Shown piece after piece: positions 1 to 64,000 of a stretch of DNA of 64,000 nucleotides. Position numbers and translations under genes: made by a program. The notes beneath the pieces were generated by a model. It was not told the DNA's origin. It ran no database searches and was given only the letters and a program-made list of their open reading frames with translations. Source of the stretch: an uncultured Bdellovibrionales bacterium (GTDB lineage Bacteria > Patescibacteriota > Minisyncoccia > Moranbacterales > UBA1568); the NCBI GenBank assembly GCA_964612055.1, contig CAZTBI010000001.1:71957-135956 (forward strand). The letters are read 5' to 3'. How positions within the stretch are numbered: position 1 is the first letter of the stretch; every line of letters starts with the position of its first letter.

Positions 1-474
1 TCGATCAACGATGAGAAGGATTCTGCTTTGGAGACGAGCACCTTACTTGAAACGTATCTCGATACCAGACGTCATGGACTCGGAGATGAGGTGAAACGGC
101 GTATCATGCTTGGGACGCACAGCTTGTCCTCGGGGTATTACGATGCCTATTATCTCAAAGCGCAGAAAGTCCGGGCTCTCTTGAAACAGGATTTTGAAAA
201 GGCGTTTGAAGAAGTGGATCTCATTTTTTCTCCGACTGCACCAGAGCCAGCCTTCAAGATTGGAGAGAAGACAACGGATCCGCTCAAGATGTATCTCGGT
301 GATATCTATACGGTTACAGCCAACCTGACCGGTGTCCCGGCGATATCCTTTCCTATCGGTACTGTCCTGGAAGAAGGAAAGAATCTTCCTATTGGAGGGC
401 AGCTTTTAGGCAAATGGTTTGATGAAGAGACACTTCTTTCCGTAGCGCACGCTTTCGAAACACAAAAACAATAG
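1..474 (+). CDS. gatA: Glutamyl-tRNA(Gln) amidotransferase subunit A, C-terminal part (5' truncated by window edge)
   Basis: Frame-1 ORF open from base 1. Translation ...[17 protein letters not shown]...[14 protein letters not shown]... matches the conserved GatA C-terminus. gatB lies 6.3 kb downstream. Confidence 0.85.
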
Positions 475-486
475 AAATTTTTCAAT

Positions 487-1017
487 ATGGAGGTTGATCT
501 GACACAAGTCGCCATACTTATTTGGTCGAAGCTGAGCTATTTCTTCGATCACTCGATTTTTTGGTCGGCCATAAAGTTTTTCCTCTTTGTCTATGTGGCG
601 GTGCTCTTTGTTGATGTCGTGCTCTTGCTTATGCTCAAGGGAGTCTCTTCCGACCTGAAAGCAGTGCTCTATGGTGCTGAGCGACCACTTATGTCTCAGA
701 GTAAGCTCATCAAGCGTTGGGAGGCGATAAAAGCGCGCCTCGGAAGTGATAACCCTTCACAGTACAAGGTCGCAGTCTTGGAAGCGGATGCCTTGGCCGA
801 TGAGATATTGGGCGGTATCGGCTACCAGGGGACGACTATGGCGGATAAGTTTGAGCAGGTACGCGGCGGACAGCTTGAAACCAAGGAACTTTTGATAGAG
901 GCTCACGAGGCCCGTAATCAGATCATTCATGATCCGAACCTCGTTCTTTCTCGGGATGACGCCAAGCGTTATTTGGACTATTTCCAGAAGTTTTTCGACG
1001 AAGTAGAGCTTTTTTAG
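487..1017 (+). CDS. hypothetical membrane-anchored protein (one N-terminal TM segment)
   Basis: ATG-started 176-aa ORF with a hydrophobic N-terminus and a charged soluble C-terminal domain. No recognisable family. Confidence 0.5.
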   Translation: MEVDLTQVAILIWSKLSYFFDHSIFWSAIKFFLFVYVAVLFVDVVLLLMLKGVSSDLKAVLYGAERPLMSQSKLIKRWEAIKARLGSDNPSQYKVAVLEADALADEILGGIGYQGTTMADKFEQVRGGQLETKELLIEAHEARNQIIHDPNLVLSRDDAKRYLDYFQKFFDEVELF

Positions 1018-1081
1018 CCCAGGAAGAGGGTGTTTTTGGCTCCGTTGACAATTCTTCCCTTTCCTGATATCTTTATTTCAC

Positions 1082-1103
1082 AAAGCCCTCGGGGCTTTTT
1101 TTA
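1082..1103 (+). terminator. rho-independent terminator (aaagccc-tcg-gggcttt + T7)
   Basis: Perfect 7-8 bp GC-containing stem followed by TTTTTTT, immediately after the 487..1017 ORF and before secE. Confidence 0.6.
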
Positions 1104-1116
1104 AGAGGCTCAAAAT

Positions 1117-1302
1117 ATGCAAGCGATACTGACATTTCTTCGAGAGGCTAAAGTAGAGCTTTTGCGGGTCAATTGGCCATCGCAAAAAGAAGTCGCTCGC
1201 TACACTTTTTTGGTAGTCGTGATGAGTCTCTCAGTCGCAATATTTTTGGGAAGTCTGGACTTTTTATTTGGTTTTCTCGTGGAGCGTTATCTCCTCCAAT
1301 AA
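1117..1302 (+). CDS. secE: preprotein translocase subunit SecE
   Basis: 61-aa protein with a single C-terminal TM helix (...YTFLVVVMSLSVAIFLGSLDFLFGFL...). It sits immediately upstream of nusG, the conserved secE-nusG arrangement. Confidence 0.85.
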   Translation: MQAILTFLREAKVELLRVNWPSQKEVARYTFLVVVMSLSVAIFLGSLDFLFGFLVERYLLQ

Positions 1303-1323
1303 TTTTTTACTCGTCAGTTTCGT

Positions 1324-1869
1324 ATGGCAAAGCAAACTCAACATCATGGTCGCGCCTGGTATGTGCTCCATACCTACTCTGGCTACGAAGACAACGTCGC
1401 TCGCAACTTGAAGCAGCGTATTGAGTCTATGGATATGCAGGACCATATTTTCGATGTCTTGGTTCCAAAGGAGAAGAAGATCAAGATCAAGGGTGGAAAG
1501 CGTGTGGTAGTAGAAGAGCGCATCTATCCTGGGTATGTACTCGTTGATATGATGGTTACCGATGCTTCTTGGTACGTCGTGCGCAATACTCCGAACGTGA
1601 CTGGTTTCATTGGTCTTGGTACCACTCCGACTCCGATTGATACGAAAGAAATTGATGCTCTGAAGAAGCGCATGGGTGTCGCTGAACCGAAGTACAAGAT
1701 TGATGTCCATGTTGGTGATGCCGTGAAGATTGTCGACGGACCGTTCAAGGAATTTGAAGGCAAGATTCAGGAAATTGATGAGGAAAAGGGGAAGGTAAAG
1801 GTGCTCGTCTCTATTTTCGGTCGTGAAACTCCTGTCGAGCTTGATTTCCTCCAGGTAAAGAAAGGCTAA
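1324..1869 (+). CDS. nusG: transcription termination/antitermination factor NusG
   Basis: NGN domain (WYVLHTYSGYE) plus C-terminal KOW motif (GDAVKIVDGPFKEFEGKIQEID). Confidence 0.92.
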   Translation: MAKQTQHHGRAWYVLHTYSGYEDNVARNLKQRIESMDMQDHIFDVLVPKEKKIKIKGGKRVVVEERIYPGYVLVDMMVTDASWYVVRNTPNVTGFIGLGTTPTPIDTKEIDALKKRMGVAEPKYKIDVHVGDAVKIVDGPFKEFEGKIQEIDEEKGKVKVLVSIFGRETPVELDFLQVKKG

Positions 1870-1890
1870 GTAACTGATTTTTAGAATACT

Positions 1891-2316
1891 ATGGCAAAGA
1901 CAATAAAGACCGTTATCAAACTGCAGATCGCCGCAGGCAAGGCGAATCCAGCTCCTCCAGTCGGACCGGCGCTTGGTCAGCACGGATTGAACATTCAGGA
2001 TTTCTGTAGCAAGTTCAATGCGGCTACCCAGGATCGTATGGGTGATGTGGTACCAGCTGAAATTACCGTGTACGAAGATCGTACCTTTACGTTTGTTTTG
2101 AAGACTTCACCAGCTTCTGATCTTTTGAAGAAGGCTGCCGGTATTGCAAAGGCTGCTGCCAACCCACTCAAGGACAAAGCGGGACAGGTGACTATGGCTC
2201 AGGTTCGTGAGATTGCTGAAAAGAAAATGTCTGATCTCTCAGCCAACGATGTCGAGGCTGCTATGAAGATTATTGCTGGTTCCGCTCGTTCGATGGGGAT
2301 AAAGGTAGTTGACTAG
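1891..2316 (+). CDS. rplK: 50S ribosomal protein L11
   Basis: [35 protein letters not shown]... is the canonical L11 N-terminus. Confidence 0.95.
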
Positions 2317-2371
2317 ATTTTAAATTGGTAATTGTGGGAGCCTTAAAAAGCGTTTGTACCACGAGAACACT

Positions 2372-3061
2372 ATGAAACACGGAAAAGTATATCGTAACGC
2401 CGTAGCGAAGCTCGAAGTCGGGAAAGAGTATGCTCCGGAAGAGGCCCTGGCATTTCTCAAGGACAATAAGACCGCCAAGTTTGACGAGTCTGTCGAGGTG
2501 CATGTGCGTCTCGGTATCAACCCAAAGAAATCCGACGAAATGGTTCGTGCCACGGTTATTTTGCCACATGGTACAGGCCGCGCTCAGAAGGTAGTAGTTA
2601 TTACTGGCACCAAAGAAGCAGAGGCTAAAGAAGCAGAGGCGGATCTGATCGGTGGCGAAGAAGTTATTGCCGACATTAAGTCCGGTAAGCTTTCTCCCGG
2701 GACAGATTTCGATGTGATCTTGGCGACTCCAGAAATGATGCCTAAATTGGCTGTCATTGCGAAGATCCTTGGACCAAAGGGTATGATGCCATCACCGAAG
2801 ACTGAGACTGTCACGGTCAAGATCAAGGAAGCAGTGGAGATGCTCAAGAAAGGAAAGAAAGTGAGCTTCAAGAATGATGACACCGGCAATGTGCACCAGG
2901 TGATTGGCAAACTCTCCTTTACAGCTGAACAACTTGCTGAGAACTACCAGACATTCCGTGAAACACTCGACAAATCCAAGCCTGAGAACATGAAGGGCAA
3001 ACTGATCAAGTCCCTCTCCGTGTGCTCGACCATGGGTCCAAGTCTGACTCTTAAAGCCTAA
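2372..3061 (+). CDS. rplA: 50S ribosomal protein L1
   Basis: MKHGKVYRNAVAKLEVGKEY...VHVRLGINPKKSDEMVRATVILPHGTG is typical L1. ATG at 2372 preferred over the upstream TTG at 2354. Confidence 0.92.
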   Translation: MKHGKVYRNAVAKLEVGKEYAPEEALAFLKDNKTAKFDESVEVHVRLGINPKKSDEMVRATVILPHGTGRAQKVVVITGTKEAEAKEAEADLIGGEEVIADIKSGKLSPGTDFDVILATPEMMPKLAVIAKILGPKGMMPSPKTETVTVKIKEAVEMLKKGKKVSFKNDDTGNVHQVIGKLSFTAEQLAENYQTFRETLDKSKPENMKGKLIKSLSVCSTMGPSLTLKA

Positions 3062-3119
3062 GCCTTTAAAAGAGATCCTCGCTTCAGGGTCTCTTTTGTC
3101 AAAAAAAAACAACACGCCT

Positions 3120-3701
3120 ATGATTCTCTCAGATCGTGACATCAAGAAGGAGCTCAAAACGAAGGAGATTACTATCAAGCCATTCAAAGCGGAATGTCTC
3201 CAGCCAGCAAGTTATGATGTGCACCTCGATCGTCATTTTCTGGTATTCAATACCAATGCTAATTTCGTCATTGACCCGAGGGATATTTCCAAGGACTTGA
3301 TGAAAAAGATTGACATCGCAAAAGATGAGCCGTTTATTCTCCATCCGGGAGAGTTTGCTCTTGGGGTATTACTCGAAGAGACGGGGGTTTCTGATAAGCT
3401 CGTTGGTCGTCTCGAAGGTAAGAGCTCTCTTGGGCGTCTCGGTCTCATCATTCATACAACAGCGGGTTTCTTGGATGCTGGAAATTGTCTCAAGATGACG
3501 CTGGAACTTTTCAATGCTGGAAAGATCCCGCTCAAGCTTTATTACGGCATGCCGATTGGCCAGATGGCTTTCGAGTACCTCTCCTCACCCTGTGAACGTC
3601 CGTATGGTTCCAAGGGACTTAATTCTAAGTACAAGGGTGACACGAAGCCCCAGGCCTCAAAAATGCACCTCAATTTCAAGAAAAAAAGCTCCTCCAAGTG
3701 A
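3120..3701 (+). CDS. dcd: dCTP deaminase
   Basis: MILSDRDIKKEL...LQPASYDVHL...GRLEGKSSLGRLGLIIHTTAGFLDAG matches Dcd/dUTPase-fold motifs. Confidence 0.88.
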   Translation: MILSDRDIKKELKTKEITIKPFKAECLQPASYDVHLDRHFLVFNTNANFVIDPRDISKDLMKKIDIAKDEPFILHPGEFALGVLLEETGVSDKLVGRLEGKSSLGRLGLIIHTTAGFLDAGNCLKMTLELFNAGKIPLKLYYGMPIGQMAFEYLSSPCERPYGSKGLNSKYKGDTKPQASKMHLNFKKKSSSK

Positions 3702-3778
3702 GGGGTTTTTCTTTGTTTGCCGAAGTCCTTTTTGTGCGATAAAATGAAATATTGAGAGATAATTTTTCCCATACTATT

Positions 3779-4696
3779 ATGCGCCAATATCTTGATCTTC
3801 TGAAGCATATCGAGGAGCACGGGGTCGACAAGGGTGACCGGACTGGTACCGGAACACGCAGTGTCTTCGGATATCAGATGCGTTTTGATCTCTCTCAAGG
3901 GTTTCCGCTCATGACGACCAAGAAGATGGCGCTTCGTTCAATCATCGTCGAGCTCCTTTGGTTTTTGAAAGGCGATTCCAATTTGAAATATTTGGCGGAG
4001 AATAATGTTCATATTTGGGACGAGTGGCCCTACAAGGCATACTTGCAGCGTACCGGACAAGCGGTGCCAGTAACGGGGAGTGCAGAGTGGAAAACTGGTA
4101 TCACGGCTTTTATCGAAAAGATCAAAACAGATGAAGCTTTTGCCAAAGACTATGGCGAGCTGGGACCAATTTATGGGTACCAGTGGCGCAATTGGCCAAC
4201 ACCAGATGGCCGGCATATTGATCAGATCACCCAGGTGATCGAGCGCATCAAGGCAAAACCAGATGATCGACGCTTAATTGTATCGGCTTGGAATGTCGCC
4301 GATATAGAGGAGATGGCCAAGGCGGGACTCCCACCGTGTCACTGCCTCTTTCAGTTCTATGTCGCCAACGGAAAATTGTCGTGCCAGCTCTACCAGCGGA
4401 GCTGCGACACCTTTCTCGGTGTGCCATTTAATATTGCTTCCTACGCACTCTTGACCATGATGGTAGCGCAGGTCTGTGATTTGGAACCAGGAGAATTCGT
4501 ATGGACTGGTGGTGATGTGCATATTTATAGCAATCATCATGATCAAGTGAAGGAGCAGCTTTCTCGTGATCCGTTGCCACTCCCAATCATGAAGCTCAAT
4601 CCGGCAGTGAAAAATATCTTTGATTTCAAACTTGAGGATTTCACCCTTGAGAATTATCAATCACACGAAGCGATCAAGGCTCCAATCGCCGTCTAA
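3779..4696 (+). CDS. thyA: thymidylate synthase (ThyA type, long form with insertion)
   Basis: [11 protein letters not shown]...[19 protein letters not shown]...[11 protein letters not shown]... gives the active-site Cys motif and the conserved ThyA N-terminus. Confidence 0.93.
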
Positions 4697-4728
4697 ACAC
4701 CTGTTACATGAATACTCCACGACTTAGT

Positions 4729-5196
4729 ATGATCGTTGCTGTTGATGAAGCGCGCGCCATCGGCAAAGACAATATGCTTCTTTGGCATATACCAGAAGAT
4801 TTGAAACGCTTCAAGGAATTGACGACGGGTCACGTTGTGATTATGGGTGAAAATACGTATCGTTCGATTGGGCGACCGCTTCCTAACCGGAAGAATATTG
4901 TCATGACTATGAGTGCGGATCTGGAACTTCCAGGATGCCTCGTGGCGCACTCACTTGATGAGGCGTTGCAAAAAGCTAAGGAAGAAGAATCGGAAGAAGT
5001 TTTTGTCATCGGTGGTGCGAGTATATATAAACAGTTTCTTCCGATGATTGATCGACTGTATCTGACTCTGGTGCAGGGGACGCACGAAGCAGACACTTTT
5101 TTCCCAGAGTATTCAGAATTTCAGAAAGTCATCAGTCAGGAAGAAGGTCAGAGCGGAGAATATCATTATACGTATTTTGTTCTCGAAAAGAATTAA
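4729..5196 (+). CDS. folA: dihydrofolate reductase
   Basis: MIVAVDEARAIGKDNMLLWHIPEDLKRFKELTTGHVVIMGENTYRSIG is the DHFR signature. Alternative ATG at 4708. Confidence 0.9.
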   Translation: MIVAVDEARAIGKDNMLLWHIPEDLKRFKELTTGHVVIMGENTYRSIGRPLPNRKNIVMTMSADLELPGCLVAHSLDEALQKAKEEESEEVFVIGGASIYKQFLPMIDRLYLTLVQGTHEADTFFPEYSEFQKVISQEEGQSGEYHYTYFVLEKN

Positions 5197-5205
5197 CTCA
5201 ATATC

Positions 5206-5763
5206 ATGGCAAAGATTATTTTAGGTGTGGCAGGCGAGATCGGCGCTGGGAAAGATACAGTGACTTCATACATCACGGAAACGCATGGTGCCAAGTATTA
5301 TCGCTATTCCATTATCCTAAAGGATATTTTGAAGCGTCTCCATTTGCCTTATGACCGTATCAGTTTAGCGAATCTTGCTGAGGCGCTCCGGGCATATTTC
5401 GGGGAAAATGTTCTTTCTCGTACGTTGGTGGCTGATGCGGAGGTTGATGCAGATGCTGAAATCATTGTTTTTGATGGTATTCGTAAGGTGGCTGAGCTTG
5501 AATTTCTGAAAACATTTCCTCATTTTAAGTTTATTTTTGTTGATGCAGAGATGAAGGTGCGGTATGACCGGTTAGTAAAGCGTGGAGAAAAGTCTGACGA
5601 TGCTGGTAAAACGATGGAACAGTTTATGAAGGATCATGAGCACGCGGCTGATAACGTGATCTTAAAATTAAGAGAGTACGCTGATGTCGTAATTGATAAT
5701 AATGGAACTTTGGAGGATCTGTATGCGCAGATTGACAAAGCTTTGGTTGATCTAAAGAAATAA
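5206..5763 (+). CDS. P-loop nucleotide kinase, T4 gp1-like deoxynucleoside monophosphate kinase (putative)
   Basis: Walker A GVAGEIGAGKDTVTSYI resembles the T4 dNMP kinase N-terminus (SGVKRSGKDTTADFI). The gene is embedded between folA and tmk in a dTTP-synthesis operon. Confidence 0.55.
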   Translation: MAKIILGVAGEIGAGKDTVTSYITETHGAKYYRYSIILKDILKRLHLPYDRISLANLAEALRAYFGENVLSRTLVADAEVDADAEIIVFDGIRKVAELEFLKTFPHFKFIFVDAEMKVRYDRLVKRGEKSDDAGKTMEQFMKDHEHAADNVILKLREYADVVIDNNGTLEDLYAQIDKALVDLKK

Positions 5764-5775
5764 TTCTGTGACTGT

Positions 5776-6375
5776 ATGAAAAAAGGAAAATTCATCGTTT
5801 TTGAAGGGTTGGATGGGGCCGGGCAAGGGACACAAATCGCGTTGCTTGAGAAATATCTCAAGTCAAAAAATGAGAAGGTGTATGTAACTTCAGAGCCAAC
5901 ACAAAATTTAATTGGCGGACTCATACGATCTTTACTCAGGCATCACTGGTCACTGAGTAATACCGGTATCCAGCTTCTTTACTCTGCGGATCGTGCCCAT
6001 CATCTCGAGGCTGAGATATACCCTGTACAAGAAAAGGGCCATCATGTTATTTCAGGTCGCTACTTCTTTTCCACTATTGCCTTCGGATCACTCAATAATG
6101 ATGTGAAGTGGTTGAAAGCTATTAGTGAAAAATTTCCTAACCCCGATGTGACTATATTTCTGAAAGTTACTCCAAAAGAGTGCATTCGTCGTATTAATAG
6201 TGGTCGGCCACTGAAAGAGTTCTTTGAGAAAGAGAAAATTTTGCAGAAGGTCTATAAGACCTATCTAGCTCTTGTCAAAGATAAGAAATATAAGAATGTG
6301 TATGTTGTTGATGGGGAGCAGTCAATGGAAAAGGTTGCTCAAGATATCCAAAAGATTATCAACAAGCATATCTAG
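5776..6375 (+). CDS. tmk: thymidylate (dTMP) kinase
   Basis: MKKGKFIVFEGLDGAGQGTQIALLEKYL is the Tmk P-loop, with an LID region downstream. Confidence 0.9.
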   Translation: MKKGKFIVFEGLDGAGQGTQIALLEKYLKSKNEKVYVTSEPTQNLIGGLIRSLLRHHWSLSNTGIQLLYSADRAHHLEAEIYPVQEKGHHVISGRYFFSTIAFGSLNNDVKWLKAISEKFPNPDVTIFLKVTPKECIRRINSGRPLKEFFEKEKILQKVYKTYLALVKDKKYKNVYVVDGEQSMEKVAQDIQKIINKHI

Positions 6376-6380
6376 TCTGT

Positions 6381-6806
6381 ATGAAACTAAATGTCAAAAA
6401 ATTGTATCCAGATGCGACCGTGCCTGCTCGGGCGCATCATGATGATGCGGGTTTAGATCTCTACTCGTACGAAACATTTGAATTGGCGGCTGGGGAAAGA
6501 CGAACGGTTAAAACTGGTATTGCACTCGCTATCCCTTCTGGTTTTGTCGGTCTCATCTGGGATAAGTCGAGTGTGCCGCATAAGTGGGGAGTCAAAACTA
6601 TGGGTGGCGTCATTGATGCATCGTACCGTGGAGAAATCGGAGTTATTATGGTGAATCTTTCAGAAGAGACTCAGAAGTTCGAAAAAGGCGCTAAAATAAG
6701 CCAATTATTGATCCAAAGAGTGGAATTACCAGAAGTTTGCGAAGTGACCGAGTTAGATGATACCATAAGAGGTGAAGGTGGATTTGGCAGTACCGGCACT
6801 CATTAG
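6381..6806 (+). CDS. dut: dUTP diphosphatase (dUTPase)
   Basis: dUTPase motifs are present (AGLDLYS, GLIWDKSS, GVIDASYRGEIGVIMVN, RGEGGFGSTG). Confidence 0.92.
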   Translation: MKLNVKKLYPDATVPARAHHDDAGLDLYSYETFELAAGERRTVKTGIALAIPSGFVGLIWDKSSVPHKWGVKTMGGVIDASYRGEIGVIMVNLSEETQKFEKGAKISQLLIQRVELPEVCEVTELDDTIRGEGGFGSTGTH

Positions 6807-6818
6807 AGAATTTTAGGT

Positions 6819-8294
6819 ATGAAATACAACGTGACTATCGGCATGGAAGTGCATGCTGAGCTCAAAACGAAATCGAAGATGTTCTGCTCCTGCAAGAATG
6901 GTTTGGGTATGGAAACAGAACCGAACGTGAACATCTGTCCGGTGTGTACAGCGCAGCCTGGGGCATTACCAGTACCCAACGCTGCTGCTATCAAGGCGGT
7001 GCAGCGTGTCGGACTTGCTTTGGGTTGCACCCTACGTCTCCAGTCGAAATTTGATCGCAAGAATTATTTCTATCCTGATCTGCCAAAGGGCTATCAGATT
7101 TCTCAGTACGATGAACCCTTTTGTGAAAAAGGGACAATGGTGATTGGGGACAAATCATTTCGAATTACCCGTATTCATCTGGAAGAAGATACAGGGAAGT
7201 CAATGCATCCGGGAGGAGCAGACTATACGCTCGTTGACTACAATCGTGCCGGGGTGCCGCTCATGGAACTGGTGACCGAGCCTGATTTCACTAACAGCAA
7301 GGATGTCGGATTGTTTTGTCAGACGCTCCGTCAGACTTTGCGCTATCTCGATGTTTCTAATGCTGATATGGAAAAGGGGCAGATGCGTTGTGAAGTGAAC
7401 ATCTCGCTCTATCCAGAAGGCTCTGATCGTTTGTCTGGTACGAAAGTTGAGGTCAAGAATATCAACTCGTTCCGTTCTGTTGAGCGTGCTATTGAGTATG
7501 AGATTGTCCGTCAGACCGAGGCGCTTGATAAAGGGGAGAAGCTGATCCAGGAAACGAGGGGTTGGGATGAGAATAAGAACATCACCGTCTCTCAGCGCAA
7601 GAAAGAATCAGCCCATGATTATCGTTATTTCCCTGAGCCAGATATTCCACCCTTTGAATTTGATGAGGCATATGTCGAAGAGCTTCGCGCGACACTCCCT
7701 GAGTTACCTCATGCCAAGCTGAAGCGTTTCGTTACGCAGTATGGCCTGCCAGAGAATGACGCCATTATTTTGACCGAAGAACGAAAGTTTTCGGAATACT
7801 TCGAGGCGGTGGTGAGCGAGCTTGAAGAAAAAGTGCAGGCCAAAGAAGTAATAGCGCCCCTTGAGCGTGCCGTGAAACTCGCGGCGAACTACATGTTGAC
7901 CGAACTCCGCAAGCATCTTACTGAAAATAACCAGTCTATCGAAGATCTGCCTATCAAAGCAGAAAACTACGCTGAGTTTATCGGTATTGTGGCTGATGGT
8001 AAGATCAACTCCAGTGCGGCGCAGACAGTCCTGGGAGAGATGTATCGTGGCTCTGATGGTGACACGGATCCGACGCACATCATCGATCGTCTCAACTTGG
8101 GCCAGGTGAATGATACTGAAGCGCTCGAAAAAGCGGTGGATTTGGTCTTGGAGCGAAATGAGCAGTCAGTGACCGACTACAAGGCTGGTAAACAAAATGC
8201 CTTTCAATACTTGATTGGTCAGGTGATGAAGGAATCGAAAGGGAAGGCCAATCCTCAAATGGTTTCAGAAATACTTCGCAAAAAACTTGCATAA
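6819..8294 (+). CDS. gatB: aspartyl/glutamyl-tRNA amidotransferase subunit B
   Basis: MKYNVTIGMEVHAELKTKSKMFCSC...PNVNICPVCTAQPGALP is the GatB N-terminus. The C-terminal YqeY-like domain is present. Confidence 0.93.
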   Translation: MKYNVTIGMEVHAELKTKSKMFCSCKNGLGMETEPNVNICPVCTAQPGALPVPNAAAIKAVQRVGLALGCTLRLQSKFDRKNYFYPDLPKGYQISQYDEPFCEKGTMVIGDKSFRITRIHLEEDTGKSMHPGGADYTLVDYNRAGVPLMELVTEPDFTNSKDVGLFCQTLRQTLRYLDVSNADMEKGQMRCEVNISLYPEGSDRLSGTKVEVKNINSFRSVERAIEYEIVRQTEALDKGEKLIQETRGWDENKNITVSQRKKESAHDYRYFPEPDIPPFEFDEAYVEELRATLPELPHAKLKRFVTQYGLPENDAIILTEERKFSEYFEAVVSELEEKVQAKEVIAPLERAVKLAANYMLTELRKHLTENNQSIEDLPIKAENYAEFIGIVADGKINSSAAQTVLGEMYRGSDGDTDPTHIIDRLNLGQVNDTEALEKAVDLVLERNEQSVTDYKAGKQNAFQYLIGQVMKESKGKANPQMVSEILRKKLA

Positions 8295-8370
8295 AACCTA
8301 CTTGCTTAAATTTCTTGTTTAAGCTACTTTTGGTGTGGGAATAATCCCGCAAACAACGAGGGGATTCACC

Positions 8371-8544
8371 ATGGACAAAAGTCCGCCTTCCAAGCTGGAG
8401 CTGGACCCGGTCGCTTCGGCGAGAATTCAGGCCTGGTATCGGAAGTACTTGGAACGATGGAAGCAACACTCGCTTGAACGGGAGCAAGCAATGCGTGCTG
8501 CTGCGCAACGTGCCGAAGACGTGCGCGATACGCCGCTGTTCTGA
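8371..8544 (+). CDS. small hypothetical protein (57 aa), GC-rich ORF
   Basis: ORF MDKSPPSKLELDPVASARIQAWYRKYLERWKQH... sits between gatB and miaA and is locally GC-rich. It is followed by a clean intrinsic terminator. No homology is recognisable. Confidence 0.3.
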   Translation: MDKSPPSKLELDPVASARIQAWYRKYLERWKQHSLEREQAMRAAAQRAEDVRDTPLF

Positions 8545-8571
8545 GAAGTACGGATTCGGAAGAACGTCAGA

Positions 8572-8605
8572 GGTGCTACGAGAAAATTCGGAGCACCTTT
8601 TTTAT
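8572..8605. terminator. bidirectional rho-independent terminator (ggtgct...agcacc + T7)
   Basis: 6-bp GC stem with a 13-nt loop, followed by TTTTTTATT. It is located between convergent genes (small + ORF and miaA on -). Confidence 0.6.
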
Positions 8606-8608
8606 TCC

Positions 8609-9505
8609 TTAGAAAAGTTTTTCTGCTTCTTTAGCTTCGGTAATCCAATGAATCTTGGCGCCCATTTTTTCGAAACGGCGCAGCCAGGTGATTTGGCGCT
8701 TGGCGTAGTGGCGGATTTCAAAGTTCAGACGTTCTTTCATTTCTTCTTTTGAAATTTTTCCTTGGAGAAAAAGAGCGATGTATTTGTATTCTAGGCCGAA
8801 GCTTTCGAGTTTTTTGAAGCTCAGTCCGCTGGCACGTAAGTTCTTTACTTCAGCGAGCATGCCTTTTTTGAGACGCTTCTCTAGCCGCGTCTCGATGTTC
8901 TTATTGAGTGTTTCTTTTGGCGGATTGAGAGCGATAATGAGGAAAGATTCCCGATCTTTGATCTTCGGTTTTTGGACGGGAGGGACTTTACCAAGTGCAG
9001 CGACGATCTCCAGGGCTCGGATGAGACGAATCTTATTCTTGGGATCAATATTTTTGGCACGAGTAGAATCTTTCTTTTTCAGTTGCGCGAAGAGCTCTTC
9101 AGCTGAGAGTTTATCAAGCTTCTTCCGGAGTGCCATATCAGGTTTTACGGCTGGAAAAGTATTTTCTTCGAGGAGGGCTTGAATCCAAAATCCAGTACCA
9201 CCGCAGATAATCGGGTTTTTCTGGCGCTTTTTGATATCGTTTATAATTTTCTTAGCATCGCGGACGAAATGAGTGACGTTGTAATTTCGCTTTGGACTGC
9301 CAACGTCGAGAAGGTGATGTTTGGCCAGTTTTTGTTCAGCCTTGGTCACTTTGCCAGTACCGATATCCATGCCACGGTAGACTTGTCGGCTATCGGCCGA
9401 GATGATTTCGCCATTGTATTTTTGAGCGAGAGCAATGGCTAAATCCGACTTGCCAGAAGCTGTCGGTCCCATAATGACAAGAGTTTTGTGGAATGATTTT
9501 CGCAT
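8609..9505 (-). CDS. miaA: tRNA dimethylallyltransferase MiaA
   Basis: LVIMGPTASGKSDLAIALAQKYNGEIISADSRQVYRGMDIGTGK is the MiaA P-loop and signature. Confidence 0.92.
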   Translation of the reverse strand: MRKSFHKTLVIMGPTASGKSDLAIALAQKYNGEIISADSRQVYRGMDIGTGKVTKAEQKLAKHHLLDVGSPKRNYNVTHFVRDAKKIINDIKKRQKNPIICGGTGFWIQALLEENTFPAVKPDMALRKKLDKLSAEELFAQLKKKDSTRAKNIDPKNKIRLIRALEIVAALGKVPPVQKPKIKDRESFLIIALNPPKETLNKNIETRLEKRLKKGMLAEVKNLRASGLSFKKLESFGLEYKYIALFLQGKISKEEMKERLNFEIRHYAKRQITWLRRFEKMGAKIHWITEAKEAEKLF

Positions 9506-9561
9506 CGCACTAGTATGTCATATTTCTCTTTTTTGGCAAAGAATTTATAAATTTCTGCATC

Positions 9562-9695
9562 AGCAAGCAACCTTTCAAAGTACCGCTTGCTTGCCCTGGC
9601 GTGGCAAGCTGCTCTACGCTTCCACCCGCACTCTTTTTCCTTCGGAAAAAACCATGCCCGTTCGGGTTCCAGGGTTACTTTGGAAGATTCTTGCT
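9562..9695 (+). repeat. structured intergenic repeat R1, copy 1 (candidate ncRNA)
   Basis: About 135 nt. It is about 90% identical outside the variable P3 hairpin to 49893..50037. It forms three hairpins inside a closing helix, with compensatory differences between copies. Confidence 0.6.
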
Positions 9696-9738
9696 GAAAG
9701 AAATTTGGCGTCTCAAGTGAGCTCCTTCGCTCTTTCAT

Positions 9739-12700
9739 TTAAGAAATTCTCTCAACACCATCAATCGTTTTAATCTGAGCAAGGTTGTCTTCGGTGGGGG
9801 CGACAGAAAAAGTGGTCTCGATAGTGGTGCTGGCAAGCTTCACGGAAACTTTCTTGGTGCCTGTTGGGAGAGTTTTGAGGAGCTTCGAGAGAGTCTCGAT
9901 GGTTTTAGTTGGTTCGCTTCCGCCGATAGTGATCATGAGCTTTTCTTTACTTTCTGCAGAAGGAACTGGCTCTGCAGCGCGAGGACGTTCCAGTTTGGTA
10001 CGAGTAGCTTCGGCGCGAGCGAAGTGTTGCAATGTATCAGGTGAGATTTTTTCTACTCCTTCAGCCAGACAACGTAGCTGACCTTCTTTGAAAGAGACTC
10101 GAGCATCGACGATGACGATCTCTCCAGGAATCCAAGAATCACCAGTCCGTTCAGCTGCTTTGCCAAAAACCAGCATCTCGACGCGACCCGTCATATCTTC
10201 GAGACCAACAAAGTACATGTTGCTTCCAGTTTTGGTGAGTACTTTGCGCACGGTCGTGATGACGCCGCCGAGGCGAACCCGAGCACCATCTCCTTGTTTC
10301 TCGAGGCTTCCGAGTGGAGTAGCAGTGCGGTTGAAGTAGGCTTGGTATTCGCTTGTTGGATGGTCGCTGACATAGAGACCGAGGAGTTCTTTTTCCCAAA
10401 CGAGACGGGTTTTCTTGTCAGCTTTAGCGGATGGAGCGAACTTTATCTTGCTGGCGGGCATAGCCATGCTGCCGAAGAGACTATCGGCATGAGTTTCTGA
10501 TATAGTTCTCAAATTTTTACCATGACGCAAGATAGCGTCGAGATTATCGAGGAGCATCTGGCGTTCACCGAAATCCTCCAGAGCACCGACCTTGATCAGG
10601 GCTTCGACGGATTTCCTGTTGAGATCTTTGGTCTGTACGCGTTCCACGAAGTCTTCGAGAGTCACATATTTGCCACCACGTTTCCGCTCGGCGACGATTT
10701 CGTTGGTCACGACGGAACCGACATTCTTTACGGCATTTAGCCCGAAGCGTAACCGTTCCGTCCCGTCATCATCGATGATCACTGAAAATTCCTCGAAACT
10801 TTCATTGACGGAAGGTGGCATGACTTCCAGGCCCATTTCCCGAGCCTCGGTCACTTCGATGGCAATACGATCAATGTTGTCTTGGTCGGACGTCAGGAGG
10901 GCGGCCATGAACTCTGTCGGGTAGTGCGCTTTCAAATAGGCAGTCTGATAACCGATCAAGGCGTAACAGGCAGCATGAGCGCGGTTGAAACCATAACGAG
11001 CGAACGGTTCGATAAAGTCCCAGACCTCTTCAGCCTGCTTCCGGGTGATATCGGGATTGCGGACAGCGCCACTGATAAATTTCTCGCGTTGCTCATCGAG
11101 AAGTTCCTTGATCTTCTTACCCACCGCCTTACGGAGGATGTCGGCCTCGGCATAGGAGAAGCCGGCGAACTTTCGGGCGATTTCGAGTACCTGGTCTTGG
11201 GTGACGATGACACCGTAGGTATTCTGCAAGATCGGCTCGAGGAGTGGATGAAGGTACGTCACCTTCTTCCGCCCGTGCTTGCTTTCGATGAAGTCGGGAA
11301 TAGCATCCATCGGACCAGGACGGTAGAGGGCGACCATCGCCAAGATGTCTTCGAAGACGGTTGGTTTCAACTGTTTCAAATAGCGTTTCATGCCTGAACT
11401 TTCCAACTGGAAGACTCCGGTAGTGTGAGCTTCCTGGAGCAGCTTGTACGAAGCAGTGTCGTCGAGTGGCAGGTGATCGAGAATAGCGGAAACAGCGGTG
11501 TTGTTCGGATCAATGCCAAGTTTTCCACACAGTTCCGGCATTTTCTTCAGGGCCTTGACGATGCGGAGGGTGTTTTGGATGATAGTGAGGTTTTTCAATC
11601 CCAAGAAGTCCATCTTGAGCAATCCAATCTTTTCGACAGCGTTTGATTTGGTTGATGCAGCGTACTGTGTCACGACCCCTTCTCGACTTCCGGAAACGCG
11701 TTGGAGAGGAGTGTATTCGGTGACTGGATCTTTGGTGATGACTACGCCGCAAGCATGCATCGAGGCATGACGGACCAAGCCTTCGAGTTTGAGAGCGGTA
11801 TCGATAAGTTTTTTGGCATCGGCATTTTCGCTGTACCATTGTTTGAATTCCGGTACTTCTTCGAGCGCTTTGGCGATCGAGGTGAACATCGGGATCATCT
11901 TTGATGTTTTGTCGCAGAAGTCGTAAGGGAGTCCGAGGGCGCGGCCGACATCACGCACAGCAGCTCGTGCAGCCATAGTTCCAAAGGTAATGATCTGTGC
12001 CACACGATCATTTCCGTATTTTTCCCGGACATAGTTCAAGACATCATCACGACGGTCATCGGCAAAGTCCATGTCGATATCTGGCATGGAGACACGCTCT
12101 GGGTTCAGGAAGCGTTCAAAAATGAGATTGAATGCTATCGGATCAACGTTGGTGATTCTGGTGAGGTAGGCAACGAACGATCCGGCAGCTGAACCGCGTC
12201 CTGGGCCGACGATGACCCCGTTATCCTTGGCCCAGTTGGTAAAGTCCTGGACGATCAAGAAGTATGAGGCAAAGCCCATCTTCTCGATAACGGAGAGCTC
12301 ATAGTCCATGCGCTCCCGCTCCACGGCTGTGGCCTCACGATCAGGATAGCGTTTTTTGAGACCGATTTCACAGAGTTCGCGCAGGGCGCTATCAGCTGTC
12401 ACGCCGGGAGGCAAGGGAAATTCTGGCAGATGATTTTCTCCCATTTGGATGGTGACGTTGCAGACATCGGCAATCTTCCCAGTATTCGTTATAGCCTCCG
12501 GGATGTCTTTGAAGATCTCAGCCATTTCTTCTCCTGAACGGAGTGAGAGGTCGAACTCTTTCATGCTGAAGCGTTCGTGATCCGTCACCTTCTTGTTGTC
12601 GCGGATACAAAGGAGAATATCTTGGGTTTCGGCGTGCTCTTTTTTGACATAGTGAACGTCGACAGCGGCGACCACGGGGATACCGGTTTCTTGACTGATC

Positions 12701-13275
12701 TGCACCAATCCCTGATTTACCGCAATCTGATTTTCGTTTTCAGTGTGTGGACCGAGTTCGAGGTAAAAATTATCCTTGCCAAAGATGTCCTGATACTCCA
12801 AGGCAATCGCTTTGGCACGTTCGTAGTTACCATAGACGATTTCGCTTGGAATTTCTCCCTGGAGTGACCCAGAAAGGGCGATCAGTCCGTCGTGGTATTG
12901 GCGCAGAAGTTTTTTGTCGGCTCGAGCCTTGTAGTAGAAGCCGTCGAGCTGAGCGACAGAGATGATCTTCATCAGGTTTTTGTAACCCCGATCATTTTTG
13001 GCGAGGAGCACGAGTTGGGTGCGTCTGCGATCTTCGCTGGTATTGTTCTTGCTGTAGAGGTCTTTGCAGACGTAGATTTCGGTTCCGATGATTGCTTTGA
13101 TACCGTATTCTTTGGCTTTGCTATAGAACTCCACGGCACCGTACATGGCGGAAGTGTCGGTCAGCGCGATGGACGTCATCCCGTACTCTTTGGCCTGCGC
13201 CAAGAGTTCCTCGATTTTCGGGAGAGCAGTGAGGAGGCTGTAGTGGGAGTGAACGTGGAGGTGAGTGAACGGCAT
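9739..13275 (-). CDS. dnaE: DNA polymerase III alpha subunit
   Basis: 1178 aa. N-terminal PHP domain (HLHVHSHYSLL), polymerase core, OB fold. Uninterrupted ORF. Confidence 0.95.
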   Translation of the reverse strand: MPFTHLHVHSHYSLLTALPKIEELLAQAKEYGMTSIALTDTSAMYGAVEFYSKAKEYGIKAIIGTEIYVCKDLYSKNNTSEDRRRTQLVLLAKNDRGYKNLMKIISVAQLDGFYYKARADKKLLRQYHDGLIALSGSLQGEIPSEIVYGNYERAKAIALEYQDIFGKDNFYLELGPHTENENQIAVNQGLVQISQETGIPVVAAVDVHYVKKEHAETQDILLCIRDNKKVTDHERFSMKEFDLSLRSGEEMAEIFKDIPEAITNTGKIADVCNVTIQMGENHLPEFPLPPGVTADSALRELCEIGLKKRYPDREATAVERERMDYELSVIEKMGFASYFLIVQDFTNWAKDNGVIVGPGRGSAAGSFVAYLTRITNVDPIAFNLIFERFLNPERVSMPDIDMDFADDRRDDVLNYVREKYGNDRVAQIITFGTMAARAAVRDVGRALGLPYDFCDKTSKMIPMFTSIAKALEEVPEFKQWYSENADAKKLIDTALKLEGLVRHASMHACGVVITKDPVTEYTPLQRVSGSREGVVTQYAASTKSNAVEKIGLLKMDFLGLKNLTIIQNTLRIVKALKKMPELCGKLGIDPNNTAVSAILDHLPLDDTASYKLLQEAHTTGVFQLESSGMKRYLKQLKPTVFEDILAMVALYRPGPMDAIPDFIESKHGRKKVTYLHPLLEPILQNTYGVIVTQDQVLEIARKFAGFSYAEADILRKAVGKKIKELLDEQREKFISGAVRNPDITRKQAEEVWDFIEPFARYGFNRAHAACYALIGYQTAYLKAHYPTEFMAALLTSDQDNIDRIAIEVTEAREMGLEVMPPSVNESFEEFSVIIDDDGTERLRFGLNAVKNVGSVVTNEIVAERKRGGKYVTLEDFVERVQTKDLNRKSVEALIKVGALEDFGERQMLLDNLDAILRHGKNLRTISETHADSLFGSMAMPASKIKFAPSAKADKKTRLVWEKELLGLYVSDHPTSEYQAYFNRTATPLGSLEKQGDGARVRLGGVITTVRKVLTKTGSNMYFVGLEDMTGRVEMLVFGKAAERTGDSWIPGEIVIVDARVSFKEGQLRCLAEGVEKISPDTLQHFARAEATRTKLERPRAAEPVPSAESKEKLMITIGGSEPTKTIETLSKLLKTLPTGTKKVSVKLASTTIETTFSVAPTEDNLAQIKTIDGVERIS

Positions 13276-13425
13276 AATTCAGAAATCAAGCAAACAAAAA
13301 ACCAGACTTATAAAAGCTGGAGGTGCGAAGGGTGTAGTTTTTCATAGCGTTGTATTCCCTCATAGCCCAGGATATACCATTGGGTTCTGCAGAGAAGTTA
13401 TCTGTGCATAGTATATAATGAAGCT

Positions 13426-14130
13426 ATGCAAACGACAACCTTTGAAAAAGAGCGGGAAATTATCTCAAGAGGAGAGGTTTTTGTTGTTGGGGTAGATGAG
13501 GCGGGACGAGGGCCTTTGTGCGGGCCAGTGGTCGCAGCGGCAGTGTATTATAAGCGTCCGGACTTTATCATTCCTCCGGAACTTGAAAAAGACTTTACTC
13601 TGATTCGTGATTCGAAGAAGCTTTCTGAAAAGCAACGAGAAAAAATATTTTCTCTAATCCAAGAACACTTTCATGTCGGGGTTGGTATTGTGAATGCCGA
13701 AACCATTGATCGGGTGAATATTTTGCAGGCAACATTTCTGGCTATGAAGACGGCTCTATCTGATTTATTGCGTTCTATACCGGAAGCACGCGGGAAAGAA
13801 TATCTTTTAGTTGATGGGAATCAGCTTCTCCCGAGTTTCTCTGGGGCGCAGGAAGCGGTAGTATCGGGTGACAGTACGGTGAAGTCTATTGCGGCTGCGT
13901 CGATCATAGCCAAGGTGACGCGAGACCGGTTGATTACGGAATATGACCAGGAGTATCCGCAGTATGGCTTTGCTCGACATAAGGGCTACGGCACCAAGGA
14001 GCATATGGATTCGCTTCGCAAGTATGGCCCGAGTCCAATCCATCGTATGTCTTTTAAACCGGTACTTCTTTCTATTCCCGAGAATGCCAACAAGCGGTTC
14101 TCAAGTGTCTTGAAACCGAAGAAGAAGTAA
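13426..14130 (+). CDS. rnhB: ribonuclease HII
   Basis: GVDEAGRGPLCGPVVAAAV...LVDGN...GDSTVKSIAAASIIAKVTRD gives the catalytic DEDD motifs of RNase HII. Confidence 0.9.
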   Translation: MQTTTFEKEREIISRGEVFVVGVDEAGRGPLCGPVVAAAVYYKRPDFIIPPELEKDFTLIRDSKKLSEKQREKIFSLIQEHFHVGVGIVNAETIDRVNILQATFLAMKTALSDLLRSIPEARGKEYLLVDGNQLLPSFSGAQEAVVSGDSTVKSIAAASIIAKVTRDRLITEYDQEYPQYGFARHKGYGTKEHMDSLRKYGPSPIHRMSFKPVLLSIPENANKRFSSVLKPKKK

Positions 14131-14131
14131 G

Positions 14132-14271
14132 AACTCCGTGTTCCCAGAAATTCCCTTGTGCCACAAAAACACCAGCATGTTTTTGTTACTCTTCACCGAA
14201 ACTTTTCAGAAGACTGAAAAGACCATGCTTTCGGCTCCAGGCGTGCCCAAGGGAACTCCGGGAACACGGAG
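14132..14271 (+). other. structured intergenic element with 25-nt long-range inverted repeat (possible rpmF leader / small RNA)
   Basis: 5' arm aactccgtgttcccagaaattcccttg pairs with 3' arm caagggaactccgggaacacggag. Internal hairpins caaaaac/gtttttg and cttttcag/ctgaaaag. Confidence 0.4.
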
Positions 14272-14352
14272 CGCAGAGCCTGAGTCTTGCCAAAAGGGAA
14301 ATCCCGTGTTACATTGAGAGCAACGTAAATTTTCAGAGGAACCGTTACTGTT

Positions 14353-14559
14353 ATGGCTCTACCAAAGCAAAGACATACAAGGCATCGTCGTGATCGTGCT
14401 CGTAAGCAGTACGATGTAAAGTTGGTGAATACCAAAGAGTGTCCGAAGTGTAAGGCTCCTGTTTTGGGACACCGTGCATGCCCAGCTTGTGGTTTTTACA
14501 AAGGAAAAGAAGTGGTCAAAATGGCTCCGAAACTGGAAACATCCAAAAAGTCTGCCTAG
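14353..14559 (+). CDS. rpmF: 50S ribosomal protein L32
   Basis: MALPKQRHTRHRRDRARKQYD...CPKCKAPVLGHRACPACGFYKGKEV is L32 with a CxxC..CxxC zinc ribbon. GAGGA Shine-Dalgarno sits upstream. Confidence 0.92.
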   Translation: MALPKQRHTRHRRDRARKQYDVKLVNTKECPKCKAPVLGHRACPACGFYKGKEVVKMAPKLETSKKSA

Positions 14560-14666
14560 AAACCCCTCGATCCCTGCCCGCCTCTGGAGGGTTTGCTCAA
14601 TTATGTTTATAATAGAGCTATACAGAGTAGGGTAGTAATTTTTGGGTTTCTAGCAGCAAAACAAAA

Positions 14667-15242
14667 ATGGCAAACCGGCATCTTCAAAGATCAGTAGCAA
14701 TGCAGTCACTCTTCGAGTGGGATTTTTTGGGCAAGCAAGATGATCATGCGCGTGATATCTTGAAGCACAATATTGCTGAATTCGCTCCGGGTCTTGAAGA
14801 CACTATTTTTGCTGAGCACCTGATGGAAGGGACGCTTCGTGAGCGTGCTACGATCGATAAGCTTATTGAAAAGTGTGCTCCAGAATGGCCACTTGAGCAG
14901 GTAACAGTCGTGGATAGAAATGTCTTGCGTCTTGGTATCTACGAGCTCATGTTTGGGAACTATGAGGAAGTGCCGCCGAAAGTAGCGATCAACGAGGCCA
15001 TCGAACTGGCCAAGACCTTTGGGAGCGATGCTAGTCCGCGTTTTGTGAATGGAGTTTTGGGAACGATTTATCGTGAGATGGGCGAGCCGATGAAGGATGA
15101 TGTTTCCCAGAATCACAAGCATGGAGAAGGAGCTCATCCGAAAGAAGAAACTGTCTCTCCAGATGATGAAAAGAAAATAAAGAAGCCTGCCAAGACTGCT
15201 CCGAAAGGAAAGTCCGCTGTTTCCCATAAGAAAGAGAAGTAG
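14667..15242 (+). CDS. nusB: transcription antitermination factor NusB (with Lys-rich C-terminal tail)
   Basis: NusB fold motifs (RxxAxQxLFxW, RFVNGVLG). The protein has an extra roughly 50-aa basic tail. Confidence 0.85.
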
Positions 15243-15288
15243 GCGCTCATGTTGGCGCCTTTTTCATAAGAACAATGACTGAAAAGGT

Positions 15289-15987
15289 ATGAATAGAGAG
15301 ATTGATATCGAAAAACTGAAGAAAGATTTGGGGATTGAAGTGCGTCAGATTGCTTTGTTTCAAGAAGCGTTGACTCACCGTTCCTACCTCAATGAACACA
15401 AGGGGTACCAGTATCCTCACAATGAACGCCTGGAATTTTTGGGTGATGCGGTATTGGAATTGGTGGTGACAGAAAATTTGTTTCACAATTACGAGAATCC
15501 GGAAGGGGAGCTCACGAGTTTTCGAGCCGCCTTGGTTAATGGCGATATGCTGGCCAAGATCGGTCGTGATTTGGGGATGCAAGATTTCCTGCTTATGAGT
15601 CGGGGAGAGGCCAAGGATACCGGTCGGGCTCGGGGGTATTTGGTGGCTAACGCGGTAGAAGCGATCATCGGAGCACTCTACCTTGATCAGGGCTACGATG
15701 CAGCCAAAGACTTTATTTTAAAATACGTCATGAGTCATTTGCCGGAGGTCTTTGAACAGGGACTTCATACGGATGCCAAAAGTCGTTTTCAGGAGTTGGC
15801 TCAGGAAAAAATGGGCATTACTCCGGGGTATCGAGTCATCAAGGAGTGGGGACCGGATCACGACCGACATTTCATTGCCGGAGTTTATTTGGGCGAAGAG
15901 AAGATCGCCGAAGGAGAGGGCGCTTCCAAGCAGGAATCACAACGCGAAGCCGCTAAACAAGCTCTTATCGCCAAAGGCTGGCAGTAA
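15289..15987 (+). CDS. rnc: ribonuclease III
   Basis: RNase III signature ERLEFLGDAVLELVV plus a C-terminal dsRBD. Confidence 0.93.
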   Translation: MNREIDIEKLKKDLGIEVRQIALFQEALTHRSYLNEHKGYQYPHNERLEFLGDAVLELVVTENLFHNYENPEGELTSFRAALVNGDMLAKIGRDLGMQDFLLMSRGEAKDTGRARGYLVANAVEAIIGALYLDQGYDAAKDFILKYVMSHLPEVFEQGLHTDAKSRFQELAQEKMGITPGYRVIKEWGPDHDRHFIAGVYLGEEKIAEGEGASKQESQREAAKQALIAKGWQ

Positions 15988-16049
15988 ATCGCTTGCGGTT
16001 TCTAGCTTTCAGGAAAGTCTCGAAAGAGACTTTTTTCTTTTGGTTGAAA

Positions 16050-18401
16050 ATGCTTTATAATGAAGAAAAGTCGTTCTGGCTTTTCTTTTTGAATTTTACT
16101 TCACCTTCCGTGTATCTCAAGAAACTCGAAATTAGTGGCTTTAAGTCTTTTGCCAATAAGACGACTTTGGATTTTCTGCCGGAATGCAATATTGCCGAAG
16201 GAGGCAAGTGCGGTATTACGGCGATTGTGGGGCCCAATGGCTCTGGAAAGTCCAACGTGGCTGATGCTATTCGGTGGGCTATTGGTGAGCAGTCATCGAA
16301 AAACTTGCGTGGTAAGAAATCGGAAGACGTTATCTTTGCCGGGACAGATAAGAAAACGCGCCTCGGAGCCGCTTCGGTGACGCTCTATTTTGATAACTCT
16401 GACAAGCGTATCCCAATTGAGTTTGCGGAGGTTTCGATCACACGCAAGATTTATCGGAGCGGTGAAAGCGAATACCTGATCAACGGTTCACGAGTCCGTC
16501 TCATGGACATCGTGGATTTATTGGCCAAAGCCGGTATCGGCAAGGACAGCTACTGTGTTATCACTCAGGGTATGTCTGATGCCGTGCTCAATGCGACGCC
16601 GATTGAGCGGCGTGCTATTTTCGAGGACGCAGCCGGCGTGAAGCAATACCAGATTGAAAAAGAGCGAGCCCTGCGGAAACTGGAAAGTACTCGGGAAAAT
16701 CTGGTGCGTGTCGATGCGCTGACCACGGAGATCGAGCCGCATCTGAAGAATCTCCGTCGTCAGGCAGAAAAGGCATCCCAAGGAAAGGATATTGCCCTCA
16801 AATTACGAGAGAAACAAGTGCTTCTCTATAGTTACCTCTGGGATAACTTTCAGGGAGAGCGAGGGAAGCTCGCGGGAGAGCGTGATGTTTTGCAAAAGTC
16901 AGTTTTTGATATCGAAGTCGAAACCAATACGCTCCAGCGGGAAGTGACGGAAGCTTCGGCGACCATGGAAGATCAGAGCAAGGAAGAGAATATCAATACC
17001 GAATTATCAAAATTGCGTGAGGAGGCGAATACGCTCCTGCGTGATCGCAGTGTCGTCGAAGGAAAAATTGAGATCGAAAAGGAGAAACAAAAGGAACAGG
17101 AAGTTATCCGGGTGATACCGGTCGATTTGAACTATGTCCGCAAAGCGCTTGATGAAATTCGGACCCATCAAGCTGAATTGATCGATCGTATCCAGCATGT
17201 TGAAAAACTAGAAGATCTGCAGGATATCCGGGAATTTGCTCAGGTGATTAAGCAGAAACTCCATGACCTGGACCAGAAGGCTGGCGAGGGCAGTGTCAAA
17301 GAAAAGAAGGTGATTGCTCTGCCAGATGATGAAAAGAAAGCGAGTGACGAACGTTTGGCTCAGTATGAAGCAGAAAAGAAGATGCTTAATACCAAACTCG
17401 AGCAGGCACAGAAACTCTTGTCTCAGAAGGAGAGTGAATTGCAGATGATTCGAGAAGTCAGTCGTACGAGTCGAGAGACCTTCTTTACGAAAGAAAAATT
17501 GTGGCGTGAAAAGGAAAGACAGTTGACGCTGCTCAAGGATCAGCTGAATGAGGTGAAGGTGCGTTTGGCGCGTGTCGAAGTACGCGAAGAGGATCTGGTG
17601 ACATTAGTACGCGAAGAGCTTTCCGTGAAGCCCGATGATTTGAAATACGACGGTACAGCCGTGGAACGCGAAAAACTAGAACGTGAAATTGCCCGGCTCA
17701 AGGTGGAGGTGGAGCATATTGGCACTATCGATCCATTAGTAGTGGAAGAATACCAAGAAACAGAAGAGCGTTTCCAATTTTTGACTCGTGAATCAGCTGA
17801 TTTGAAACAGGCGAGTGAGTCATTACGGGTGGTGGTGAAAGAAATGGATCAAAAGATCGATAGCGTGTTCCAGGACGCCTTCAAAGAAATTCGGAAGAAA
17901 TTTGAAGCCTACTTCAAGATTATTTTTGCTGGTGGCAAGGCGGAACTTGATATCGTGAAAATAAAGCGGCGCAAAAGTGCGGAAGAAGATGGTGAAGAAG
18001 TGGAATCAGAAGAAGAGTCTGAAGAAGATGATCAGTTTGGTATTGAGATTTTTGCCTGTCCTCCTGGGAAGAAAATTACCAACCTTTCGATGTTGTCTGG
18101 CGGAGAGCGCTCTCTAACGTCACTGGCTCTTCTCTTTGCTATTATTTCCCACAATCCGCCACCGTTTGCCGTGCTTGATGAAGTGGAGGCGGCTCTCGAC
18201 GAGGCGAATTCCCGACGTTTTTCCAAGATGCTTCAAGAGCTCTCTGATCACACTCAGTTTATTGCGATTACTCATAACCGTGAGACTATGGCTCAAGCCG
18301 GGCTGCTCTACGGTGTCACTATGGGTGCCGATGGTGTTTCCCAGCTTCTCTCAATCCGTCTCGATCAAATAGGGGAGGGCGGGAAACTGGCAGTAAAGTA
18401 A
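16050..18401 (+). CDS. smc: chromosome segregation protein SMC, unusually short (~765-785 aa)
   Basis: N-terminal head LEISGFKSFA...GPNGSGKSNVADAIRWAIG. C-terminal head LSGGERSLTSLALLFAI...FAVLDEVEAALDEAN. The coiled coil is about half the usual length. Start is ATG 16050 or GTG 16110. Confidence 0.85.
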   Translation: MLYNEEKSFWLFFLNFTSPSVYLKKLEISGFKSFANKTTLDFLPECNIAEGGKCGITAIVGPNGSGKSNVADAIRWAIGEQSSKNLRGKKSEDVIFAGTDKKTRLGAASVTLYFDNSDKRIPIEFAEVSITRKIYRSGESEYLINGSRVRLMDIVDLLAKAGIGKDSYCVITQGMSDAVLNATPIERRAIFEDAAGVKQYQIEKERALRKLESTRENLVRVDALTTEIEPHLKNLRRQAEKASQGKDIALKLREKQVLLYSYLWDNFQGERGKLAGERDVLQKSVFDIEVETNTLQREVTEASATMEDQSKEENINTELSKLREEANTLLRDRSVVEGKIEIEKEKQKEQEVIRVIPVDLNYVRKALDEIRTHQAELIDRIQHVEKLEDLQDIREFAQVIKQKLHDLDQKAGEGSVKEKKVIALPDDEKKASDERLAQYEAEKKMLNTKLEQAQKLLSQKESELQMIREVSRTSRETFFTKEKLWREKERQLTLLKDQLNEVKVRLARVEVREEDLVTLVREELSVKPDDLKYDGTAVEREKLEREIARLKVEVEHIGTIDPLVVEEYQETEERFQFLTRESADLKQASESLRVVVKEMDQKIDSVFQDAFKEIRKKFEAYFKIIFAGGKAELDIVKIKRRKSAEEDGEEVESEEESEEDDQFGIEIFACPPGKKITNLSMLSGGERSLTSLALLFAIISHNPPPFAVLDEVEAALDEANSRRFSKMLQELSDHTQFIAITHNRETMAQAGLLYGVTMGADGVSQLLSIRLDQIGEGGKLAVK

Positions 18402-18415
18402 AAAGCACCCTTTTG

Positions 18416-18444
18416 TTGACAGAGATCGAGAAATGGGCTAGAAT
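18416..18444 (+). promoter_or_regulatory. sigma70-type promoter (TTGACA-17-TAGAAT) for rpsP
   Basis: Consensus -35, 17-nt spacer and near-consensus -10, about 57 nt upstream of the rpsP ATG. Confidence 0.6.
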
Positions 18445-18501
18445 GGGCTTTGTACCCTCCACAGGCGGGTAAATATCTCTAAAATCTTGTAGTTATCTGA
18501 T

Positions 18502-18954
18502 ATGTTGGCTATCCGTCTCAACCGTACAGGCAAAAGAAACCGCGCTCATTTCCGAGTGGTGGTGCAAGAACATACCAAGGCTCCTGGAAAGCGTCATGTG
18601 GAGATCGTAGGAAGCTATGATCCACACAAGAAAACCACGATCCTCAACAAAGATCGTATTTTGTACTGGGTTTCTCAGGGCGCTCAGGTTTCTGATGCTG
18701 TGCATAATATGCTCGTTCGTGAAGGTATCGTTGAGGCTAAGAAGATTGCCAAGAAAATGCCTCGTCCAGTAGTGAAGGAAGCTCCAGTTGCTGAGGTTGC
18801 GCCAGCTGAAGAAGTAAAGGCTGAAGAGGTTCCTGTCGCCGAGACCGCGTCAGTAGTTGAGGCTGCTCCCGTCGCCGAGGCTACGCCTGCCGAAGCAGAA
18901 GTGACTCCAGTAGCTGAAGAGCCTGCTGCTCCTGAAACAGAACCAAAGGCCTAA
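18502..18954 (+). CDS. rpsP: 30S ribosomal protein S16 with low-complexity Ala/Glu/Val/Pro-rich C-terminal extension
   Basis: MLAIRLNRTGKRNRAHFRVVV...SYDPH is canonical S16 (about 80 aa). It is followed by a roughly 70-aa repeat-like tail (AEVAPAEEVKAEEVPVAE...). Confidence 0.9.
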   Translation: MLAIRLNRTGKRNRAHFRVVVQEHTKAPGKRHVEIVGSYDPHKKTTILNKDRILYWVSQGAQVSDAVHNMLVREGIVEAKKIAKKMPRPVVKEAPVAEVAPAEEVKAEEVPVAETASVVEAAPVAEATPAEAEVTPVAEEPAAPETEPKA

Positions 18955-19143
18955 GGCTTGACGATAAGTAAGAAAGAGCGTACCCTAGGTATACAACCAA
19001 ATACTCCGTAGACATGAGGCAGCGCCTAAGCGCAGAAGTCCCTCACGAGGAAACACTCTCGATGACAGTCGAAAAGATAGCGTCAAGAGTAAGATTCTTC
19101 GAAGTCTGCGGTCATACCGCAGATTTTTGTTTTAGAAAAAATT
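18955..19143 (+). promoter_or_regulatory. rplJ (L10) leader with terminator-like attenuator hairpin
   Basis: 190-nt untranslated leader. Hairpin tctgcgg-tcata-ccgcaga (19105..19123) followed by TTTTTGTTTT, 11 nt before the rplJ start. Confidence 0.5.
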
Positions 19144-19668
19144 ATGCAACATACGAAACAACAGAAAGAGGCTCTGGTGCAGCAAGTTACCGAGAGCATC
19201 AAGAGTTCCAAGGCGTTGGTTTTTGCCAACTACAAGGGCGTGACCGTAAAGGACATCACCGCTATTCGTCAGGAATTGCGTAAGAGTGGCTCGAGTTGGC
19301 AGGTGATGAAGAAGACGCTTCTCAATATTGCTCTCAAGAATGCCGGTGTCGAAGTTGATGCCCGAGCGCTCGAGGGACAGGTCGGTGTGGCGTTTTCTCA
19401 TGATGAAGTCGCTGCCGCCAAGGTTATCGCTGATTTCCAGAAGGCGCACAAAGAAGTAACACTTTCAATTGAAGGTGGAGCTTTGGGGACAAAGGCCCTC
19501 TCTGCTCTTGAGGTCAAGGCGCTTTCGAAACTGCCAAGTCAGGATGAAATGCGGGCCAAGCTCGTGGGTACACTTCAGGCTCCGATCGCCAGTTTTGTCA
19601 GAGTCATGGGTGGGAATCTCAGTGGATTGGTGCAGGTGCTGAAGGCTATTGAAGGGAAGAAGGCGTAA
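19144..19668 (+). CDS. rplJ: 50S ribosomal protein L10
   Basis: Typical L10 N-domain (KALVFANYKGVTVKDITAIRQELRK). Confidence 0.92.
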   Translation: MQHTKQQKEALVQQVTESIKSSKALVFANYKGVTVKDITAIRQELRKSGSSWQVMKKTLLNIALKNAGVEVDARALEGQVGVAFSHDEVAAAKVIADFQKAHKEVTLSIEGGALGTKALSALEVKALSKLPSQDEMRAKLVGTLQAPIASFVRVMGGNLSGLVQVLKAIEGKKA

Positions 19669-19708
19669 ATTCATTTGTTATTAAGTAAGTAATCATAACG
19701 TTAATCGT

Positions 19709-20110
19709 ATGTCAGAAGAAAAGAAGGACGTCGTTGTTCCAGAGAAGTTTGAAAAGCTCGTATCTGAGATTGAAAAGATGAGCGTGCTCGATCTTTCCGA
19801 ACTCGTTGGTGTGCTTGAAGACAAGTTTGGTGTTTCTGCTGCTGCTCCTGTGATGATGGGTGCTGCTCCAGCTGCTGCTGCCGAAGCTGCCGAGGAAAAG
19901 ACTGAATTCGATGTTGAACTGACTGCTGCTGGTGCTCAGAAGATCAATGTCATCAAGGTGGTTCGTGAAGTCACTGGTCTCGGTCTCAAGGAAGCCAAGG
20001 ATATGGTAGATGCTGCTCCAAAGGTTATCAAGGAGAAGATCGCCAAGGCTGATGCCGAAGCTATCGTGAAGAAGCTTGTAGAAGCTGGTGCAACTGCTGT
20101 TGCCAAGTAG
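19709..20110 (+). CDS. rplL: 50S ribosomal protein L7/L12
   Basis: N-terminal dimerisation helix, Ala/Pro hinge, C-terminal domain [24 protein letters not shown]. Confidence 0.95.
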
Positions 20111-20132
20111 GTTTCCAAAGCCTGCTCTTTTG

Positions 20133-20166
20133 AAATCCCTGCCGTAAGGTGGGGATTTTTGTTTTG
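20133..20166 (+). terminator. rho-independent terminator after rplL (GNRA-capped stem + T-run)
   Basis: cctgcc-GTAA-ggtggg stem including G-U pairs, followed by ATTTTTGTTTT. Confidence 0.6.
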
Positions 20167-20243
20167 ACAAAAAAAGACGAAAGGAGGATACTAATTCTGT
20201 TGTCAGATTTTTCTGACCTTTTCTTTTTTAAGGAGTAAACGCT

Positions 20244-22334
20244 ATGTCGCTCGAAATGGTACTATCTTTTTTCGTTCTGCTGCTCATCTCACTCGGAACG
20301 TATTTTATCTCCCGGCGCATCCGCCTGCCATATACGGTGCTCTTGGTGTTGGTCGGCTCGCTCCTGGTTCCACTCACACATTTTTCGTTCTTCTCTTTCC
20401 TCCAGGAATTCCGTCTGACACCTGAGCTCCTTTTCTACTTTTTCCTGCCTATCCTCATCTTCGAATCGGCGTATAACATGCGGGTGAGGGATCTCATGAC
20501 TAATATCCGGGCGGTTTCTTGGTTCTCGATTGGCAGTCTCATTATTTCCATGTTCTTCATCGCCTTCGCGCTCTATGCCGTGCTCTGGCTTATCGGGATG
20601 GAAGTGCCATTTTTGGCGACGTTGCTTTTCGGAGCGCTCATTTCCGCGACTGACCCTGTGGCGGTACTAGCGCTTTTCAAGGAATTCGGGGTTCCTCGCC
20701 GTCTAGCATTTCTTTTTGAGGGAGAAAGCCTCTTCAATGACGGGACATCACTCGCTGCTTTCCTGGTCGTTCTCGAAGTCATCCTCAAGGGCTTTTCTGG
20801 CGTGCCAACGATCCTTGAGGGTATCTTTACGTTTGGCACTATGGTGTTCGGCGGTGTCGCCTTTGGTATCTTCATGGGCTTCCTTTTTGCTAAGCTGATC
20901 GAGAAAGTCGAGGATAACGAACACATCGAGATTACGCTCACCATGCTTGTTGCGCACCTCACATTCATCCTTTCCGAGGTCATTTCACACTACTTCGTTC
21001 TGTTTGGCCAGGAGATAAAGCTTTCGTCTATCATCGCGACGGTGATGGCTGCCATGGTGATCGGCAACTACGGCCGTTCCAAGCTCTCCCTCACGAGTCA
21101 TCATTTTATGGAGAGTTTCTGGGGCTATTTCGCCTTTCTCGTGAACTCGCTCGTCTTTATTACTATGGGTTTCCTCTTCGCCAGCCTGCCGATTGAACTC
21201 AAGCAGTTCATCCTCCCGATTATCCTGACGGTCGTGGTTGTGGCAGTCGGTCGGGCACTCTCCATATATCCGGTCGCCAAGTGGCTCAACCGGAGCAAGA
21301 AGGAAGAGGAAATCCCGCTCAATTGGCAGCATCTGCTCTCCTGGGGGAGTCTGCGTGGAGCGCTCGCTGTCATCATGGTGCTGCTCATTCCGGATGGACT
21401 GACCCTTCCAGGTTGGCAGTTCGATTTTACACTGAAGGAATTCATCACAGCGCTCACGATCGGCTGCATCTACTTCACGTTGTTCGTAAAGGCGCTCAGC
21501 ATAGGATCCATGATTAGAAAGTACAAGCTTGATGCTCTGACTCCGGTTGAGCAAGCAGGATACCGACAGGCCCGCTCTCTCATTCTTTCGTTCGGACAGG
21601 GAAAACTTGATGATTTTCTCGAGAAGCATTACATGAATACGGCTACTTATGAGAAATTGAAGCAAGATGTCTGCTTAAAGCAGGATCTTGAACGGAAGGA
21701 GTGCCGAAGCATCATTGAGATGAATGAGAATGATTTTGAAGAAGCGCTTCGTGTCTATGCTCTTGGTATAGAGAAGCACTTTTTGGGATTACTGTTCCAG
21801 TATCAAGAGGTGAGCGAGCCCGTCTATAAACGGGTCCTGACCAAGCTTGATGTCCAGCTCGAGCGCGTGGAACGGGGCGGACTTCAGACACAGTCTCTCG
21901 ACGAGGATTTTGAACCGGATTGGTTCGAGCAGATCGCGGCTTTTATGAGAAGAGCTCTTTTTATACGCCAGGAAGAGGCCGATCGGTTGAAGGATCAATA
22001 TATGTATTACCGGGCGCAGGAGATCATCGCTCGCAAGGTGATCAAGGAATTTAAGCGGCTCAAGAATCATCCGGCATTTAATTTTGAGACGTACGATATT
22101 CTTTTGGAGAGGGTAGTGAACACGTATCAGATCTTTCACGACGATGCCGCTACCAGGAAACAGATGCTTCTGTCTGGTCATGAAGAGCTTCTTTCGGCGC
22201 TTGATCAGGAATTTGGCAGTGAGAGTTTGCACAAAGCCTTTGTTGATGGATTGCATCAACTGACACGCAAGAACATGTTGCCTGGGAAACTTGCTATTCT
22301 CTTACGGGAAGAGTTTACTTCCAAAGAGTTTTAG
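20244..22334 (+). CDS. monovalent cation:proton antiporter, CPA1/NhaP family, with ~270-aa cytoplasmic C-terminal domain
   Basis: About 12 TM segments with the NhaP/NHE motif FLFEGESLFNDGTSLAAF, then a long soluble charged tail. Confidence 0.85.
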   Translation: MSLEMVLSFFVLLLISLGTYFISRRIRLPYTVLLVLVGSLLVPLTHFSFFSFLQEFRLTPELLFYFFLPILIFESAYNMRVRDLMTNIRAVSWFSIGSLIISMFFIAFALYAVLWLIGMEVPFLATLLFGALISATDPVAVLALFKEFGVPRRLAFLFEGESLFNDGTSLAAFLVVLEVILKGFSGVPTILEGIFTFGTMVFGGVAFGIFMGFLFAKLIEKVEDNEHIEITLTMLVAHLTFILSEVISHYFVLFGQEIKLSSIIATVMAAMVIGNYGRSKLSLTSHHFMESFWGYFAFLVNSLVFITMGFLFASLPIELKQFILPIILTVVVVAVGRALSIYPVAKWLNRSKKEEEIPLNWQHLLSWGSLRGALAVIMVLLIPDGLTLPGWQFDFTLKEFITALTIGCIYFTLFVKALSIGSMIRKYKLDALTPVEQAGYRQARSLILSFGQGKLDDFLEKHYMNTATYEKLKQDVCLKQDLERKECRSIIEMNENDFEEALRVYALGIEKHFLGLLFQYQEVSEPVYKRVLTKLDVQLERVERGGLQTQSLDEDFEPDWFEQIAAFMRRALFIRQEEADRLKDQYMYYRAQEIIARKVIKEFKRLKNHPAFNFETYDILLERVVNTYQIFHDDAATRKQMLLSGHEELLSALDQEFGSESLHKAFVDGLHQLTRKNMLPGKLAILLREEFTSKEF

Positions 22335-22383
22335 TTTTTCTTGAGCTAAGGTATACTAGGAATACTATCATTATCTGCTTTCT

Positions 22384-22989
22384 ATGACCTTTTTTGGGAT
22401 CGACCTTGTTTCGCTTATTGAAACTATCGGGTATATCGGAGTATTTAGTATTGTTTTTGCAGAGACTGGTCTTTTTCTCGGATTTTTCTTTCCGGGGGAT
22501 AGTCTACTTTTTGTAGCGGGTTTCCTCGCTTCTCAGGAAATTTTCTCTCTCCCGTTTCTTATGGTAGGTATTTTCTTGTCTGCGGTGCTTGGTAATTTTT
22601 TCGGCTACGAGTTTGGAAAACGGGTGGGACCGAAGCTTTTTAGTCGGGAAGATTCTCTCATTTTCAAGAAAGCCCATGCCTTGAAGGCACAGGCTTTCTA
22701 TGAAAAACATGGACCAAAAACGATCGTTTTGGCACGTTTCATGCCTATTGTCCGCACCTTCGCTCCGATTGTAGCTGGTATTGCCAATATGCATTTCCGC
22801 ACCTTCTTCATCTACAACTTGGTTGGGGCGCTTTTATGGACTTTGGGATTGGTACTTATGGGGTATTCGCTCGGCAGCGTCATCGACGTTGATCGTTATC
22901 TCCTCCCCATCATCCTTTTGATCGTTTTTCTCTCCTTTTTGCCTGGTATCATTGGGTATCTCAAGGAGCGTTCGCAGAGGGGAAAATAG
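22384..22989 (+). CDS. DedA/TVP38 family membrane protein
   Basis: Motifs GDSLLFVAGFLA and ARFMPIVRTFAPIVAGIANM with the typical DedA topology. Confidence 0.85.
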   Translation: MTFFGIDLVSLIETIGYIGVFSIVFAETGLFLGFFFPGDSLLFVAGFLASQEIFSLPFLMVGIFLSAVLGNFFGYEFGKRVGPKLFSREDSLIFKKAHALKAQAFYEKHGPKTIVLARFMPIVRTFAPIVAGIANMHFRTFFIYNLVGALLWTLGLVLMGYSLGSVIDVDRYLLPIILLIVFLSFLPGIIGYLKERSQRGK

Positions 22990-23136
22990 GGGAAGTCGTG
23001 GTTTTGACAAAAATTGGAAAAAGAGTAAGATGGGAATGTTCCTAAAAGATGGTTTCAGACCCTCTTTTCTTTTTTCCGCCAGAGGGTGGATCCGCCTTGG
23101 GCGGAGGGTAGACTGATATGGTTGAATTTCTCTGCT

Positions 23137-23673
23137 ATGTATCGCTTGCTCCGAAAAATCGTGACGACTCCAAAATTGATCATTCCAGAGCAGGAACTGC
23201 TTAGTCTGGATACGGCTGTTTTGGGCGAGAAAATAGAGGCTTCTGTAAAGAAACTGTTCCAGGGCTCGCTCGCTATCCGCGAAGTGGCAGCTGGTTCCAG
23301 TAATGCAGAAGAACAAGAATTGACAGCACTTGGCAATGTTTATTACGATGTCGAGCGTTTTGGTATTCACTTTGTGGCCTCTCCTCGACATGCCGATATG
23401 TTGTTTGTGACTGGTCCAGTATCACGCAATATGGCTGAGGGATTGCGTCATACCTATGATGCTATGCCGACACCGCGTTTTGTCGTCGCTATCGGTGATG
23501 GTGCCATTGACGGAGGTATCTATCGTGATTCCTACGCTATTCACAACAGTGTCGAAGAAATTATCCCGGTTGATTTCAAGATTCCTGGTGATCCGCCATC
23601 TCCAAAGGTTGTTTTGGCATCGCTACTCCATATTTTCCAGGATCTCGAGTCGCAGAATCTTCTGAATAAGTAG
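23137..23673 (+). CDS. NuoB/HyfI-like small subunit of a group-4-hydrogenase/complex-I-like module, Fe-S ligand cysteines all substituted
   Basis: The conserved NuoB core is present (ERFGI..ASPRHADMLFVTGPVS...IIPVDFKIPGDPPSP). The four N2-cluster Cys positions read S, S, D, D (AAGSSNAEE for LACCA, IGDGAIDGG for GACA, PGDPP for PGCPP). Confidence 0.8.
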   Translation: MYRLLRKIVTTPKLIIPEQELLSLDTAVLGEKIEASVKKLFQGSLAIREVAAGSSNAEEQELTALGNVYYDVERFGIHFVASPRHADMLFVTGPVSRNMAEGLRHTYDAMPTPRFVVAIGDGAIDGGIYRDSYAIHNSVEEIIPVDFKIPGDPPSPKVVLASLLHIFQDLESQNLLNK

Positions 23674-23678
23674 TTCAT

Positions 23679-25742
23679 ATGGATATTCTTCTCTCACCAA
23701 TCGGCGTCCTCACTTTTGTAACGATATTTCTCGTCGGTGCTTTCGGCGCTCTTTTTCTCTCTCGTTTTCTTAATGATCAGGGAAGATGGGCTGGATATTT
23801 CGCTCATGGGGCAGCGCTTCTTGGTTCGCTTCTCGCGTTGTTTATCGCAGCTGGTGTTCTGCTTTCTGGTCAGGGGATTGCCTTCTCTCTTCCCAGTGTT
23901 TTGCCTGGGGTGCTGAATTTTGATTTCAGGCTTGATGGTCTAGCTGCTTTTTTCTTAGGGGTCATAGCACTGATCGCAACTGCATCGTCCTTGTACGGAT
24001 TTTCCTATCAAAAGCATTTCTACGGTAAGTACGATCTTGGTTACCTTGGTTTTTTCTACAATGTATTCATCATTAGCACCATGTTGGTGACGTTGGCCAA
24101 TCAGGCGCTGTTCTTTCTCTTGGTTTGGGAATGCATGTCTCTTGCCTCATACTTCCTCGTTATCTATGAGTATCGAAAAAAAGAAAACATTCGCGCCGGC
24201 TACCTCTATTTCTTGATGACGCATTTCGGAACGCTGTGTATCATGCTGGCATTTTTCTTTGCTTACAAGGCAATTGGTTCTTTTGATTTCGATGCTTGGC
24301 GAGCGGCAGCAGGAACAGTAACTTCGGGAATGCAGACGCTTATTCTTTCCTTCGCTCTCATTGGTTTTGGTATCAAGGCTGGTATTATTCCGCTTCATAT
24401 TTGGCTACCTGGTGCTCACTCGGCTGCTCCGACCCATGTTTCTGCACTTCTTTCGGGGGTCATGATCAAGACGGCTATTCTCATGTTCATTCGCTTCTTC
24501 TTTGACTTCTTTCCAGGCGCACCACTGGAGTGGGGGCTCATCTTCTTGGTCTTGGGAGGCATTTCCTCGCTTCTGGGAGTGTTATACGCGCTCTCAGAGC
24601 ATGATATCAAGCGTCTTTTGGCCTATCACAGCATTGAAAATATCGGTATCATCTTGCTCGGAGTAGGGGCGGGGATTACTTTTTTTGCTCTTGGACTGGA
24701 AACGTTTGCTCTCTTTGCCTTGGCAGCAGCGCTGTATCACACGATGAACCACGCTATTTTCAAGGCACTGTTGTTCTTGGGTGCTGGTTCGGTTGTTTCG
24801 GCGACAGGGACACGTAATATGGAATCCTACGGGGGATTGATTCGCGTTCTTCCTTACACCGCATTTTTCTTTCTCATCGGATCACTCGCTATCTCTGCTT
24901 TCCCGCCGTTCAATGGTTTTGCGAGTGAATGGCTTACTTTTCAGGCCTTGTTTGTTGGTATCAGTTCAGCGAGCGTTGTCGTCAAAGCGGTATTTATCTT
25001 TGCTATCGGGAGCCTGGCCTTTACTGGGGGATTGGCAGCGGCTTGTTTCGTCAAAGCGTTTGGAACGACCTTTTTAGCCCGTTCTCGTAGTGCTGCCCCT
25101 TTGGAAGGGGTGCACGAAGGGGGAGTGTTGATGTTCGTAGCGATGGGACTTTTGGCGCTCCTCACACTGGTCCTTGGATTTTTTTCAACGGTCGTGATTG
25201 CTTCGCTTGTAGGAGTAGTGGCGAGTATCGGACTTTCTGATCCGCTCACGCTTCGTTTTCCATTTACTGAATTTATCGAAGCACGTCATCAATTTGCTGA
25301 TGTCTTGCCGCTTGATATGGTCGCAATACTGTTGGTCGCGGTACTTGCGATAGTGGTCGCGGTAGTCACTTGGGGGACGCGTGCTCGGAAAGTTGTCATC
25401 GGTACGACTTGGGATTGTGGTACGCCACTGACCAATCGCACAGAAGTGACGGCGACGAGTTTTTCCCGTGCTTTGATAACAATCTTCCGGGGGGTTCTTC
25501 GTCCGACCAAGCAGACGGAAGTGGAGTATCATGATGAAAAGATGCGTTACTTCATCAAATCACAAGAAGTGAAGACATCGATCGGTGATCCGTACCGAAA
25601 GGCCCTCTATCATCCGCTCAATGCCATTCTTCTTTTCATTGCTTCGAAGGTGCGCCGTATTCATACCGGTAATGTCAACATTTATATTCTCTATATCTTT
25701 GTCACCCTCCTTATCCTCTTAGTGTGGACACTCCGCGCCTAA
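23679..25742 (+). CDS. NuoL/MrpA/HyfB-like antiporter-type membrane subunit
   Basis: 687 aa, polytopic. WECMSLASYFLV...GIIPLHIWLPGAHSAAPTHVSALLSGVMIKTAI are motifs of NuoL/HyfB. Confidence 0.85.
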   Translation: MDILLSPIGVLTFVTIFLVGAFGALFLSRFLNDQGRWAGYFAHGAALLGSLLALFIAAGVLLSGQGIAFSLPSVLPGVLNFDFRLDGLAAFFLGVIALIATASSLYGFSYQKHFYGKYDLGYLGFFYNVFIISTMLVTLANQALFFLLVWECMSLASYFLVIYEYRKKENIRAGYLYFLMTHFGTLCIMLAFFFAYKAIGSFDFDAWRAAAGTVTSGMQTLILSFALIGFGIKAGIIPLHIWLPGAHSAAPTHVSALLSGVMIKTAILMFIRFFFDFFPGAPLEWGLIFLVLGGISSLLGVLYALSEHDIKRLLAYHSIENIGIILLGVGAGITFFALGLETFALFALAAALYHTMNHAIFKALLFLGAGSVVSATGTRNMESYGGLIRVLPYTAFFFLIGSLAISAFPPFNGFASEWLTFQALFVGISSASVVVKAVFIFAIGSLAFTGGLAAACFVKAFGTTFLARSRSAAPLEGVHEGGVLMFVAMGLLALLTLVLGFFSTVVIASLVGVVASIGLSDPLTLRFPFTEFIEARHQFADVLPLDMVAILLVAVLAIVVAVVTWGTRARKVVIGTTWDCGTPLTNRTEVTATSFSRALITIFRGVLRPTKQTEVEYHDEKMRYFIKSQEVKTSIGDPYRKALYHPLNAILLFIASKVRRIHTGNVNIYILYIFVTLLILLVWTLRA

Positions 25743-25751
25743 TTTTCGCTT

Positions 25752-26717
25752 ATGGACATTCTTATTTTTCTCCTCCAATTCCTCTTCATCCCAATGGTTT
25801 CGCCACTGGCTGTTGGCATTATTCGCAAGGTGAAGGCTCATATGCAGAATCGTGTGGGAGCGAGTATTTTCCAGCCCTACCGTGATTTGTGGAAATTGTT
25901 TCATAAGGACGAGGTTATTTCACAGGAAACATCTTGGATCTTTCGTTTTGCCCCGTATCTGATTTTCTCTATCACAGTTTTGATCGGAGCCAGTGTCCCG
26001 ATCATTACTACCGTTATTCCTTCGCTTTTTGAAGGATCTTCTTTTGTTCTTTCTTTGTTACCGAGCGGAGATTTTATCACGATCATCTACCTCTTTGCGC
26101 TGGCAACCTTTTTCTTGGCTCTTGCTGGTATGGATGCGGGGAGTGGTTTCGGGGGATTTGGTTCTAGTCGTGAAATGACCATGGCAGCCTTGGCTGAGGG
26201 TGGACTCTTCTTCTCTCTTCTCGTGGCCTCAGCCATCGCTCAAACGGGTAATGTCATGACCATGGTAGGAAGTTTGCAAGCACTTCCTTTTCAAGCCTAC
26301 ATCCCACTTTCTATTGCTTTCATTGCATTCTTCATCGCGCTTTTAGCTGAAAACTCACGCTTCCCGGTTGATAATCCTGCGACGCACCTTGAATTGACCA
26401 TGATTCATGAAGCCATGATCTTGGAGTACTCGGGAAAGCGCTTGGCGCTTATCGAATGGGCAAGTTGGAGCAAGCTTTTGGTGTTTATTGCCTTGGGTGC
26501 GAATATTTTCTTTCCGTGGGGAGTGGCGACGTCGTTTGTGCCGCAGACGCTTTTTGTAGCGATGCTGTGGTTTGCCGCGAAAGCCACTTGTTTTCTTTTT
26601 GCTATCGCCTTTATCGAGTCAACTATGGCGAAATTCCGTATCTTCCGTGTTCCTGACCTCCTCTTCACTTCTTTTGTTCTCTCAGTGATTGCGCTTGCTA
26701 TTACGATTACCTTTTAA
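25752..26717 (+). CDS. NuoH/HyfC(HycD)-like membrane subunit
   Basis: 321-aa polytopic protein resembling formate hydrogenlyase subunit 4 / NuoH (FRFAPYLIF..., FGGFGSSREMTMAALAEG). Confidence 0.75.
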   Translation: MDILIFLLQFLFIPMVSPLAVGIIRKVKAHMQNRVGASIFQPYRDLWKLFHKDEVISQETSWIFRFAPYLIFSITVLIGASVPIITTVIPSLFEGSSFVLSLLPSGDFITIIYLFALATFFLALAGMDAGSGFGGFGSSREMTMAALAEGGLFFSLLVASAIAQTGNVMTMVGSLQALPFQAYIPLSIAFIAFFIALLAENSRFPVDNPATHLELTMIHEAMILEYSGKRLALIEWASWSKLLVFIALGANIFFPWGVATSFVPQTLFVAMLWFAAKATCFLFAIAFIESTMAKFRIFRVPDLLFTSFVLSVIALAITITF

Positions 26718-26724
26718 CACGAGT

Positions 26725-27384
26725 ATGCTCGAACATTCCCGCGAACTCTATTTCTCACTTGATCTCATCGCATTTCTCGCGACGATTGTTATGCATGTGA
26801 TCAAGACGAATCGCAACCTCATTCGTCTCTATTTACTCCAGTCCTTGGTAGTAGGAATTTTCCTCTTGAGCCTCGGTCTGACCGAAGGGAATAACGGCCT
26901 TATATTTGTGGCTGGACTGACGCTTTTGATCAAGGTGGTTCTGGCTCCTATCTTCTTTTCTCGATTGGTGCGTCGCTATGGAACACGTTTTACAGTCAAT
27001 AATTACCTCTCGACACCGCTCACCCTTATTGTTCTTACGGCATTGGTTCTCTTTTCTTATTCACGCGTCTTTCTTCCGCTCAGTATTTTGGTACCAGAGG
27101 CGTTGGGGCTCTTCCCGCTCAATCTGGCAGTCATCCTGATTTCGATTTTCATGCTTATCAACCGACGCGGAGCCTTCTCTCAGATGATTGGCATCTTATC
27201 GCTTGAGAATAGCATCCTTCTCCTGGCTGCATTTATCGGTATCAAGCAGCCGCTGGCGCTTGAAGTGGGAATTATTTTCGATATTGTTATCTGGATGATT
27301 ATTGCTCAAGTATTTATTTCCATGATCTATAAACAATTTGGATCGCTCAACGTCACTCAGATGAAGCGTCTTATTGAAGAGTAA
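26725..27384 (+). CDS. HyfE-like (NuoK-related) membrane subunit
   Basis: Pattern IGILSLENSILLLAAF...ALEVGIIFDIVIW...QFGSLNVTQMKRL parallels the E. coli HyfE C-terminal half. Start is ATG 26725 (the ORF's upstream TTG at 26689 overlaps the previous gene). Confidence 0.65.
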   Translation: MLEHSRELYFSLDLIAFLATIVMHVIKTNRNLIRLYLLQSLVVGIFLLSLGLTEGNNGLIFVAGLTLLIKVVLAPIFFSRLVRRYGTRFTVNNYLSTPLTLIVLTALVLFSYSRVFLPLSILVPEALGLFPLNLAVILISIFMLINRRGAFSQMIGILSLENSILLLAAFIGIKQPLALEVGIIFDIVIWMIIAQVFISMIYKQFGSLNVTQMKRLIEE

Positions 27385-27389
27385 ATTCT

Positions 27390-28844
27390 ATGCTGCTTAC
27401 CTTCCTCATTTCATTGCCACTCCTCGCTGCTTGTTTCATTGGCCTGCTTCAGTCAAAGCATGTCCGTGTGATTGAAAGAGCAGTGTTTGTTTCGAGTGTT
27501 CTCGAGCTTGGATTGATTCTGTCGCTCCTTCCGCAGGTAGTGACTCGGGGTTCAGTGGAGGCGTCGGCCCTTTTCTCGCTTGATCCGCTCGGAGCCTTCC
27601 TTTCTCTTCTCATTGCTTTGGTCGGTTTCTTTGCGAGTCTGTATTCAATCGGATACTTGCGTGCTGAAGTACAGAAAGAAATTATTGGGCTGCGGCGTGT
27701 TCGTCAGTATTTTCTTCTTCTCAAACTTTTCATGTTTGCCATGTTTTTGGCCGTAGCGACCATGAGTCCGATGGTCATGTGGATTGCTATCGAAGCAACG
27801 ACGCTTTCAACGGCATTCCTGATTAGTTTCTACAACAAGCAATCCGCGATAGAGGCCGCCTGGAAGTATCTTATTATCAACTCTCTTGGACTCCTCCTCA
27901 GTCTTTTGGGAACGCTCTTGTTTCTGGCGCTGCCAGAAGCACGCGAAAGTGCTTTTACCTGGGAAGCTCTTGCGGAAAATGCCGCCAATCTTTCTCCGCT
28001 TATCATCAAGATAGCCTTCATCTTCGTCTTGGTTGGGTATGGAACGAAGGTGGGCTTGGTACCGCTCCATACTTGGAAGCCGGATACGTACGCCAAGGCA
28101 CCGACACCGATTGCGGCACTGCTTTCGAGCGTACTCTTAAACGTTGCCTTTTTTGCAATCTTGCGCTTTAAGGGGGTGACGGATGCTGCTCTGGGTTCAA
28201 ATTTCGCTTCTGAGCTCCTCATTTTCTTTGGTATGCTCTCACTTGGTTTTGCTGCCCTCATCATTTTTGTACAGACGAATTACAAGCGCCTTCTCGCGTA
28301 CTCGAGCATTGAGCATGCTGGACTCTTGGCTCTGGGATTTGGTTTCGGAGGTGTTGGCGTGTTCGCTTCGCTTCTCCATATGCTCTACCATGCCTTGGGG
28401 AAAACACTTATCTTCTTTGCGGCAGGAAATATTTTCTTGAAGTATAGTTCGACCAAGATGCGTCATGTCACTGGCATGGTGAAGACCCTGCCGCTTTCTT
28501 CAATCGTCTTGTTCATAGCATTTATCGCCCTCTTAGGCCTGCCGCCTTTTGGTTTATTTATGACAGAGTTCCTGCTTCTTTCAGCGGGTATGGAGCAGTA
28601 CCCGTATCTGGTTATTGCCGCTCTCTTGTCATTGGCCGTTGTTTTCTTTGGATTCCTGAGACATCTCATGGGGATGTTCTTTGGTGAAGTGCCACAGGGC
28701 ATCGAATGTGGCGAGTCTAACAAGCTTACACAGCTTCCACTCCTTCTGGTTTTGGCCCTCCTTCTGGTTTTGAGCTGGTATTTACCTGAGACGTTGTCGG
28801 CGCTTATAGAGCTTGCAGCACGGGGTCTTTCGCTTCATTCTTAG
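27390..28844 (+). CDS. NuoN/NuoM/HyfF-like antiporter-type membrane subunit
   Basis: 484 aa with WIAIEATTLSTAFLISF...GYGTKVGLVPLHTWKPDTYAKAPTPIAALLSSV, motifs of the NuoM/N/HyfF family. Confidence 0.85.
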   Translation: MLLTFLISLPLLAACFIGLLQSKHVRVIERAVFVSSVLELGLILSLLPQVVTRGSVEASALFSLDPLGAFLSLLIALVGFFASLYSIGYLRAEVQKEIIGLRRVRQYFLLLKLFMFAMFLAVATMSPMVMWIAIEATTLSTAFLISFYNKQSAIEAAWKYLIINSLGLLLSLLGTLLFLALPEARESAFTWEALAENAANLSPLIIKIAFIFVLVGYGTKVGLVPLHTWKPDTYAKAPTPIAALLSSVLLNVAFFAILRFKGVTDAALGSNFASELLIFFGMLSLGFAALIIFVQTNYKRLLAYSSIEHAGLLALGFGFGGVGVFASLLHMLYHALGKTLIFFAAGNIFLKYSSTKMRHVTGMVKTLPLSSIVLFIAFIALLGLPPFGLFMTEFLLLSAGMEQYPYLVIAALLSLAVVFFGFLRHLMGMFFGEVPQGIECGESNKLTQLPLLLVLALLLVLSWYLPETLSALIELAARGLSLHS

Positions 28845-28856
28845 TATTTTTCTCTT

Positions 28857-30440
28857 ATGTCTGAACCAACACTTCTCGCCCGCTACGGACTTGCGACCTA
28901 CGTTCCAGAACAGGAAGGAAATCTTTTCTTGTTTCATGTCACCGAAAAAGATCTGGAGCTTGTCATAAAGACACTTAAGCATGATCATGCGCTCCCGTTA
29001 AAAACGGTCGCTGCTACTGATGAACGGAAAGAACGAGGGACATTTCGTATCCACTATATTTTCGGTGTACCAAAGGAAAACATTTTTATTGTTCCGTACA
29101 TTTCAGTCGATAAAAATGCCGAGACATTTCCGTCTTTGACTCCGATAGACCAAGAGTTTTCTCTGTACGAACAAGAAATCAAGACATTCTTTGGTCTTTC
29201 TCCAGAGGGTCACCCTCGTGCAACGCGCATCATTCTTCATGAGGAGAACTTTCCGAAGGATGTCTACCCATTGCGTAAGGACTTTGCCTGGGATACCAAG
29301 GTGACGCCACCAACGGAGAAGTTTGTTCCGACATTTCAAAAATACGAAGGTGAGGGAGTGTATGAGATTCCGGTCGGACCAGTGCATGCTGGCATTATTG
29401 AGCCGGGACATTTTCGATTCAGTGTTTTGGGCGAAGAGATTCTGCGTCTGGAGGCGCGCCTCGGGTATGTGCACAAGGGAACAGAAAAGCTTTTTGAGCA
29501 ATTACCACTGGAGAAAAAATTGACCCTTTCGGAGCGTATTTCCGGGGATAGCTCCTATCATCATGCCTTGGCCTTAGCTCAGGCAGTAGAGCGTCTCGCA
29601 TCTATAGAGGTACCAGCCCGTGGTCGTTTGCTCCGCGTGGTATACGCAGAACTCGAGCGCTTGGCAAATCATTTCAATGATCTCGCTTTTATCATGCTTG
29701 ATACGGGGTTTAGTTTTGGCGGCAGTCATGGTTCGCGTCTCCGTGAGCGTGTTATGCAGTGGAATGAGCGTCTCACAGGAAGTCGCTTTCTCCGGGGGGT
29801 TGTCACTTATGGTGGTGTGACTCGCGATATAAGTGGAGAGACCTTGCAAGCGTTGCATAATGATTTGGAATTGCTCGAAAAGGATTTCATGGAGGTGATC
29901 GCCGTGACCAAGGAAAGCGATTCCGTACAGAATCGTTTGAAGGGGACAGGGCGTTTGGATGCGACCGTGGCCAGAGATCTTGGGGCAGTAGGAATTGCCG
30001 CTCGGGCTTGCGGACAAGAAATCGATGCTCGGGCTGATTATCCGTACGCCGCCTATGATGTGGTGCAGTTTGGTATCATGACGGAGAAATCCGGCGATGT
30101 CTATGCCCGCTTCCGGGTCCGGGCTCGTGAGGTGACGCAGTCTTTCCGTCTTTTGAATCAGGTGTTGGCGCTTCTCGTGCACGAGTCTGGGGCGATTGCC
30201 TCGCCAGTGCACGCTCTTCCTGCCAATCGTCATGCGGTCTCTCTCGTCGAAGGGTGGCGTGGAGATATTGTGTATTTCGTCGCTACTGACAGTGACGGCG
30301 TGATCAGTCGAGTGAAGGTACGTGACCCATCGTTTTTGAACTGGACCCTCTTTCCGTACGTCATCGGTCAGGATATGGTGCCTGACTTCCCGCTCATTAA
30401 TAAGAGCTTCAACCTTTCCTATACAGGAAACGATCTCTAG
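28857..30440 (+). CDS. fused NuoC-NuoD / HyfG(HycE)-like large subunit lacking Ni-Fe ligand cysteines
   Basis: The N-terminal roughly 150 aa is NuoC-like. The remainder is NuoD/HycE-like (YEIPVGPVHAGIIEPGHFRF, ERISGDSSYHH, ...VRDPSFLNW). Both CxxC Ni-Fe motifs (RxCGxC and DPCxxC) are replaced (SGDS, DPSFLN). Confidence 0.8.
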   Translation: MSEPTLLARYGLATYVPEQEGNLFLFHVTEKDLELVIKTLKHDHALPLKTVAATDERKERGTFRIHYIFGVPKENIFIVPYISVDKNAETFPSLTPIDQEFSLYEQEIKTFFGLSPEGHPRATRIILHEENFPKDVYPLRKDFAWDTKVTPPTEKFVPTFQKYEGEGVYEIPVGPVHAGIIEPGHFRFSVLGEEILRLEARLGYVHKGTEKLFEQLPLEKKLTLSERISGDSSYHHALALAQAVERLASIEVPARGRLLRVVYAELERLANHFNDLAFIMLDTGFSFGGSHGSRLRERVMQWNERLTGSRFLRGVVTYGGVTRDISGETLQALHNDLELLEKDFMEVIAVTKESDSVQNRLKGTGRLDATVARDLGAVGIAARACGQEIDARADYPYAAYDVVQFGIMTEKSGDVYARFRVRAREVTQSFRLLNQVLALLVHESGAIASPVHALPANRHAVSLVEGWRGDIVYFVATDSDGVISRVKVRDPSFLNWTLFPYVIGQDMVPDFPLINKSFNLSYTGNDL

Positions 30441-30447
30441 AGAATAC

Positions 30448-30484
30448 AAAAAACACCCTGAGCTTGTCGAAGGGTGTTTTTTGT
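30448..30484. terminator. bidirectional rho-independent terminator
   Basis: AAAAAACACCCT-gagcttgtcga-AGGGTGTTTTTTG between convergent genes. A-tract upstream and T-tract downstream allow function on both strands. Confidence 0.65.
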
Positions 30485-31104
30485 TATTGGGTCAGGCGAG
30501 CGAGAAGCTCTTCTCTGGTATCAACGGTTTCTGCGCCAGCTTTTTCCAAAGCTTCTTTGCTATTTAGGCCCCAGGTCACAGCGACGATCTTGAGGCCCGC
30601 TTTTTGACAGGCTTCGACATCGCGTACCTCGTCTCCTACGTAGAGCGTGTCAGAAGCATCCAGGTGTTCTTTTTTGAGTGTTTCCTGAAGTGACCGAGCC
30701 TTGTTGAAAAGTTTTCCGTGGTAAACGAAATCAACAGGAAGTGTATGACGTTTCACGAGTGCCTGGATGGTATCAAGTCTACTGGAAGAAACAACGCCAA
30801 TACGATAGCCCTGGCTATTGAGGGTATTTAAGAGTTCTTTGATACCAGAAAATAATTTTACTTCTGGAACCAGCGTATTATATTCTTCTCGTCCTCGCTT
30901 CAGCATCCAAGGAAGGAGAATGGCCCGCCATCCGAGACGCTGCCAGACGAGATTCTTCAGGTGAAATTTTTTCAGGCCAGGCATTTCTTCTTGGGAAAGT
31001 GGGGTGTAGCCAAATTCTGAGGATAATTTATTGAAGAGATGAAAAAAAAGAGGTTCGATATCAACCAGTGTGCCATCGAGATCAAAGATGATAGTTTTTT
31101 TCAT
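30484..31104 (-). CDS. HAD-superfamily hydrolase (phosphatase / beta-PGM-like)
   Basis: MKKTIIFDLDGTLVD is HAD motif I. VVSSS.. and GDEVRDVEACQKAGL are motifs II-IV. Confidence 0.8.
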   Translation of the reverse strand: MKKTIIFDLDGTLVDIEPLFFHLFNKLSSEFGYTPLSQEEMPGLKKFHLKNLVWQRLGWRAILLPWMLKRGREEYNTLVPEVKLFSGIKELLNTLNSQGYRIGVVSSSRLDTIQALVKRHTLPVDFVYHGKLFNKARSLQETLKKEHLDASDTLYVGDEVRDVEACQKAGLKIVAVTWGLNSKEALEKAGAETVDTREELLARLTQ

Positions 31105-31118
31105 GGAAGTGAGAGGGG

Positions 31119-31925
31119 TTAGAGACTGATGAACCGAGTGGCGACAATCACGTAGAGGAGAATCAGTATCCAGAAACTTGTAATAAAGAAGCGTCGGCCC
31201 CGAGTTATAAGTGAAGCATCCGGAGCAATTTCTTTCGGAGTAAGGCCAAAGTCTTTGAAGAGGAAGAATGACTCGTAGAGGCGGACAATTACGACCCAGG
31301 TCAGGAAGAGGGTCACGAGCATGCCAAGTCCCGGCATGAGAGGGTGAGCGAGTTCAGGGGTGACGCTGCCACCTTGTTTCAGCCACTTCATCCAACCATT
31401 CCACTTCATGACGTACACATGGATGAGGGTGAGGAGAATGACGAGGCGCAGCCCCCATCGCTGCAGGAACCACCAGCGGCTTCCACCGAGGAGATCGATG
31501 GCTTTCTTGAAAGAGATAATGAAGAGGAATACGAGAAGAAAGGCTCCGACCAGTCCGGCGGCGAAGGTAAGAGAGGCGAAATCGAGCTTTGATGCGGGGA
31601 ACTTGAGAGGGAGGAGGAAGTACGAGATGATGCCATGGGAGATGGCAAGAAATCCGCCTACGATCCCGATCTCCTTGCGATAACCGAGCCAGGCATCAAG
31701 GCGATCGAAGTAACGGACGATAGGGCCGATCAGAAAAGTGAGGGCTAGGAGAATGGTACCGGCTCCGACCAGTACTTTATTGAAAACATAAAGGGTATCG
31801 GCAGTCGGCGGGGCATCAAAGAGGTAGCCGCGACGTATGAAGAGGTAGAGGCTGAAGAACGCAACCAGCGCTCCGGCTATGAGGGACGCGATGACGTAGT
31901 CTCGGAAGGTGGATGGCTTGTGCAT
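31119..31925 (-). CDS. polytopic membrane protein, possibly ferric-reductase-like (bis-His) transmembrane domain
   Basis: About 6 TM helices with conserved His in TMs (AISHGIISYF, LTLIHVYVMKW) reminiscent of heme-binding FRD/MsrQ-like domains. The family call is tentative. The upstream GTG at 31979 extends the ORF. Confidence 0.45.
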   Translation of the reverse strand: MHKPSTFRDYVIASLIAGALVAFFSLYLFIRRGYLFDAPPTADTLYVFNKVLVGAGTILLALTFLIGPIVRYFDRLDAWLGYRKEIGIVGGFLAISHGIISYFLLPLKFPASKLDFASLTFAAGLVGAFLLVFLFIISFKKAIDLLGGSRWWFLQRWGLRLVILLTLIHVYVMKWNGWMKWLKQGGSVTPELAHPLMPGLGMLVTLFLTWVVIVRLYESFFLFKDFGLTPKEIAPDASLITRGRRFFITSFWILILLYVIVATRFISL

Positions 31926-31985
31926 AGCTATTTGTTTTAAAAATATTACTCTGAAAGAGTAAACGTTTATTTTCTCCAAAAGGTG

Positions 31986-32303
31986 TCACTTTAGTTCCCA
32001 GAGAACGCTTTGGAAGTTCTTGATGCGATCTTTTTCATCGAGTTCGATACCTTCTTTTTTGTAGAGCTTCAGACGTTCTTTACGATGCTTGTCATCGACC
32101 CAGATGTGACCATCAGCGTAGACGATACGGTGGAAGGGAATATTCTTTTCGCCGTTCTTCCAGGCTTTTCCAAGGATGCTAGTGATGCTTTGTGAAGCCA
32201 TGGTTCCGCCACCGGCAGCGCGAGCGATACGGCCATAGGTCGTGACCCGTCCCGTAGGAATGGAGAGAGCGATTTTTATGACACGTTCACTGAAAGTTAT
32301 CAT
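31986..32303 (-). CDS. alkyltransferase-like (ATL) protein, MGMT DNA-binding domain without active-site Cys
   Basis: Methylguanine methyltransferase C-terminal fold (TTYGRIARAAGGG...IPFHRIVYADG). PFHRIV replaces the catalytic PCHRV. Confidence 0.7.
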   Translation of the reverse strand: MITFSERVIKIALSIPTGRVTTYGRIARAAGGGTMASQSITSILGKAWKNGEKNIPFHRIVYADGHIWVDDKHRKERLKLYKKEGIELDEKDRIKNFQSVLWELK

Positions 32304-32311
32304 AACGTACT

Positions 32312-32878
32312 TTAAGCCACTTCTTTTGATTTTTGGTGGGCCAGGTAAGTGAGGGAGAGGATGGCGACGAAGACGACGAGTGCCATGAAAGGAATAGTTA
32401 TGAAGCCAAAGGTGACAATAGGGGAGTTGCTACAAGATGATTCAAGTGGGTTGGTAGAGCAAGGAAGGAGAAAGGGATTGCCGGCGACGTACTTCTGATA
32501 GTGACCATAGTAGTGATAGGCAGCGATCGGAAGTCCGATAGCGGCCATGATGCCTACGATCAGGTGATTCATCTTGGTCTTGGTCCAGAGAGTCACGGCA
32601 ATGATGATTTCAATCGGAAACATGAAAATACGCTGCCACCAGCAGAGAACACAGACAGGAGTGAGGTAGACATACTGATAGGTGAGGGCGCCGAGCGTGG
32701 CGATAGTAGCGAGGAGGGCGATAGCCTGGAGGAGGCAGGTGTAGGAAATGGCGGAGAGCTTTGTTCGTAGGGACTGGGAGTAAAAGGCGCCGAGTATCGA
32801 GAGGATGGTAGCGGCACCCAGGAGGAGAACCAAAACGGACAGAACGGTCGAATACTGCTCAAGATTCATAGCAAGCAA
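32312..32878 (-). CDS. disulfide bond formation protein DsbB-like
   Basis: Four TM helices. The first periplasmic-loop redox pair is CVLC (the same motif as E. coli DsbB). Second-loop cysteines are LLPCS...SSCS. Confidence 0.6.
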   Translation of the reverse strand: MLAMNLEQYSTVLSVLVLLLGAATILSILGAFYSQSLRTKLSAISYTCLLQAIALLATIATLGALTYQYVYLTPVCVLCWWQRIFMFPIEIIIAVTLWTKTKMNHLIVGIMAAIGLPIAAYHYYGHYQKYVAGNPFLLPCSTNPLESSCSNSPIVTFGFITIPFMALVVFVAILSLTYLAHQKSKEVA

Positions 32879-32992
32879 TCATGAATTATGCCCTTATTAT
32901 AGCGCTTTTTCTCGTGATACGAAAGTTCTCCCTCTGGTTGTTGACTTTTTGATAAAAGTGGGTGATTGTAAGCTTTCTGTTACAATAGGATT

Positions 32993-34240
32993 ATGAACTA
33001 CGATGTCATCGTTATTGGAGGAGGGCCGGCTGGCATGATGGCAGCTGGCCGAGCGGCTGAGCGCGGTGTTCGGGTCGCTTTGCTTGAGAAAAATGCCTCT
33101 TTGGGTCAAAAACTTCTCATTACTGGTGGTGGTCGTTCCAATGTGACCAACGCCGAATTTGACGAGCATATTTTTTTAGCCAAGTTCGGGACAGCTTCAA
33201 AGTTTCTCTACTCACCACTGTCTCAGTTTGGAGTACAGTCTGCCCTTGATTTCTTTCATAGTCACGGTATGCCGACCAAGGTGGAAGCTGAGAAACGCGT
33301 CTTTCCGGTGAGTGATAGCGCTCAGTCAGTGTGGGATGCATTGGTTGGGTATATGCGAGAGGGGAATGTCACGATACTGACCGGTATGGCAGTTTCTGGT
33401 TTGGAAACAGCCGCTGATGGTATCAGTTGCGTTCGTTTGAAAAATGGCACGGTCTTGCAGGCTCGTTCGTATATTCTGGCTACTGGCGGTCAATCACGTC
33501 CAGAGACGGGATCAACGGGGGACGGCTTTCATTTCCTTGAGAAGATAGGGCATACCGTAGTTGAGCCCCGACCATCCCTGGTACCACTTCGGGTACGCGA
33601 ATCATGGGTAGCTGAACTTTCAGGGGTGAGTTTTTCTGATGCCAAGCTTTCGTATTTTCAGAAAGACAGAAAGATTGAGAGTCGTAAGGGAAAGGTGTTA
33701 TTTACTCACGTGGGACTGAGTGGCCCCTTGGTTTTGAACATGAGTCGCAATATCAGCGAGTTTCTCCAGTATGGTGAAGTAAAGGTATCACTCGATCTTG
33801 TCCCAGGTAAAAACATCGGAGAGATCGATCATGATATCCAGATACTGTTTCAATCTCAGAAAAACAAGCAGGTAAAAAACAGTCTTGATGGTTTTCTTCA
33901 GCCGGCCATGATTCCGGTATTTTTAGAGCTTGCCAATATCAATCCAGAGACACCGGTGCATAGTATCTCCCGTGACGAGCGTATGACACTGGCACGCCTA
34001 GCCAAGGATCTCCGACTGACGGTAACGGGACTTCTTGGTGCTGACAAGGCTATTGTGACGAGTGGCGGAGTAACGCTCGAAGAAGTGGATTTCAAATATA
34101 TGTGCTCTCGAAAATTTTCCAATTTGTACTTAGTCGGCGATGTCTTGAATATCGATCGGCCATCAGGCGGGTATAGTCTGCAACTCTGTTGGACCACCGG
34201 GTATGTCGCTGGAACTTCAGCTGCCGAAAAAGGTATTTGA
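32993..34240 (+). CDS. HI0933/BaiN-family NAD(FAD)-utilising flavoprotein
   Basis: MNYDVIVIGGGPAGMMAAGRAAERG is a Rossmann FAD motif. Length and motif spacing are typical of the HI0933-like family. Confidence 0.8.
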   Translation: MNYDVIVIGGGPAGMMAAGRAAERGVRVALLEKNASLGQKLLITGGGRSNVTNAEFDEHIFLAKFGTASKFLYSPLSQFGVQSALDFFHSHGMPTKVEAEKRVFPVSDSAQSVWDALVGYMREGNVTILTGMAVSGLETAADGISCVRLKNGTVLQARSYILATGGQSRPETGSTGDGFHFLEKIGHTVVEPRPSLVPLRVRESWVAELSGVSFSDAKLSYFQKDRKIESRKGKVLFTHVGLSGPLVLNMSRNISEFLQYGEVKVSLDLVPGKNIGEIDHDIQILFQSQKNKQVKNSLDGFLQPAMIPVFLELANINPETPVHSISRDERMTLARLAKDLRLTVTGLLGADKAIVTSGGVTLEEVDFKYMCSRKFSNLYLVGDVLNIDRPSGGYSLQLCWTTGYVAGTSAAEKGI

Positions 34241-34312
34241 CACTCTCGCAACTGAACAGTAGGATAAGGAGTTGCCAAATGGGAGTAGTTTAAAAATAGG
34301 AAGGGGTCGGAG

Positions 34313-34825
34313 ATGGTTACCAATGCATATTTTCTCACGGATAGGCAGCGAAAGCGACTTCCACCGATGACTCTTTTAGGGGATCTCAATGGTGAAAGAC
34401 CAAAGGGGCATCCAAGACTCGAGCTCGGACCAAAAGGAAAGGTACTTCTTGCTCCGCGGCAAGTATGGGTGATGCGTCACAACCAGGAACTTTGGGTGAT
34501 CCGCGGGTGTGATGATCATCTCAATAAGGGGAGGTACGAGGTTCACCTGAGCCGCTATGGAAGCACGCACATTGAACGCAGTATTTCCGAAGCGAATCTT
34601 CGTACTAATTATTCCGTATGGGAACGTATGGTCGAAGAGCTTGGAACGATCGTGCGGAAGGTGCGCGGAATGATTGAGAGGGGAGAAGGGGAACCTTTTG
34701 GCCATATGACTGGAAATATCAGTAGGGTACTTGAGGGATTCTTCGAGGTTGATCCGGTAACTGGTGCCAAAAGGACGCAGGGTTCTCAGGAGTCTCGGTT
34801 GCGAGTAGTCAAGCAAAAGAGGTGA
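34313..34825 (+). CDS. hypothetical protein
   Basis: 170-aa ORF with charged composition. Its stop codon sits inside the stem of a strong intrinsic terminator. An overlapping antisense ORF exists (34376..34843), so strand is uncertain. Confidence 0.35.
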   Translation: MVTNAYFLTDRQRKRLPPMTLLGDLNGERPKGHPRLELGPKGKVLLAPRQVWVMRHNQELWVIRGCDDHLNKGRYEVHLSRYGSTHIERSISEANLRTNYSVWERMVEELGTIVRKVRGMIERGEGEPFGHMTGNISRVLEGFFEVDPVTGAKRTQGSQESRLRVVKQKR

Positions 34826-34856
34826 TACGGCATAGCCGATCACCCCTTTTTTATTT
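34821..34856. terminator. rho-independent terminator (ggtgat-...-atcacc + CCTTTTTTATTT), usable from both strands
   Basis: 6-bp stem with a 12-nt loop followed by a T-run. It lies between the + ORF ending 34825 and the convergent GH5 gene ending 34876. Confidence 0.55.
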
Positions 34857-34875
34857 CTGTAGAAACTTTATAACA

Positions 34876-36063
34876 CTATTGTTTCAGGAATTTTGAAATC
34901 ACGCTGAGAAGCTCGGTTTTTTCAGACCAGATACCGGAATGACTCTTCTCTTCGTAGAGAACGCCGTATCCCTTGTCATTCTGATTGTGTTGTTTATAAG
35001 TCCACCAGGTCCAGCCAACATTATTTTGATTCAAAAGAGAAAGCACGGCTGCTGCGTATACTCGATTGGGATCCTCGCCTGATTCAGATCCCGTTTGTTG
35101 GACAAATATAGGAACATTATATTTCGTTCGGAGGTCGAGGAGAGACTGAAGTCTTTCGCGGAGATTAGCAATATTTTCTTCCTGAGATTTTCCTGTGAAG
35201 ACAAAGAGGTTACCAGTGTAAATAAGTGGTACGTCTGTTTGTATATACCCTTCGGCGGAAGCTTTTTTAATAGTGTAGCTTGGACCCGCTCCCACAAGCA
35301 AAGGAGTACGAGGGTCTACTTCATGAATGGCAGTGATAAGTTCGCTATAAAATTGACGGATATCTGCATTACTGACGCCGGTTGGATTTGGTTCTGGTAG
35401 GAGTTCGTACATACCTATATAAGGAGTATCTTTGTAACGATTGGCGATAAATTTCCAGACCTCAATAAACTCCGCGCGCATAGCTGGGTCAGTCCAGAAG
35501 TTGTGACCCTTGTCTCCGTAAGAGTTATTAGGATCGCAGAATAATTTTTGATCTTCCTGGGTACCATTTTGTCCGCAATCAGAATCAATAAAAAGATCAA
35601 TCCAAAGATGCTGCGCGGAAGCCCAAGCAATGTACTGGTCGAGTTGTGCGAGATGAGCAGGATCAATGTGTCCGGGAGCGCTATCTTTGCGGCTATCAAT
35701 GGATGCTTCGGAGTATTTCCCCCACCATCGCAGAGGCATACGGATGATATTGGCGCCTTGCTTGACGTTATCGGCGGCATCTTTTTCCTCGGCGGTGCCC
35801 CATGAGCCCCAGTTCATCCCACGAAGCATGATTGGGTTTCCATTTTGATCCAAGATTTCTGAACCGCGGAGAGAGAGTTTCTCTGGAGTAGTGGATTGTG
35901 GAACGGTTGTGGGGGAAGTAGTAGTTGAAGAAGTAGGTGAGGAAGAAGATGGGTTTGTAGTGGTAGGGGCTGGTTTTTTAGAAAACTGTGTTATGCCAAA
36001 CGCCACAACTACGATAAGCGCGAGAAAGGCTACAGAGAGTACGAGGACTTTTGATGATTTCAT
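34876..36063 (-). CDS. secreted glycoside hydrolase family 5 (cellulase/mannanase-like) with Ser/Thr/Pro-rich linker
   Basis: Signal-peptide-like N-terminus, then a low-complexity TTTNPSSSSPTSSTTTSPTT linker. GH5 motifs are present (NWGSWG, IIRMPLRW, ELLPEPN around the catalytic Glu). Confidence 0.7.
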   Translation of the reverse strand: MKSSKVLVLSVAFLALIVVVAFGITQFSKKPAPTTTNPSSSSPTSSTTTSPTTVPQSTTPEKLSLRGSEILDQNGNPIMLRGMNWGSWGTAEEKDAADNVKQGANIIRMPLRWWGKYSEASIDSRKDSAPGHIDPAHLAQLDQYIAWASAQHLWIDLFIDSDCGQNGTQEDQKLFCDPNNSYGDKGHNFWTDPAMRAEFIEVWKFIANRYKDTPYIGMYELLPEPNPTGVSNADIRQFYSELITAIHEVDPRTPLLVGAGPSYTIKKASAEGYIQTDVPLIYTGNLFVFTGKSQEENIANLRERLQSLLDLRTKYNVPIFVQQTGSESGEDPNRVYAAAVLSLLNQNNVGWTWWTYKQHNQNDKGYGVLYEEKSHSGIWSEKTELLSVISKFLKQ

Positions 36064-36166
36064 ATGAAAAGATTTTTAGAGTATATCTCTAGTATACACC
36101 CTTCTTTTTCATACGATTGAGAGAGGAAATAAGACTCAATTTTTCTTAATAATGAGAGAAGAAACT

Positions 36167-36979
36167 CTATTTTTCTTGGTTTACAAGATAACGGATAGCC
36201 GGCTCTTGCATAATGGCGTGAGTGGCACCGTAGACGATGAAGAGACTTTTTCCTTCGTGCCATTTTTTCTCAATCTCTTTCAATATGTACTGATCACGGA
36301 GGATGCTCGTTGCTCGTGCTACTTGATTACTGACAGAGTAGATATTGGCTGGGTCAGAGGCTTTTTCAAAGTGCTCTAAATCATTCAGATCAAGCTCCGT
36401 CCCGAATATTTTTTTGTGCGTCTCAGAAAGGGTAATGAAAATATCCTGCGTGACCCTAAGTGCCTTGGCTTCATCAGAAACAAGTCGTTGAGCGTATTGT
36501 AAAGCATCCCCACCATTGTCTACCTTTTTCCACTGATCGACAGAGCGAGAAAAGTAGTAATAGAGTATCTTTTCTTTCGAAAATTGTTTAAGAAGTTCTG
36601 TCACTTCATAGGCAAGGGGAGGCTCAGGCGACTCTACGGTTATGCCAGTCTGTTCTGCTAGATATGTTGCCAAGCCGGCCTCGCCATCATTTCTGATGGT
36701 TTCCTCTTCATTGTCAGTGTTATCTCGCGTACCTCCCTCTACTAGGACAACGGATTGGCCCTTTTCGATTTTTGAAGCGAAACTTTTCCAGGCATCCTTT
36801 ATCTCTGCTATTTGTTCATGGTGAGGATCGTAAATGTGATCAGCTCCAAAATATGAAATGTGCCGGCCATTTTTTTCAACTTCGAAAAAGTGCGGAAAAA
36901 TCTGCTCCGCATTTTCATACTCTTCGTATGTCATCAGACGATCAATCCTAGAGTTTTTGATAGTTGGTATTTGCTCCAT
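36167..36979 (-). CDS. hypothetical protein
   Basis: Long ORF (300 aa from upstream GTG at 37069; ATG MEQIPTIKN at 36979). No recognisable family. Confidence 0.45.
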   Translation of the reverse strand: MEQIPTIKNSRIDRLMTYEEYENAEQIFPHFFEVEKNGRHISYFGADHIYDPHHEQIAEIKDAWKSFASKIEKGQSVVLVEGGTRDNTDNEEETIRNDGEAGLATYLAEQTGITVESPEPPLAYEVTELLKQFSKEKILYYYFSRSVDQWKKVDNGGDALQYAQRLVSDEAKALRVTQDIFITLSETHKKIFGTELDLNDLEHFEKASDPANIYSVSNQVARATSILRDQYILKEIEKKWHEGKSLFIVYGATHAIMQEPAIRYLVNQEK

Positions 36980-37059
36980 AAATATATTGCTGGGCTTATT
37001 GGACGTGCTCAGAACTGTCGATAGGGGAAAATAAGGGAAGATTTGAAGGTTTGGGAACT

Positions 37060-37476
37060 TTAGAGCCAATCAGGTTTTGTTTCTTGGGTAGGAATTGCCG
37101 CATCGAACTCCAGGTAATTGTTCGTCAGTTCTTCATCGGGAAGTATGTCTCTGTTCGCTACAAAGTATGGTTCGGGTGAAATCTTACTATCTGTAACCAC
37201 TGTCAAATTGTTTGAAGTCGGGTTGTGGTTTGTATAAAGTGCAGGGTCATTTTCTGGAGGAAAGATATACTTACCTGACGACGCTGAGAGGTAGGCAACT
37301 TTTTCCATATACTTTTTTTCTTCACCATCGAGCTTTTCGTAATCTTCCACCGAGATAGATTTATCGTGCTCAGCAACGTACTTCCACGCGATTTCACCCT
37401 TCTTAATTTTCTGAGAAGTAAAAACGCCTTTGCCTTCAATCTCTGATGGTTTTGTGTAAACGGGGACTAGATACAT
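37060..37476 (-). CDS. SET-domain protein (putative lysine methyltransferase)
   Basis: MYLVPVYTKPSEIEGKGVFTSQKIKKGEIAWKY...YTNHNPTSNNL (NHxCxPN-like) suggests a SET fold. The in-frame N-terminal extension of the ORF overlaps the tRNA-Gln gene, so the start is set at ATG 37476. Confidence 0.55.
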   Translation of the reverse strand: MYLVPVYTKPSEIEGKGVFTSQKIKKGEIAWKYVAEHDKSISVEDYEKLDGEEKKYMEKVAYLSASSGKYIFPPENDPALYTNHNPTSNNLTVVTDSKISPEPYFVANRDILPDEELTNNYLEFDAAIPTQETKPDWL

Positions 37477-37490
37477 AGTTTTTTTGAGTG

Positions 37491-37562
37491 CTGGGGAGGA
37501 AGGGATCGAACCTTCGCATGGAGGCTTCAAAGGCCCCTGCCTTACCGCTTGGCTACTCCCCA
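37491..37562 (-). tRNA. tRNA-Gln (anticodon UUG)
   Basis: 72-nt cloverleaf on the minus strand (TGGGGAGTAGCCAAGCGGTAAGGCAGGGGCCTTTGAAGCCTCCATGCGAAGGTTCGATCCCTTCCTCCCCAG). U1-A72 pair, anticodon loop CUUUGAA, T-loop GGTTCGATCC. CCA is not encoded. Confidence 0.9.
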
Positions 37563-37815
37563 ATATGTTTATAATTCTCGACTATCTTTTTCAATTCTCT
37601 TCTCCTACTTTTCGTCTTTAAATACTGCTCCTGTTTTCTGGCTTCAGTCAGAGTATCGTACTCTTTGTGATAGATCAAGATTAGTGGAGTGCGGTATTTT
37701 GTGGAAATGTTTTTTCCAGAATTGTGTTCTTGAATACGCTGCTCCAAGTTATCCGTTGACCCTGTATAGGTACGAGCATCTTTTTGGCTCAGGAGAACGT
37801 AGATGTAGCCTTTCA
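37553..37815 (-). CDS. small GIY-YIG nuclease-superfamily protein (~87 aa)
   Basis: MKGYIYVLLSQKDARTYTGSTDNLEQRIQEHNSG...TPLILIYHKEYDTLTEARKQEQYLK matches the GIY-YIG catalytic motifs. The last four codons (HIGE*) are encoded by the first 10 nt of the tRNA-Gln gene. Confidence 0.8.
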
Positions 37816-37945
37816 TAGAAGTTCCTGCCTTATCCGTCCTCGTTTGACTCGGCCGAGACAAGCCGCTTGGCCCGTCTCGACTCGGTCTCACCGAGGTGGA
37901 CCTGCTTCGGTGAGCGAAGCGAGACGAGCTACTCCCCAATGGAAT
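37816..37945 (-). pseudogene. degenerate duplicate of tRNA-Gln 5' portion interrupted by GC-rich palindromic inserts
   Basis: Minus-strand read: TTGGGGAGTAGC-[55 nt hairpin cluster]-GCCAAGCGG-[30 nt palindrome]-TAAGGCAGG. This reproduces tRNA-Gln positions 1-11, the D-loop and positions 20-28, in order. Confidence 0.5.
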
Positions 37946-37946
37946 C

Positions 37947-39533
37947 CTAGTTTTCGGTCACGACGTGACCACCAAGCATACTGAGTGCCTGGTTGATGAG
38001 AGGATTTTCATCGACACTCTGACTGGAAGCTGCTGTCTTGGTCTCGTCGAGCTTGATAACAAGCTTCATTTTGGCTCCTAGGATGGTATCAAAGGCCTTT
38101 TCCAGTGTCAATTGATTGGCTTTTTCCTCCAGGCGTTCTTTGTGAAAGGGGTATTTCACCGCGATGACAATAGTAGACCCGGTCGTTTCAATAGGGCGGG
38201 CAGTGGAGAGGCCAAGGGAGAGGGAAGCATTGAGCTTTTTGGCAGTATCAAGAATAGCCAGCCAGTGCTCTTTGATATGGGACAAATCAAAAACAGATTC
38301 AATAACTTCTTTACTTTCGCTCGCTATTGGTAATTCCTCGGTCTGAGTTTCTATTTTCGTTGGTGTTTTTGTATCAGCTTTTTTTTCGTGAACGAGAGGA
38401 GTTTTTGGTTCTGGGGGATTACTAGGTGGTGTAGCCTCTTTGTTCTGAGCCAAGATTTTTACGATAGCAATTTCGAGAGGCAGTTCCGGGATAACAGCCG
38501 TCTTGCTGGTGATATGAGCTATCTGAAACTCTTCCAGCATATGTACAATGTGCGCTGGCGTAAAAAGTGAAGAGAGTTCCAGCAGGATTGCTTGTTGTTC
38601 CTTTGTGAGTTCACCAAGTTCAGCGAGGCCGAGCTTTTGATTGGTGTTGACGAGGAGGAGGTCGCGTAGGGTATGAAGAATGAGTCCAGCAAAAAGCGAG
38701 AGATCAGTCCCATTCCCGGAAACCTCACGAACAAAAGAAAGGCTCTGGTACAACTGATTTTCTCCGATGAGACTGAGGAGATGAGTGACGTTGGCTTTTT
38801 TCGTCGTACCGAGCGCGTCAATGATCGTATCTTCGGTGATCGGTGAAATACCAAGCGAAGCAATCTGCATCAAGAGTGACTCAGCATCGCGCATACCACC
38901 CTCAGCCGCAAAAGCAATCATTTGCAGTGCTTCGTCACTGACTTTTAGTTTCTCTGCTTTGGCGATATAAGAAAGTTTTTCGACGATGCCTTTGACCGGA
39001 AAACGAGTCAGATCGAAACGCTGACAACGCGAAAGAATGGTATCAGGTACTTTATGAAGAGCGGTGGTAGCGAGAATGAAGACGACGTGCGCTGGTGGTT
39101 CCTCCAGGGTTTTGAGAAGGGCATTGAAGGCGCCAATAGAAAGCATGTGGACTTCGTCGATGATGTAGACCTTGTGAGAACCAAGGGCTGGCGGGAGAAC
39201 GACGGTCTCGCGGAGTTCACGAATATTGTCGACTCCGGTATGAGAGGCGGCGTCAATTTCGATGACATCAAAACTTTGTCCCTCAGCCATGATGAGACAG
39301 TGTTCGCATTTCCCACACGCCTCGGCGCCTTTGCGATTGGAACAGTTGATAGCTTTGGCAAAGAGTCTGGCAAGGGTTGTCTTGCCGGTGCCACGGGGAC
39401 CGGTAAAGAGATAGGCCTGACCAACTTTTCCGAGTTTGAGGGCGTTCTCGAGAGTGGTGACGACGTGTTTCTGCCCAATTACTTCGGAAAATTTCTGAGG
39501 ACGGTATTTGCGGTAAAAAGTCGAGGAGGACAT
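37947..39533 (-). CDS. dnaX: DNA polymerase III subunit gamma/tau
   Basis: YRKYRPQKFSEVIGQKHV...LFTGPRGTGKTTLARLFAKAINC...CGKCEHC gives the clamp-loader Walker A and zinc module. Confidence 0.93.
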   Translation of the reverse strand: MSSSTFYRKYRPQKFSEVIGQKHVVTTLENALKLGKVGQAYLFTGPRGTGKTTLARLFAKAINCSNRKGAEACGKCEHCLIMAEGQSFDVIEIDAASHTGVDNIRELRETVVLPPALGSHKVYIIDEVHMLSIGAFNALLKTLEEPPAHVVFILATTALHKVPDTILSRCQRFDLTRFPVKGIVEKLSYIAKAEKLKVSDEALQMIAFAAEGGMRDAESLLMQIASLGISPITEDTIIDALGTTKKANVTHLLSLIGENQLYQSLSFVREVSGNGTDLSLFAGLILHTLRDLLLVNTNQKLGLAELGELTKEQQAILLELSSLFTPAHIVHMLEEFQIAHITSKTAVIPELPLEIAIVKILAQNKEATPPSNPPEPKTPLVHEKKADTKTPTKIETQTEELPIASESKEVIESVFDLSHIKEHWLAILDTAKKLNASLSLGLSTARPIETTGSTIVIAVKYPFHKERLEEKANQLTLEKAFDTILGAKMKLVIKLDETKTAASSQSVDENPLINQALSMLGGHVVTEN

Positions 39534-39680
39534 AGGAAAAGGCTCAAAAAAAGAATCGCCTGAAGTTCATTCAGTATGTTGTCATTATATCACACCTGCC
39601 CGCCATGCCTCCGGCAGGTAAACCTTTGGAGGGAGACAAAAACCTCCCTGAAGAGAGGTTTTCTATATTGGGAAGATTGG

Positions 39681-40283
39681 CTATTTCTTGAAAACGAAGA
39701 ATTTGTAGCCGATGAAGTTCCAGGTGAGTACCAGGATAGAGGCCGTGAGGCCACCGATATTGGCCCAGGTCTTGTCGGCCATCCCGGCTGGAGCGCTGAT
39801 GACGTTTACCACGAAAGCGGTGATGCCAACGTTTAAGAGAAGTCCAACGAGACTGACCATGAGGAATTGAGTAAATTCTTCTCCGACGTTATGAACCTCT
39901 TTTTTCTCAAAGGACCAGAATTTATTCCAAACATAACTATTGACGATGGCAGCTAGGACGGAGAATGACTTGAAAACAACGATGAGATAACCGCTCGAGA
40001 CATCACTCAGATAGATAAAGAGATTGTAGATACCGAGGTCGACAACGGTATTGGCCACACCGATCAAGCCGAATTTCGCCAACTGGAAAAAGAACGAGCG
40101 GATTTTTGAGAGGAGATAGCCAGCGGCAATGCCAAGAGCCGAGAGCGTTGCTAAGAGAGGGACAAAGATGACAATAGGAACAGGAAGTTTCAGGGCAAGA
40201 TTGCTAAAAATGAATGGTGCCAAGATTCCAATAAAAGCACCATTGATAGCGCCAAATATAATATCGCGAGAAGAGAGGCGCAT
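39681..40283 (-). CDS. GtrA-family membrane protein (extended, ~200 aa)
   Basis: The C-terminal 130 aa has the GtrA signature (FGLIGVANTVVDLGIYNLF...W). There is an N-terminal extra TM hairpin. Confidence 0.6.
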   Translation of the reverse strand: MRLSSRDIIFGAINGAFIGILAPFIFSNLALKLPVPIVIFVPLLATLSALGIAAGYLLSKIRSFFFQLAKFGLIGVANTVVDLGIYNLFIYLSDVSSGYLIVVFKSFSVLAAIVNSYVWNKFWSFEKKEVHNVGEEFTQFLMVSLVGLLLNVGITAFVVNVISAPAGMADKTWANIGGLTASILVLTWNFIGYKFFVFKK

Positions 40284-40286
40284 AGG

Positions 40287-41066
40287 CTACTTCTGATTGT
40301 TGATTTCTTTTTCAATTTCTTCCATATCTCGCACCCAAGCATCAAGGGGGGAAGTGCTGATAGGCACCTCCTCAACATGAGGAGTAGGAGGGGGAGTGAT
40401 ATCTTTCAAATCCTTCCTCCAATTATTGATGACGCTATTTTGATCTGTAGCCTTGGCCATTTCACCCTGCCAGTCTTTGCTCGTGCCTTTCTGGATGACG
40501 TTTTCTATAGCAGCCCAGGAACTATCGATATCACGAGGAAGGACGACGGCTACCTCATCTCCAGGAGTGGCTTTGAAGTAGGTGATAGACGCCAAAAGTA
40601 CTCGGTGCGGTTTGCCATTGGCTAAGACGTAGTAATTGCCAGATTCGTCCTGGGTAACGATACCAAGGGCGTGACGACGCTCGATGGGGCCAATCTGTTT
40701 ATAAAGAAAAGTGCCAGTGTCAGTGATAGTGAGCTTGAGCATGTCGCCTTCAACCAATTTAGACTTGGAAGCGTAGTTGGCGGGAACAGGGTATTGCTTG
40801 CCATCGGTGCCAATCATAATCTGACCGTCAAAGGTTCCTTCGACGATAGTACCGCCGTTTTCGTCGACATCTACTTTTCGTGGTCGGCCAGACTTCTTCT
40901 TTCCTTCCAGCTGCAAAAGCATCGCCTTGGCGCTTTGGATGGTTTTTTCGGCGTTTCCTACCATATCGCGGAGCGCCTGGATTTTCATGGCTTGTTCAGC
41001 CTCGCCCGTTGTTTCCTCTTCGGGAGGAGTAATATGCTTGACCATAATTTTTTGTGTTTCGCGCAT
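40287..41066 (-). CDS. hypothetical protein
   Basis: 259-aa charged protein. No family recognised. Confidence 0.45.
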   Translation of the reverse strand: MRETQKIMVKHITPPEEETTGEAEQAMKIQALRDMVGNAEKTIQSAKAMLLQLEGKKKSGRPRKVDVDENGGTIVEGTFDGQIMIGTDGKQYPVPANYASKSKLVEGDMLKLTITDTGTFLYKQIGPIERRHALGIVTQDESGNYYVLANGKPHRVLLASITYFKATPGDEVAVVLPRDIDSSWAAIENVIQKGTSKDWQGEMAKATDQNSVINNWRKDLKDITPPPTPHVEEVPISTSPLDAWVRDMEEIEKEINNQK

Positions 41067-41225
41067 CCCAGAAAAAATTCTGTTCCAAGAGATGGCGCCC
41101 CTTTTAGTTTTTGTTTGGATATTCTTATTATAAACGAAACTTTTTTGTCGAGCAAGTGTGTGTTCTTTTTTCGAGCTGGGATTTCAAGGAAAAGAGGGCA
41201 CTTTTTTGACGGGACGTAGCGGCTC

Positions 41226-41255
41226 TTGACAAAATATAGGAATATGCGCTAATAT
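41226..41255 (+). promoter_or_regulatory. sigma70-type promoter (TTGACA-18-TAATAT)
   Basis: Consensus -35 and strong -10, about 70 nt upstream of the 41324 ORF. Confidence 0.55.
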
Positions 41256-41323
41256 GAGGCGATAGCATAAGTGATTTTTGCATCTCTCCATTAAGTCAAT
41301 TTTTCGTTAAAGACGCTCACTCT

Positions 41324-42385
41324 ATGACCACCCCCAAAGGAACCCCATCTCTCGATCCTCTCGACGCATCAAAGGTGCTTTTTTCGTCGACCCTCCAGAC
41401 CCTTTTGGAGCACCTGCCACCACGTTCCCGGAGCATTGTCGAGGAGCGTTTTGGTGTCGGTACTGGTACTCCAAAGACTCTCGAGGAAATCGGGAAGTCA
41501 TATCAGATTACTCGCGAGCGCGTGCGTCAGGTCATCGGGAGTGCTCTAGGATTTCTTTCTCATGAAAAGGGTCATCCTTCGATTGGCCAAGTCGTTGATT
41601 CTATACAGAAAGCTTTGAACGAAAAGCATGGCGTCATGAAGGCTGATGAATTACTTGAAAAACTTTCTTCTCAGAGCAAGAAGGAGCGCGGAGCGTTGCT
41701 CGCTTTTCTCGAAGCCCTGTCAGTTGTCAAAGAAGAGAAGGCAACAAAGGAATATGAAAAACTGTATCGTTTGAAAGATTTTTCACTCAGTCATTTGCAT
41801 GAGGTAAAGGAATTGGCCAAGAAAGTTCTCATCGAAGCGAAGGATGCTCTCGATGCGACCGAGTTTTATGCTCGTTTCAAAAAACTGCGTCCGGAACTTA
41901 CCAAGCAGGAACTTTTCAATCTTCTTTCCGTATCGAAAGAAATAAAGCAGAACGTTTTCGGGAAGTGGGGACTGGCGAGTTGGAGTGATATCCGACCTCG
42001 AGGAACCCGTGAAAAGGCCTACTTGGTTTTGAAAACTGCCGAGAAGCCACTGCACTTCCGTGATATTGCAAAATTGATTGATAGTTACGGTCTCCAAAAG
42101 AGAAACCGCAGTCATCCTCAGACGGTGCACAATGAGCTCATCAAAGATAAGGGCTTCGTCTTAGTCGGGCGCGGTATCTATGCGTTGTCTGAATGGGGCT
42201 ACAAGCGTGGAACCGTGAAGGATGTCATTGCTGATATTCTGAAAGTTTCCGGAAAGGCCCTTTCTCGAGAAGAAGTATTGGTGGAAGTACTGAAAGTGCG
42301 CCAAGTGAAAAAATCAACAGTCGTGATCAACTTGAATACATTCTTTGCGCGGACGGGAAAGAACGCGTATACTATCAAGCAGTAA
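41324..42385 (+). CDS. sigma-70 region-4-like HTH domain protein (CPR-type, N-terminal r4 helix-turn-helix)
   Basis: RSIVEERFGVGTGTPKTLEEIGKSYQITRERVRQV resembles sigma-70 region 4.2. The remaining roughly 270 aa are unassigned. Confidence 0.55.
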   Translation: MTTPKGTPSLDPLDASKVLFSSTLQTLLEHLPPRSRSIVEERFGVGTGTPKTLEEIGKSYQITRERVRQVIGSALGFLSHEKGHPSIGQVVDSIQKALNEKHGVMKADELLEKLSSQSKKERGALLAFLEALSVVKEEKATKEYEKLYRLKDFSLSHLHEVKELAKKVLIEAKDALDATEFYARFKKLRPELTKQELFNLLSVSKEIKQNVFGKWGLASWSDIRPRGTREKAYLVLKTAEKPLHFRDIAKLIDSYGLQKRNRSHPQTVHNELIKDKGFVLVGRGIYALSEWGYKRGTVKDVIADILKVSGKALSREEVLVEVLKVRQVKKSTVVINLNTFFARTGKNAYTIKQ

Positions 42386-42404
42386 GGCTTGTTATGTGTG
42401 ACGA

Positions 42405-42552
42405 GGGTCAACCCCGCACTATTTTGGCGCTAAGAATTTTTTAAAAAAAGTCAGACACGAAAGTGTTCTGACATGGTCCATCGATATAACCACTCTTTTG
42501 GTTTCAGAATGCCTTCGGCATTTGCGCCAAGAGAGTGCGGGGTCAACGCACC
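42405..42552 (+). promoter_or_regulatory. structured 5' leader: ~150-nt long-range inverted repeat enclosing two hairpins (one UUCG-capped)
   Basis: Arms gaccccgcact..ttggcgc (42408..42430) and gcgccaa..agtgcggggtc (42524..42546). Internal hairpins gtcagacacgaaagtgttctgac and aatgcc-TTCG-ggcatt. The element ends 10 nt before the ATG at 42562. Confidence 0.45.
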
Positions 42553-42561
42553 TCTTTTGCC

Positions 42562-43866
42562 ATGAGTACTCTTTTTTCCAATATAACTGAAGCGTTTTCT
42601 CTTATGGGAAGCGTTTTTTCCGTTGTCATGAGTGTGTGGTTTATTCTTTTTCCACCACTTTTGTATTTCTTGTTCAAGCTCCTCTGGATGTTTCATGTTT
42701 GGGGGCACTATGGGAGTAAAATTCAGTGGGTGCTCCTTGAGATCGTGCCGCCACGAGATATTGAGAAGAGTCCGGCCCTGATGGAGTCTATCTTTTCTGG
42801 CTTCGCTGGTGTCATGAAGTCACCGAGTGCCATGGAGGAACTGATCAAAGGGGAGTACCCGACATCATTTTCTTTGGAGATAGCGAGCAACGAAGGACAG
42901 GTGCACTTTTATGTACGTACTCAAGCTGGTTTTCGTAACCTCGTAGAAGCTCATTTTTACGCTCAGTATCCTGGCATCGAATTGGTAGAGGTAGAGGATT
43001 ATGTCAATTTGGTGCCGAAGACGATTCCGAATAAAGATTGGGATTTGTGGGGGACGGATTTCGTTTTCGTGAAACCGGACCTTTATCCGATCAAGACCTA
43101 TCGTTTTTTTGAAGAAACCGTGACCGGGAAGATGATTGATCCTTTGGCCGGACTCATTGAAACCATGGCCAAGACCGGTCCAAAGCAGTACATCTGGCTA
43201 CAGTTCATCATCACTCCCTATAGTGAGAAATGGTATGCCACTGGCCAGGGGACAATTGATGAATTTTTAGGCAAGGTGAAAGAAGAAAAGCAGGGCATGA
43301 TCAGCCGAATTTTTTGGGATATTTTAGACGTTTTTGCCAATCTGGGCCGTGGTCTCCTGGGTCAGGAAGTTATTTTTTCTGGCAGTGAAGAAGCTGCCAA
43401 GAAGGAGGAGCAACCATTGGAGTTTCGCTTGTCGCCGGGTCAGAAAAAGGTGTTGGAAGCGCTCGAGAACAATCTCGGGAAGCAGATGTTCAAGACGCGT
43501 ATGCGCCATGTCTACGTCGGTCGAAGAGAAGCGTTCAATAAACCAACTGGAGTTTCTTCTTTTATTGGGGCCATCAAACAGTTCAATGACTTCAACTTAA
43601 ATAGCGTGAAGCCAGATGATAACTCAAAGACGTACGCCAGTTATATTTTTGCTGAAGAGCGTTTGCGTTACCGTCAGCGGCGTTTGTTTCGTCGCTATGC
43701 GACTCGTGATTCTGATCCGCAGAGCTCTCGTTTTATGTTGAGTAGCGAAGAGTTAGCTACTGTTTTCCATATTCCAGATATGGCAGTTATGGCACCGACA
43801 CTGACTCGTGTGGCAGCACGTCGTGGCGGCGCTCCGATGAACCTCCCTATCCAAGAAACCGAATAA
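42562..43866 (+). CDS. membrane-anchored hypothetical protein (N-terminal TM hairpin + ~380-aa soluble domain), partner of downstream ATPase
   Basis: Two N-terminal TM helices (VFSVVMSVWFILFPPLLYFLFKLLWMF). There is a 4-nt gap to the next gene. No recognised family. Confidence 0.55.
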   Translation: MSTLFSNITEAFSLMGSVFSVVMSVWFILFPPLLYFLFKLLWMFHVWGHYGSKIQWVLLEIVPPRDIEKSPALMESIFSGFAGVMKSPSAMEELIKGEYPTSFSLEIASNEGQVHFYVRTQAGFRNLVEAHFYAQYPGIELVEVEDYVNLVPKTIPNKDWDLWGTDFVFVKPDLYPIKTYRFFEETVTGKMIDPLAGLIETMAKTGPKQYIWLQFIITPYSEKWYATGQGTIDEFLGKVKEEKQGMISRIFWDILDVFANLGRGLLGQEVIFSGSEEAAKKEEQPLEFRLSPGQKKVLEALENNLGKQMFKTRMRHVYVGRREAFNKPTGVSSFIGAIKQFNDFNLNSVKPDDNSKTYASYIFAEERLRYRQRRLFRRYATRDSDPQSSRFMLSSEELATVFHIPDMAVMAPTLTRVAARRGGAPMNLPIQETE

Positions 43867-43870
43867 TACT

Positions 43871-46048
43871 ATGCTTGATCAGAACGAAATTACTTTTTTT
43901 GCCAAGACGAACTTCCGCAATCAGGAGCGGGTTTTTGGTATCAAAACAGATGATCGACGCCGTCACATGTATGTGATCGGAAAGACGGGTATGGGAAAAA
44001 CCAACCTCTTGGAAAACCTAGCTATCCAGGATATTCAAAAAGGTCACGGTATTGCCTTTATCGATCCGCACGGTGATACGGCAGAAAAACTGATCAAAGC
44101 CATTCCGAGCAACCGTATCAATGATGTTATTTATTTCAACCCGGCTGATCAGGATTTTCCTATCGCGTTCAATGTGATGGAGAAGGTTGATCCAGAGTAT
44201 CGCCACCTTGTCGCTTCCGGTTTGGTCGGCGTGTTCAAAAAAATCTGGGCGGACTCCTGGGGACCACGTCTCGAATATATCTTGCGCAATGCTATTTTGG
44301 GACTGCTGGAATATCCGGGCAGTACGCTTCTCGGGGTGACGCGTATTTTGGTGGACAAATCTTATCGTGAACGCGTGGTAGAAAAAATCACCGACCCGGT
44401 GGTGCGTTCTTTCTGGGTGGATGAATTCTCAAAGTGGGATCCCCGCGTGCTTCAGGAGGTGATCTCGCCGATCCAGAACAAGGTGGGGCAGTTTCTTTCG
44501 AGCGCCCTTATCAGAAATATCGTTGGTCAGACAGTATCATCTTTCGATGTGCGCAAGATCATGGATGAACGCAAGATCCTCATCATGAACCTTTCCAAAG
44601 GTCGCCTCGGTGAAGATAATAGCGCCCTTCTGGGAGCCATGATGATTACCAAGATACAGCTCGCCGCTATGGGTCGGGTGGACATTCCTGAAGAGACCCG
44701 CGCTGACTTTTATCTCTACGTTGATGAATTCCAGAACTTTGCCACGGAGTCGTTTGCGAATATCCTTTCTGAAGCTCGTAAGTATCACTTGAACCTCATC
44801 CTGGCTAATCAGTACGTGACCCAGATTGATGAAGAGGTGCGTGATGCTATTTTCGGAAACGCAGGCTCTATCATCTCATTTCGAGTGGGCGCTATGGACG
44901 CCGAATTTTTGGAAAAGGAATTCGAGCCGGTTTTTATGATGAATGATATCGTCAATTTGGCGAAGTATCAGATTTACCTCAAGCTCATGATTGATGGTAT
45001 CGCGGGAGATGCTTTCAGTGCTACGACGCTGCCACCAATCAAACTTGAGACCGCTGCTAATGAGCAGAAGATTATTGATGCTTCTCGAGAACGTTATACG
45101 ACGAAGAAAGAAGAGGTAGAGGAGAAAATTCGTCGTTGGAGCGGCATGTTGTCAGCCGAAGAGCGTCAAGCCCTCGTTCAGCCAAGAAGCCCTGCTCCGA
45201 TTCCGGCAGCTCGACCAAAGGAACCTGTCAGGTCTCAAGCTCCCGCTCCGGCGCGTTCACAATCCGTGCCAGCTGCTCCGAGGGTAGAGCGGTCCGGAGA
45301 AGGTCGTTACGCCGCTCCCAAGGCCCCTGTCGCTCCTTCTATTCCGAAAGCTCCAGCCCCGGTAGTGTCTAAAGTTGCACCAGTCCAGAAGGAGGGGGCG
45401 TATTCTCCGAAACAAGCATCAGCCGTCTTGCAATCTGCTCTGACGCAGAAGCAAGCTCCAACTCCCGTCGCTCCGAAGCCAGATTTTGTGCCGCCCATGG
45501 CACCGAAGAAGGAACCGATGATTTCACTCGATGAATTTGAAAAGGAAGAGGAGAGGAGTCAGCTTCGGCTAGAAGAAAAAGAAGAGCCAGGGGATCAGGG
45601 AATAGTAGGGGGTGTCGAAACAGAAGCTTTGGCAGAGGTGCCGGAGAAGAAGCTCTACCAAGCACAGTGCGCCACCTGCGGCACTGATATTGAGGTGCCT
45701 TTTGAGCCAGATGGGAGTAGGCCAACTTTCTGCAAGGACTGTCTGCGTGATTATCAACGAGCGACCGCCAAGGCCCGCAATGAGATAGAGAAAAACCAAG
45801 CCACGAGAGCGGCGATGGGAAATGGAGGGGGCATGCCGCGGCAGAATGCTCCAGAACGGCGCGATATTCCTCGAGACCGCGTGGTTTCTCACCAATCCTA
45901 TGCTTCATCTGAACGGCCGCTTTCTTTGGCTCAGGTGCAACATATTGAACCCAAGAAATTCAAGGCCTTGAGAAAGCGACCAGAACTCAATCTCTCTGAG
46001 GTGCGAGCACTGATTGATGATACTCGAAGAACTCAAGGGGGCGCGTAG
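43871..46048 (+). CDS. VirD4/TraG/TraD-like (T4 coupling protein family) P-loop ATPase with Pro/Ala-rich linker and C-terminal CxxC...CxxC zinc ribbon
   Basis: Walker A VIGKTGMGKTNLL followed by the T4CP-typical IAFIDPHGD. Walker B is FYLYVDEFQNF. The C-terminus has QCATCGTDIEVPFEPDGSRPTFCKDCL. Confidence 0.55.
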   Translation: MLDQNEITFFAKTNFRNQERVFGIKTDDRRRHMYVIGKTGMGKTNLLENLAIQDIQKGHGIAFIDPHGDTAEKLIKAIPSNRINDVIYFNPADQDFPIAFNVMEKVDPEYRHLVASGLVGVFKKIWADSWGPRLEYILRNAILGLLEYPGSTLLGVTRILVDKSYRERVVEKITDPVVRSFWVDEFSKWDPRVLQEVISPIQNKVGQFLSSALIRNIVGQTVSSFDVRKIMDERKILIMNLSKGRLGEDNSALLGAMMITKIQLAAMGRVDIPEETRADFYLYVDEFQNFATESFANILSEARKYHLNLILANQYVTQIDEEVRDAIFGNAGSIISFRVGAMDAEFLEKEFEPVFMMNDIVNLAKYQIYLKLMIDGIAGDAFSATTLPPIKLETAANEQKIIDASRERYTTKKEEVEEKIRRWSGMLSAEERQALVQPRSPAPIPAARPKEPVRSQAPAPARSQSVPAAPRVERSGEGRYAAPKAPVAPSIPKAPAPVVSKVAPVQKEGAYSPKQASAVLQSALTQKQAPTPVAPKPDFVPPMAPKKEPMISLDEFEKEEERSQLRLEEKEEPGDQGIVGGVETEALAEVPEKKLYQAQCATCGTDIEVPFEPDGSRPTFCKDCLRDYQRATAKARNEIEKNQATRAAMGNGGGMPRQNAPERRDIPRDRVVSHQSYASSERPLSLAQVQHIEPKKFKALRKRPELNLSEVRALIDDTRRTQGGA

Positions 46049-46118
46049 AAGGTTTTTCGTGGTTGTCCAGAGGCATTTTTTTTGCTACCATAGTACAGTA
46101 AGCGTTGAAAAGAAGTGT

Positions 46119-46229
46119 ATGAGTTTTAGACGGTGGCACAAAAAGATCTATGCATTTTGGGTGGTTATTTCCGTGCTCGTAGTAGTATCGATGATTGGTT
46201 TTCTTTTTGCGCCGTTCTTCATGTATTGA
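46119..46229 (+). CDS. possible small single-TM membrane protein (36 aa)
   Basis: MSFRRWHKKIYAFWVVISVLVVVSMIGFLFAPFFMY, immediately upstream of the ftsB-like gene. Speculative. Confidence 0.25.
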   Translation: MSFRRWHKKIYAFWVVISVLVVVSMIGFLFAPFFMY

Positions 46230-46237
46230 GGTTGATT

Positions 46238-46630
46238 ATGACAGCGAAGTATTTGATGCGGGCAGGCGTTGTTATCATCGTTGCCTTGATCTCTTGGGCA
46301 GTGTATGTTTCTTCGAAGCAGCTTTCTCGGAATCAGCGGATTGAGGATGAGGTGAGCGCTCTCCAGGAAGAAGCCAACAAGATCAGTCGTGAAAACGAAA
46401 CCTTGACCGAAAAGATTCGCTATTTTGATTCCAATGATTTCCGTGAGCAAGAAGCAAAGGAAAAACTTGGCATGAAGAAGGCAGGGGAAGAGGTCGTGGT
46501 GATAAAATCATGGCAGCAAGATGAGGAGGAGGCATCACCGATAGACACCAAAGCAGCTTCCTTAGAGCAGATCGACGAACAGTCTCCGAATTATAAAAAG
46601 TGGTGGCATCTTTTCTTCAGCGAATTGTAA
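46238..46630 (+). CDS. septum formation initiator (FtsB/DivIC family)
   Basis: Single TM, coiled coil (EDEVSALQEEANKISRENETLTEKIRY), then a conserved E..AKEKLGM..GEEVV motif. Confidence 0.65.
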   Translation: MTAKYLMRAGVVIIVALISWAVYVSSKQLSRNQRIEDEVSALQEEANKISRENETLTEKIRYFDSNDFREQEAKEKLGMKKAGEEVVVIKSWQQDEEEASPIDTKAASLEQIDEQSPNYKKWWHLFFSEL

Positions 46631-46638
46631 ATATTTTT

Positions 46639-47685
46639 ATGGAACAAGCCTCTAAAAAAAGAATCCGTTGGTCCACGGTGCTGTATGGTATTCTCGCGCT
46701 TTGCGCCGTGCTTCTCTCGGCGAGCTTTTTGGCGGTGTATTTTTTCCCACGCTCTGAAATGGTGAACACGGTCGTAAAACGTCTGCCGTATCCAGCGGCC
46801 GTTGTTGATTATCGACAGACGATTTCCTTTCGCGAACTTGCCCAGAACATGCAGTCGATCCAGCGGTTCTATGAAAACCAGGACTTCTCACAGGTAGGGC
46901 TACGCATTGACTTCTCAACCGATGAAGGCAAGAAGCGCCTGAAGGTTCGTGAGAAGGAAGTGTTGAACAAGATGATTGAGGATCAGAGTATTATCGCCCT
47001 TGCCAAGGAACGAGGCATTTTTGTCACGGAGGAGATGGCTCGCCAGGGGGTGGCTCGCAAGCTTGAGGAGTATGGCAACGGTGATCAGGTCAAGGAGAAT
47101 CTCGAGCGTCTGTATGGTTGGACTCTCTCTGATTTCGAGGAAAAGATCGTATTGCCAAGCCTCTATGAAGAAAAGCTGAACGATATCTTTGTGAAAGAAA
47201 TGAATCCGGATGCCGCGGCGAAGGAAAAGATTGAGAAGGCAGCAGAACTCCTGCGTCAGGGATCGGACTTCACTGAAGTCGTGAAGCAGTACTCGGATGG
47301 ACAAACCGCTGATGCCGGTGGTGATCTCGGATGGTTTTCAATCGAAGATCTGGCACCAGAATTGCGTGGTTCAGTGGTACTGCAGAAGGTGGGTGTCTCA
47401 GGAAACGTGATAGAGAGTAGTCTCGGATTTCATATCATTCTCGTTGAAGAGGTGAAAAAAGAAAAAGACAAACAACTCTATCGAATTCGGCAGATCTTTG
47501 CGAGAAAAGAGACCTTTCCTCATTGGTTGTCAGAGGAGATGAGTTCGATGTCTATTTGGATACTGACTCCCGAATATCGCTTTGATCATGATACTGCTCG
47601 GGTGGAGTTCAAGGATCCAGAGTGGAAGAAATTTGAGGAAGATCTTTATAAAAAAGCGAGCGGCGATCCCTCTTTTCTTCTCTAA
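46639..47685 (+). CDS. peptidyl-prolyl cis-trans isomerase, parvulin (PpiC) type, membrane-anchored PrsA/SurA-like
   Basis: N-terminal TM. The parvulin domain gives SDGQTADAGGDLGWFSIEDLAPEL...SLGFHIILVEE. Confidence 0.8.
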   Translation: MEQASKKRIRWSTVLYGILALCAVLLSASFLAVYFFPRSEMVNTVVKRLPYPAAVVDYRQTISFRELAQNMQSIQRFYENQDFSQVGLRIDFSTDEGKKRLKVREKEVLNKMIEDQSIIALAKERGIFVTEEMARQGVARKLEEYGNGDQVKENLERLYGWTLSDFEEKIVLPSLYEEKLNDIFVKEMNPDAAAKEKIEKAAELLRQGSDFTEVVKQYSDGQTADAGGDLGWFSIEDLAPELRGSVVLQKVGVSGNVIESSLGFHIILVEEVKKEKDKQLYRIRQIFARKETFPHWLSEEMSSMSIWILTPEYRFDHDTARVEFKDPEWKKFEEDLYKKASGDPSFLL

Positions 47686-47744
47686 GAGTAGCTAAAAATA
47701 GAGTCACCTTGAGGGCTTATACTCATCCTTATCTTTTTCTTATG

Positions 47745-48977
47745 GAAAATACCTCTTTCAACGAACAGGGCAACACTGTCATCGAGCAGCCTCTTCCTCC
47801 AAAAAGTTATAGCAAAGGAAAACTCGTTGTTTTTTTGATTCTCGCTCTCTTGTGTGGATTCGCTGGTGGCATGATCGCGCCAGCGCTCCAAGAGCGCTTT
47901 GCTCAGTATCTGCCTGAAATACTTCGGCCGATGAATTCGGTACTGGAAAAAAATACAGTGGTTCTTTCTGAGGAAAGCGCCGTAGCTGATTTGGTAGAAA
48001 AAAATTCTCCGGGGGTGGTCAGTATTGTTATTAGTAAAGATGTTCCCAAGGTGCGGAGCTTTTTTGGATTTCCGTTTTTTGATTCGGAAACTGGCAATGC
48101 GGAAACGAAAAAGCAGAAAGTGGGGAGTGGTTCCGGATTCTTTGTTTCATCGGATGGTTTGATTGTGACAAATAAACACGTGGTTGCTGATGAGGAAGCT
48201 GATTACACGGTTCTTCTGGGAAACGGGGATGAGTATAAGGCGACTGTCTTGGCGCGGGATCCGAGTAATGATATCGCGGTCATTCAAATTGAGGGCAAGG
48301 ATTTCCCTGTTTTGACACTGGGTGATTCCGAAAAGATTCGCGTGGGAGAAACCATCATCGCTATCGGTAATCCTCTGGGTGAGTTTGAAAACTCGGTCAG
48401 TCGAGGGATTGTCTCTGGTCTCCGTCGAAACCTCGATGCTGGTTCGGGTCTCGGTGATTCCGAACATCTTTCAGAGATTATCCAGATTGATGCCGCTATC
48501 AATCCTGGGAATTCCGGTGGGCCACTTTTCAATCTGGCGGGCGAAGTTATTGGCGTGAACGTTGCTATGGCTCAAGGAGCCGAAAATATCGGCTTTTCGC
48601 TCCCGATTAATCAGATCAAGCGCATCGTAGAACAAGTGCGTACCACGGGGAGACTTTCTTTCCCGTATCTGGGAGTGCGTTCTATTACCTTGGATGATGA
48701 ATTGAAGAAAAAGACTGGCCTCCCATTCAATTATGGGGCACTAGTGCTGCGTGGACAAACGGTGACGGATTTTGCTGTTGTGCCAGGCTCGCCAGCAGAC
48801 AAGGCTGGCATTGTCGAAAATGATATCATCCTTGAAATTGATGGCAAAAAAGTAGATACTGATCATAGCCTTGTCTCCTTCATGGCGCAGTATTCGGTTG
48901 GGGATGAAGTGACGGTAAAACTCTGGCACAAGGGAGAAGTGAAGGATGTGACCGTGAAGCTCGAAGAACGCCAGTAG
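47745..48977 (+). CDS. HtrA/DegP-family serine protease with PDZ domain
   Basis: Catalytic triad motifs are present (TNKHVV, DIAVIQ, GNSGGPLFN), followed by a C-terminal PDZ. Confidence 0.88.
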   Translation, partial: ENTSFNEQGNTVIEQPLPPKSYSKGKLVVFLILALLCGFAGGMIAPALQERFAQYLPEILRPMNSVLEKNTVVLSEESAVADLVEKNSPGVVSIVISKDVPKVRSFFGFPFFDSETGNAETKKQKVGSGSGFFVSSDGLIVTNKHVVADEEADYTVLLGNGDEYKATVLARDPSNDIAVIQIEGKDFPVLTLGDSEKIRVGETIIAIGNPLGEFENSVSRGIVSGLRRNLDAGSGLGDSEHLSEIIQIDAAINPGNSGGPLFNLAGEVIGVNVAMAQGAENIGFSLPINQIKRIVEQVRTTGRLSFPYLGVRSITLDDELKKKTGLPFNYGALVLRGQTVTDFAVVPGSPADKAGIVENDIILEIDGKKVDTDHSLVSFMAQYSVGDEVTVKLWHKGEVKDVTVKLEERQ

Positions 48978-49016
48978 TACGGGAGATAATCTATTTAAAA
49001 GAAGATTGGCAACGAA

Positions 49017-49772
49017 ATGATTTTTCACCTTACTGTTTTTGTCTGGAGCTTAGCCTTTCTTGCTGGCCTTGAGGCGGTAGCACTCAATCCCATCTTTGCC
49101 TCTTGGAGTTGGTATCTTCTTTCTATTGGCGTGCTGGTCGCGATATCGCTCGGTGCCATTCGTCGTTTGACGGAGAATTCTTCAGATGCCTTTATTCCGA
49201 TTCTGCTTTCTCTCGCTTCGCCGACGCTCCTCTCGCTCGTCGATCATCCTGGTGAGCGGCAAGTGTTTGTTTTCCTAAGTGCGGTGATGTATTATTTCGC
49301 GCTCCTCGGGAACTACCGTCTCCACCATGCTCCTGCTGACAAAACGGGTGAGGCCTTTCTGAACTCAGCTGCGATGGCGGCCATGTTCTTCTTTTATGCC
49401 GGTCTGTACGGATTTTTTCTCAACTTCTCCTTTCCACTTTGGGGATTGATGCTTCTGTACTTTATTGGTACGGCACTGACCAGTTACGAGACGTTTATTA
49501 CCGTCGACAAGAAAGAACGCAAAAGAGTGATTCTCTACAGTGCGCTTCTCGGCTTTATCATGGGCGAGATGGTGCTCGTGATGAGTCTTTGGCCATTTGG
49601 GTACCTGACAACAGGGGCTCTCGGGACGATTCTTTTTTTCATCGCGTGGGATATTTCCTTTGATGCTTTTCGAGAGACGTTGTCATTGAAAAAGGCGATG
49701 ATTCGCATCCTATTTCTCATGATACTCGTCCTCCTTCTCCTTATCAGTTCTCCGTGGCGGATATTGGTGTAG
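49017..49772 (+). CDS. hypothetical polytopic membrane protein
   Basis: 251 aa with 6-7 predicted TM helices. No family recognised. Confidence 0.5.
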   Translation: MIFHLTVFVWSLAFLAGLEAVALNPIFASWSWYLLSIGVLVAISLGAIRRLTENSSDAFIPILLSLASPTLLSLVDHPGERQVFVFLSAVMYYFALLGNYRLHHAPADKTGEAFLNSAAMAAMFFFYAGLYGFFLNFSFPLWGLMLLYFIGTALTSYETFITVDKKERKRVILYSALLGFIMGEMVLVMSLWPFGYLTTGALGTILFFIAWDISFDAFRETLSLKKAMIRILFLMILVLLLLISSPWRILV

Positions 49773-49892
49773 AGCGTATTCTTGTTGTTCGTGACGGTTT
49801 TGCGATAGAGTTTCTTGGGAGTGAAAAATTACATACTTTTGGGGAGTTGTTTCCCAAAAATACCTTCCCTTTTCTTTTTAAGGAATTCCTAA

Positions 49893-50037
49893 ACCAAGCA
49901 ACCTCCCAAAGTACCGCTTGCTTGCCCCGGCGTGGCAAGCTGCTCTACGCTTCCACCCGCACTCTTTTTCTTCTGCCAGCTGGCAGAAGAAAAAACCATG
50001 CCCGTGCGGGCTCCAGAGTTACTTTGGAAGATTCTTG
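49893..50037 (+). repeat. structured intergenic repeat R1, copy 2
   Basis: Near-identical to 9562..9695 except that the P3 hairpin is extended (tttttcttctgcc-agc-tggcagaagaaaaa versus tttttcc-TTCG-ggaaaaa), with stem-preserving changes. Confidence 0.6.
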
Positions 50038-50091
50038 TTTAGGGATTCTCGGTATGCGCAGCGTTTTCGAAAATATTTTCATTTTCTTCAG

Positions 50092-50203
50092 CCGTGTCCT
50101 GTCGGTCACATTTGTCATGAGTGTACCGGTAACAGTCGAGCGTAATGAGTGGCTTCCGTCAGATAGCTCCCTGTTCGGCGAAGCGATTGAGAAATGTTCG
50201 ATA
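50092..50203 (+). repeat. intergenic repeat R2, copy 1
   Basis: About 112 nt. About 85% identical to the reverse complement of 59381..59497, with a shared core gtcggtNacatttgtNatgagtgNaccggtaacagtcgagcgtaa...agctccctgttcggc...gaaatgttcga. Confidence 0.55.
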
Positions 50204-50314
50204 GGACTAAAGGGGGAGAAAAGGGAACATATTTTTGAAAACGTACATACCATTTTTTGTTCAGAGGCATTTCTTGCCGAAAATGGTGAAATATGATAGA
50301 AGTAAAGCACTGTT

Positions 50315-51499
50315 ATGGCATCATTTTTCATCAAAAAAGCCCTTCTTTTCAGTTTTTTAGCCATCATCGTGCTCATCTTGGGCGGGGTGGGGGGTGTTTT
50401 TTTTGAGCGTTCACTGGTGCCGCGTTTGGCTGCTACAGAATACTTTGGGAACTGGGATATCTTCAAGAAAGCCGCAGAGCACGTGACGGTCATCAACAAG
50501 ACTGAGCAGATCGTGATCCGTGAAGATGATACCGTTGAAAGAATCGTTTCTCAGCCAGCAACGGCAGTGGTGAATATCGTGGCTTTGCCTGGGGTAAAGG
50601 GTGCGAAGGGGAGTACGGCCGCTTTGGGCGCAGCCGCAGAGACGGTCGTGACGACTACGGGTGTGCTGCTGACGAATGACGGTCTGGTAGCGACCTACAG
50701 CGAGCTTCCTTTTGATACTGAAAAGACAGAGTATTCCATCTTGCTTTACGATGGCTCGATCCACCAAGCGACGTTTGCTGGTCGAGACAAGTTGACGAAT
50801 CTTTCATTTTTCCGAGTGAGCGATGCTTCCAATACGCCGGCCATTGCTTTTGCAAATTCCGATGACGCACGCGTAGGAAGAAAGCTGATTGCGATCGGGA
50901 ATACATTTGCGGAATATCAGAATCGTTTGGCCGTAGGTATCCTTTCCAATATCAATCGCATCTTCAATCTTTCTGGAAAAACGGTTGCTTCCTCAGAAAA
51001 GTGGGAAGGAGTCTTTGAGATGGATCTGGCTAGACCAGAATCGTTCGTCGGTGGTCCGGTGATCGGTTTCAATGGGGAGATGGTTGGTATCGTAGGAACA
51101 CTCGCCATCAACAATACACTCCAGTCGTTTGTCATTCCATCGAATGTGGTGCGCGATGCTCTTAATCGTCTGATCGCTGGGACATTGGAGAGGCGGCCGA
51201 TTCTTGGTGCGTACTATCTCTCGATTACGAAAGCTTTGGCACTGGGTCAAGGTCTCGCTCGTGATCGTGGGGCGCTTGTCTATTCGCGCTCTGGTTCCAC
51301 TGGTCTTGCCCTGATCGCTGATTCACCGGCCATGAAGGCTGGGATTCTGGCAGGGGATATTATTATCTCGGTAAACGGTACCGAAGTGAATCTCGACAAT
51401 CCGCTCCCAGAGATACTGTCACGCTTCAATGTTGGCGACACGCTTTCTCTGGTCATTCTCCGCAACAATGAGGAGCGGACCATCGAAGTGAAACTGTAA
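50315..51499 (+). CDS. HtrA-like pseudo-protease with PDZ domain (catalytic His and Ser substituted)
   Basis: Trypsin-fold/PDZ architecture aligns with the neighbouring HtrA. The His motif reads TNDGLV and the Ser motif reads ESFVGGPV (no GNSGGP). Confidence 0.7.
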   Translation: MASFFIKKALLFSFLAIIVLILGGVGGVFFERSLVPRLAATEYFGNWDIFKKAAEHVTVINKTEQIVIREDDTVERIVSQPATAVVNIVALPGVKGAKGSTAALGAAAETVVTTTGVLLTNDGLVATYSELPFDTEKTEYSILLYDGSIHQATFAGRDKLTNLSFFRVSDASNTPAIAFANSDDARVGRKLIAIGNTFAEYQNRLAVGILSNINRIFNLSGKTVASSEKWEGVFEMDLARPESFVGGPVIGFNGEMVGIVGTLAINNTLQSFVIPSNVVRDALNRLIAGTLERRPILGAYYLSITKALALGQGLARDRGALVYSRSGSTGLALIADSPAMKAGILAGDIIISVNGTEVNLDNPLPEILSRFNVGDTLSLVILRNNEERTIEVKL

Positions 51500-51520
51500 A
51501 TCTCTTCTCAAAAATACTGA

Positions 51521-51551
51521 AAAAAGAGGCTTGGTATAGCCTCTTTTTTGC
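51521..51551 (+). terminator. rho-independent terminator
   Basis: agaggct-tggtat-agcctct followed by TTTTTTG, 25 nt after the stop of the HtrA-like gene. Confidence 0.65.
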
Positions 51552-51564
51552 TATCTCTAGGACA

Positions 51565-51593
51565 TTGACTTTTATACTAAAAAGTGATATAAT
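51565..51593 (+). promoter_or_regulatory. sigma70-type promoter TTGACT-17-TATAAT
   Basis: Perfect -10 and near-perfect -35 with 17-nt spacing. It drives the GC-rich ORF at 51706 through a roughly 105-nt leader ending in a strong AAGGAG SD. Confidence 0.65.
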
Positions 51594-51705
51594 AGTAGGT
51601 CGTTGATTTTGTCGACGACGAGCACGTTTACAAGAAGAATAAGCATTCATCAATCTGGGCATCAGCCCATCATCAACGAGCGTTTGAGCTCACAAGGAGT
51701 TTGAC

Positions 51706-53034
51706 ATGGCACCACTGCCAGTTGATAAGATCCCGACTCATACCGGGTTCCATTTCGATGAGGTCCTGGGGATTTTCCAGATGTGGAATTATCCGCAGCA
51801 TTCCGAACCGCTTTTCCCTGGCATCAGCAACGCCAGTGTGGTTTTCTGGAATGCCGGCCGCAAGACGCCGGATGGCTACTACGCTGACGAAGGCTGGATC
51901 CGGAAGAATCGGATGTGTCCTGTCGGTTGTGGCGGCAGCATCTTTGACGAGCACCCCAAAGAAGAAGAGTCTGAGGAAGAGGAGCGCCTTCGTCCACAGA
52001 CCTGCGCGGCCCTGTTGGTTGCTCAGAAGCTCGGCATCGATCAGTTGCCACGGCTCCAGTCCTGCCTCCGATTCGCGGTGGAAGTCGATAACAATGCGAC
52101 GGATCATCCGCACAGCATTGCTGCGACCATCAAGAAGCTCCACAACAACCGTGAGACGACGCCGGGTCATGTCAGGAAGTGGGTGAAGGATCCGGAACAG
52201 GCAAAGAGGATCAAAGAACTCCTCCAGCGTCGGATCTCGATCGGTGATGTGTTCGAATGGGTGCAGCAAGGGATCTACGCCAAGATGTGCGAACAACCCC
52301 AGACCGACGACTTCACGATCGAAAAGATCGGTGAACTCATGCAGCTGCAAGGCATGCATGAACCGTTTTCGGCTGAGGACTGGTTGCGCATCGGCACTGA
52401 TGCGATGGAGCTCGATCAGTTGCTTTTTGACACGGTGACGGCTGAGCAGTACCAGGCGTTCAAGACCATTGTTCCTTTCCGAGGAATCGGCAGAGGGAGC
52501 AAGGTCATGGACATGAAGATCGCCGTAGTTCCGTCGGATGATGTGCGCATCGATCGTTACGCCCGATCAAAGTTGGGCGATCAAGTAGCGGTCACCGTCA
52601 TCAAAAGGTCGACTGGCAACATCGTCGTCATGGTGAACAAGTATTACGGTCTCCGTACCTATGACATCGCTCGGGCGATCAAGACGGAAGAATGTCTCAT
52701 GAGAGGCATCGAACTTCCGCGCTGGGATCAGATGAGGCGGCAGCTTCAGCACAGTGTGTGGTACTACCATGCGCCGGGCGGCAACCTCTTTAATGGGGCC
52801 AAGACCTCGCCGGATACGCCGCCGACCGTAATCCCGCTGCCGAGGATTGTCCAGTTGGTGAAGATGGCAGTTTCGTCTGAGGCGTTCGAATCGTCTCGGA
52901 GCGAATGCTGCCTGCAGGGGATCTGCAGTTCGACTCCACGGCAACCCTGTTCGTGGTACAAGTACGGCCTGTCCCGTTGTCAGACAATCCGCTTTGAAGC
53001 ACGACGTGACGCGGAGGCCGAGCTGAATAAGTAG
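51706..53034 (+). CDS. hypothetical protein (442 aa) encoded in a GC-rich island; possible horizontally acquired gene
   Basis: It is the only ORF spanning the whole island. It has a strong SD (AAGGAG 7 nt upstream) and its own promoter and terminator. GC is visibly higher than flanking DNA, with many spurious all-frame ORFs. No family recognised. Confidence 0.55.
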   Translation: MAPLPVDKIPTHTGFHFDEVLGIFQMWNYPQHSEPLFPGISNASVVFWNAGRKTPDGYYADEGWIRKNRMCPVGCGGSIFDEHPKEEESEEEERLRPQTCAALLVAQKLGIDQLPRLQSCLRFAVEVDNNATDHPHSIAATIKKLHNNRETTPGHVRKWVKDPEQAKRIKELLQRRISIGDVFEWVQQGIYAKMCEQPQTDDFTIEKIGELMQLQGMHEPFSAEDWLRIGTDAMELDQLLFDTVTAEQYQAFKTIVPFRGIGRGSKVMDMKIAVVPSDDVRIDRYARSKLGDQVAVTVIKRSTGNIVVMVNKYYGLRTYDIARAIKTEECLMRGIELPRWDQMRRQLQHSVWYYHAPGGNLFNGAKTSPDTPPTVIPLPRIVQLVKMAVSSEAFESSRSECCLQGICSSTPRQPCSWYKYGLSRCQTIRFEARRDAEAELNK

Positions 53035-53053
53035 GTTCCAAGCAACATTGAAA

Positions 53054-53096
53054 GACCCGAAAGACGAGAAACATCGTCCGGGTCTTTTTTCTTTGA
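53054..53096 (+). terminator. rho-independent terminator
   Basis: agacccg-(19 nt loop)-cgggtct followed by TTTTTTCTTT. Confidence 0.55.
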
Positions 53097-53122
53097 CCAA
53101 AAGGCCAATTTCGGCTATGATG
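53094..53122 (+). promoter_or_regulatory. sigma70-type promoter TTGACC-17-TATGAT for proS operon
   Basis: Good -35 and -10 hexamers with a 17-nt spacer, 20 nt upstream of the proS ATG. Confidence 0.55.
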
Positions 53123-53142
53123 AAAGAAATTTAGCCTATTTT

Positions 53143-54378
53143 ATGAAACAATCACACCTGTTTACCAAGACTAAAAAAGAAGCTCCAAAGGATGAAGTGA
53201 GCCGCAATGCCCAGTTATTGATTCGGGCTGGCTATGTCTACAAAGTGATGGCGGGAGTCTATGCCTATACGCCACTTGGTCTGCGGGTGCTCGAGAACAT
53301 CAAGCGAATTGTCCGCGAGGAGATGAACACTATTGGCGGACAGGAGCTGATCATGACCAATCTGCAACGGAAAGACACCTGGGAGGTGACGGGACGCTGG
53401 AGTGATGAGGCGGTCGATGTGTGGTTCAAGACAAAGCTCCAAGATGGGGTGGAGCTCGGACTGGCTTGGAGTCACGAAGAGGCTATCATGGAAATGATGC
53501 AGCAGTTTGTGGAAAGTTACAAAGATTTACCGATCAGTGTCTACCAGTTCCAAACCAAACTGCGGAACGAACTGCGTGCCAAAAGCGGCATCATGCGTGG
53601 TCGTGAATTCGTGATGAAAGATATGTACTCGCTCCATGCGACAGAAAAGGACATGGATCAGTACTATGAGCGAGTTATCGAAGCGTACAAAAAGATCTAT
53701 CAGCGGCTTGGTATTGGTGATGAGACGTACGTGACCTTTGCGAGTGGCGGCGCTTTTACGAAGTTCAGTCATGAATTTCAGACGATTTGTACTGCTGGTG
53801 AAGATGTCTTGTATGTGAATGCCGACAGGACGGTGGCGGTCAATGAAGAAGTGCTCGATGATGCGACACAGGAGCTTGGTGTCGATAAAAAAACGTTGTC
53901 ACCAGTAACCACCGCGGAGGTCGGAAATATCTTCAAATTTGGTACGGAGAAGAGTGATAAGATGCATGTTGTATACAAGGATGCCGAAGGAAAGCAGCAA
54001 CCGATATATCTTGCTTCCTATGGAATCGGAATCACGCGTGTCATGGGGGTGATTGTAGAAAAGTTTTCTGACGATAAGGGCCTGGTATGGCCGGAGGCGG
54101 TAGCGCCGTTTCAGGTGCATTTGCTTTCGCTTGGAGCTGATGAAAAGGCAACCGAGATCTATGAGACACTGACCAAGGCTGGTATCGAGGTACTGTATGA
54201 CGATCGTGATCTTTCCGCTGGTGCTAAATTCGCTGAGAGTGACCTCTTGGGAATTCCGTGTCGGATCGTCGTTGGGAAGCGTTCTCTCGAGTCTGGTAAA
54301 GCGGAGGTGAAGAAACGGACCGAAGGGGACGCTACCGAAGTAGCCTTTGATGATCTCGTTTCGTTGTTTAGAAAATAA
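53143..54378 (+). CDS. proS: proline--tRNA ligase (short form without INS editing domain)
   Basis: N-terminus LFTKTKKEAPKDEVSRNAQLLIRAGYVYKVMAGVYAYTPLG. Class II motifs and a C-terminal anticodon-binding domain. 411 aa. Confidence 0.85.
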   Translation: MKQSHLFTKTKKEAPKDEVSRNAQLLIRAGYVYKVMAGVYAYTPLGLRVLENIKRIVREEMNTIGGQELIMTNLQRKDTWEVTGRWSDEAVDVWFKTKLQDGVELGLAWSHEEAIMEMMQQFVESYKDLPISVYQFQTKLRNELRAKSGIMRGREFVMKDMYSLHATEKDMDQYYERVIEAYKKIYQRLGIGDETYVTFASGGAFTKFSHEFQTICTAGEDVLYVNADRTVAVNEEVLDDATQELGVDKKTLSPVTTAEVGNIFKFGTEKSDKMHVVYKDAEGKQQPIYLASYGIGITRVMGVIVEKFSDDKGLVWPEAVAPFQVHLLSLGADEKATEIYETLTKAGIEVLYDDRDLSAGAKFAESDLLGIPCRIVVGKRSLESGKAEVKKRTEGDATEVAFDDLVSLFRK

Positions 54379-54396
54379 CTTCTCAGTATACTTCGC

Positions 54397-55122
54397 ATGA
54401 ACGCTCATCAGAAAAAAGAACGGATCATCATTTCGCTCGGGGGATCGCTTTTGGTTCCGGAAAGTATTGATGCGGAGTTTGTCGGAAATTTCAAAAAGTT
54501 CATCGTTTCTCATATTAAAAAAGGGTATCGTTTTATTCTCGTGACTGGTGGTGGAAAAACAGCCCGGCGCTATATTGAAGCCGCTGGGCAGGTGACCAAA
54601 ATTACTGATGAGGATCGTGATTGGCTGGGTATTCATGCCACCCGTATGAATGCTCACTTGGTGCGTACTATTTTCCGTGAATATGCTCACCCGCGGATCA
54701 ACACCAACCCACACGACCTCGAAGATTTTTACTCAGCGCCGGAGCCGATCTTGGTGGCGGCTGGCTGGCGCCCGGGCTTCTCAACGGATTTTGATGCGGT
54801 GGTCATCGGAAAGTATCTCGATGTGAAGCGTATTATCAATTTGTCGAACATCGAACGTGTCTACGACAAGGATCCGCGTCTCCATGCTGATGCCACGCCG
54901 TATGACCACATGACTTGGAAAGGGTTTCGCAAAATCGTCGGGAGCAAGTGGAATCCAGGCATGAACGTGCCGTTTGATCCGATTGCTTCGCAGATGGCCC
55001 AAAAAGAGGGCATGGAAGTGGCTATCATGAATGGTGGCGACCTGAAAAATGTTACCAACTATGTTGCCGGGAAACCATTTATTGGCACTCTGATCAAGGA
55101 TGAATCTGAAACGACTGAGTAA
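54397..55122 (+). CDS. pyrH: uridylate kinase (amino-acid-kinase fold, archaeal-type PyrH)
   Basis: IIISLGGSLL...ILVTGGGKTARRY...VAAGWRPGFSTD are amino-acid kinase family motifs consistent with UMP kinase. Confidence 0.7.
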   Translation: MNAHQKKERIIISLGGSLLVPESIDAEFVGNFKKFIVSHIKKGYRFILVTGGGKTARRYIEAAGQVTKITDEDRDWLGIHATRMNAHLVRTIFREYAHPRINTNPHDLEDFYSAPEPILVAAGWRPGFSTDFDAVVIGKYLDVKRIINLSNIERVYDKDPRLHADATPYDHMTWKGFRKIVGSKWNPGMNVPFDPIASQMAQKEGMEVAIMNGGDLKNVTNYVAGKPFIGTLIKDESETTE

Positions 55123-55139
55123 CGATCGAAACGGATACT

Positions 55140-56108
55140 ATGGAAACAGTGAAAAAGATATTACTGGCATCTCCGAGAGGATTCTGCGCTGGAGTGGCTC
55201 GTGCCGTCAAAGCGGTAGAAGATACGCTTGAAATTTTCGGTGCGCCAGTCTATGTGAAGCACGAAATCGTGCATAATAAGCACGTGGTGAAGGATTTGGA
55301 GGGGAAGGGTGCCATCACCATAGAAACGCTTGATGAAGCTCCGGAAGGGGCGGTAGTGGTTTTTTCAGCTCACGGTTCGCCACCTCGGCACTATGCTGAG
55401 GCGAAGGCGCGTGGTATACGCCTCATTGACGCCACCTGTCCTTTGGTGACCAAGGTGCATCTCGAGGTGCAACGTTTTATCAAAGACGGTTACCAGATTA
55501 TTTATATTGGACACAAAGGGCATATCGAGGGCGTCGGTGTGTTGGGGGAAGCGCCCGGAGTAGAGATTCCTTTGATTGAAACCGTAGAAGATGTCTTGGG
55601 ACTCGAAATCGGCAATCCGGAAAAACTCGTGTATCTGACGCAGACGACTTTGTCACTTGATGATACGAAATCAGTTATTGAAGCACTGAAAAAGAAGTAC
55701 CCACAGATTATCGCGCCACCACTCGAAGATATCTGCTATGCGACGACCAATCGCCAGACAGCGGTAAAGGAGCTCGCCAAGGAATGCGAGTTGGTGCTGA
55801 TTGTTGGATCGAGATCGTCTTCCAATTCAACTCGTCTCATGGAAACAGCCAATGCCTATGGTTCTATCGCCTATCTCGTTGATGATGCTACGCACCTTGA
55901 TCCACTGTGGTTCAAAGAAGTGGAAGTAGTCGGTATCAGTGCGGGCGCCAGTGCCCCTGAACATTTGGTGCAAGATATTGTGCAGCGCATCATGTCTCTG
56001 AGTAAAGCGTCTGTCGAAGAGTTCATCGTCAAACCAGAAACCATGAAGTTTGTCGAACCGCTGGAACTTATGAAGATTCGTGCTGAAAAGAAAGTCTCTC
56101 AAGTATAA
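55140..56108 (+). CDS. ispH: 4-hydroxy-3-methylbut-2-enyl diphosphate reductase
   Basis: SPRGFCAGVARAV...IVHNKHVV...SAHGSPP...ATCPLVTKVH is the IspH/LytB signature with three Cys. Confidence 0.9.
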   Translation: METVKKILLASPRGFCAGVARAVKAVEDTLEIFGAPVYVKHEIVHNKHVVKDLEGKGAITIETLDEAPEGAVVVFSAHGSPPRHYAEAKARGIRLIDATCPLVTKVHLEVQRFIKDGYQIIYIGHKGHIEGVGVLGEAPGVEIPLIETVEDVLGLEIGNPEKLVYLTQTTLSLDDTKSVIEALKKKYPQIIAPPLEDICYATTNRQTAVKELAKECELVLIVGSRSSSNSTRLMETANAYGSIAYLVDDATHLDPLWFKEVEVVGISAGASAPEHLVQDIVQRIMSLSKASVEEFIVKPETMKFVEPLELMKIRAEKKVSQV

Positions 56109-56112
56109 CTCT

Positions 56113-57228
56113 ATGCGTGTCGCCATTCAGGCTTCAGATCTGGATCATAGCCGTATCGATGGCACGCGTGTCTATCTCCGTGAATTACTTAAGCGTTTTG
56201 GAGTGCTTTCTCCCGAGACCGAGTTTGCTTTGTATCACAAAAAGACTTTTAATCCGGTTCTCGCGCCACCGGAATTTTCCAACTATTTCGTACGGACACT
56301 TTCGTTCCCGATCGCTTGGATGCAAACTAGGTTTGCCTGGGAACTTTTTCGGACAAAACCGAAGAAGTTATTTCTGCCCATTCAGGCTGCCCCGGTTTTT
56401 CTTCCAAACTCGGTCGAAGTCACGGCCACCATTCATGATCTCGCGTTCAAGCGTTACCCTGCAACCTTTCCCAAGAGGGATCTTTTCAAGCTTAATTTTA
56501 TGCTTGAAACAGCAGTGAAACGCGCTGATAAATTGATTGCTGTTTCAGAGTCAACGAAACGCGATCTCTTGGAATTTTTCCCAAAGCTAGCGCCATCAAA
56601 GATCCGGGTTATTCATCATGGTTTTGATGGTGAATTTTTTGGTACTCGAGTTTCTCAAGAGGAACTTGCTTCCAGACTTAAAAAATATCAGCTTCATGAA
56701 AAGGACTACTGCCTCTATGTCGGCGCTCTTCAACCAAGAAAGAATCTCACACGATTGATTCAGGCATTTGAACAGGCCAAAAAGGCAGTGCCAGAAATGA
56801 AACTGGTCTTGGCAGGGGAGGCGGCCTGGTTGGCGGAAAGTATTCTCACGGTGCGGGAGAAAAGTGTCTATCGAGAGGATATCCTTTTGATGGGTAGGGT
56901 GTCGTTTGAAGATGTGCGAGCGCTCTATCAAGGGGCCCGCTTGTTTGTGTTTCCATCTTTGTACGAGGGTTTTGGCTTACCGATTCTCGAAGCTTTTGCT
57001 TCAGGGGTTCCAGTACTCACAGCGAGTAACTCCAGTCTGACCGAAGTAGCGGGCCGTGCAGCGCTCTACTGCAATGCTGAGAGTGTTCCGGATATTGCAG
57101 AGAAATTGGAGTATCTTTGGAGAGATGAGGCGCTCCGCAAGAACTTGGTTGCTCGAGGAACGGAACAATTGAAGCATTTTTCCTGGGAAAAGTGTGCCAA
57201 GGAGACGCTCGGGTACATTCTTTCCTGA
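56113..57228 (+). CDS. glycosyltransferase family 4 (GT-B)
   Basis: The C-terminal domain has E(x7)E-type motifs (FVFPSLYEGFGLPILEAFASGVPVL). Confidence 0.85.
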   Translation: MRVAIQASDLDHSRIDGTRVYLRELLKRFGVLSPETEFALYHKKTFNPVLAPPEFSNYFVRTLSFPIAWMQTRFAWELFRTKPKKLFLPIQAAPVFLPNSVEVTATIHDLAFKRYPATFPKRDLFKLNFMLETAVKRADKLIAVSESTKRDLLEFFPKLAPSKIRVIHHGFDGEFFGTRVSQEELASRLKKYQLHEKDYCLYVGALQPRKNLTRLIQAFEQAKKAVPEMKLVLAGEAAWLAESILTVREKSVYREDILLMGRVSFEDVRALYQGARLFVFPSLYEGFGLPILEAFASGVPVLTASNSSLTEVAGRAALYCNAESVPDIAEKLEYLWRDEALRKNLVARGTEQLKHFSWEKCAKETLGYILS

Positions 57229-57229
57229 C

Positions 57230-57258
57230 TTGATTTTTGCCTCAAAAGAAGCTAGAAT
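57230..57258 (+). promoter_or_regulatory. sigma70-type promoter TTGATT-17-TAGAAT
   Basis: Immediately after the GT4 stop, driving the GC-rich ORF at 57312 (GGAGG SD 6 nt upstream of its ATG). Confidence 0.55.
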
Positions 57259-57311
57259 AGATCGCAAGATGAAGAGTCCTTTTGAAGGGTTATGCAAATA
57301 CGGAGGTTGCA

Positions 57312-57749
57312 ATGCAACGAGTTTTTACGCTTGATGGACAGCTCAGCGTTCCGGTGGAGCCTTCCGTCGAGGCGCTTCTCGAAGAAGTCGCAGGCCTGGT
57401 GGATGCGGTGTGTAGTTTCAATCGATACAACCCGCTGATACAGATGTGGTTTGCCATCGGTCCTGGCGCCAAGGACGAAGCCTACAGGAACGCCCAAAAG
57501 ATCTACGGCCTTCCTGATGTCGCCGATGAAGAACGGGAAAAGCCACATGGTCTGGTCTTTTTCTGGTCGAGGATCCGGGATCTGCTCGAGTCCGAACTGG
57601 ACAGATTGCGCAAGACGGTGGAGCCGTGCGATCATCCGTTCCTGGTGACGATGCCTCATCGAGAGGGTGGTGGCGAACCAAATGGGGATTTCATTTCCCC
57701 GGGCGAAGGGCCTTACGATCCCTTGGCGATCCATCCTTTTGCCGAATGA
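57312..57749 (+). CDS. hypothetical protein (145 aa) in a second GC-rich island
   Basis: ATG with a strong SD, its own promoter and a terminator (57764..57803). GC is markedly above flanks. No family recognised. Confidence 0.5.
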   Translation: MQRVFTLDGQLSVPVEPSVEALLEEVAGLVDAVCSFNRYNPLIQMWFAIGPGAKDEAYRNAQKIYGLPDVADEEREKPHGLVFFWSRIRDLLESELDRLRKTVEPCDHPFLVTMPHREGGGEPNGDFISPGEGPYDPLAIHPFAE

Positions 57750-57763
57750 CGATGTTCTTCTGA

Positions 57764-57803
57764 GCGACTTATGGCCAATGGTCAGAAGTCGTTTTTTCTT
57801 TCC
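57764..57803 (+). terminator. rho-independent terminator
   Basis: cgactt-(15 nt)-aagtcg followed by TTTTTTCTTT. Confidence 0.55.
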
Positions 57804-57867
57804 CCTTGCAATTCCGAGAAATTCGTGTCACAATACTTCTGCTCCATTTCGGAGCTTTTGTTGAAAT

Positions 57868-59325
57868 ATGGCCAAAGATAACGTCGTTCTCAGATTTGAT
57901 AAAGTGTCCTTCGAATACGGGCACAAAAAGCCTATTTTAGATGAGGTGAGTTTTAGCATGCGCAGTGGCTCCAAGATCACGCTCATGGGACAAAACGGCG
58001 CTGGTAAAAGCTCGCTTTTTAAGCTCATCACTGGTGAAGAAAAACCACAGAGCGGGCGTATTTCTCTTGATAGGGATGCTGTGGTAGCTATCGGTCGCCA
58101 GACGATTCCGCGCGATCAGCTCGATATGACAGTGGAAGATTTTTTCCAACAGTTTTTTCATGAGAAGAAGTGGAACCTTCCCGCTTTGATCAAGGATGTT
58201 TTGGAAGTGGTCAATCTGCCGGTGCCGCCGCTTGAGAAAAAGATCCGTCAATTTTCTGGTGGTCAGCAGGCACGCTTGCTTCTTGCCTCAGCACTTATTC
58301 AGGATCCAGACATCCTGCTCCTTGATGAACCGACCAACAACCTTGATTACGCTGGTATCTCACACCTGACGCAGTTTCTGATCGATTACAAGAAGACGGT
58401 TATCGTCATTTCTCACGATGCGGAGTTTTTGAATGCTTTTACCGAGGGCGTGTTTTACCTTGATGTTTTCACTCATCAAATTGAGCAGTACACGGGTAAC
58501 TACTATGACGTGGTAGAGGAGATCGCTAGACGTATTGCCAAGGCGCAGAGCGAAAACGTTCGTTTGGAGCGTACCATACAGGAAAAGAAAGATCAGGCGA
58601 ACGTCTTTGCCAACAAAGGAGGAAAGCTCCGTGCTGTCGCGAAGCGGATGCGTACATTGGCTGAAGAGCTTGAAGAGAACAAAGTCGACGTCCGTCGTGA
58701 AGATAAAACACTTTCTCCTTTTGAAATTTCTACCAATGATGTCGTGGGACCGATTGTGAATATCAAAACGGTTTCGGTTTTGGGTGAGTTTGGTCCCAAT
58801 ATCAAACGAGTTGACATGATACTGAAGAAAAATACTCACCTCGTTGTCTCTGGTCCAAACGGTATTGGCAAGAGCACGTTTCTCGAAGAATTGGCGACGG
58901 GCAATACCGAACGCGCTGAAATTACACCGGGCGTGAAAGTCGGTTACTACCGCCAGGATTTCTCGACGCTTGATTTTGATAAAACAGTAGCAGAGACGCT
59001 CCTTGCTTCACTTCCAGAGAAGAATACTGAATTGGCCTACAAAGTGGCAACGAAATTTCTGGTGCCGTCTGAGCTCCTCCAGAACAAAGTCGCCAGTCTT
59101 TCAGAGGGACAGAAGGGACTCCTTATGTTTGCCTGTCTCTACGCCGAAAAGCCAGACCTTCTCATTCTTGATGAACCGACAAACCATATCAACTTTCGTC
59201 ATTTACCAGTGATTGCTGAGGCGCTCGACAATTACAAAGGCGCTCTGATACTAGTTTCCCACGTTCCAGACTTTGTAGCGCAAATCCGCATCGACGAAGT
59301 GTTGGATTTGGAATCTTTGAGCTAG
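57868..59325 (+). CDS. ABC-F family ATPase (two tandem ABC domains, no TMD)
   Basis: Two Walker A motifs (GQNGAGKSSLF, GPNGIGKSTFL), two LSGGQ-like signatures (FSGGQQARL, LSEGQKGLL) and two Walker B motifs (LLLDEPTN, LILDEPTN). Confidence 0.88.
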   Translation: MAKDNVVLRFDKVSFEYGHKKPILDEVSFSMRSGSKITLMGQNGAGKSSLFKLITGEEKPQSGRISLDRDAVVAIGRQTIPRDQLDMTVEDFFQQFFHEKKWNLPALIKDVLEVVNLPVPPLEKKIRQFSGGQQARLLLASALIQDPDILLLDEPTNNLDYAGISHLTQFLIDYKKTVIVISHDAEFLNAFTEGVFYLDVFTHQIEQYTGNYYDVVEEIARRIAKAQSENVRLERTIQEKKDQANVFANKGGKLRAVAKRMRTLAEELEENKVDVRREDKTLSPFEISTNDVVGPIVNIKTVSVLGEFGPNIKRVDMILKKNTHLVVSGPNGIGKSTFLEELATGNTERAEITPGVKVGYYRQDFSTLDFDKTVAETLLASLPEKNTELAYKVATKFLVPSELLQNKVASLSEGQKGLLMFACLYAEKPDLLILDEPTNHINFRHLPVIAEALDNYKGALILVSHVPDFVAQIRIDEVLDLESLS

Positions 59326-59380
59326 GTGTTGTTAGGCCTGACTTCGGAGAAGATTTAATTTTTCTGACCACTTTCGTTTC

Positions 59381-59497
59381 GTCGAACATTTCTGACTCGT
59401 TCTGCCGAACAGGGAGCTAGCCGCTCGAAACCATCGCGTTACGCTCGACTGTTACCGGTTCACTCATCACAAATGTTACCGACGGCACACGGGATGC
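59381..59497 (-). repeat. intergenic repeat R2, copy 2 (inverted)
   Basis: Its reverse complement aligns along its length with 50092..50203. It lies between convergent genes. Confidence 0.55.
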
Positions 59498-59567
59498 AGA
59501 AAAATCAAACCTTTCCTTCGCTATACTCGGGTATTTCGGCCGTATTAGATTTTCTATGCGGCCTTGA

Positions 59568-60014
59568 TTATTTTTCCTTTTCGAAAAATATGTTCCAGAA
59601 AAGGTAGCCGGCGAGAAAGAAGCCGGCGATGAAGACAGGAATGAGGAGTGGGGGAAATTTGATGAGTGAGACTGAGAGGATGCCAACTGCCCAGAAGATA
59701 CCGAGCCACAGAAGGGGGCTCTTTTTTGTGATGTTCCAGGAAAATGAAAGATTGAGGTAGCGCCCGAGGAGGGCGGTGGCGAAAGTGGAGAGCGTGAGGA
59801 TGAGCAAGAACTTGGCGAGGCTGAAACGTGTGGTTACGAACGTTGGGAGGAGTGTTTCAATGGTGAAGAAGCCGGCAAAATAGAGGTAGCCGATGATAAG
59901 AGCTTCAACAGCGAGGGCATAGACGATATGGAGCGCTCCAGATGTGCGCCACTTTTCGAGAGAAGGGGTGAGTTGCTTGAATAAGAAATCCATAAGAGTG
60001 TTTTTAGGCGTCAC
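59568..60014 (-). CDS. hypothetical small polytopic membrane protein
   Basis: 148 aa with 4 TM helices. Overlaps the upstream gene by 11 nt. Confidence 0.5.
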   Translation of the reverse strand: MTPKNTLMDFLFKQLTPSLEKWRTSGALHIVYALAVEALIIGYLYFAGFFTIETLLPTFVTTRFSLAKFLLILTLSTFATALLGRYLNLSFSWNITKKSPLLWLGIFWAVGILSVSLIKFPPLLIPVFIAGFFLAGYLFWNIFFEKEK

Positions 60015-61155
60015 CGAAGCGAGCGAGTAAACGTTGCTTGATTTTTGAGAGAAGCGTCATTAAGTTCTCTTGATTCTTGGCGGTTTCAAAGGAAACAGAG
60101 AGGGCACTTATTTCAACGCTAGTTTTTTGATTGGTGATTTGGAGCTCGAAATCATTACCGAAGCCCGGAGTGAGGGTAGTGATAGGGGTGGTACAGGCAA
60201 GTTTGGTACTGAAAATATTGGGCAAAAGAGAACAATGAGCAGATTGTGTACTTGCCTGTGTCGAGACGATTATTGGATGCTTGTCTGTAACGAGGAAGTC
60301 TCGATAGGTGCCAGGAAGGAGCGGTCGCTTCGTTCCTTGGTCAATCAGGTAGTAACTCTCATTATCTTGGTCGAAAAGAACTGTACCGTCAGGATGAGCG
60401 GCGCCGAGGAGAAAAATCCGGCCACGTTTGTATACCCCCAGTTCTTCTTCGCTCGCTTCGATGACGTCCTGGAAGTCATAGCCCAGTGCCAGGAAAATTT
60501 CAGCACTTCCTACTGGACGGGCTTCGGTTTCACTGGTCACTACAAAGACGCCCATGGCATTGGCGAGAAGCGACCCGATACGGAAACCAAGCCACTCTTC
60601 TGACACAGGGTAACGTTCGAGGAGTGTATCATCAGATGCTTCGGCGTATTCTTCGGGAAAGCGGGAGAGATAGGCTGCTTCGCTTACGAAGGGGAAGAGG
60701 GTGTCGCTGCGAAGAGCGTAATAAGTGCCGTCAATGACGTACAGATTTTCTTTTGGGAAGTCAGTGACTGGGGCGCCAGTCGGGTAGAAGAAGCTCTGAT
60801 AGGAGCGGCGTAGGGAAAAATCGAGTGTTTCCGGTACGGCAGAATTCTTTTCCAGGGTGACGCTTGCTTTGACGAGTGAGAAGTCGCCAACGACGGCAGT
60901 GTCTGCGACCAGGGTTCCGCCCTGTTCAATTTTGCCGTTGCTGCGGTCAGTATTATCTGGAGAGCGTGGCAGGAGGATGGTGTTTTTACTGGCGCTGGCT
61001 GAGCGAAAATCAAAACCTTGCTCGATGGTTGGGAAAAAGACATTGAGAGCGAGTAGAATCGTCAGGATGATGATTCCAAGATAGAGGAGGGCGCGGAGCT
61101 TGTGATAGCGACTCTGCCAGTGTTCCGGGATGACGATCGGTGAGGGGAAAAACAT
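60004..61155 (-). CDS. hypothetical membrane-anchored protein
   Basis: 383 aa with an N-terminal TM anchor and a large extracytoplasmic domain. No family recognised. Confidence 0.5.
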   Translation of the reverse strand: MFFPSPIVIPEHWQSRYHKLRALLYLGIIILTILLALNVFFPTIEQGFDFRSASASKNTILLPRSPDNTDRSNGKIEQGGTLVADTAVVGDFSLVKASVTLEKNSAVPETLDFSLRRSYQSFFYPTGAPVTDFPKENLYVIDGTYYALRSDTLFPFVSEAAYLSRFPEEYAEASDDTLLERYPVSEEWLGFRIGSLLANAMGVFVVTSETEARPVGSAEIFLALGYDFQDVIEASEEELGVYKRGRIFLLGAAHPDGTVLFDQDNESYYLIDQGTKRPLLPGTYRDFLVTDKHPIIVSTQASTQSAHCSLLPNIFSTKLACTTPITTLTPGFGNDFELQITNQKTSVEISALSVSFETAKNQENLMTLLSKIKQRLLARFGDA

Positions 61156-61164
61156 AGAGCGGTG

Positions 61165-62952
61165 TTAGTAAATTTGAAAGAGGAAGTTCTTAGTTTCAGG
61201 GCTGATTTTTTCCGGGAGACGGAAAGGTACTTCTTCGGAGAGGGTGATATTTTCGAGCTGCTCCAAAGAAAAGGTGAAGGATTTTTTGAATACCAGGCGA
61301 TCACCAAAGACTGCGGCATAACGACCCTGACTTTCTTCTGGTGTCAGGAGGTAGATGTGATCAAAATGTGTCGTGTCGAGGGCAGAAAGGTCGTAAGGGT
61401 TGAAGAAGTAAACGGTATTCTTTCCGAAGAGGAACTGGCCGGGACCAGAAAGCATGAAGAAGCCGTTTCCGGTAGCGTTCTGATCAACTAGGATGAGATC
61501 TTTGTCCGAAAATTCCTGGCTGAAAAGAGCGATCTGATCTTTCAGTCCGCGTCCTTCGGCGAAGGTAAGCTGCGTGCTCCAGGCAGGGTACTGGAGAAGA
61601 ATGAGACCAAGAAAAATAATCGTCACGAGAAGAAGTCTTTTCCCCCTTGGTTGTTCGAAGAGGGAAGTTTTTTCTTTGGCGAAAAGGAAAGCTATGCCTA
61701 CGACAGCTGAAAAGAGGAGGGTCGGAAAAAGTGAGAAGAGATAACGCCTGAGCATCCAAGGATGATCAGGGGTAATATTGGGGTGGAAAAGATAGAGAAA
61801 GGTTGGGAGAGCGATGAAAGTGGGAATCAAGAGGAGCCAGCGTTTTTTCTTGAGAAAAAGAAGGATGCCGAAGAATCCGAGGAGGGCGAGAGCCAGTAAT
61901 CCGTAGAGAAAAAAGATGGAACCGAGGCCAAGTGATGCGCCTTGTTCGATGACGCTTTCATTTGAGCCTGAAAAGCCACGAAGAAATTTGAAGAGCGCTT
62001 TCCCGATCATCTTGTAGTAAGGGAGGTTGATGAAGAAGTCGCGCAAGAAAAAGAACGTAAAAAGAAGTCCTGGAATGACGATGCTTTTCCAAGGATAGGT
62101 ACGGAAGATGGCCCGAGTATGAGGATGAAGAGCGATGAGTAAAAGAGCGAGACCAAGGAAAGCAAACCCCTCAATTCGAGTAAAGGCAAAAAGGGCTCCA
62201 GAGAGTAGGATGCCAGCATAGAAAAGAAATTTTCCCTCACGAAAGAAGAGGACGAGATTGTAGACGAGAAAAATAAAGAGGAAGACAGCCAGGTTTTCGG
62301 TCAGAGTAATTTTGGCGAACCAGCTTGGGAGGAAAGAGGTCATGGCAAGGAGGAGTCCAGCTCCCGCATAGTAGGGGTGAACAAAGAGGCGCAAGAGTTG
62401 ATAGAAAAAGAAAAGCGCGAGGAAGAGGAGTATGGCATTGCCGATGGCGAATCCATGTATCCCAAAGAGTGAGACGAAGCTTCCAAGCCAGGCGGTATAA
62501 CCGAGTGGAAATTGGGTCAGAAGATAACCCTCTTTGGTATACGCGAAGCCAGGGAAGTTGAGGGCGGTCCCAGCGCCATAGATCTGGAAGAAGCTGTCGC
62601 TTGCCGGGGTAGAAAAGGCGAGTTCGGTGTTTTGAGCTAAACGATAGGCGGCCTCGGCGATAGAGCCCTGGTCGCGGCCAGAGAACAAGGTTGGTTCGGA
62701 AACGAATCCAACAAAGACAGCGTAGAGGAGAGTGGTAATAAAAACAACACGGAGATCGAGTGCCGCGAAACGAATGAGTTTGAAGGAGATGAGAAAAACG
62801 AGCGTGGCAAAAAGAACGAATCCAGTCACGAGGAGTGGAAAGAGAAAAAGGCTACCAAGTGTCAGACAGAAAGCAAACCACCCGAAGACGACAAAAGAAA
62901 GTCCGAAGAGCGCGATGAGACTGTCGGTTTTTTCGAGGGAAAGAAGTTTCAT
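61165..62952 (-). CDS. GT-C fold glycosyltransferase (ArnT/PMT, GT39/GT83-like) polytopic membrane protein
   Basis: About 12 TM helices with a periplasmic C-terminal domain. The architecture is typical of undecaprenyl/dolichyl-phosphate sugar transferases. The start is set at ATG MKLLSLEK (the ORF extends to 63078). Confidence 0.55.
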   Translation of the reverse strand: MKLLSLEKTDSLIALFGLSFVVFGWFAFCLTLGSLFLFPLLVTGFVLFATLVFLISFKLIRFAALDLRVVFITTLLYAVFVGFVSEPTLFSGRDQGSIAEAAYRLAQNTELAFSTPASDSFFQIYGAGTALNFPGFAYTKEGYLLTQFPLGYTAWLGSFVSLFGIHGFAIGNAILLFLALFFFYQLLRLFVHPYYAGAGLLLAMTSFLPSWFAKITLTENLAVFLFIFLVYNLVLFFREGKFLFYAGILLSGALFAFTRIEGFAFLGLALLLIALHPHTRAIFRTYPWKSIVIPGLLFTFFFLRDFFINLPYYKMIGKALFKFLRGFSGSNESVIEQGASLGLGSIFFLYGLLALALLGFFGILLFLKKKRWLLLIPTFIALPTFLYLFHPNITPDHPWMLRRYLFSLFPTLLFSAVVGIAFLFAKEKTSLFEQPRGKRLLLVTIIFLGLILLQYPAWSTQLTFAEGRGLKDQIALFSQEFSDKDLILVDQNATGNGFFMLSGPGQFLFGKNTVYFFNPYDLSALDTTHFDHIYLLTPEESQGRYAAVFGDRLVFKKSFTFSLEQLENITLSEEVPFRLPEKISPETKNFLFQIY

Positions 62953-63076
62953 ATCGCTTTTAGTATACCTCAAAAGGGGCATGTCTTTCAATTCTTTTCC
63001 TGTTTGCCAATGGCCGGTTGAGAGGTTACAATACAGAGAAAAGAATAGGCAGGTCTGTTTTTGTCTCGACCCACTC

Positions 63077-64000
63077 ATGAATCGATATTTTTTTCTTTGG
63101 TACTACACAAAAGGACTTTTTTCTTCCGGGACACTTTCCTGGAATCTGGTTCGTTTTGTCGTCTGGAAGTTTCATATCTTTGGCCTTCTCGCTACGCTTA
63201 TTTCTCCGTGGAAGAGAGACGTGACATTCAAGGATTGGCGTGGGCTGCATCCGGTGAAGTCGCTCCAACTCATCTTTGAAAATCTCATTTCTCGTTTTCT
63301 CGGGATGATGCTCCGTCTCGTGGTGATCGGAGCGGGTATTGTCGTCTTGGTACTGGTTTTGATTTCGAGTCTGGCAGCGTTTCTTTTGTATACGCTTGCG
63401 CCGCTGTCTCTTGCTTTTGGAATAGTGTTTCTTTTGATGGCGCCGACCTTTGGGATAGTGCTCCTTGCGGCTGGTATTGTTGGGGTGATGGCGGCCTTTG
63501 TCGGATACCTGTTTCGTGAGCAGGATGAGCCAGAGACGACAGACATGGCGAAGCTTTGTCACCGACCTTGGTTTGAGAGGCTCTTAGGGAGATTAGGCCT
63601 TGAAAAGAAAGAACTTGGCAGGGAGCTTTTGACCGATACCGAAGCTTTTGTCGATTATCTTACTTCTTTGGGTCTCAATCGGGAGATATTCGAACAAGCG
63701 GTCTTGATAGAACGGACTGCCGCCTTGGCGCGCGCCAGGAAGGGACAGTTTCTTTCTTGGGAGAACCTTCACAAGAGCACGCCTATCGGCAAAGGTTGGC
63801 AGTATGCCTATACGCCTCATCTCGATCGCTACTCTCTCGATCTCTCGGCCTTTGATCCGACGGAGTACCGGAATCTTGTTTTGGTCGGAAGAGAAGACGA
63901 GTTGCGAGTGGCAACCCTAGTATTGGAACGGCCAGCGCAGAACAGCGTCTTTTTGGTCGGTGACCCTGGTATTGGCAAGAAGACGTTGGTGCATCATTTG
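63077..64000 (+). CDS. membrane-anchored Clp/Hsp100-like AAA+ ATPase (3' truncated by window edge)
   Basis: Open frame with no stop to the window end. N-terminal 4-TM domain. ...NLVLVGREDELRVATLVLERPAQNSVFLVGDPGIGKKTLVHHL parallels ClpA/B/C D1 (VIGRDEEI...NPVLIGEPGVGKTAI). Confidence 0.6.
   Translation, partial: MNRYFFLWYYTKGLFSSGTLSWNLVRFVVWKFHIFGLLATLISPWKRDVTFKDWRGLHPVKSLQLIFENLISRFLGMMLRLVVIGAGIVVLVLVLISSLAAFLLYTLAPLSLAFGIVFLLMAPTFGIVLLAAGIVGVMAAFVGYLFREQDEPETTDMAKLCHRPWFERLLGRLGLEKKELGRELLTDTEAFVDYLTSLGLNREIFEQAVLIERTAALARARKGQFLSWENLHKSTPIGKGWQYAYTPHLDRYSLDLSAFDPTEYRNLVLVGREDELRVATLVLERPAQNSVFLVGDPGIGKKTLVHHL

Follow-up and report, generated by a model that had tools for sequence, protein, structure and literature searches.

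The window (the whole 64-kb stretch of DNA that was analysed) contains a block of three genes, the second and third of which are by homology the halves of a type-IV coupling protein (T4CP) of the "long" type found in monoderms and archaea. Gene 2, a membrane protein, is the detached N-terminal domain of such a protein, so that a known architecture has been split here into this gene and the gene 3 ATPase. The pair is most likely a membrane-anchored two-subunit translocase of the T4CP type that probably acts on nucleic acid. This reading, with the mechanism and the role of the leader proposed below, is the best explanation we have for the block as a whole, and we consider it on balance probable.

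The gene block and its products

The genes and the parts of their products are as follows.

41226..41255, + strand: promoter-like site TTGACA-18-TAATAT, 5' of the sigma-like gene; a consensus match alone
41324..42385, + strand: gene 1, sigma-like, 353 aa, with sigma-70 region 4 (residues 27-75) and HARE-HTH (residues 230-291)
42562..43866, + strand: gene 2, membrane subunit, PF26449, 434 aa, ATG start
42592-42699, + strand: gene 2 hydrophobic helical hairpin, residues 11-46
43732-43863, + strand: gene 2 conserved C-terminal tail, SSEELATVFHIPD...NLPI, low-confidence in the model
43871..46048, + strand: gene 3, T4CP-type ATPase (from ORF, HMMs and motifs), 725 aa
43979-44002, + strand: gene 3 Walker A, GKTGMGKT, residues 37-44
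44060-44077, + strand: gene 3 IDPHGD, residues 64-69
44723-44734, + strand: gene 3 Walker B, DEFQ, residues 285-288
45164-45646, + strand: gene 3 Pro/Ala-rich linker, residues 432-592, 161 aa, 17% Pro and 16% Ala
45668-45742, + strand: gene 3 CxxC-x17-CxxC zinc ribbon, residues 600-624
45743-46045, + strand: gene 3 conserved basic C-terminal tail

The listed promoter-like site is the only one ahead of the block, and none was found in the spacer between genes 1 and 2 (42386-42561), as would be expected if the three genes were transcribed together. Gene 1 matches the Pfam models for sigma-70 region 4 (3.6e-13) and HARE-HTH (2.2e-9), and a profile search against solved structures finds region 4 of RpoD/SigA (E about 1e-18). 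Genes 2 and 3 are 4 nt apart, as the sequence-only reading had it; a GTG at 42535 is an alternative start for gene 2. That reading's statement that VirB4, VirB6 and relaxase genes are not nearby also holds, both for the window ORFs scanned and for the recurrent neighbours in related loci, and neither the window nor any of 160 related loci was found to contain a T4SS gene or relaxase.

All three motifs that had been attributed to the 725-aa ATPase are present, and it has no hydrophobic segment that could be a transmembrane domain (top 19-residue Kyte-Doolittle mean 1.27). The HMM searches proposed for it gave matches above the curated cut-offs to TrwB_AAD_bind (30.5 bits, cut-off 20.5), TraG-D_C (24.2, cut-off 22) and DUF87 (25.1, cut-off 23.2), and none to FtsK_SpoIIIE or AAA_10; TraD/VirD4 NCBIfam models also recognise the protein, and its best sequence matches among solved structures are TrwB and DotL. 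These matches suggest that it belongs in the VirD4/TraD clade rather than with VirB4, and on its sequence we class it as a relative of the VirD4/TrwB/TraD-type T4CPs, neither an FtsK nor a VirB4. The linker is Pro/Ala-rich as described and shorter than the roughly 200 aa first given. The predicted zinc ribbon is recognised by PF23477 (2.9e-11) and TIGR04272 (3.6e-12); 103 of the 116 ATPase ORFs that are complete have it, and linker length ranges from 10 to 203 aa. The structure model of the ATPase is unusable (pLDDT 47), so that its all-alpha domain stays putative.

The membrane protein, first described as a 2-TM protein of 435 aa, has 434 aa and a single hydrophobic stretch of about 35 residues, interrupted by a conserved Pro-Pro, which AlphaFold2 models as a helical hairpin, so that "2-TM" is approximate. 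Among solved structures its modelled fold (pLDDT 72, moderate confidence) matches only VirB4/TrwK, in the N-terminal half of VirB4, and at the sequence level no resemblance to that half of VirB4 was detected. The model thus points to a VirB4 N-terminal-domain fold for the soluble domain, a resemblance that is structural only. Unlike that domain in VirB4/TrwK, gene 2 is paired with a T4CP-type rather than a VirB4-type motor, and unlike the CPR homologues of TrsD, a stand-alone VirB4-NTD-like protein, it does not adjoin virB4.

Homology to fused coupling proteins

Both halves are collinear, full-length homologues of long proteins that occupy the T4CP position, namely the "DUF87 domain-containing" proteins of Bacillus plasmids (885 aa in NZ_CP154917 and 913 aa in NZ_OX419581), an 812-aa Embleya protein and an 1193-aa Haladaptatus protein; this T4CP type is a single polypeptide in Bacillus, Embleya, haloarchaeal plasmids and Saccharibacteria. 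In hhalign comparisons with the 885-aa Bacillus protein, residues 28-432 of the ATPase profile align with residues 344-774 (99.9%, E 1.6e-32) and residues 89-420 of the membrane-protein profile with residues 41-305 (97.5%, E 5.3e-12). The latter profile also finds a second Bacillus protein (95%, E 3.9e-8) that is just 33% identical to the 885-aa protein in the region compared, and its similarity to the N-terminal regions of the Embleya and Haladaptatus proteins (E 0.003 and 0.03) is no more than suggestive. An EELAxxxxxP motif ahead of the Walker A region is common to the ATPase and the long proteins. The earlier view that the upstream gene supplies the anchor can therefore be kept in modified form, since the anchor and the N-terminal domain of long T4CPs are homologous, and no new protein has replaced a transmembrane domain.

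The long proteins differ from the pair in several ways. They are single polypeptides beside Replic_Relax relaxases and VirB4/TcpD/TcpE/PrgI genes: the gene for the 885-aa protein adjoins a Replic_Relax relaxase gene, and the Bacillus plasmid homologues sit in conjugation clusters with VirB4 (AAA_10), PrgI, TcpD/TcpE and NlpC/P60 genes. Their tails are acidic and without the zinc ribbon of gene 3, and the annotated Bacillus ORF lacks the N-terminal hydrophobic hairpin of gene 2. With VirD4, TrwB, TraD and DotL the pair shares the P-loop core, the order Walker A...IDPxGD...Walker B and membrane anchoring; here, however, a polypeptide of its own provides the anchor and N-terminal domain, no T4SS or relaxase is adjacent, the C-terminal extension is a zinc ribbon instead of an acidic or TraM-binding tail, and the gene sits on the chromosome, is inherited vertically and shows very high conservation.

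In the cultured species Southlakia epibionticum the gene SEML1_0294 (Sigma70_r4 and HARE-HTH) adjoins SEML1_0293, a fused form of 921 aa whose P-loop domain spans residues 361-795 (Wang et al. 2023, PMC10633639). The gene order is that of the block, a Sigma70_r4 and HARE-HTH gene and then a TrwB-type ATPase preceded by an N-terminal region of some 360-400 aa; the difference is that the ATPase is fused to that region; we infer orthology from architecture and synteny, not from sequence alignment. SEML1_0294 is essential and the fused T4CP homologue is non-essential (PMC10633639 supplement). The Southlakia T4SS is itself essential, so the homologue is not needed for the essential T4SS function.

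Conservation and possible roles

The sequence-only reading took the pair for an orphan two-gene module, whereas it belongs to a widely conserved block of three. The ATPase gene lies directly 3' of the membrane gene, always as a separate ORF, in 151 of 160 related CPR loci, so that the pair is indeed conserved as neighbours, and the sigma-region-4 and HARE-HTH gene, for a DNA-binding factor, lies directly 5' of the membrane gene in 147 of the 160. The membrane gene occurs in at least 583 species genomes. Recurrent neighbours outside the trio in related loci are SecDF, Pgk, MnmA, AlaRS and similar genes, and in Moranbacteria ftsB/divIC adjoins the block, which is vertically conserved across the CPR/Patescibacteria in housekeeping surroundings. 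The ATPase core is 58-96% identical among the first 80 loci, which we judge unusually high for a T4CP.

In the mechanism that we propose, the first half would anchor the motor at the membrane and position it, probably by way of its conserved C-terminal tail, which stands where the fused proteins have their inter-domain linker. The motor would oligomerise as other T4CPs do and use ATP to pass a substrate to a membrane channel, for which the most economical candidate is the Patescibacterial MPF-FATA-type T4SS, whose genes lie elsewhere in the genome. The substrate would most likely be nucleic acid, because the closest relatives adjoin relaxases and the tail is a zinc ribbon. A CAACGN hairpin at the start codon of the first half (of the second half in some lineages) would most likely be an RNA operator or processing signal, and would separate expression of the T4CP genes from that of the essential upstream gene. 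An autonomous version of the minimal translocation or uptake device first suggested is possible. The module can no longer be called wholly undescribed, since T4CP homologues have been reported from CPR (PMC12102498) and the fused Southlakia form is known (PMC10633639).

A split T4CP that was exapted and works alone or with a channel other than a T4SS is a substantial alternative, which we nonetheless regard as unlikely. It might be a DNA-uptake or exchange motor (cf. ComFA, Ced, Streptomyces TraB) or an FtsK-like chromosome pump, with DNA recognition coming from the HARE-HTH/sigma-4 protein and the zinc ribbon. A 2025 survey whose authors themselves raise exaptation (PMC12102498) reports T4CP homologues in 2,918 of 3,035 CPR genomes (96%), mostly distant from virB4 (only 148 of 5,713 are near it), and the CPR VirB4 clade in 2,407 assemblies (about 80%); part of the family must then work without that T4SS, or the assemblies are incomplete. 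The dispensability of the Southlakia homologue beside an essential T4SS, the high core identity and the housekeeping context also favour such a role, as does a layout resembling that of FtsK/SpoIIIE, members of the same ATPase superfamily, in its anchor, motor, long Pro-rich linker and C-terminal nucleic-acid-binding module. However, the ATPase has neither an FtsK_SpoIIIE match nor a gamma domain and its linker is placed after the motor, while an essential FtsK-like role is contradicted by the Southlakia non-essentiality. FtsK is mentioned in TM7x transcriptome work, so CPR are not generally FtsK-less, and the ftsB neighbourhood is found in close relatives alone (about 12 of the first 80 loci). 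For the T4SS as partner speak the closest relatives with informative context, which are T4CP-position genes in T4SS conjugation clusters, and the VirB4-NTD-like domain, which suggests docking to a T4SS-type inner-membrane platform.

That domain, the order of NTD then P-loop, which mirrors VirB4, and the frequency of TrsD in CPR T4SS loci might instead indicate a VirB4 paralogue, diverged and split, that powers the assembly of the T4SS or a pilus and does not couple substrates. We find this quite improbable, given that the ATPase matches TrwB and DotL and no AAA_10/VirB4 model, that it aligns with a plasmid VirB4 at an hhalign probability of 2.5% (Walker A region only) and with the T4CP-position protein of the same plasmid at 99.9%, and that in sequence the first half does not resemble the N-terminal domain of VirB4. 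A role in anti-phage defence, as an ATPase related to mad8 of the MADS system, is suggested by a PADLOC mad8 match (E 5.2e-17, ATPase residues 9-374) and by the location of many plasmid-borne relatives on non-mobilizable plasmids; it is very improbable here, where neither the window nor the 160 loci have a methyltransferase, nuclease or other defence gene beside the block, the membrane partner and sigma-like gene have no defence-system match save the similarity of sigma region 4 to MzaA, and the block is near-universal, vertically conserved and under strong purifying selection, unlike the patchy defence islands.

The leader and its CAACGN hairpin

The spacer ahead of gene 2 contains these elements.

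42400..42554, + strand: structured spacer, a basal stem and long-range helix around non-conserved hairpins
42400-42433 and 42521-42554, + strand: inverted-repeat arms
42412-42429 and 42525-42542, + strand: long-range helix arms
42450-42472, + strand: GAAA-capped hairpin inside the long helix, non-conserved
42507-42523, + strand: UUCG-capped hairpin inside the long helix, non-conserved
42405..42412, + strand: 5' copy of GGGTCAAC, a direct repeat of the basal-hairpin start that flanks the expansion
42539..42554, + strand: basal hairpin GGGGT-CAACGC-ACCTC, 16 nt, with a 5-bp stem and the invariant CAACGN hexaloop

The 150-nt leader with a long helix and two hairpins was correctly recognised by the sequence-only reading (minimum free energy -65.6 kcal/mol, z = -5.0; 0 of 200 shuffles fold equally well), but the structure as a whole is not conserved and only its basal CAACGN hairpin is. 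This ends 7 nt before the gene 2 ATG, not 10 nt, and the suggested Rfam search of the leader found no family. The hairpin occupies the syntenic place in 34 distinct loci, and all five of its stem pairs vary on both sides (covariation 1.07 against 0.24 when shuffled, in loci pre-selected for pairing). A perfect copy is at the site in 36 of 158 loci, against 9 elsewhere in about 2.5 Mb, and the window has only one; in four loci it stands before the ATPase start codon instead. It was found in 48 of 78 loci at 43% identity or above and in none of the 80 loci more distant than these, and is confined to Moranbacteria-level relatives.

A translational role for the hairpin is plausible. Like the MS2 coat-protein operator, T4 RegA sites and ribosomal-protein operators, it is a small stem-loop that abuts or overlaps a start codon and has an invariant loop and covarying stem; unlike them it is a candidate only, with no Rfam family or known binding protein, and is limited to the relatives named above. 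Shine-Dalgarno sequences are rarely used by the genome, so the mechanism would not be concealment of such a site.

The long helix is found only in the window and in loci L001, L005, L007 and L084, and is absent from the equally close relatives L002, L003, L004 and L006; we regard it as a lineage-specific, variable expansion of the CAACGN hairpin. The GGGTCAAC repeat, present in all five loci with the long helix, looks like a target-site duplication and could alternatively be one half of an internal loop. This patchy presence, the inverted arms flanked by direct repeats, the non-conserved interior and the lack of an Rfam family would suit a selfish palindromic element, MITE-like, that inserted into the hairpin, duplicated 8-9 bp of target (GGGTCAAC) and has no regulatory role of its own, a serious but somewhat doubtful possibility. 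Against it, the window and 1.3 Mb of related loci contain no further copy, and five species with diverged arms share one insertion point. The arms vary between loci yet remain complementary at 14-18 of 18 positions, and the arm pairs are recognisably homologous (the window with L005, and L001 with L084); the changes on both sides that preserve their pairing argue for selection on the long helix.

Gene content and affinities of the ATPase

The best database matches are Moranbacteria MAG proteins at 99–100% identity, and the genome is that of a Candidatus Moranbacteria member (CPR/Patescibacteria). Many 'TPA_asm' MAG records with a Moranbacteria-type block are titled 'uncultured Bdellovibrionales', 'Gammaproteobacteria' or 'Saccharibacteria' (related loci L002, L003, L005, L009 and others); the taxonomic titles of such records look unreliable and were excluded as evidence. 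The genes and protein motifs of the block are:

41324–42385 (+): sigma-like gene, 353 aa
42562–43866 (+): membrane gene, 434 aa
43871–46048 (+): ATPase gene, 725 aa, starting 4 nt past the membrane-gene stop
ATPase residues 37–44: Walker A, GKTGMGKT
ATPase residues 64–69: IDPHGD
ATPase residues 285–288: Walker B, DEFQ
ATPase residues 600–624: zinc ribbon, CxxC-x17-CxxC, matching PF23477 and TIGR04272

The sequence-only reading had described an ATPase that carries these three nucleotide-binding motifs, lacks an N-terminal transmembrane segment of its own and ends in a zinc ribbon, and all of this holds; there is no hydrophobic segment in the protein (maximum score 1.27). Its linker is Pro/Ala-rich as described (17% Pro, 16% Ala) but is 161 aa long rather than about 200, a length at the long extreme of the 10 to 203 aa seen across the related ATPase ORFs; 103 of the 116 complete ORFs encode the zinc ribbon. 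The membrane partner does lie directly upstream across a 4-nt gap, but the two transmembrane segments ascribed to it correspond to a single hydrophobic stretch of about 35 residues (11–46), interrupted by a conserved Pro-Pro, that forms a helical hairpin in the AlphaFold2 model.

To judge from profile and structure matches, the ATPase is a relative of the type-IV coupling proteins (T4CPs; VirD4/TrwB/TraD type). The HMM searches, which had been proposed as a check on this assignment, bear it out: TrwB_AAD_bind (30.5 bits, cut-off 20.5), TraG-D_C (24.2 bits, cut-off 22) and DUF87 all exceed their curated Pfam cut-offs and AAA_10 gives no match, while the NCBIfam TraD and VirD4-like models match the Walker A region. 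Among solved structures the single sequence best matches TrwB (6e-7) and DotL (1.5e-5), and a profile built from 36 diverse CPR sequences matches both at about 2.4e-7; FtsK and VirB4 are absent from the matches of either search. An AlphaFold2 model of the ATPase core, from an alignment whose rows are 82–93% identical, reached a pLDDT of 47 and was kept out of the fold search. The ATPase may have the all-alpha domain that typifies T4CPs by its insertion into the nucleotide-binding domain: roughly residues 102–232 are helical in this low-confidence model, and the Pfam match spans positions 11–288 of a 387-position model.

Other identities fit the ATPase less well. HerA is brought to mind by the DUF87 match and by matches to HerA structures, but the former is confined to residues 30–72 and the latter are weak (E 0.004–0.1), cover partial stretches and rank below TrwB and DotL; a nuclease neighbour like NurA, the partner of HerA, is not found among the recurrent neighbours of 160 related loci, and this identity is not supported. 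A member of the FtsK/SpoIIIE family should match Pfam FtsK_SpoIIIE, which the ATPase does not, and its end module is a zinc ribbon, not a gamma domain. VirB4/TraC is likewise not supported, with no AAA_10 match and an hhalign probability of 2.5%, over Walker A only, against the VirB4 of a Bacillus subtilis plasmid, which was used as reference in place of TrwK of plasmid R388.

The membrane protein and the long monoderm-type T4CPs

A T4CP anchor is absent from the ATPase polypeptide and would be provided in trans by the upstream protein (residues 11–46). The AlphaFold2 model of that protein (pLDDT 72, pTM 0.68) resembles TrwK/VirB4 of plasmid R388 and essentially no other structure, the best ten Foldseek matches all being TrwK chains. 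Since these matches include no RecA-type ATPase domain (TrwB, FtsK, HerA or a lone VirB4 C-terminal domain) and the membrane protein has no P-loop, we infer from the model that it is the N-terminal domain of VirB4 that is matched. The membrane-protein profile has no hhalign match to the VirB4 of the B. subtilis plasmid. All 240 relatives among the matches listed, including the 100% identical protein P0001, carry a precomputed PF26449.1 tag; a Pfam scan of the membrane protein itself gave no match, so the assignment follows these tags, and a literature search found no mention of PF26449/DUF8128.

A tblastn search of plasmids with the ATPase core matched 779 records; the membrane protein matched none, and its link to plasmid T4CPs is visible by hhalign alone. 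The core matches residues ~346–746 of an 885-aa 'DUF87 domain-containing protein' of a 27.5-kb B. subtilis plasmid, whose gene lies directly upstream of a Replic_Relax-family relaxase gene in a cluster that includes VirB4 (AAA_10, E 8e-116). Other long homologues have equivalent contexts: the gene of an 812-aa Embleya protein has PrgI/VirB4-like genes on one side and relaxase and NlpC/P60 genes on the other, a 913-aa Bacillus protein adjoins relaxase and TcpD/TcpE genes, and a 1193-aa haloarchaeal protein is also among them. By hhalign, residues 28–432 of the ATPase profile align with residues 344–774 of the 885-aa protein (99.9%, E 1.6e-32), and residues 89–420 of the membrane-protein profile with its residues 41–305 (97.5%, E 5.3e-12). 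The membrane-protein profile also matches the 913-aa Bacillus protein (95%, E 3.9e-8), and its collinear but not significant alignments with the Embleya (E 0.003, 10%) and Haladaptatus (E 0.03) proteins are suggestive of the same N-terminal likeness.

Because both profiles align in order to the 885-aa protein, and the 40 residues left unaligned there correspond to the last 14 residues of the membrane protein and the first 29 of the ATPase, the gene pair is shown, at the level of profile homology, to be a collinear fission of a long monoderm-type T4CP. Such a split agrees with the published derivation of the CPR T4SS from the MPF-FATA class (PMC12102498).

We note that a Sulfitobacter mediterraneus plasmid (NZ_CP081110; L161:6983–8170) encodes a 395-aa ATPase that stands alone and shares 41% identity with the CPR core (E 6e-97); it is far nearer to that core than any other non-CPR match. 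The gene adjoins transposases, no gene for the N-terminal half is present at this locus, and the ATPase may have come by horizontal transfer from a CPR-like source.

The leader and its CAACGN hairpin

The spacer upstream of the membrane gene (42400–42554) is much more stably folded than shuffled sequences are (-65.6 kcal/mol, z = -5.0), so the strong folding proposed for a 150-nt structured leader is borne out, but the unit conserved across related loci is not that structure; it is a 16-nt hairpin:

42539–42554: basal hairpin, 16 nt, a 5-bp stem with an invariant CAACGN hexaloop

The hairpin is found at the syntenic site in 34 distinct loci, where it ends 0–15 nt 5' of the start codon, and its stems include GGGGU/ACCYC, AAGGU/ACCUU, CUUUG/CAAAG and CGCG/CGCG. 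Stem covariation is 1.07 against 0.24 in shuffled sequences, with two-sided changes at 5/5 pairs, in loci that had been chosen for at least 4/5 pairs; among loci that were not pre-selected, CAACG lies within 95 nt of the start in 48 of 158, where the chance estimate is about 0.1 per locus. Perfect hairpins occur at the site in 36 loci as against 9 elsewhere (both strands, 1.26 Mb), and the window has exactly one hairpin of this kind. Its distribution follows relatedness, with 48 of 78 loci at ≥43% identity having it and none of the 80 more distant ones. In four loci the hairpin is missing before the membrane gene and is found instead between the membrane and ATPase genes: it overlaps the ATPase ATG at L022:7406 and L026:7372, ends 21 nt 5' of the ATPase start at L094:3336, and at L008:6652 is 316 nt away from the extrapolated ATPase start on its 5' side, inside a 376-nt gap.

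A Shine-Dalgarno-like motif is present within 20 nt of the start in about 6 of the 41 likely gene starts of the whole window, and the organism appears to rely largely on Shine-Dalgarno-independent initiation. Because such sequences are rare and a consistent U-tract after the hairpin is absent, on which grounds a Shine-Dalgarno trap and a terminator, respectively, are rejected, the hairpin is read as a putative translational operator or processing signal. An oriT-like DNA hairpin is unlikely, as the element goes with the start codon of one gene or the other, occurs in a single lineage and has G-U rather than A-C pairs in its stems (10 against 2, a count biased by the locus-selection rule).

The long-range helix is present only in the window and in loci L001, L005, L007 and L084, in which a 5' copy of GGGTCAAC is followed by 13–18 nt complementary to the stretch immediately 5' of the basal hairpin. 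Arm sequences vary among these loci with complementarity kept, and the arm pairs of the window and L005, and of L001 and L084, are recognisably homologous, with differences that preserve pairing (arm counts are ungapped; a MAFFT alignment shifted the arm register). Conservation does not extend to the inner GAAA- and UUCG-capped hairpins. There are two readings of the long helix: selection may have expanded the hairpin, for instance into an RNase III site or a switch between alternative conformers, or the helix may be an old palindromic insertion with target duplication. The Rfam search suggested for the leader came up empty, no match in 42300–42700 rising above noise (E up to 10), and across the window only a tRNA reaches its gathering score.

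The block in CPR genomes and its possible role

The three-gene block is shown to be conserved CPR-wide. Scanning one genome for each species turned up relatives of the membrane gene in 583 species or more, and a metagenome scan added 80 loci. In 151 of 160 loci the ATPase gene lies directly 3' of the membrane gene, always as a separate ORF and at a median gap of 19 nt, and in 147 the sigma-like gene lies directly 5' of it; the membrane and ATPase genes are thus kept as neighbours, as the sequence-only reading had wanted checked, and its term 'orphan' for the module does not survive. It was right that VirB4, VirB6 and relaxase genes are missing nearby: no VirB4-type T4SS or relaxase gene is present in the window or among the recurrent neighbours in the 160 loci, nor is there a second copy of the membrane or ATPase gene in the window or the loci. 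Identity in the first 80 loci is 58–96% for the ATPase core as against 32–73% for the membrane half. The membrane-protein family comprises 3,277 clusters at 50% identity (E ≤ 1e-3), and the best 150 of these are all stand-alone proteins of 336–608 aa.

Two informative exceptions, loci L056 and L072, have a membrane gene without the ATPase gene downstream; it may lie elsewhere in these genomes or have been lost. The ORFs that follow in L056 (L056:3800–9796) resemble, by eye, what we take to be NusA, trigger factor, ClpP and IF-2. The genes that recur around the trio, again judged by eye, are of the housekeeping kind, presumably SecD/F, phosphoglycerate kinase, MnmA, AlaRS, MltG, RecJ and MetK, and the surroundings in the window are DnaX, GtrA-like, FtsB/DivIC, a PpiC-type foldase, HtrA, DnaE and an SMC_N-domain protein. 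A 259-aa protein gene without a Pfam match (40287–41066, -) and the GtrA-like gene (39681–40283) are found 5' of the block among Moranbacteria-level relatives too, unchanged in place and orientation and at 54–84% identity.

The N-terminus of the sigma-like protein matches RpoD/SigA structures at about E 1e-18, in region 4 of primary sigma factors, and its C-terminal half contains a HARE-HTH domain; it presumably acts in transcription. No similarity was found that would make it a hidden Replic_Relax-related relaxase.

Southlakia has a T4SS cluster without a recognisable coupling protein (Wang et al. 2023, PMC10633639). Its SEML1_0294 protein (349 aa; Sigma70_r4 27–72, HARE-HTH 225–283) was essential in all three analyses, and that of SEML1_0293, directly downstream (921 aa; TrwB_AAD_bind 402–719, P-loop domain 361–795), was non-essential, with many insertions (PMC10633639 and supplementary tables). 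From architecture and synteny we infer that the two are orthologous to the block of the window, with the difference that the Southlakia T4CP is one 921-aa protein, whereas that of the window is made by two genes; the saccharibacterial T4CP appears to be fused, and dispensable in co-culture. Because the sigma-like protein is essential there beside a dispensable T4CP homologue, it has a function of its own. A second T4CP-like gene, SEML1_0142 (1019 aa, 'TraM recognition domain-containing protein'), is essential, and its P-loop domain is most like FtsK 2IUT (PMC10633639 supplement); it has no counterpart in the window, and the existence of such a gene explains why there are about two T4CP homologues per CPR genome.

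The two halves would together form a membrane-anchored oligomeric ATPase, and its substrate would be nucleic acid because of the relaxase-adjacent relatives, the zinc ribbon and the likeness to mad8 of a DNA-directed defence system. Membership of that system (MADS) is rejected in spite of the mad8 similarity (E 5.2e-17), since neither the window nor the loci have a further defence gene beside the block. The VirB4-NTD-like domain and the kinship with conjugative proteins speak for docking of the ATPase onto a T4SS; its wider spread than VirB4, its separate location and the non-essentiality in Southlakia speak for independence from one. An essential FtsK-like role is rejected on that same non-essentiality and on the naming of FtsK in a TM7x paper.

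CPR bacteria are a large, host-dependent part of bacterial diversity, and at stake is how they exchange macromolecules with their hosts. A survey found 5,713 VirD4-type T4CP homologues in 2,918 of 3,035 CPR genomes, that is, in nearly all, with only 148 near virB4 and thus mostly off the T4SS, and a CPR VirB4 clade in 2,407 assemblies; it left the role of the homologues open, saying that exaptation 'cannot be ruled out' (Quinonero-Coronel et al. 2025, PMC12102498). The anatomy added here is that of a two-subunit long monoderm T4CP with a detached VirB4-NTD-like half and a conserved zinc-ribbon tail, held in tight synteny with a sigma-4/HARE-HTH protein, itself essential in the one tractable species, and with a covarying start-codon hairpin in one lineage; it connects the T4CP lineage of T4SS ATPases structurally with that of VirB4. 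As a long shot, we advance a reading of the whole in which the block has become independent of conjugation machinery and is a vertically inherited module for nucleic-acid translocation throughout the CPR. DNA (or RNA) would be marked or delivered by the essential sigma-4/HARE-HTH protein and pumped across or towards the envelope by the split T4CP motor, with its VirB4-NTD-like anchor and a zinc ribbon for cargo; a block protein would feed back on motor synthesis with the CAACGN hairpin as operator. The module could serve in acquiring DNA or nucleotides from the host cell or in delivery to it.

Elsewhere in the window, ORFs at 61165–63078 (-), 60004–61155 (-) and 51706–53034 (+), of 637, 383 and 442 aa, gave no Pfam match at the thresholds applied. 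A pair of HtrA-like trypsin/PDZ protease paralogues (47709–48977 and 50315–51499), 27% identical and 1.3 kb apart, flanks a DUF5656 protein gene (49017–49772) and an ORF at 49754–50296. A run of membrane-energetics genes at 20244–30440, which one would not expect in a CPR genome, possibly forms a module of the Mrp-antiporter or group-4 hydrogenase-like kind:

20244–22334: Na+/H+ exchanger
23679–25742 and 27390–28844: two Proton_antipo_M (Mrp/NuoL-like) proteins
28857–30440: fused Complex1_30kDa + 49kDa (NuoC/D-like) protein

What the first reader, a model, noticed from the sequence alone, without database searches (positions are those of the whole stretch)
49893..50037. Repeat family R1 copy 2, immediately followed by an unrelated second repeat (R2)
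This is the same element as 9562..9695 with an expanded P3 hairpin. It is located in the 540-nt gap between a membrane-protein gene and the inactive HtrA paralog.

About 55 nt downstream begins repeat R2 (50092..50203), so this intergenic region is a composite of two different structured repeat modules.

This suggests a family of small modular, possibly mobile (MITE-like) or regulatory RNA elements in this genome.
Basis: seen in the sequence. Interest (0 to 1): 0.6.

Follow-up and report, generated by a model that had tools for sequence, protein, structure and literature searches.

The report
Mobile structured repeat modules between genes
The flagged sequence is a real copy of a small, hairpin-closed, non-coding repeat that comes and goes between genes in a Candidatus Moranbacteria genome, next to a second repeat of a different family; it is a new example of the known class of bacterial interspersed structured repeats, and its function is untested.

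Summary
R1 at 49892-50040 matches 9561-9696 at about 93% identity. The only indel is a 13-nt expansion of a palindromic hairpin. R2 (50083-50231) has a second copy at 59352-59501 on the minus strand.

Neither repeat matches an Rfam family. Exact-word scans of three public DNA collections returned only chance hits.

The organism is a Candidatus Moranbacteria (CPR) bacterium. In related genomes the same intergenic gaps are empty (44-52 nt) or carry different module combinations and orientations. Logan assemblies repeatedly break inside the modules. This is presence/absence polymorphism typical of mobile or unstable repeats.

A third family, R3 (14136-14268), shares R1's four-way-junction architecture. 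All families show compensatory base-pair changes well above shuffled and slid controls.

No target-site duplication, transposase, promoter or terminator was found. R1 is regularly followed by R2 or an R2 remnant, so the two modules are linked but also occur separately.

Best reading: a lineage-specific set of MITE/bcr1/Correia-like structured repeat modules that sit between an upstream stop codon and the next gene's promoter-proximal region. Their fold is under selection, probably as RNA. The kind is known; the families are new.

The parts
49892..50040 (-). R1 copy 2 (R1b), the flagged element. The core is closed by a stem of about 21 bp and contains a four-way junction.
   Evidence: Covariance model 'R1' scores 151.4 bits, E = 8e-36, over the full model. 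It aligns with copy 1. Fold z-score is -4.9 on the minus strand and -3.9 on the plus strand.
49965..49994 (.). Expanded P3 hairpin, a perfect 30-nt palindrome (TTTTTCTTCTGCCAG|CTGGCAGAAGAAAAA). It accounts for the only indel against copy 1.
   Evidence: Self-inverted BLAST hit, 30/30. The 13-nt gap shows in the alignment. Orthologues vary in the loop and in one stem base.
49880..49894 (.). Copy-specific outer stem of R1b, 5' arm (AAGGAATTCCTAAAC). It pairs with 50038-50050.
   Evidence: The minimum-free-energy fold extends the closing stem by 13 bp into sequence not shared with copy 1. Flank duplex against shuffled flank, p = 0.03.
50038..50050 (.). Copy-specific outer stem of R1b, 3' arm (TTTAGGGATTCTC).
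50083..50231 (+). R2 copy a: a rod-like hairpin with internal loops and a purine-rich 3' tail.
   Evidence: Covariance model 'R2' scores 166.7 bits. Fold z-score is -2.8 on the plus strand and -1.4 on the minus strand. Covariation is shown.
50062..50076 (.). R2a outer inverted repeat, 5' arm (CGTTTTCGAAAATAT).
   Evidence: Read from the sequence. It matches the reverse complement of 50229-50243 at 14 of 15 positions. The same motif occurs in strain D next to R1c.
50229..50243 (.). R2a outer inverted repeat, 3' arm (ATATTTTTGAAAACG).
49854..49876 (.). A second, distal copy of the R2 5'-arm-like sequence, upstream of R1b. It is the inverted complement of the R2a 3' tail at 50217-50240.
   Evidence: BLAST of the R2 query: positions 168-188 match 49875-49855 at 90%. 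This bracketing of R1b by R2-arm sequence suggests nesting; that is inference.
49777..50273 (.). The whole 497-nt block that is absent from the orthologous gap of related Moranbacteria. That gap is 52 nt in L058-L060 and 44 nt in L051-L053.
9561..9696 (-). R1 copy 1 (R1a), between the dnaE stop codon (9739) and the miaA start (9505), upstream of the miaA promoter-like site.
   Evidence: Model R1 scores 160.2 bits.
59352..59501 (-). R2 copy b, between the ABC-F gene (stop at 59325) and a 148-aa membrane-protein gene (59568-60014, minus strand).
   Evidence: Model R2 scores 148.3 bits.
14136..14268 (-). R3: a third module family with the same architecture as R1, placed at the stop codon of RNase HII and upstream of the rpmF promoter-like site.
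   Evidence: It is 83% identical to the strain-D 'X' element. Fold z-scores are -7.5 and -7.9. It is found by the R1-only model at 24.7 bits, E about 5e-4. The empty site in L046/L048 is shown.

Best explanation
R1 copy 2 is one member of a lineage-specific set of small non-coding repeat modules in a Candidatus Moranbacteria genome. The families are R1 and R3 (about 135-175 bp; a long closing stem around a four-way junction) and R2 (about 150-185 bp; a rod-like hairpin).

Shown:
- The modules are gained, lost, inverted and combined in mosaics.
- They sit in the short gaps between an upstream stop codon and the conserved sequence just upstream of the next gene.
- They are absent from the same gaps in related genomes.
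- They are removed by deletions between short direct repeats.
- Their helices are kept by compensatory changes while some loops stay constant.

Inferred:
- They spread as non-autonomous mobile or recombinogenic DNA, in the manner of MITE, bcr1 or Correia elements.
- The selected fold acts in RNA made by read-through from the neighbouring genes. It would serve as a stable double-stranded structure that influences processing or decay of the flanking messages, or as a folded single strand needed for the element's own spread.
- R1 and R2 are separate modules that tend to travel as an R1-then-R2 pair.
For: Repeat status. There are two R1 and two R2 copies in 64 kb. At least 15 Logan contig ends fall inside R1 or R2. 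Examples are L001, L035, L037, L039, L040, L036/L038, L044/L045, L047, L050 and L066-L074.

Polymorphism at the DUF5656 / HtrA-like gap:
- R1+R2 in the window, L041 and L043.
- In L042, a 208-nt deletion between two AGAGTT repeats removes R1.
- In strain D, an R3-like module plus an inverted R1c, with no R2.
- In L065, an R3-like module, half of R2 and an inverted R1e.
- Gap lengths of 122 nt in L066, 52 nt in L058-60 and 44 nt in L051-53.

Polymorphism at the dnaE-miaA gap: R1 only in the window; R1+R2 in L049; R2 in the other orientation and no R1 in L046/L048.

Polymorphism at the RNase HII-rpmF gap: R3 in the window and L049; an R2-like block at the same point in L047; empty in L046/L048, which encode the same DnaE protein as L047.

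Structure:
- R2: 90.5% of cells paired; 14 pairs changed on both sides against 6.0±1.8 in shuffles (0 of 500); slid controls give 1-4. With 10 sequences, 24 pairs against 10.7±1.8.
- R1/R3: 92.7% paired; 24 pairs against 9.2±2.1 (0 of 500); slid controls give 2-8. A MAFFT/RNAalifold run that does not depend on the model gives 12 such pairs.
- The P2 loop AYGCYRG and the junction GCAUGG are kept while the stems are replaced.

Not coding. The 13-nt indel shifts the frame. The 180-aa ORF across the gap has no homologue outside its own cluster.

Not a known RNA. There are no Rfam matches.

Closest described precedent. bcr1 of the Bacillus cereus group is about 155 bp, has a non-conserved distribution, is transcribed, and keeps an RNA structure through compensatory changes (Delihas 2011, PMC3184786, read).
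Against: - No direct target-site duplication was seen at any copy. Instead the flanks form copy-specific inverted repeats.
- No transposase, integrase or reverse transcriptase was found in the window ORFs tested, and none appears among the Pfam families listed for the called genes of the fetched loci. A partner IS elsewhere in the genome could not be searched for.
- Only three or four independent R1 copies and about five independent R2 copies were available, and two of the covariation counts use model-fitted alignments.
- Compensatory changes in DNA palindromes can also arise from intra-strand template switching, without any selection on RNA.
- R1 and R2 prefer opposite strands for folding although they lie side by side, which is awkward for a single read-through RNA.
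- Transcription was not tested.
- Some presence/absence states are better read as deletions than as insertions. Examples are L042, and the window's dnaE site, which keeps an R2 arm-like stretch.
Confidence: 0.6

Rival explanations
1. R1/R3 and R2 are genes for trans-acting structured small RNAs, a multi-copy RNA gene family. Differences between strains would reflect duplication and loss rather than mobility.
For: - Covariation is strong and some loop and junction nucleotides are conserved.
- G-U pairs outnumber A-C mismatches on one strand: 9 against 3 positions for R1/R3 and 12 against 7 for R2. This count is biased by the strand on which each model was built.
- Two G-U pairs are nearly invariant in R2.
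- The R1-only model recovers R3 through the shared architecture.
Against: - No promoter-like or terminator-like site brackets the flagged copies. The organism does have canonical terminators elsewhere.
- The copies are absent from the same gaps in genomes 83% identical in DNA.
- R3 is absent and an R2-like block is present or absent between strains that share an identical DnaE protein.
- Copies are truncated or nested.
- Orientation relative to neighbouring genes varies.
Confidence: 0.2
2. The modules are remnants or ends of a larger mobile element, such as an IS200/IS605-type element with subterminal hairpins and no duplication, an IS110-type element, or an integrative element. The autonomous copy would lie elsewhere in the genome.
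For: - There is no target-site duplication.
- The structures are strand-asymmetric and hairpin-rich.
- R1 and R2 recur in a fixed order and spacing, as two ends of one unit would.
- A bare palindrome is left where R2 would sit in strain D.
Against: - No transposase domain was found in the ORFs tested, and none appears among the Pfam families listed for the genes called in the related loci.
- R2 occurs alone at several sites.
- There is no Rfam hit to the IS605-associated or other mobile-element RNA families.
Confidence: 0.12
3. R1 and/or R2 is a cis-regulatory leader (riboswitch, attenuator or protein-binding leader) for the HtrA-like gene.
For: R2a lies about 85 nt upstream of the gene, on the same strand, and is well structured.
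Against: - Close relatives keep the same gene with a 44-52-nt gap and no module.
- In strain D, R2 is missing and R1 is inverted.
- The other copies sit after genes, antisense to genes, or next to unrelated genes such as dnaE/miaA, ABC-F and RNase HII.
Confidence: 0.03
4. The gap encodes a real 180-aa protein (49754-50296), as deposited in NCBI and JGI.
For: The ORF is open across R1 and R2 and has been called as a hypothetical protein twice.
Against: - It has no homologue outside its own 90% cluster among 5.8 billion proteins.
- The ORF is destroyed in L042 and in strain D, and absent in L058.
- R1 copy 1 differs by a frame-shifting 13-nt indel.
- Base changes follow the helices, not codon positions.
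Confidence: 0.01

Closest known systems
bcr1 repeats of the Bacillus cereus group (Okstad 2004; Klevan 2007, as summarised in Delihas 2011, PMC3184786)
   Same: Both are non-coding elements of about 150 bp. Both differ in genomic position between close strains. Both fold into a multi-stem structure that is kept by compensatory base changes.
   Different: bcr1 is flanked by 5-bp direct repeats and is known to be transcribed. Here no duplication was found and transcription is untested. There is no sequence similarity, and the phylum is different (CPR).
MITEs such as Neisseria Correia/nemis, cyanobacterial Nezha and Coxiella QMITEs
   Same: They are small, lack an ORF, have terminal inverted repeats that form a long stem, lie between genes, show filled and empty sites between relatives, and can supply gene ends. 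R3 supplies a new stop codon for RNase HII.
   Different: A classical MITE has a target-site duplication and termini matching a resident IS. Neither was found here. The outermost stem is specific to each copy.
Mosaic or modular repeats: E. coli BIMEs and pneumococcal BOX (boxA-boxB-boxC)
   Same: Different short modules are combined in variable order, number and orientation within the same intergenic gaps.
   Different: BIME and REP units are 20-40-nt GC-rich palindromes tied to RAYT transposases. BOX modules are about 45-60 nt. The modules here are 130-185 nt, each with a complex fold.
ERIC/IRU elements of enterobacteria
   Same: They are imperfect palindromes of about 127 bp found in transcribed intergenic regions, in either orientation, with internal insertions of variable length. 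This parallels R1's expanded P3 and R3y's extra hairpin.
   Different: The sequence and host range are unrelated. ERIC is a single long hairpin rather than a four-way junction.

Membership tests
MITE | Short (<~400 bp), no transposase ORF | tested here: met
   The elements are 135-185 nt. The only ORF across them is spurious.
MITE | Terminal inverted repeats | tested here: met
   R1 ends CAAGCAACCTYYCAAAGTA...TACTTTGRAAGATTCTTG and forms a closing stem of about 21 bp. R2a has arms CGTTTTCGAAAATAT / ATATTTTTGAAAACG.
MITE | Direct target-site duplication flanking each copy | tested here: not met
   The flanks of R1a, R1b, R1c, R1e, R3w and R3x are inverted repeats, not direct repeats. The only candidate is AAA/AAA around the R2 block in L049, which is equally well explained as deletion microhomology.
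MITE | Filled and empty orthologous sites in relatives | tested here: met
MITE | Termini matching a resident autonomous IS | not testable with these tools
   The rest of the source genome could not be fetched. No transposase domain was found in the window ORFs tested.
MITE | Many copies per genome | tested here: inconclusive
   There are two copies per family in 64 kb, and contigs break inside the modules in several assemblies. The genome-wide count is unknown. Exact-word scans of the public collections found no further copies.
REP/BIME | 20-40-nt GC-rich palindrome with a conserved GTAG-type head, and a RAYT gene in the genome | tested here: not met
   The modules are 4-6 times longer and multi-helix. 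No RAYT or Y1 transposase domain was seen in the ORFs tested.
Any Rfam 15 RNA family (including riboswitches, 6S, self-cleaving ribozymes and IS-associated RNAs) | Score at or near the family's gathering threshold | tested here: not met
   At gathering thresholds only a tRNA was found in the window. At E <= 10 nothing fell on R1b or R2a and only weak sub-threshold matches (17 bits or less) overlapped R1a and R3.
cis-regulatory leader / riboswitch | Constant position and orientation upstream of one gene family | tested here: not met
   The copies lie next to unrelated genes, in both orientations, and are missing upstream of the same gene in relatives.
Intrinsic terminator | GC-rich stem followed directly by a U run | tested here: not met
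   The consensus scan found nothing convincing in 49700-50400. A canonical terminator is present at 8572-8603 for comparison.
bcr1-like structured mobile repeat | Non-conserved genomic distribution plus an RNA-type structure kept by compensatory changes | tested here: met
   The definition is taken from PMC3184786.
bcr1-like structured mobile repeat | 5-bp direct repeats and demonstrated transcription | tested here: not met
   No direct repeats were found. Transcription cannot be tested with these tools.

The most novel reading that the evidence does not exclude
R1/R3 and R2 may be a new class of mobile structured RNAs in CPR bacteria, rather than passive DNA repeats. In this reading each module is a functional RNA, for example a guide, bridge or ribozyme-like RNA, or the RNA partner of an unrecognised recombinase. 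Its fold, conserved loops (AYGCYRG, GCAUGG, GGUAACAGUCGAGCG) and copy-specific outer stems would direct its own insertion without target duplication. This would explain the inverted rather than direct flanks and the recurrent R1-R2 pairing on opposite strands.
Probability: 0.08. Interest if true: 0.8.

Novelty: new member of a known kind. Interest (0 to 1): 0.5.

Why it matters
CPR/Patescibacteria genomes are very small and are usually described as poor in repeats. This one carries at least three families of structured, strain-variable modules that fill otherwise tiny intergenic gaps.

Practical consequences:
- They break metagenome assemblies.
- They create spurious "hypothetical proteins" in databases.
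- In one case a module supplies a new stop codon for a gene.

If the conserved folds act as RNA, they would be an unrecognised layer of post-transcriptional control, or a new selfish RNA/DNA element, in an uncultivated phylum. If they do not, they are still useful strain markers and a caution for annotation of CPR genomes.

Tried and rejected
1. Exact-word scans for R1 found only chance matches in coding regions of unrelated organisms. The scans were a 20-mer in 185,579 species genomes, an 18-mer in JGI metagenomes and a 16-mer in IMG/VR. It shows only that these exact words are rare, not that the family is absent.
2. I looked for R1/R2 copies disguised as predicted proteins. The 180-aa ORF found only itself. 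A full HMMER scan with the 99-aa ORF over R1a found the L049-type orthologue and two diverged R1-derived ORFs, P0047 and P0048. It also returned an 11-stretch match to a 1557-aa protein, which I treated as a low-complexity artefact.
3. Rfam was searched at gathering and at permissive thresholds on all three families. There were no matches.
4. The source contig (485,659 nt, NCBI) could not be fetched beyond the window.
5. Insertion into pre-existing palindromic targets is contradicted for R3 by the empty site in L046. It is not excluded for R2, given the strain D palindrome.
6. A small conserved peptide in R2 (MS.PVTVER) was rejected. Its length is not conserved and the variation follows the helices.
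7. attC-like core sites at the R1b flanks were rejected because the other copies lack them.
8. The literature searches found no description of such repeats in CPR, Patescibacteria or Moranbacteria.

Full report
**1. The observation**

The window holds two copies of R1 on the same strand: 9564-9693 and 49895-50037.
- One block of 76 nt is 96% identical and one block of 49 nt is 94% identical.
- The blocks are separated by a 13-nt indel.
- Words of 16 and 20 nt taken from the element occur exactly twice in the window. For the 20-mer, none of 100 shuffles gave two matches.

R2 begins 45 nt after R1. It has a second copy on the opposite strand at 59382-59503 (82% identity over 122 nt, E = 4e-28).

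The gap is 49773-50314 (542 nt). It lies between a DUF5656 gene and a trypsin/PDZ protein. Aligned with the true HtrA two genes upstream, that protein has lost the His, Asp and Ser of the catalytic triad.

The description is therefore correct.

**2. Not coding, and not a known RNA**

A 180-aa ORF (49754-50296) runs through both repeats. It is deposited as a hypothetical protein in NCBI and JGI.
- Among 5.8 billion protein clusters it finds only itself.
- It is destroyed or absent in relatives (section 4).
- The two R1 copies differ by a frame-shifting indel.

Rfam 15 gives only a tRNA in the window at gathering thresholds. At E <= 10 nothing falls on R1b or R2a, and only weak matches far below the gathering scores overlap R1a and R3.

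**3. The organism and the search for more copies**

The exact-word scans of the genome, metagenome and viral collections returned only chance hits in unrelated coding DNA.

Cluster look-ups of the flanking proteins gave relatives at 90% identity or more. These are named Candidatus Moranbacteria by NCBI. Their contigs could be fetched.

An identical Logan contig (L001) starts inside R1 at 49941. Many other Logan contigs end or start inside R1 or R2. Repeats present at several loci produce exactly this pattern in de Bruijn-graph assemblies.

**4. Behaviour in related genomes**

DUF5656 / HtrA-like gap:
- L041, L043 and L040 keep R1+R2.
- L042 lacks 208 nt (49813-50020) between two AGAGTT hexamers and retains the last 17 nt of R1. 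This is a microhomology deletion.
- Strain D is the join of L036 and L044 through a 25-nt overlap. It has a different module (R3-like), then a diverged full-length R1 (R1c) in inverted orientation, and no R2.
- In lineage E, L065 has an R3-like module, only the 3' half of R2, and an inverted R1e. In L066 the gap is 122 nt.
- In L058-L060 the gap is 52 nt. These loci are about 83% identical to the window in DNA and have the same gene order. In L051-L053 the gap is 44 nt. In all cases the last ~45 nt before the start codon are conserved.
- The 497 nt at 49777-50273 are therefore lineage-specific.

dnaE-miaA gap:
- The window has R1 only.
- L049 has R1 plus R2, in the same order, orientation and 42-nt spacing as at 49.9 kb.
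- L046/L048 have R2 in the other orientation and no R1.
- L047 and L050 end inside R2.

RNase HII-rpmF gap:
- The window and L049 carry R3.
- L047 carries a diverged R2-like block of about 245 nt at the same point.
- L046/L048 encode the same DnaE protein as L047 and are empty there (AAGAAG|GGCTGAGTCTTGCC).
- The R3 and R2-like blocks each bring their own stop codon for RNase HII.

About 190 kb from two further lineages contain no R1, R2 or R3.

**5. Structure**

R1. On the window minus strand, R1 folds into a closing stem of about 21 bp around a four-way junction.
- The junction holds a helix enclosing GGGCAUGG plus the variable P3 hairpin, a 2-bp hairpin, and hairpin P2 with loop ACGCCRG.
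- The consensus energy is -51.7 kcal/mol on this strand against -36.8 on the plus strand, for the same alignment.
- A covariance model built from R1 alone recovers R3 over the full model length. Scores are 24.7 bits in the window, 32.5 bits in L036 and 23.1 bits in L049/L050. It also recovers the diverged R1e copies at 69-85 bits.
- R1 and R3 therefore share one architecture. In R1e and R3 the P2 stem is entirely different, while the loop AYGCYRG and the junction GCAUGG persist.

Counts for R1/R3 (model-fitted alignment):
- 92.7% of cells are paired.
- 24 pairs changed on both sides, against 9.2±2.1 in shuffles (0 of 500).
- Slid controls give 2-8.

R2. It is a rod-like hairpin on the window plus strand.
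- On a MAFFT alignment, 90.5% of cells are paired. 14 pairs changed on both sides, against 6.0±1.8 in shuffles (0 of 500). Slid controls give 1-4.
- With ten sequences, 24 pairs changed on both sides, against 10.7±1.8.
- Two G-U pairs are nearly invariant: 9 of 9 and 8 of 9 sequences.

Limits on this evidence:
- Independent copies are few.
- Two of the alignments are fitted to the model.
- Intra-strand template switching can "correct" DNA palindromes without any selection on RNA.

**6. Ends and flanks**

No direct target-site duplication was found. Instead, the sequence just outside the family-shared core forms a copy-specific inverted repeat of 7-13 bp in six of seven independent R1/R3 copies. 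Each has p <= 0.04 against a shuffled flank.

For R3 the outer stem lies inside the block that is missing from the empty site. It is therefore part of what was gained, not a pre-existing palindromic target.

R2a has its own 15-nt inverted arms (50062-50076 and 50229-50243). Strain D retains a bare palindrome of the same motif where R2 would sit.

A further copy of the arm-like sequence lies upstream of R1b (49854-49876), so R1b may be nested in R2-derived sequence. That is inference.

How these flanks arise is unexplained.

**7. Context**

Promoter-like sites of the form TTGCCA-N17-TAnAnT lie between the modules and the downstream genes rpmF (14287-14315) and miaA (9511-9539, minus strand). 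This is read from the sequence.

The ~45 nt upstream of the HtrA-like gene are conserved even in the empty-site relatives. The modules therefore occupy the stretch between the upstream stop codon and the sequence just upstream of the next gene.

The consensus scan found nothing convincing in the flagged gap: two weak 9-of-12 promoter-like matches on the minus strand outside the modules, and two terminator-like stems with only 3 G-C pairs. The organism does use canonical terminators, for example at 8572-8603.

No transposase, integrase or reverse-transcriptase domain was found in the 28 window ORFs tested.

**8. Interpretation**

The best-supported reading is a set of lineage-specific, non-autonomous, structured repeat modules. 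They are gained, lost, inverted and combined in intergenic gaps, and their folds are under selection.

The closest described precedent is bcr1 of the Bacillus cereus group (PMC3184786). Correia, ERIC, BIME and BOX elements are functional analogues.

Membership of the classical MITE class fails on target-site duplication and is untested for a cognate IS. I therefore describe the elements as MITE-like rather than as MITEs.

The role of the fold is inferred, not shown. It may act in RNA processing or stability within read-through transcripts, or as a folded single strand used in the element's own spread.

The rivals are listed with their tests: small-RNA genes, ends of an unseen IS, a cis-regulator, and a real protein.

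**9. Verdict**

- R1's preferred strand is the opposite one.
- A third family, R3, is structurally related to R1.
- R1 and R2 are linked in position.
- There is no target-site duplication.

This is a new set of families of a known kind. Interest is moderate. It would rise if the modules prove to be functional RNAs or to move by a mechanism that produces the inverted flanks.

Noticed in passing
window 14136-14268: A third structured repeat family (R3) sits at the stop codon of RNase HII. It is related to R1 in architecture. Orthologues in L049/L050 carry an extra internal hairpin. A copy also lies in the strain-D DUF5656/HtrA gap.
   Followed up: yes
window 49754-50296: A 180-aa ORF spanning R1+R2 is deposited as a hypothetical protein in NCBI and JGI. 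It has no homologues outside its own cluster and is best treated as a spurious gene call over repeats. The R1 core has almost no stop codons in any of the six frames.
   Followed up: yes
window 50315-51499 vs 47709-48977: The second trypsin/PDZ protein has lost the His, Asp and Ser of the HtrA catalytic triad. TNKHV becomes TYSEL, NDIAV becomes TNLSF, and GNSGGP becomes ESFVGGP. The protein is conserved in all relatives.
   Followed up: partly
L046 1-60 (RNase HII-rpmF gap of a related strain): A 27-nt perfect palindrome (ACCACACCAACCAGGTTGGTGTGGTGG) is inserted in the rpmF promoter-like region, with CTTGCC present on both sides. It is a small REP-like insertion with an apparent 6-bp duplication.
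   Followed up: no
L049 3745-4160: The intergenic segment between the S16 and L10 genes (window 18955-19143) is present twice in this MAG.
   Followed up: no
window 8371-8544 and 8572-8603: An unannotated 57-codon ORF lies between gatB and miaA. Diverged counterparts occur in L046/L049. It is followed by a canonical GC-stem plus T-run terminator shared with the convergent miaA.
   Followed up: partly
window 14287-14315 (+) and 9511-9539 (-): A promoter-like TTGCCA-N17-TAnAnT motif lies upstream of rpmF and miaA. For miaA the start codon follows within about 6 nt of the -10 element, which suggests a leaderless message.
   Followed up: no
L061 12018-12299: A 93-aa GIY-YIG ORF is present in one strain only, between the clpB-like and glycosyltransferase genes. 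It is a possible homing-endonuclease insertion.
   Followed up: no
P0048 (205 aa) and P0047 (83 aa), contigs not fetched: These predicted proteins from other assemblies read through diverged R1 sequence. P0048 also reads through R2 in the same relative order. The R1-R2 pair therefore exists in more distant genomes.
   Followed up: partly
window 43871-46048: A 725-aa protein whose counterpart in L035 has weak TrwB/coupling-protein and zinc-finger Pfam hits lies next to a DUF8128 protein. It was not examined.
   Followed up: no

What the first reader, a model, noticed from the sequence alone, without database searches (positions are those of the whole stretch)
50092..50203. Repeat family R2 copy 1 (partner at 59381..59497, inverted)
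A roughly 112-nt segment is about 85% identical to the reverse complement of 59381..59497.

The identity is concentrated in blocks: gtcggtNacatttgtNatgagtgNaccggtaacagtcgagcgtaa, agctccctgttcggc and gaaatgttcga. These blocks are separated by a roughly 20-nt variable segment.

This block structure is consistent with a structured RNA or protein-binding repeat rather than a random duplication.
Basis: seen in the sequence. Interest (0 to 1): 0.5.

Follow-up and report, generated by a model that had tools for sequence, protein, structure and literature searches.

The report
New hairpin RNA family in Moranbacteria
The two inverted repeats are copies of a previously undescribed, roughly 185-base RNA hairpin found in a few tiny symbiotic (CPR/Moranbacteria) bacteria; its shape is clearly preserved by evolution, but its job is still unknown.

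Summary
The repeat is real: 94 of 112 bases match, far above shuffled controls. It is the core of a larger element, about 185 nt: copy 1 at 50058-50247 (+), copy 2 at 59343-59526 (-). Each copy folds into one long imperfect hairpin.

Four full homologues were found in other Patescibacteria contigs (L001, L002, L003, L020), plus a decayed fragment (L022). Across the six full sequences, 27 of 57 pairs show compensatory changes. Pairing is 91.6%, against 43-51% in shifted registers. G.U outnumbers A.C 34 to 7, and the named strand folds 9-27 kcal/mol better. This points to a strand-specific structured RNA.

The most conserved part lies below the tip. A bulged-helix module, CGGU(A/C)AC paired with GUUCG, occurs twice, 24 nt apart. 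The tip and the base of the hairpin vary.

There is no Rfam match, no conserved reading frame, no conserved termini, and no match in the phage or plasmid collections.

Close relatives have empty sites at both loci, and one lineage carries decayed copies. The element is therefore dispensable. It often sits beside a second structured repeat (49895-50037).

Best reading: a new accessory hairpin RNA, probably a protein-binding scaffold. The main rival is an ERIC/BOX-like intergenic hairpin repeat. Function was not shown.

The parts
50058..50247 (+). R2 copy 1 (type A): the full hairpin element.
   Evidence: Covariance-model hit at 50058-50240, 175.7 bits. MFE hairpin of -74 kcal/mol. Included in alignment A4.
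59343..59526 (-). R2 copy 2 (type B): the full hairpin element.
   Evidence: Covariance-model hit at 59343-59526, 175.9 bits. MFE hairpin of -64 to -68 kcal/mol.
50103..50109 (+). Outer bulged-helix module, 5' half (CGGUCAC). It pairs with GUUCG at 50196-50200.
   Evidence: Invariant C-G, G-C and G.U pairs plus a 2-nt bulge in all six sequences.
50127..50133 (+). Inner bulged-helix module, 5' half (CGGUAAC). It lies 24 nt after the outer module and pairs with GUUCG at 50173-50177.
   Evidence: The spacing is 24 nt on the 5' strand and 23-24 nt on the 3' strand in five of six sequences. L020 carries a 19-nt insert.
50146..50163 (+).
   Evidence: All three pairs of helix 5 change on both sides between sequences.
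50173..50200 (+). 3' strand carrying both GUUCG halves and the GA-containing internal loop (GAAGCGAUUGA).
59451..59481 (-). Copy 2: both CGGUAAC module halves (59481-59475 and 59457-59451) and the UGAUGAGU tandem-GA strand.
59383..59410 (-). Copy 2: both GUUCG halves (59410-59406 and 59387-59383) and the CAGAACGAGUCA strand.
49895..50037 (.). Associated second repeat (R1-type element), 20 nt upstream of R2 copy 1. Its functional strand is unclear.
   Evidence: 94-96% identical to 9564-9693. Also lies next to type A R2 in L020 and L002. 13 of 50 predicted pairs show compensatory changes. It folds better on the minus strand.

Best explanation
R2 is a family of strand-specific, roughly 180-200 nt hairpin RNAs in Moranbacteria-like Patescibacteria (CPR). 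It is absent from Rfam.

Shown:
- Each copy is one long imperfect hairpin with a variable base stem of about 20 bp, an internal loop, a highly conserved region below the tip, and a hypervariable tip.
- The pairing is maintained by compensatory substitutions.
- The wobble pairs fit one strand only: + for copy 1 and - for copy 2.
- The conserved region contains the same bulged-helix module twice. In each module CGG, a 2-nt bulge and AC on the 5' strand face GUUCG on the 3' strand, with an invariant G.U pair. The two modules are 24 nt apart. Between them lies a tandem G.A loop (UGAUGAGU facing ACGAGUCA).

Inferred:
- The RNA is made as its own small transcript, or as the end of a short non-coding transcript together with the neighbouring R1-type element.
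- It works in trans as a scaffold for a protein that reads the two identical modules. A spacing of 24 nt is about two turns of an A-form helix, so both modules would face the same side, which would suit a dimer.
- It is an accessory gene, not a housekeeping gene. It comes in two old paralogous types, A and B. It sits in flexible intergenic islets just after gene ends, and it is lost or decays easily.
For: - Hairpin and covariation: the RNAalifold consensus has 57 pairs, 27 with compensatory changes in only six sequences. Pairing is 91.6%, against 43-51% when partners are slid by 1-3 columns. The covariation score is 0.409 against 0.09-0.15, and 0 of 500 shuffles reach any observed measure.
- Strand: G.U/U.G 34 against A.C/C.A 7. 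The named strand is 9-27 kcal/mol more stable in all six sequences. The covariance model scores 176 bits on the named strand and 24 bits on the opposite one.
- Sequence constraint: the core is 94% identical between copy 2 and L001 and about 70% between copy 1 and L002, while the base stems are only 45-70% identical yet still paired. The ATPase gene next to L002's copy is only 45% identical to the window's homologue.
- The module occurs twice at fixed spacing.
- Not tied to one gene: five different genomic contexts. In L003 the same-strand neighbours are absent, because the upstream gene is divergent and the downstream gene convergent. In L001 a terminator-like hairpin precedes the element.
- Not coding: the ORF from the conserved AUG runs 10 to more than 43 codons, and its frame shifts with the length of the tip.
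- No Rfam family at any threshold.
- Dispensable: both sites are empty in relatives whose HtrA protein is 64-95% identical, and L021 and L022 carry decayed halves.
Against: - No transcription data are available.
- No conserved sigma-70-like promoter was found upstream of the six copies.
- In the window and in L020 only about 20 nt separate R2 from the R1-type element, leaving no room for a promoter of its own.
- No candidate partner protein was found. The flanking genes (DUF5656, HtrA-like protease, ABC-F ATPase, unknown membrane proteins) are also present in relatives that lack R2.
- The patchy distribution, the decay, and the location at terminator-type sites also fit a selfish or merely tolerated hairpin repeat.
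- G.T wobble pairs are also tolerated in folded single-stranded DNA, so strand asymmetry alone does not prove an RNA.
- Only six full sequences support the model.
Confidence: 0.5

Rival explanations
1. R2 is an ERIC/BOX/Correia-like intergenic hairpin repeat. It would be a dispersed, non-autonomous palindromic element that lands in gene-end or terminator regions. It would be transcribed only as part of its neighbours' mRNAs. At most it would act locally, as a terminator, insulator, RNase III site or mRNA stabiliser.
For: - Both window copies and most homologues lie just after the 3' end of a same-strand gene. Copy 2 and L002 lie between convergent genes.
- In relatives the copy 2 site holds an ordinary bidirectional terminator instead. 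No other terminator-like site is found in the window's copy 2 spacer.
- Presence varies even between relatives whose HtrA is 95-98% identical. The elements decay and rearrange.
- R2 co-locates with a second repeat family and carries a nested 19-nt insert in either orientation.
- Contigs L021 and L022 break inside R2, and L017 breaks inside the R1-type element, as assemblies do at repeats.
- Type A copies end in a run of 5-7 U.
Against: - The termini are the least conserved part and the interior the most, which is the reverse of what a transposase-mobilised element would show.
- No target-site duplication is evident at either locus.
- Copy number is low: two in 64 kb, and one exact-core hit in each of only two of 185,579 representative genomes.
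- Internal loops and bulges are sequence-invariant across genomes whose proteins are about 45% identical. This exceeds what a mere terminator hairpin needs.
- Type B and L003 lack a U tract.
Confidence: 0.3
2. R2 works as folded single-stranded DNA. It would be a strand-specific hairpin signal (for replication, recombination or transfer) belonging to a mobile element, in the way of plasmid single-strand origins, attC sites or IS200/IS605 ends.
For: - The hairpin is strand-specific, with conserved bulges and G.T-compatible wobbles.
- The distribution is patchy.
- A TraG/VirD4-like ATPase lies next to the L002 copy and about 4 kb from copy 1.
Against: - No Rep, relaxase, integrase or transposase gene lies next to either window copy, and the neighbours are housekeeping genes.
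- There are no matches in 50,697 phage or 72,556 plasmid records, nor in IMG/VR with a degenerate two-block pattern.
- The TraG-like gene is also present in relatives without R2.
Confidence: 0.08
3. R2 is the 6S-type RNA of these bacteria. It would be a hairpin of about 185 nt that binds RNA polymerase, with two paralogues as in Bacillus 6S-1 and 6S-2.
For: - The size and the overall rod shape fit.
- Two diverged paralogues occur in one genome.
- There is an internal loop between the base stem and the upper stem.
Against: - The Rfam 6S models give no hit even at E = 10 on four different copies.
- There is no large central bubble. The largest loop is about 6 by 7 nt, up to 11 by 10 in L003.
- Close relatives lack it at both loci, which is unexpected for a housekeeping regulator.
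Confidence: 0.05
4. R2 is a cis-acting 5' leader or riboswitch, or it encodes a small peptide starting at the conserved AUG.
For: - A conserved AUG (GAUGAGU) opens a short ORF in every copy.
- In L001 a gene starts about 25 nt after the hairpin, and in the window the HtrA-like gene follows copy 1.
Against: - The downstream genes differ or are absent. Copy 2, L002 and L003 face a convergent gene.
- ORF length runs from 10 to more than 43 codons, and the frame is broken by tip-length changes.
- The substitutions follow base pairing, not codon positions.
- A conserved promoter-like block for the HtrA-like gene lies downstream of R2, at 50271-50303.
Confidence: 0.04

Closest known systems
ERIC (IRU), pneumococcal BOX and Neisseria Correia elements: dispersed intergenic imperfect palindromes that fold as RNA (from my own knowledge of the literature, not checked here)
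   Same: - An imperfect palindrome of 100-200 nt in intergenic regions near gene ends.
- Presence varies at orthologous sites.
- Internal insertions occur.
- The hairpin is kept by compensatory change.
- It associates with other repeat modules.
   Different: - No sequence similarity.
- R2 has a very low copy number.
- The interior is conserved rather than the ends.
- R2 spans genomes whose proteins are only about 45% identical.
- R2 has a twice-repeated bulged-helix module.
6S RNA (Rfam RF00013) and its Bacillus paralogues 6S-1 and 6S-2
   Same: - A rod-like RNA of about 185 nt.
- Two paralogues in one genome.
- Not tied to one neighbouring gene.
   Different: - No covariance-model match.
- No large central bubble.
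- Dispensable among close relatives.
Small bacterial SRP RNA (4.5S)
   Same: A long hairpin whose conserved protein-binding internal loops sit near the apex on a variable stalk.
   Different: - No Rfam SRP hit.
- The tip is not a conserved GNRA loop.
- Two copies, absent from close relatives.
- The conserved motifs are unrelated.
Single-strand origins of rolling-circle plasmids, and integron attC sites
   Same: A long, orientation-specific imperfect hairpin with conserved unpaired bases.
   Different: - No linked Rep or integrase gene.
- A chromosomal housekeeping context.
- No plasmid or phage matches.
TIGR-Tas stem-loop guide arrays of CPR bacteria (PMC12045711)
   Same: - Found in CPR bacteria.
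- Palindromic non-coding units with a motif that is read twice by a symmetric protein dimer.
   Different: - TIGR units are 36-nt guides in tandem arrays next to a Nop-domain Tas gene.
- R2 is a single 185-nt hairpin with no array, no spacers and no Tas gene nearby.

Membership tests
Any Rfam 15 family | Match to a curated covariance model | tested here: not met
   Gathering threshold on the whole window gave only tRNA-Gln. E up to 10 on both window copies, L003 and L020 gave only chance hits to miRNA or snoRNA hairpins.
Structured RNA (general) | Base pairs conserved through compensatory substitutions, beyond controls | tested here: met
   27 of 57 pairs show changes on both sides. Pairing is 91.6% against 43-51% in slid registers. 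0 of 500 shuffles reach the observed values.
Structured RNA (general) | Strand specificity (G.U favoured over A.C) | tested here: met
   G.U 34 against A.C 7. The named strand is more stable by 9-27 kcal/mol. 176 bits against 24 bits on the opposite strand. Single-stranded DNA is not excluded by this test.
Structured RNA (general) | Evidence of transcription with defined ends | not testable with these tools
   No expression data. The promoter and terminator scans were uninformative.
MITE (transposase-mobilised inverted-repeat element) | Conserved terminal inverted repeats | tested here: not met
   The base of the hairpin is the most variable part (36-71% identity) while the interior is 62-94% identical. 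The ends pair but differ in sequence between copies.
MITE (transposase-mobilised inverted-repeat element) | Target-site duplication at filled sites compared with empty sites | tested here: inconclusive
   At the copy 1 locus, TTCTTG lies at both edges of the 490-nt insert (49779 and 50271), inside a weak 33-nt similarity. L020 has none. At the copy 2 locus the whole spacer is replaced.
MITE (transposase-mobilised inverted-repeat element) | Many copies per genome | tested here: inconclusive
   Two copies in 64 kb. One exact 19-mer hit in each of two representative genomes. The full source genome could not be scanned.
6S RNA | Large central bubble flanked by long stems, and an Rfam model match | tested here: not met
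   The largest internal loop is about 6 by 7 nt (11 by 10 in L003). There is no RF00013 hit.
6S RNA | Binds the RNA polymerase holoenzyme and templates product RNAs | not testable with these tools
   This needs an experiment.
Intrinsic terminator | Short G+C-rich stem followed directly by a U tract | tested here: not met
   No terminator-like site was called at either copy. Type A copies have a U5-7 run after a stem of about 90 bp. Type B and L003 have none.
Riboswitch or cis-regulatory leader | Constant position upstream of one gene family | tested here: not met
   Five different contexts, three of them with no same-strand downstream gene.
Small protein gene | Reading frame and length conserved, with substitutions biased to synonymous sites | tested here: not met
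   The ORFs run 10, 15, 16, 16, 36 and more than 43 codons. The frame depends on tip length, and the changes follow pairing.
TIGR-Tas array | Tandem array of guide units next to a Nop-domain Tas gene | tested here: not met
   A single hairpin, with no array. The neighbours are a protease, DUF5656 and an ABC-F ATPase. Family description taken from PMC12045711.

The most novel reading that the evidence does not exclude
R2, alone or together with the neighbouring R1-type element, is the RNA component of a system not yet recognised in CPR bacteria. Two forms are possible. It could be a trans-acting scaffold RNA whose two identical bulged-helix modules recruit a dimeric protein, playing a Y-RNA, 6S or SRP-like role that is optional for the cell. 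Or it could be a new kind of non-coding element that spreads between related genomes as an RNA-structured islet without any gene of its own.
Probability: 0.25. Interest if true: 0.7.

Novelty: new member of a known kind. Interest (0 to 1): 0.5.

Why it matters
CPR/Patescibacteria have tiny genomes with very short intergenic spacers, and almost nothing is known about their regulatory RNAs. R2 is a 185-nt non-coding hairpin kept in shape by selection across genomes whose proteins are only about 45% identical, yet it is freely lost between near relatives. That makes it either an optional regulatory or scaffold RNA or a new type of selfish non-coding element. Either would be a useful entry point into RNA biology and genome flux in these uncultured symbionts. 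The covariance model built here gives a direct way to map the family.

Tried and rejected
- **Rfam.** Searched at the gathering threshold and at E up to 10 on four copies. Nothing was found.
- **Exact-core scans.** The genome scan gave L001 and L002. The metagenome scan gave L003 plus two chance hits in coding DNA, L004 and L005. The IMG/VR 16-mer scan gave 11 hits, all from unrelated sequence and none resembling R2. A degenerate two-block pattern in IMG/VR gave none.
- **Spurious-ORF search.** I searched the protein database with the spurious 180-aa ORF that spans both repeats, hoping to find miscalled ORFs over homologous elements. It returned only the identical protein, on a 485,659-nt NCBI contig. 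Looking that protein up failed, so the source record was not named.
- **Phage and plasmid BLAST.** No match.
- **Small ORF from the conserved AUG.** Rejected, because frame and length are not conserved.
- **Box C/D or K-turn reading of GUGAUGA.** Rejected by inspection. The partner strand has UCAG, not CUGA, and the G.A pairs sit in a symmetric 2 by 2 loop without a 3-nt bulge.
- **Hammerhead-like CUGAUGA.** Rejected. The GAAA partner lies in a covarying stem (AAAUGU becomes GAGAGG in L002), and Rfam gave no hit.
- **TIGR-Tas.** Rejected.
- **Promoter search.** No shared sigma-70-like site.
- **Resemblance to the 16S rRNA 5' region.** GUCGAGCG and GGUAACAG resemble that region from memory, but I treated this as coincidence. 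It could not be tested because the window holds no rRNA.
- **Synteny walk.** Eight further look-ups of HtrA orthologues gave mostly empty sites, so the family sample stayed at six full sequences.

Full report
**1. The observation**

Window 50092-50203 and the reverse complement of 59381-59497 share 94 identical bases. That is 84% of copy 1, or 79% of the alignment columns. The alignment score is 64, against -12.8 +/- 4.9 for 1000 shuffles. The repeat finder lists this pair as the two longest inverted repeats of the window.

Both copies are intergenic.
- Copy 1 lies between a DUF5656 membrane-protein gene (49017-49772, +) and an HtrA-like protease gene (50315-51499, +).
- Copy 2 lies between the convergent 3' ends of an ABC-F ATPase gene (57868-59325, +) and a 148-aa membrane-protein gene (59568-60014, -).

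**2. The real extent and shape**

A pyrimidine-rich stretch upstream pairs with a purine-rich stretch downstream, for example UUCAUUUUCUUC with GGAGAAAAGGGAA. MFE values run from -64 to -88 kcal/mol.

The full elements are about 50058-50247 (+) and 59343-59526 (-).

**3. Relatives**

- An exact 19-mer scan of 185,579 representative genomes gave two true homologues. L002 comes from a Moraniibacteriota MAG. L001 comes from a contig binned as Bdellovibrionales.
- The metagenome scan gave one more, L003. The other hits there and in IMG/VR are chance matches inside unrelated sequence.
- Walking along orthologues of the neighbouring HtrA-like gene added L020, a diverged copy at the same site as copy 1. 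It also added the decayed copies in L021 and L022 at the site of copy 2.
- The orthologues carry Moranbacteria or Moraniibacteriota labels, which places the window in that CPR lineage.

**4. Structure test**

Alignment A4 holds six full sequences. RNAalifold predicts 57 pairs on it, 27 with compensatory double changes.

| Measure | Observed | Partners slid 1-3 columns |
|---|---|---|
| Cells paired | 91.6% | 43-51% |
| Pairs with a change on both sides | 27 | 6-13 |
| Covariation score | 0.409 | 0.09-0.15 |

No shuffle out of 500 reached any observed measure.

Examples of compensatory change:
- ACAUUU/AAAUGU becomes CCUCUC/GAGAGG in L002.
- The first pair of CCGG/UCGG is C-G, U-A or A-U in different sequences.
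- All three tip pairs change between sequences.

G.U pairs outnumber A.C mismatches 34 to 7. The named strand is more stable by 9-27 kcal/mol in all six sequences. A covariance model scores each window copy at 176 bits on the named strand and 24 bits on the other. It finds no third copy in the window.

The structure is therefore real and strand-specific: + for copy 1 and - for copy 2.

**5. Anatomy**

Conservation is highest below the tip. In helix 4, 10 of 13 pairs never vary. The bulges UA, UC and C and the GUAA/NNUA loop are fixed. Conservation is lowest at the base stem and the tip.

One module occurs twice. CGG, a 2-nt bulge and AC on the 5' strand face GUUCG on the 3' strand, with an invariant G.U pair. 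The two occurrences are exactly 24 nt apart on the 5' strand and 23-24 nt apart on the 3' strand. The exception is L020, which has a 19-nt insert. Between them lies a tandem G.A loop.

At about 11 bp per turn of A-form helix, the two modules would face the same side. This is an inference.

**6. What it is not**

- No Rfam family matches, at any threshold, on four copies.
- It is not a small gene. The ORF from the conserved AUG is 10 to more than 43 codons long, and its frame changes with tip length.
- It is not a leader for one gene. The contexts differ, and copy 2, L002 and L003 face a convergent gene.
- It is not a classical terminator.
- It is not a terminal-inverted-repeat transposon derivative, because the ends are the least conserved part.
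- No transposase, integrase or Rep gene lies nearby.
- There are no phage or plasmid matches.
- It is not a TIGR array.

**7. Evolutionary behaviour**

The family has at least two old types.
- Type A comprises copy 1, L020 and L002.
- Type B comprises copy 2, L001 and the L022 remnant.
- L003 is separate.

The cores are far better conserved than the bases: 94% against 68% between copy 2 and L001. L002's genome is distant, because its TraG-like ATPase is only 45% identical to the window's homologue. This argues for long-term constraint rather than recent spread.

Yet presence is patchy. On an HtrA tree, the copy 1 site is filled only in the window and in L020.
- L036, whose HtrA is 98% identical, has a different insert there. 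It holds the neighbouring repeat in inverted orientation and only an 18-nt piece of the R2 base.
- L018, L031, L032, L019, L026, L034, L023 and L024 have spacers of about 10-60 nt at that site.

At the copy 2 site:
- L019 and L034 have an ordinary bidirectional terminator.
- L018 and L031 have a small gene.
- L021 and L022, which encode the same HtrA protein as L020, hold complementary decayed halves of a type B copy.

Either several losses or repeated site-specific gains are required. I could not decide between these.

**8. Company**

All three type A copies are preceded by a second repeat (49895-50037 in the window; a further copy lies at 9564-9693). The gap is about 20 nt in the window and L020, and about 135 nt in L002. 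A fragment of this repeat also abuts the type B remnant in L021.

It shows compensatory changes of its own. However, it folds better on the opposite strand.

**9. Interpretation**

The shown facts establish a new, strand-specific, selectively maintained hairpin element. They fit a structured RNA best.

Its invariant interior, repeated module, varied contexts and low copy number favour a trans-acting, protein-binding accessory RNA. I put this at about 0.5.

Its gene-end location, patchiness, decay, nesting and replacement of an ordinary terminator keep an ERIC/BOX-like hairpin repeat with only local effects as a serious rival, at about 0.3.

A folded-DNA signal, a 6S-type RNA, and a leader or peptide are minor alternatives. 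Function, transcription and partner are untested.

**10. Verdict**

- The family appears undescribed: it has no Rfam entry and my literature searches found nothing.
- It belongs to known general kinds, either orphan structured ncRNAs or intergenic hairpin repeats.
- Interest is moderate.

Noticed in passing
window 9564-9693 and 49895-50037; L002 4151-4300 (-); L020 8510-8666; L036 430-566 (-); L021 10175-10231: A second repeat family (R1-type, about 135-165 nt). It has a long closing stem and three inner hairpins. The two window copies are 94-96% identical. 13 of 50 predicted pairs show compensatory changes. No Rfam hit. It lies directly upstream of every type A R2 copy. It also occurs alone (between dnaE and miaA) and inverted (L036). 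It folds better on the strand opposite to R2.
   Followed up: partly
window 14573-14591; L020 8727-8745 (-); L022 10150-10168 (-): A 19-nt G+C-rich piece, CCTGCCCGCCTCTGGAGGG. In the window it forms the loop and 3' arm of the hairpin just after an L32-like gene's stop codon. Nearly the same 19-mer is inserted inside R2 copies of the L020 lineage, in opposite orientations and at different positions.
   Followed up: partly
window 49779-49811 and 50271-50303: The roughly 490-nt insert that carries both repeats is bounded by TTCTTG on each side. The left edge weakly resembles the conserved promoter-like block upstream of the HtrA-like gene (TTGCCR...GATAGAAGT). This may be a diverged duplication of that block, judged by eye only.
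   Followed up: no
L021 10119-10227 compared with L022 10119-10292: Two contigs encode the identical HtrA protein but differ completely in the spacer after the ABC-F gene. One keeps the 5' half of a type B R2. The other keeps its 3' tail plus a fragment of the R1-type element. This is strain-level turnover of non-coding DNA.
   Followed up: yes
L001 (CAZPXK010000037.1): The contig carrying the best type B homologue belongs to a MAG labelled Bdellovibrionales, while every other carrier is Moranbacteria-like. This suggests a mis-binned contig or a transfer. I did not check which.
   Followed up: no
window 51706-53034, 60004-61155, 61165-63078: Three sizeable conserved genes next to the repeats have no Pfam domain at all. 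Orthologues are present in relatives.
   Followed up: no
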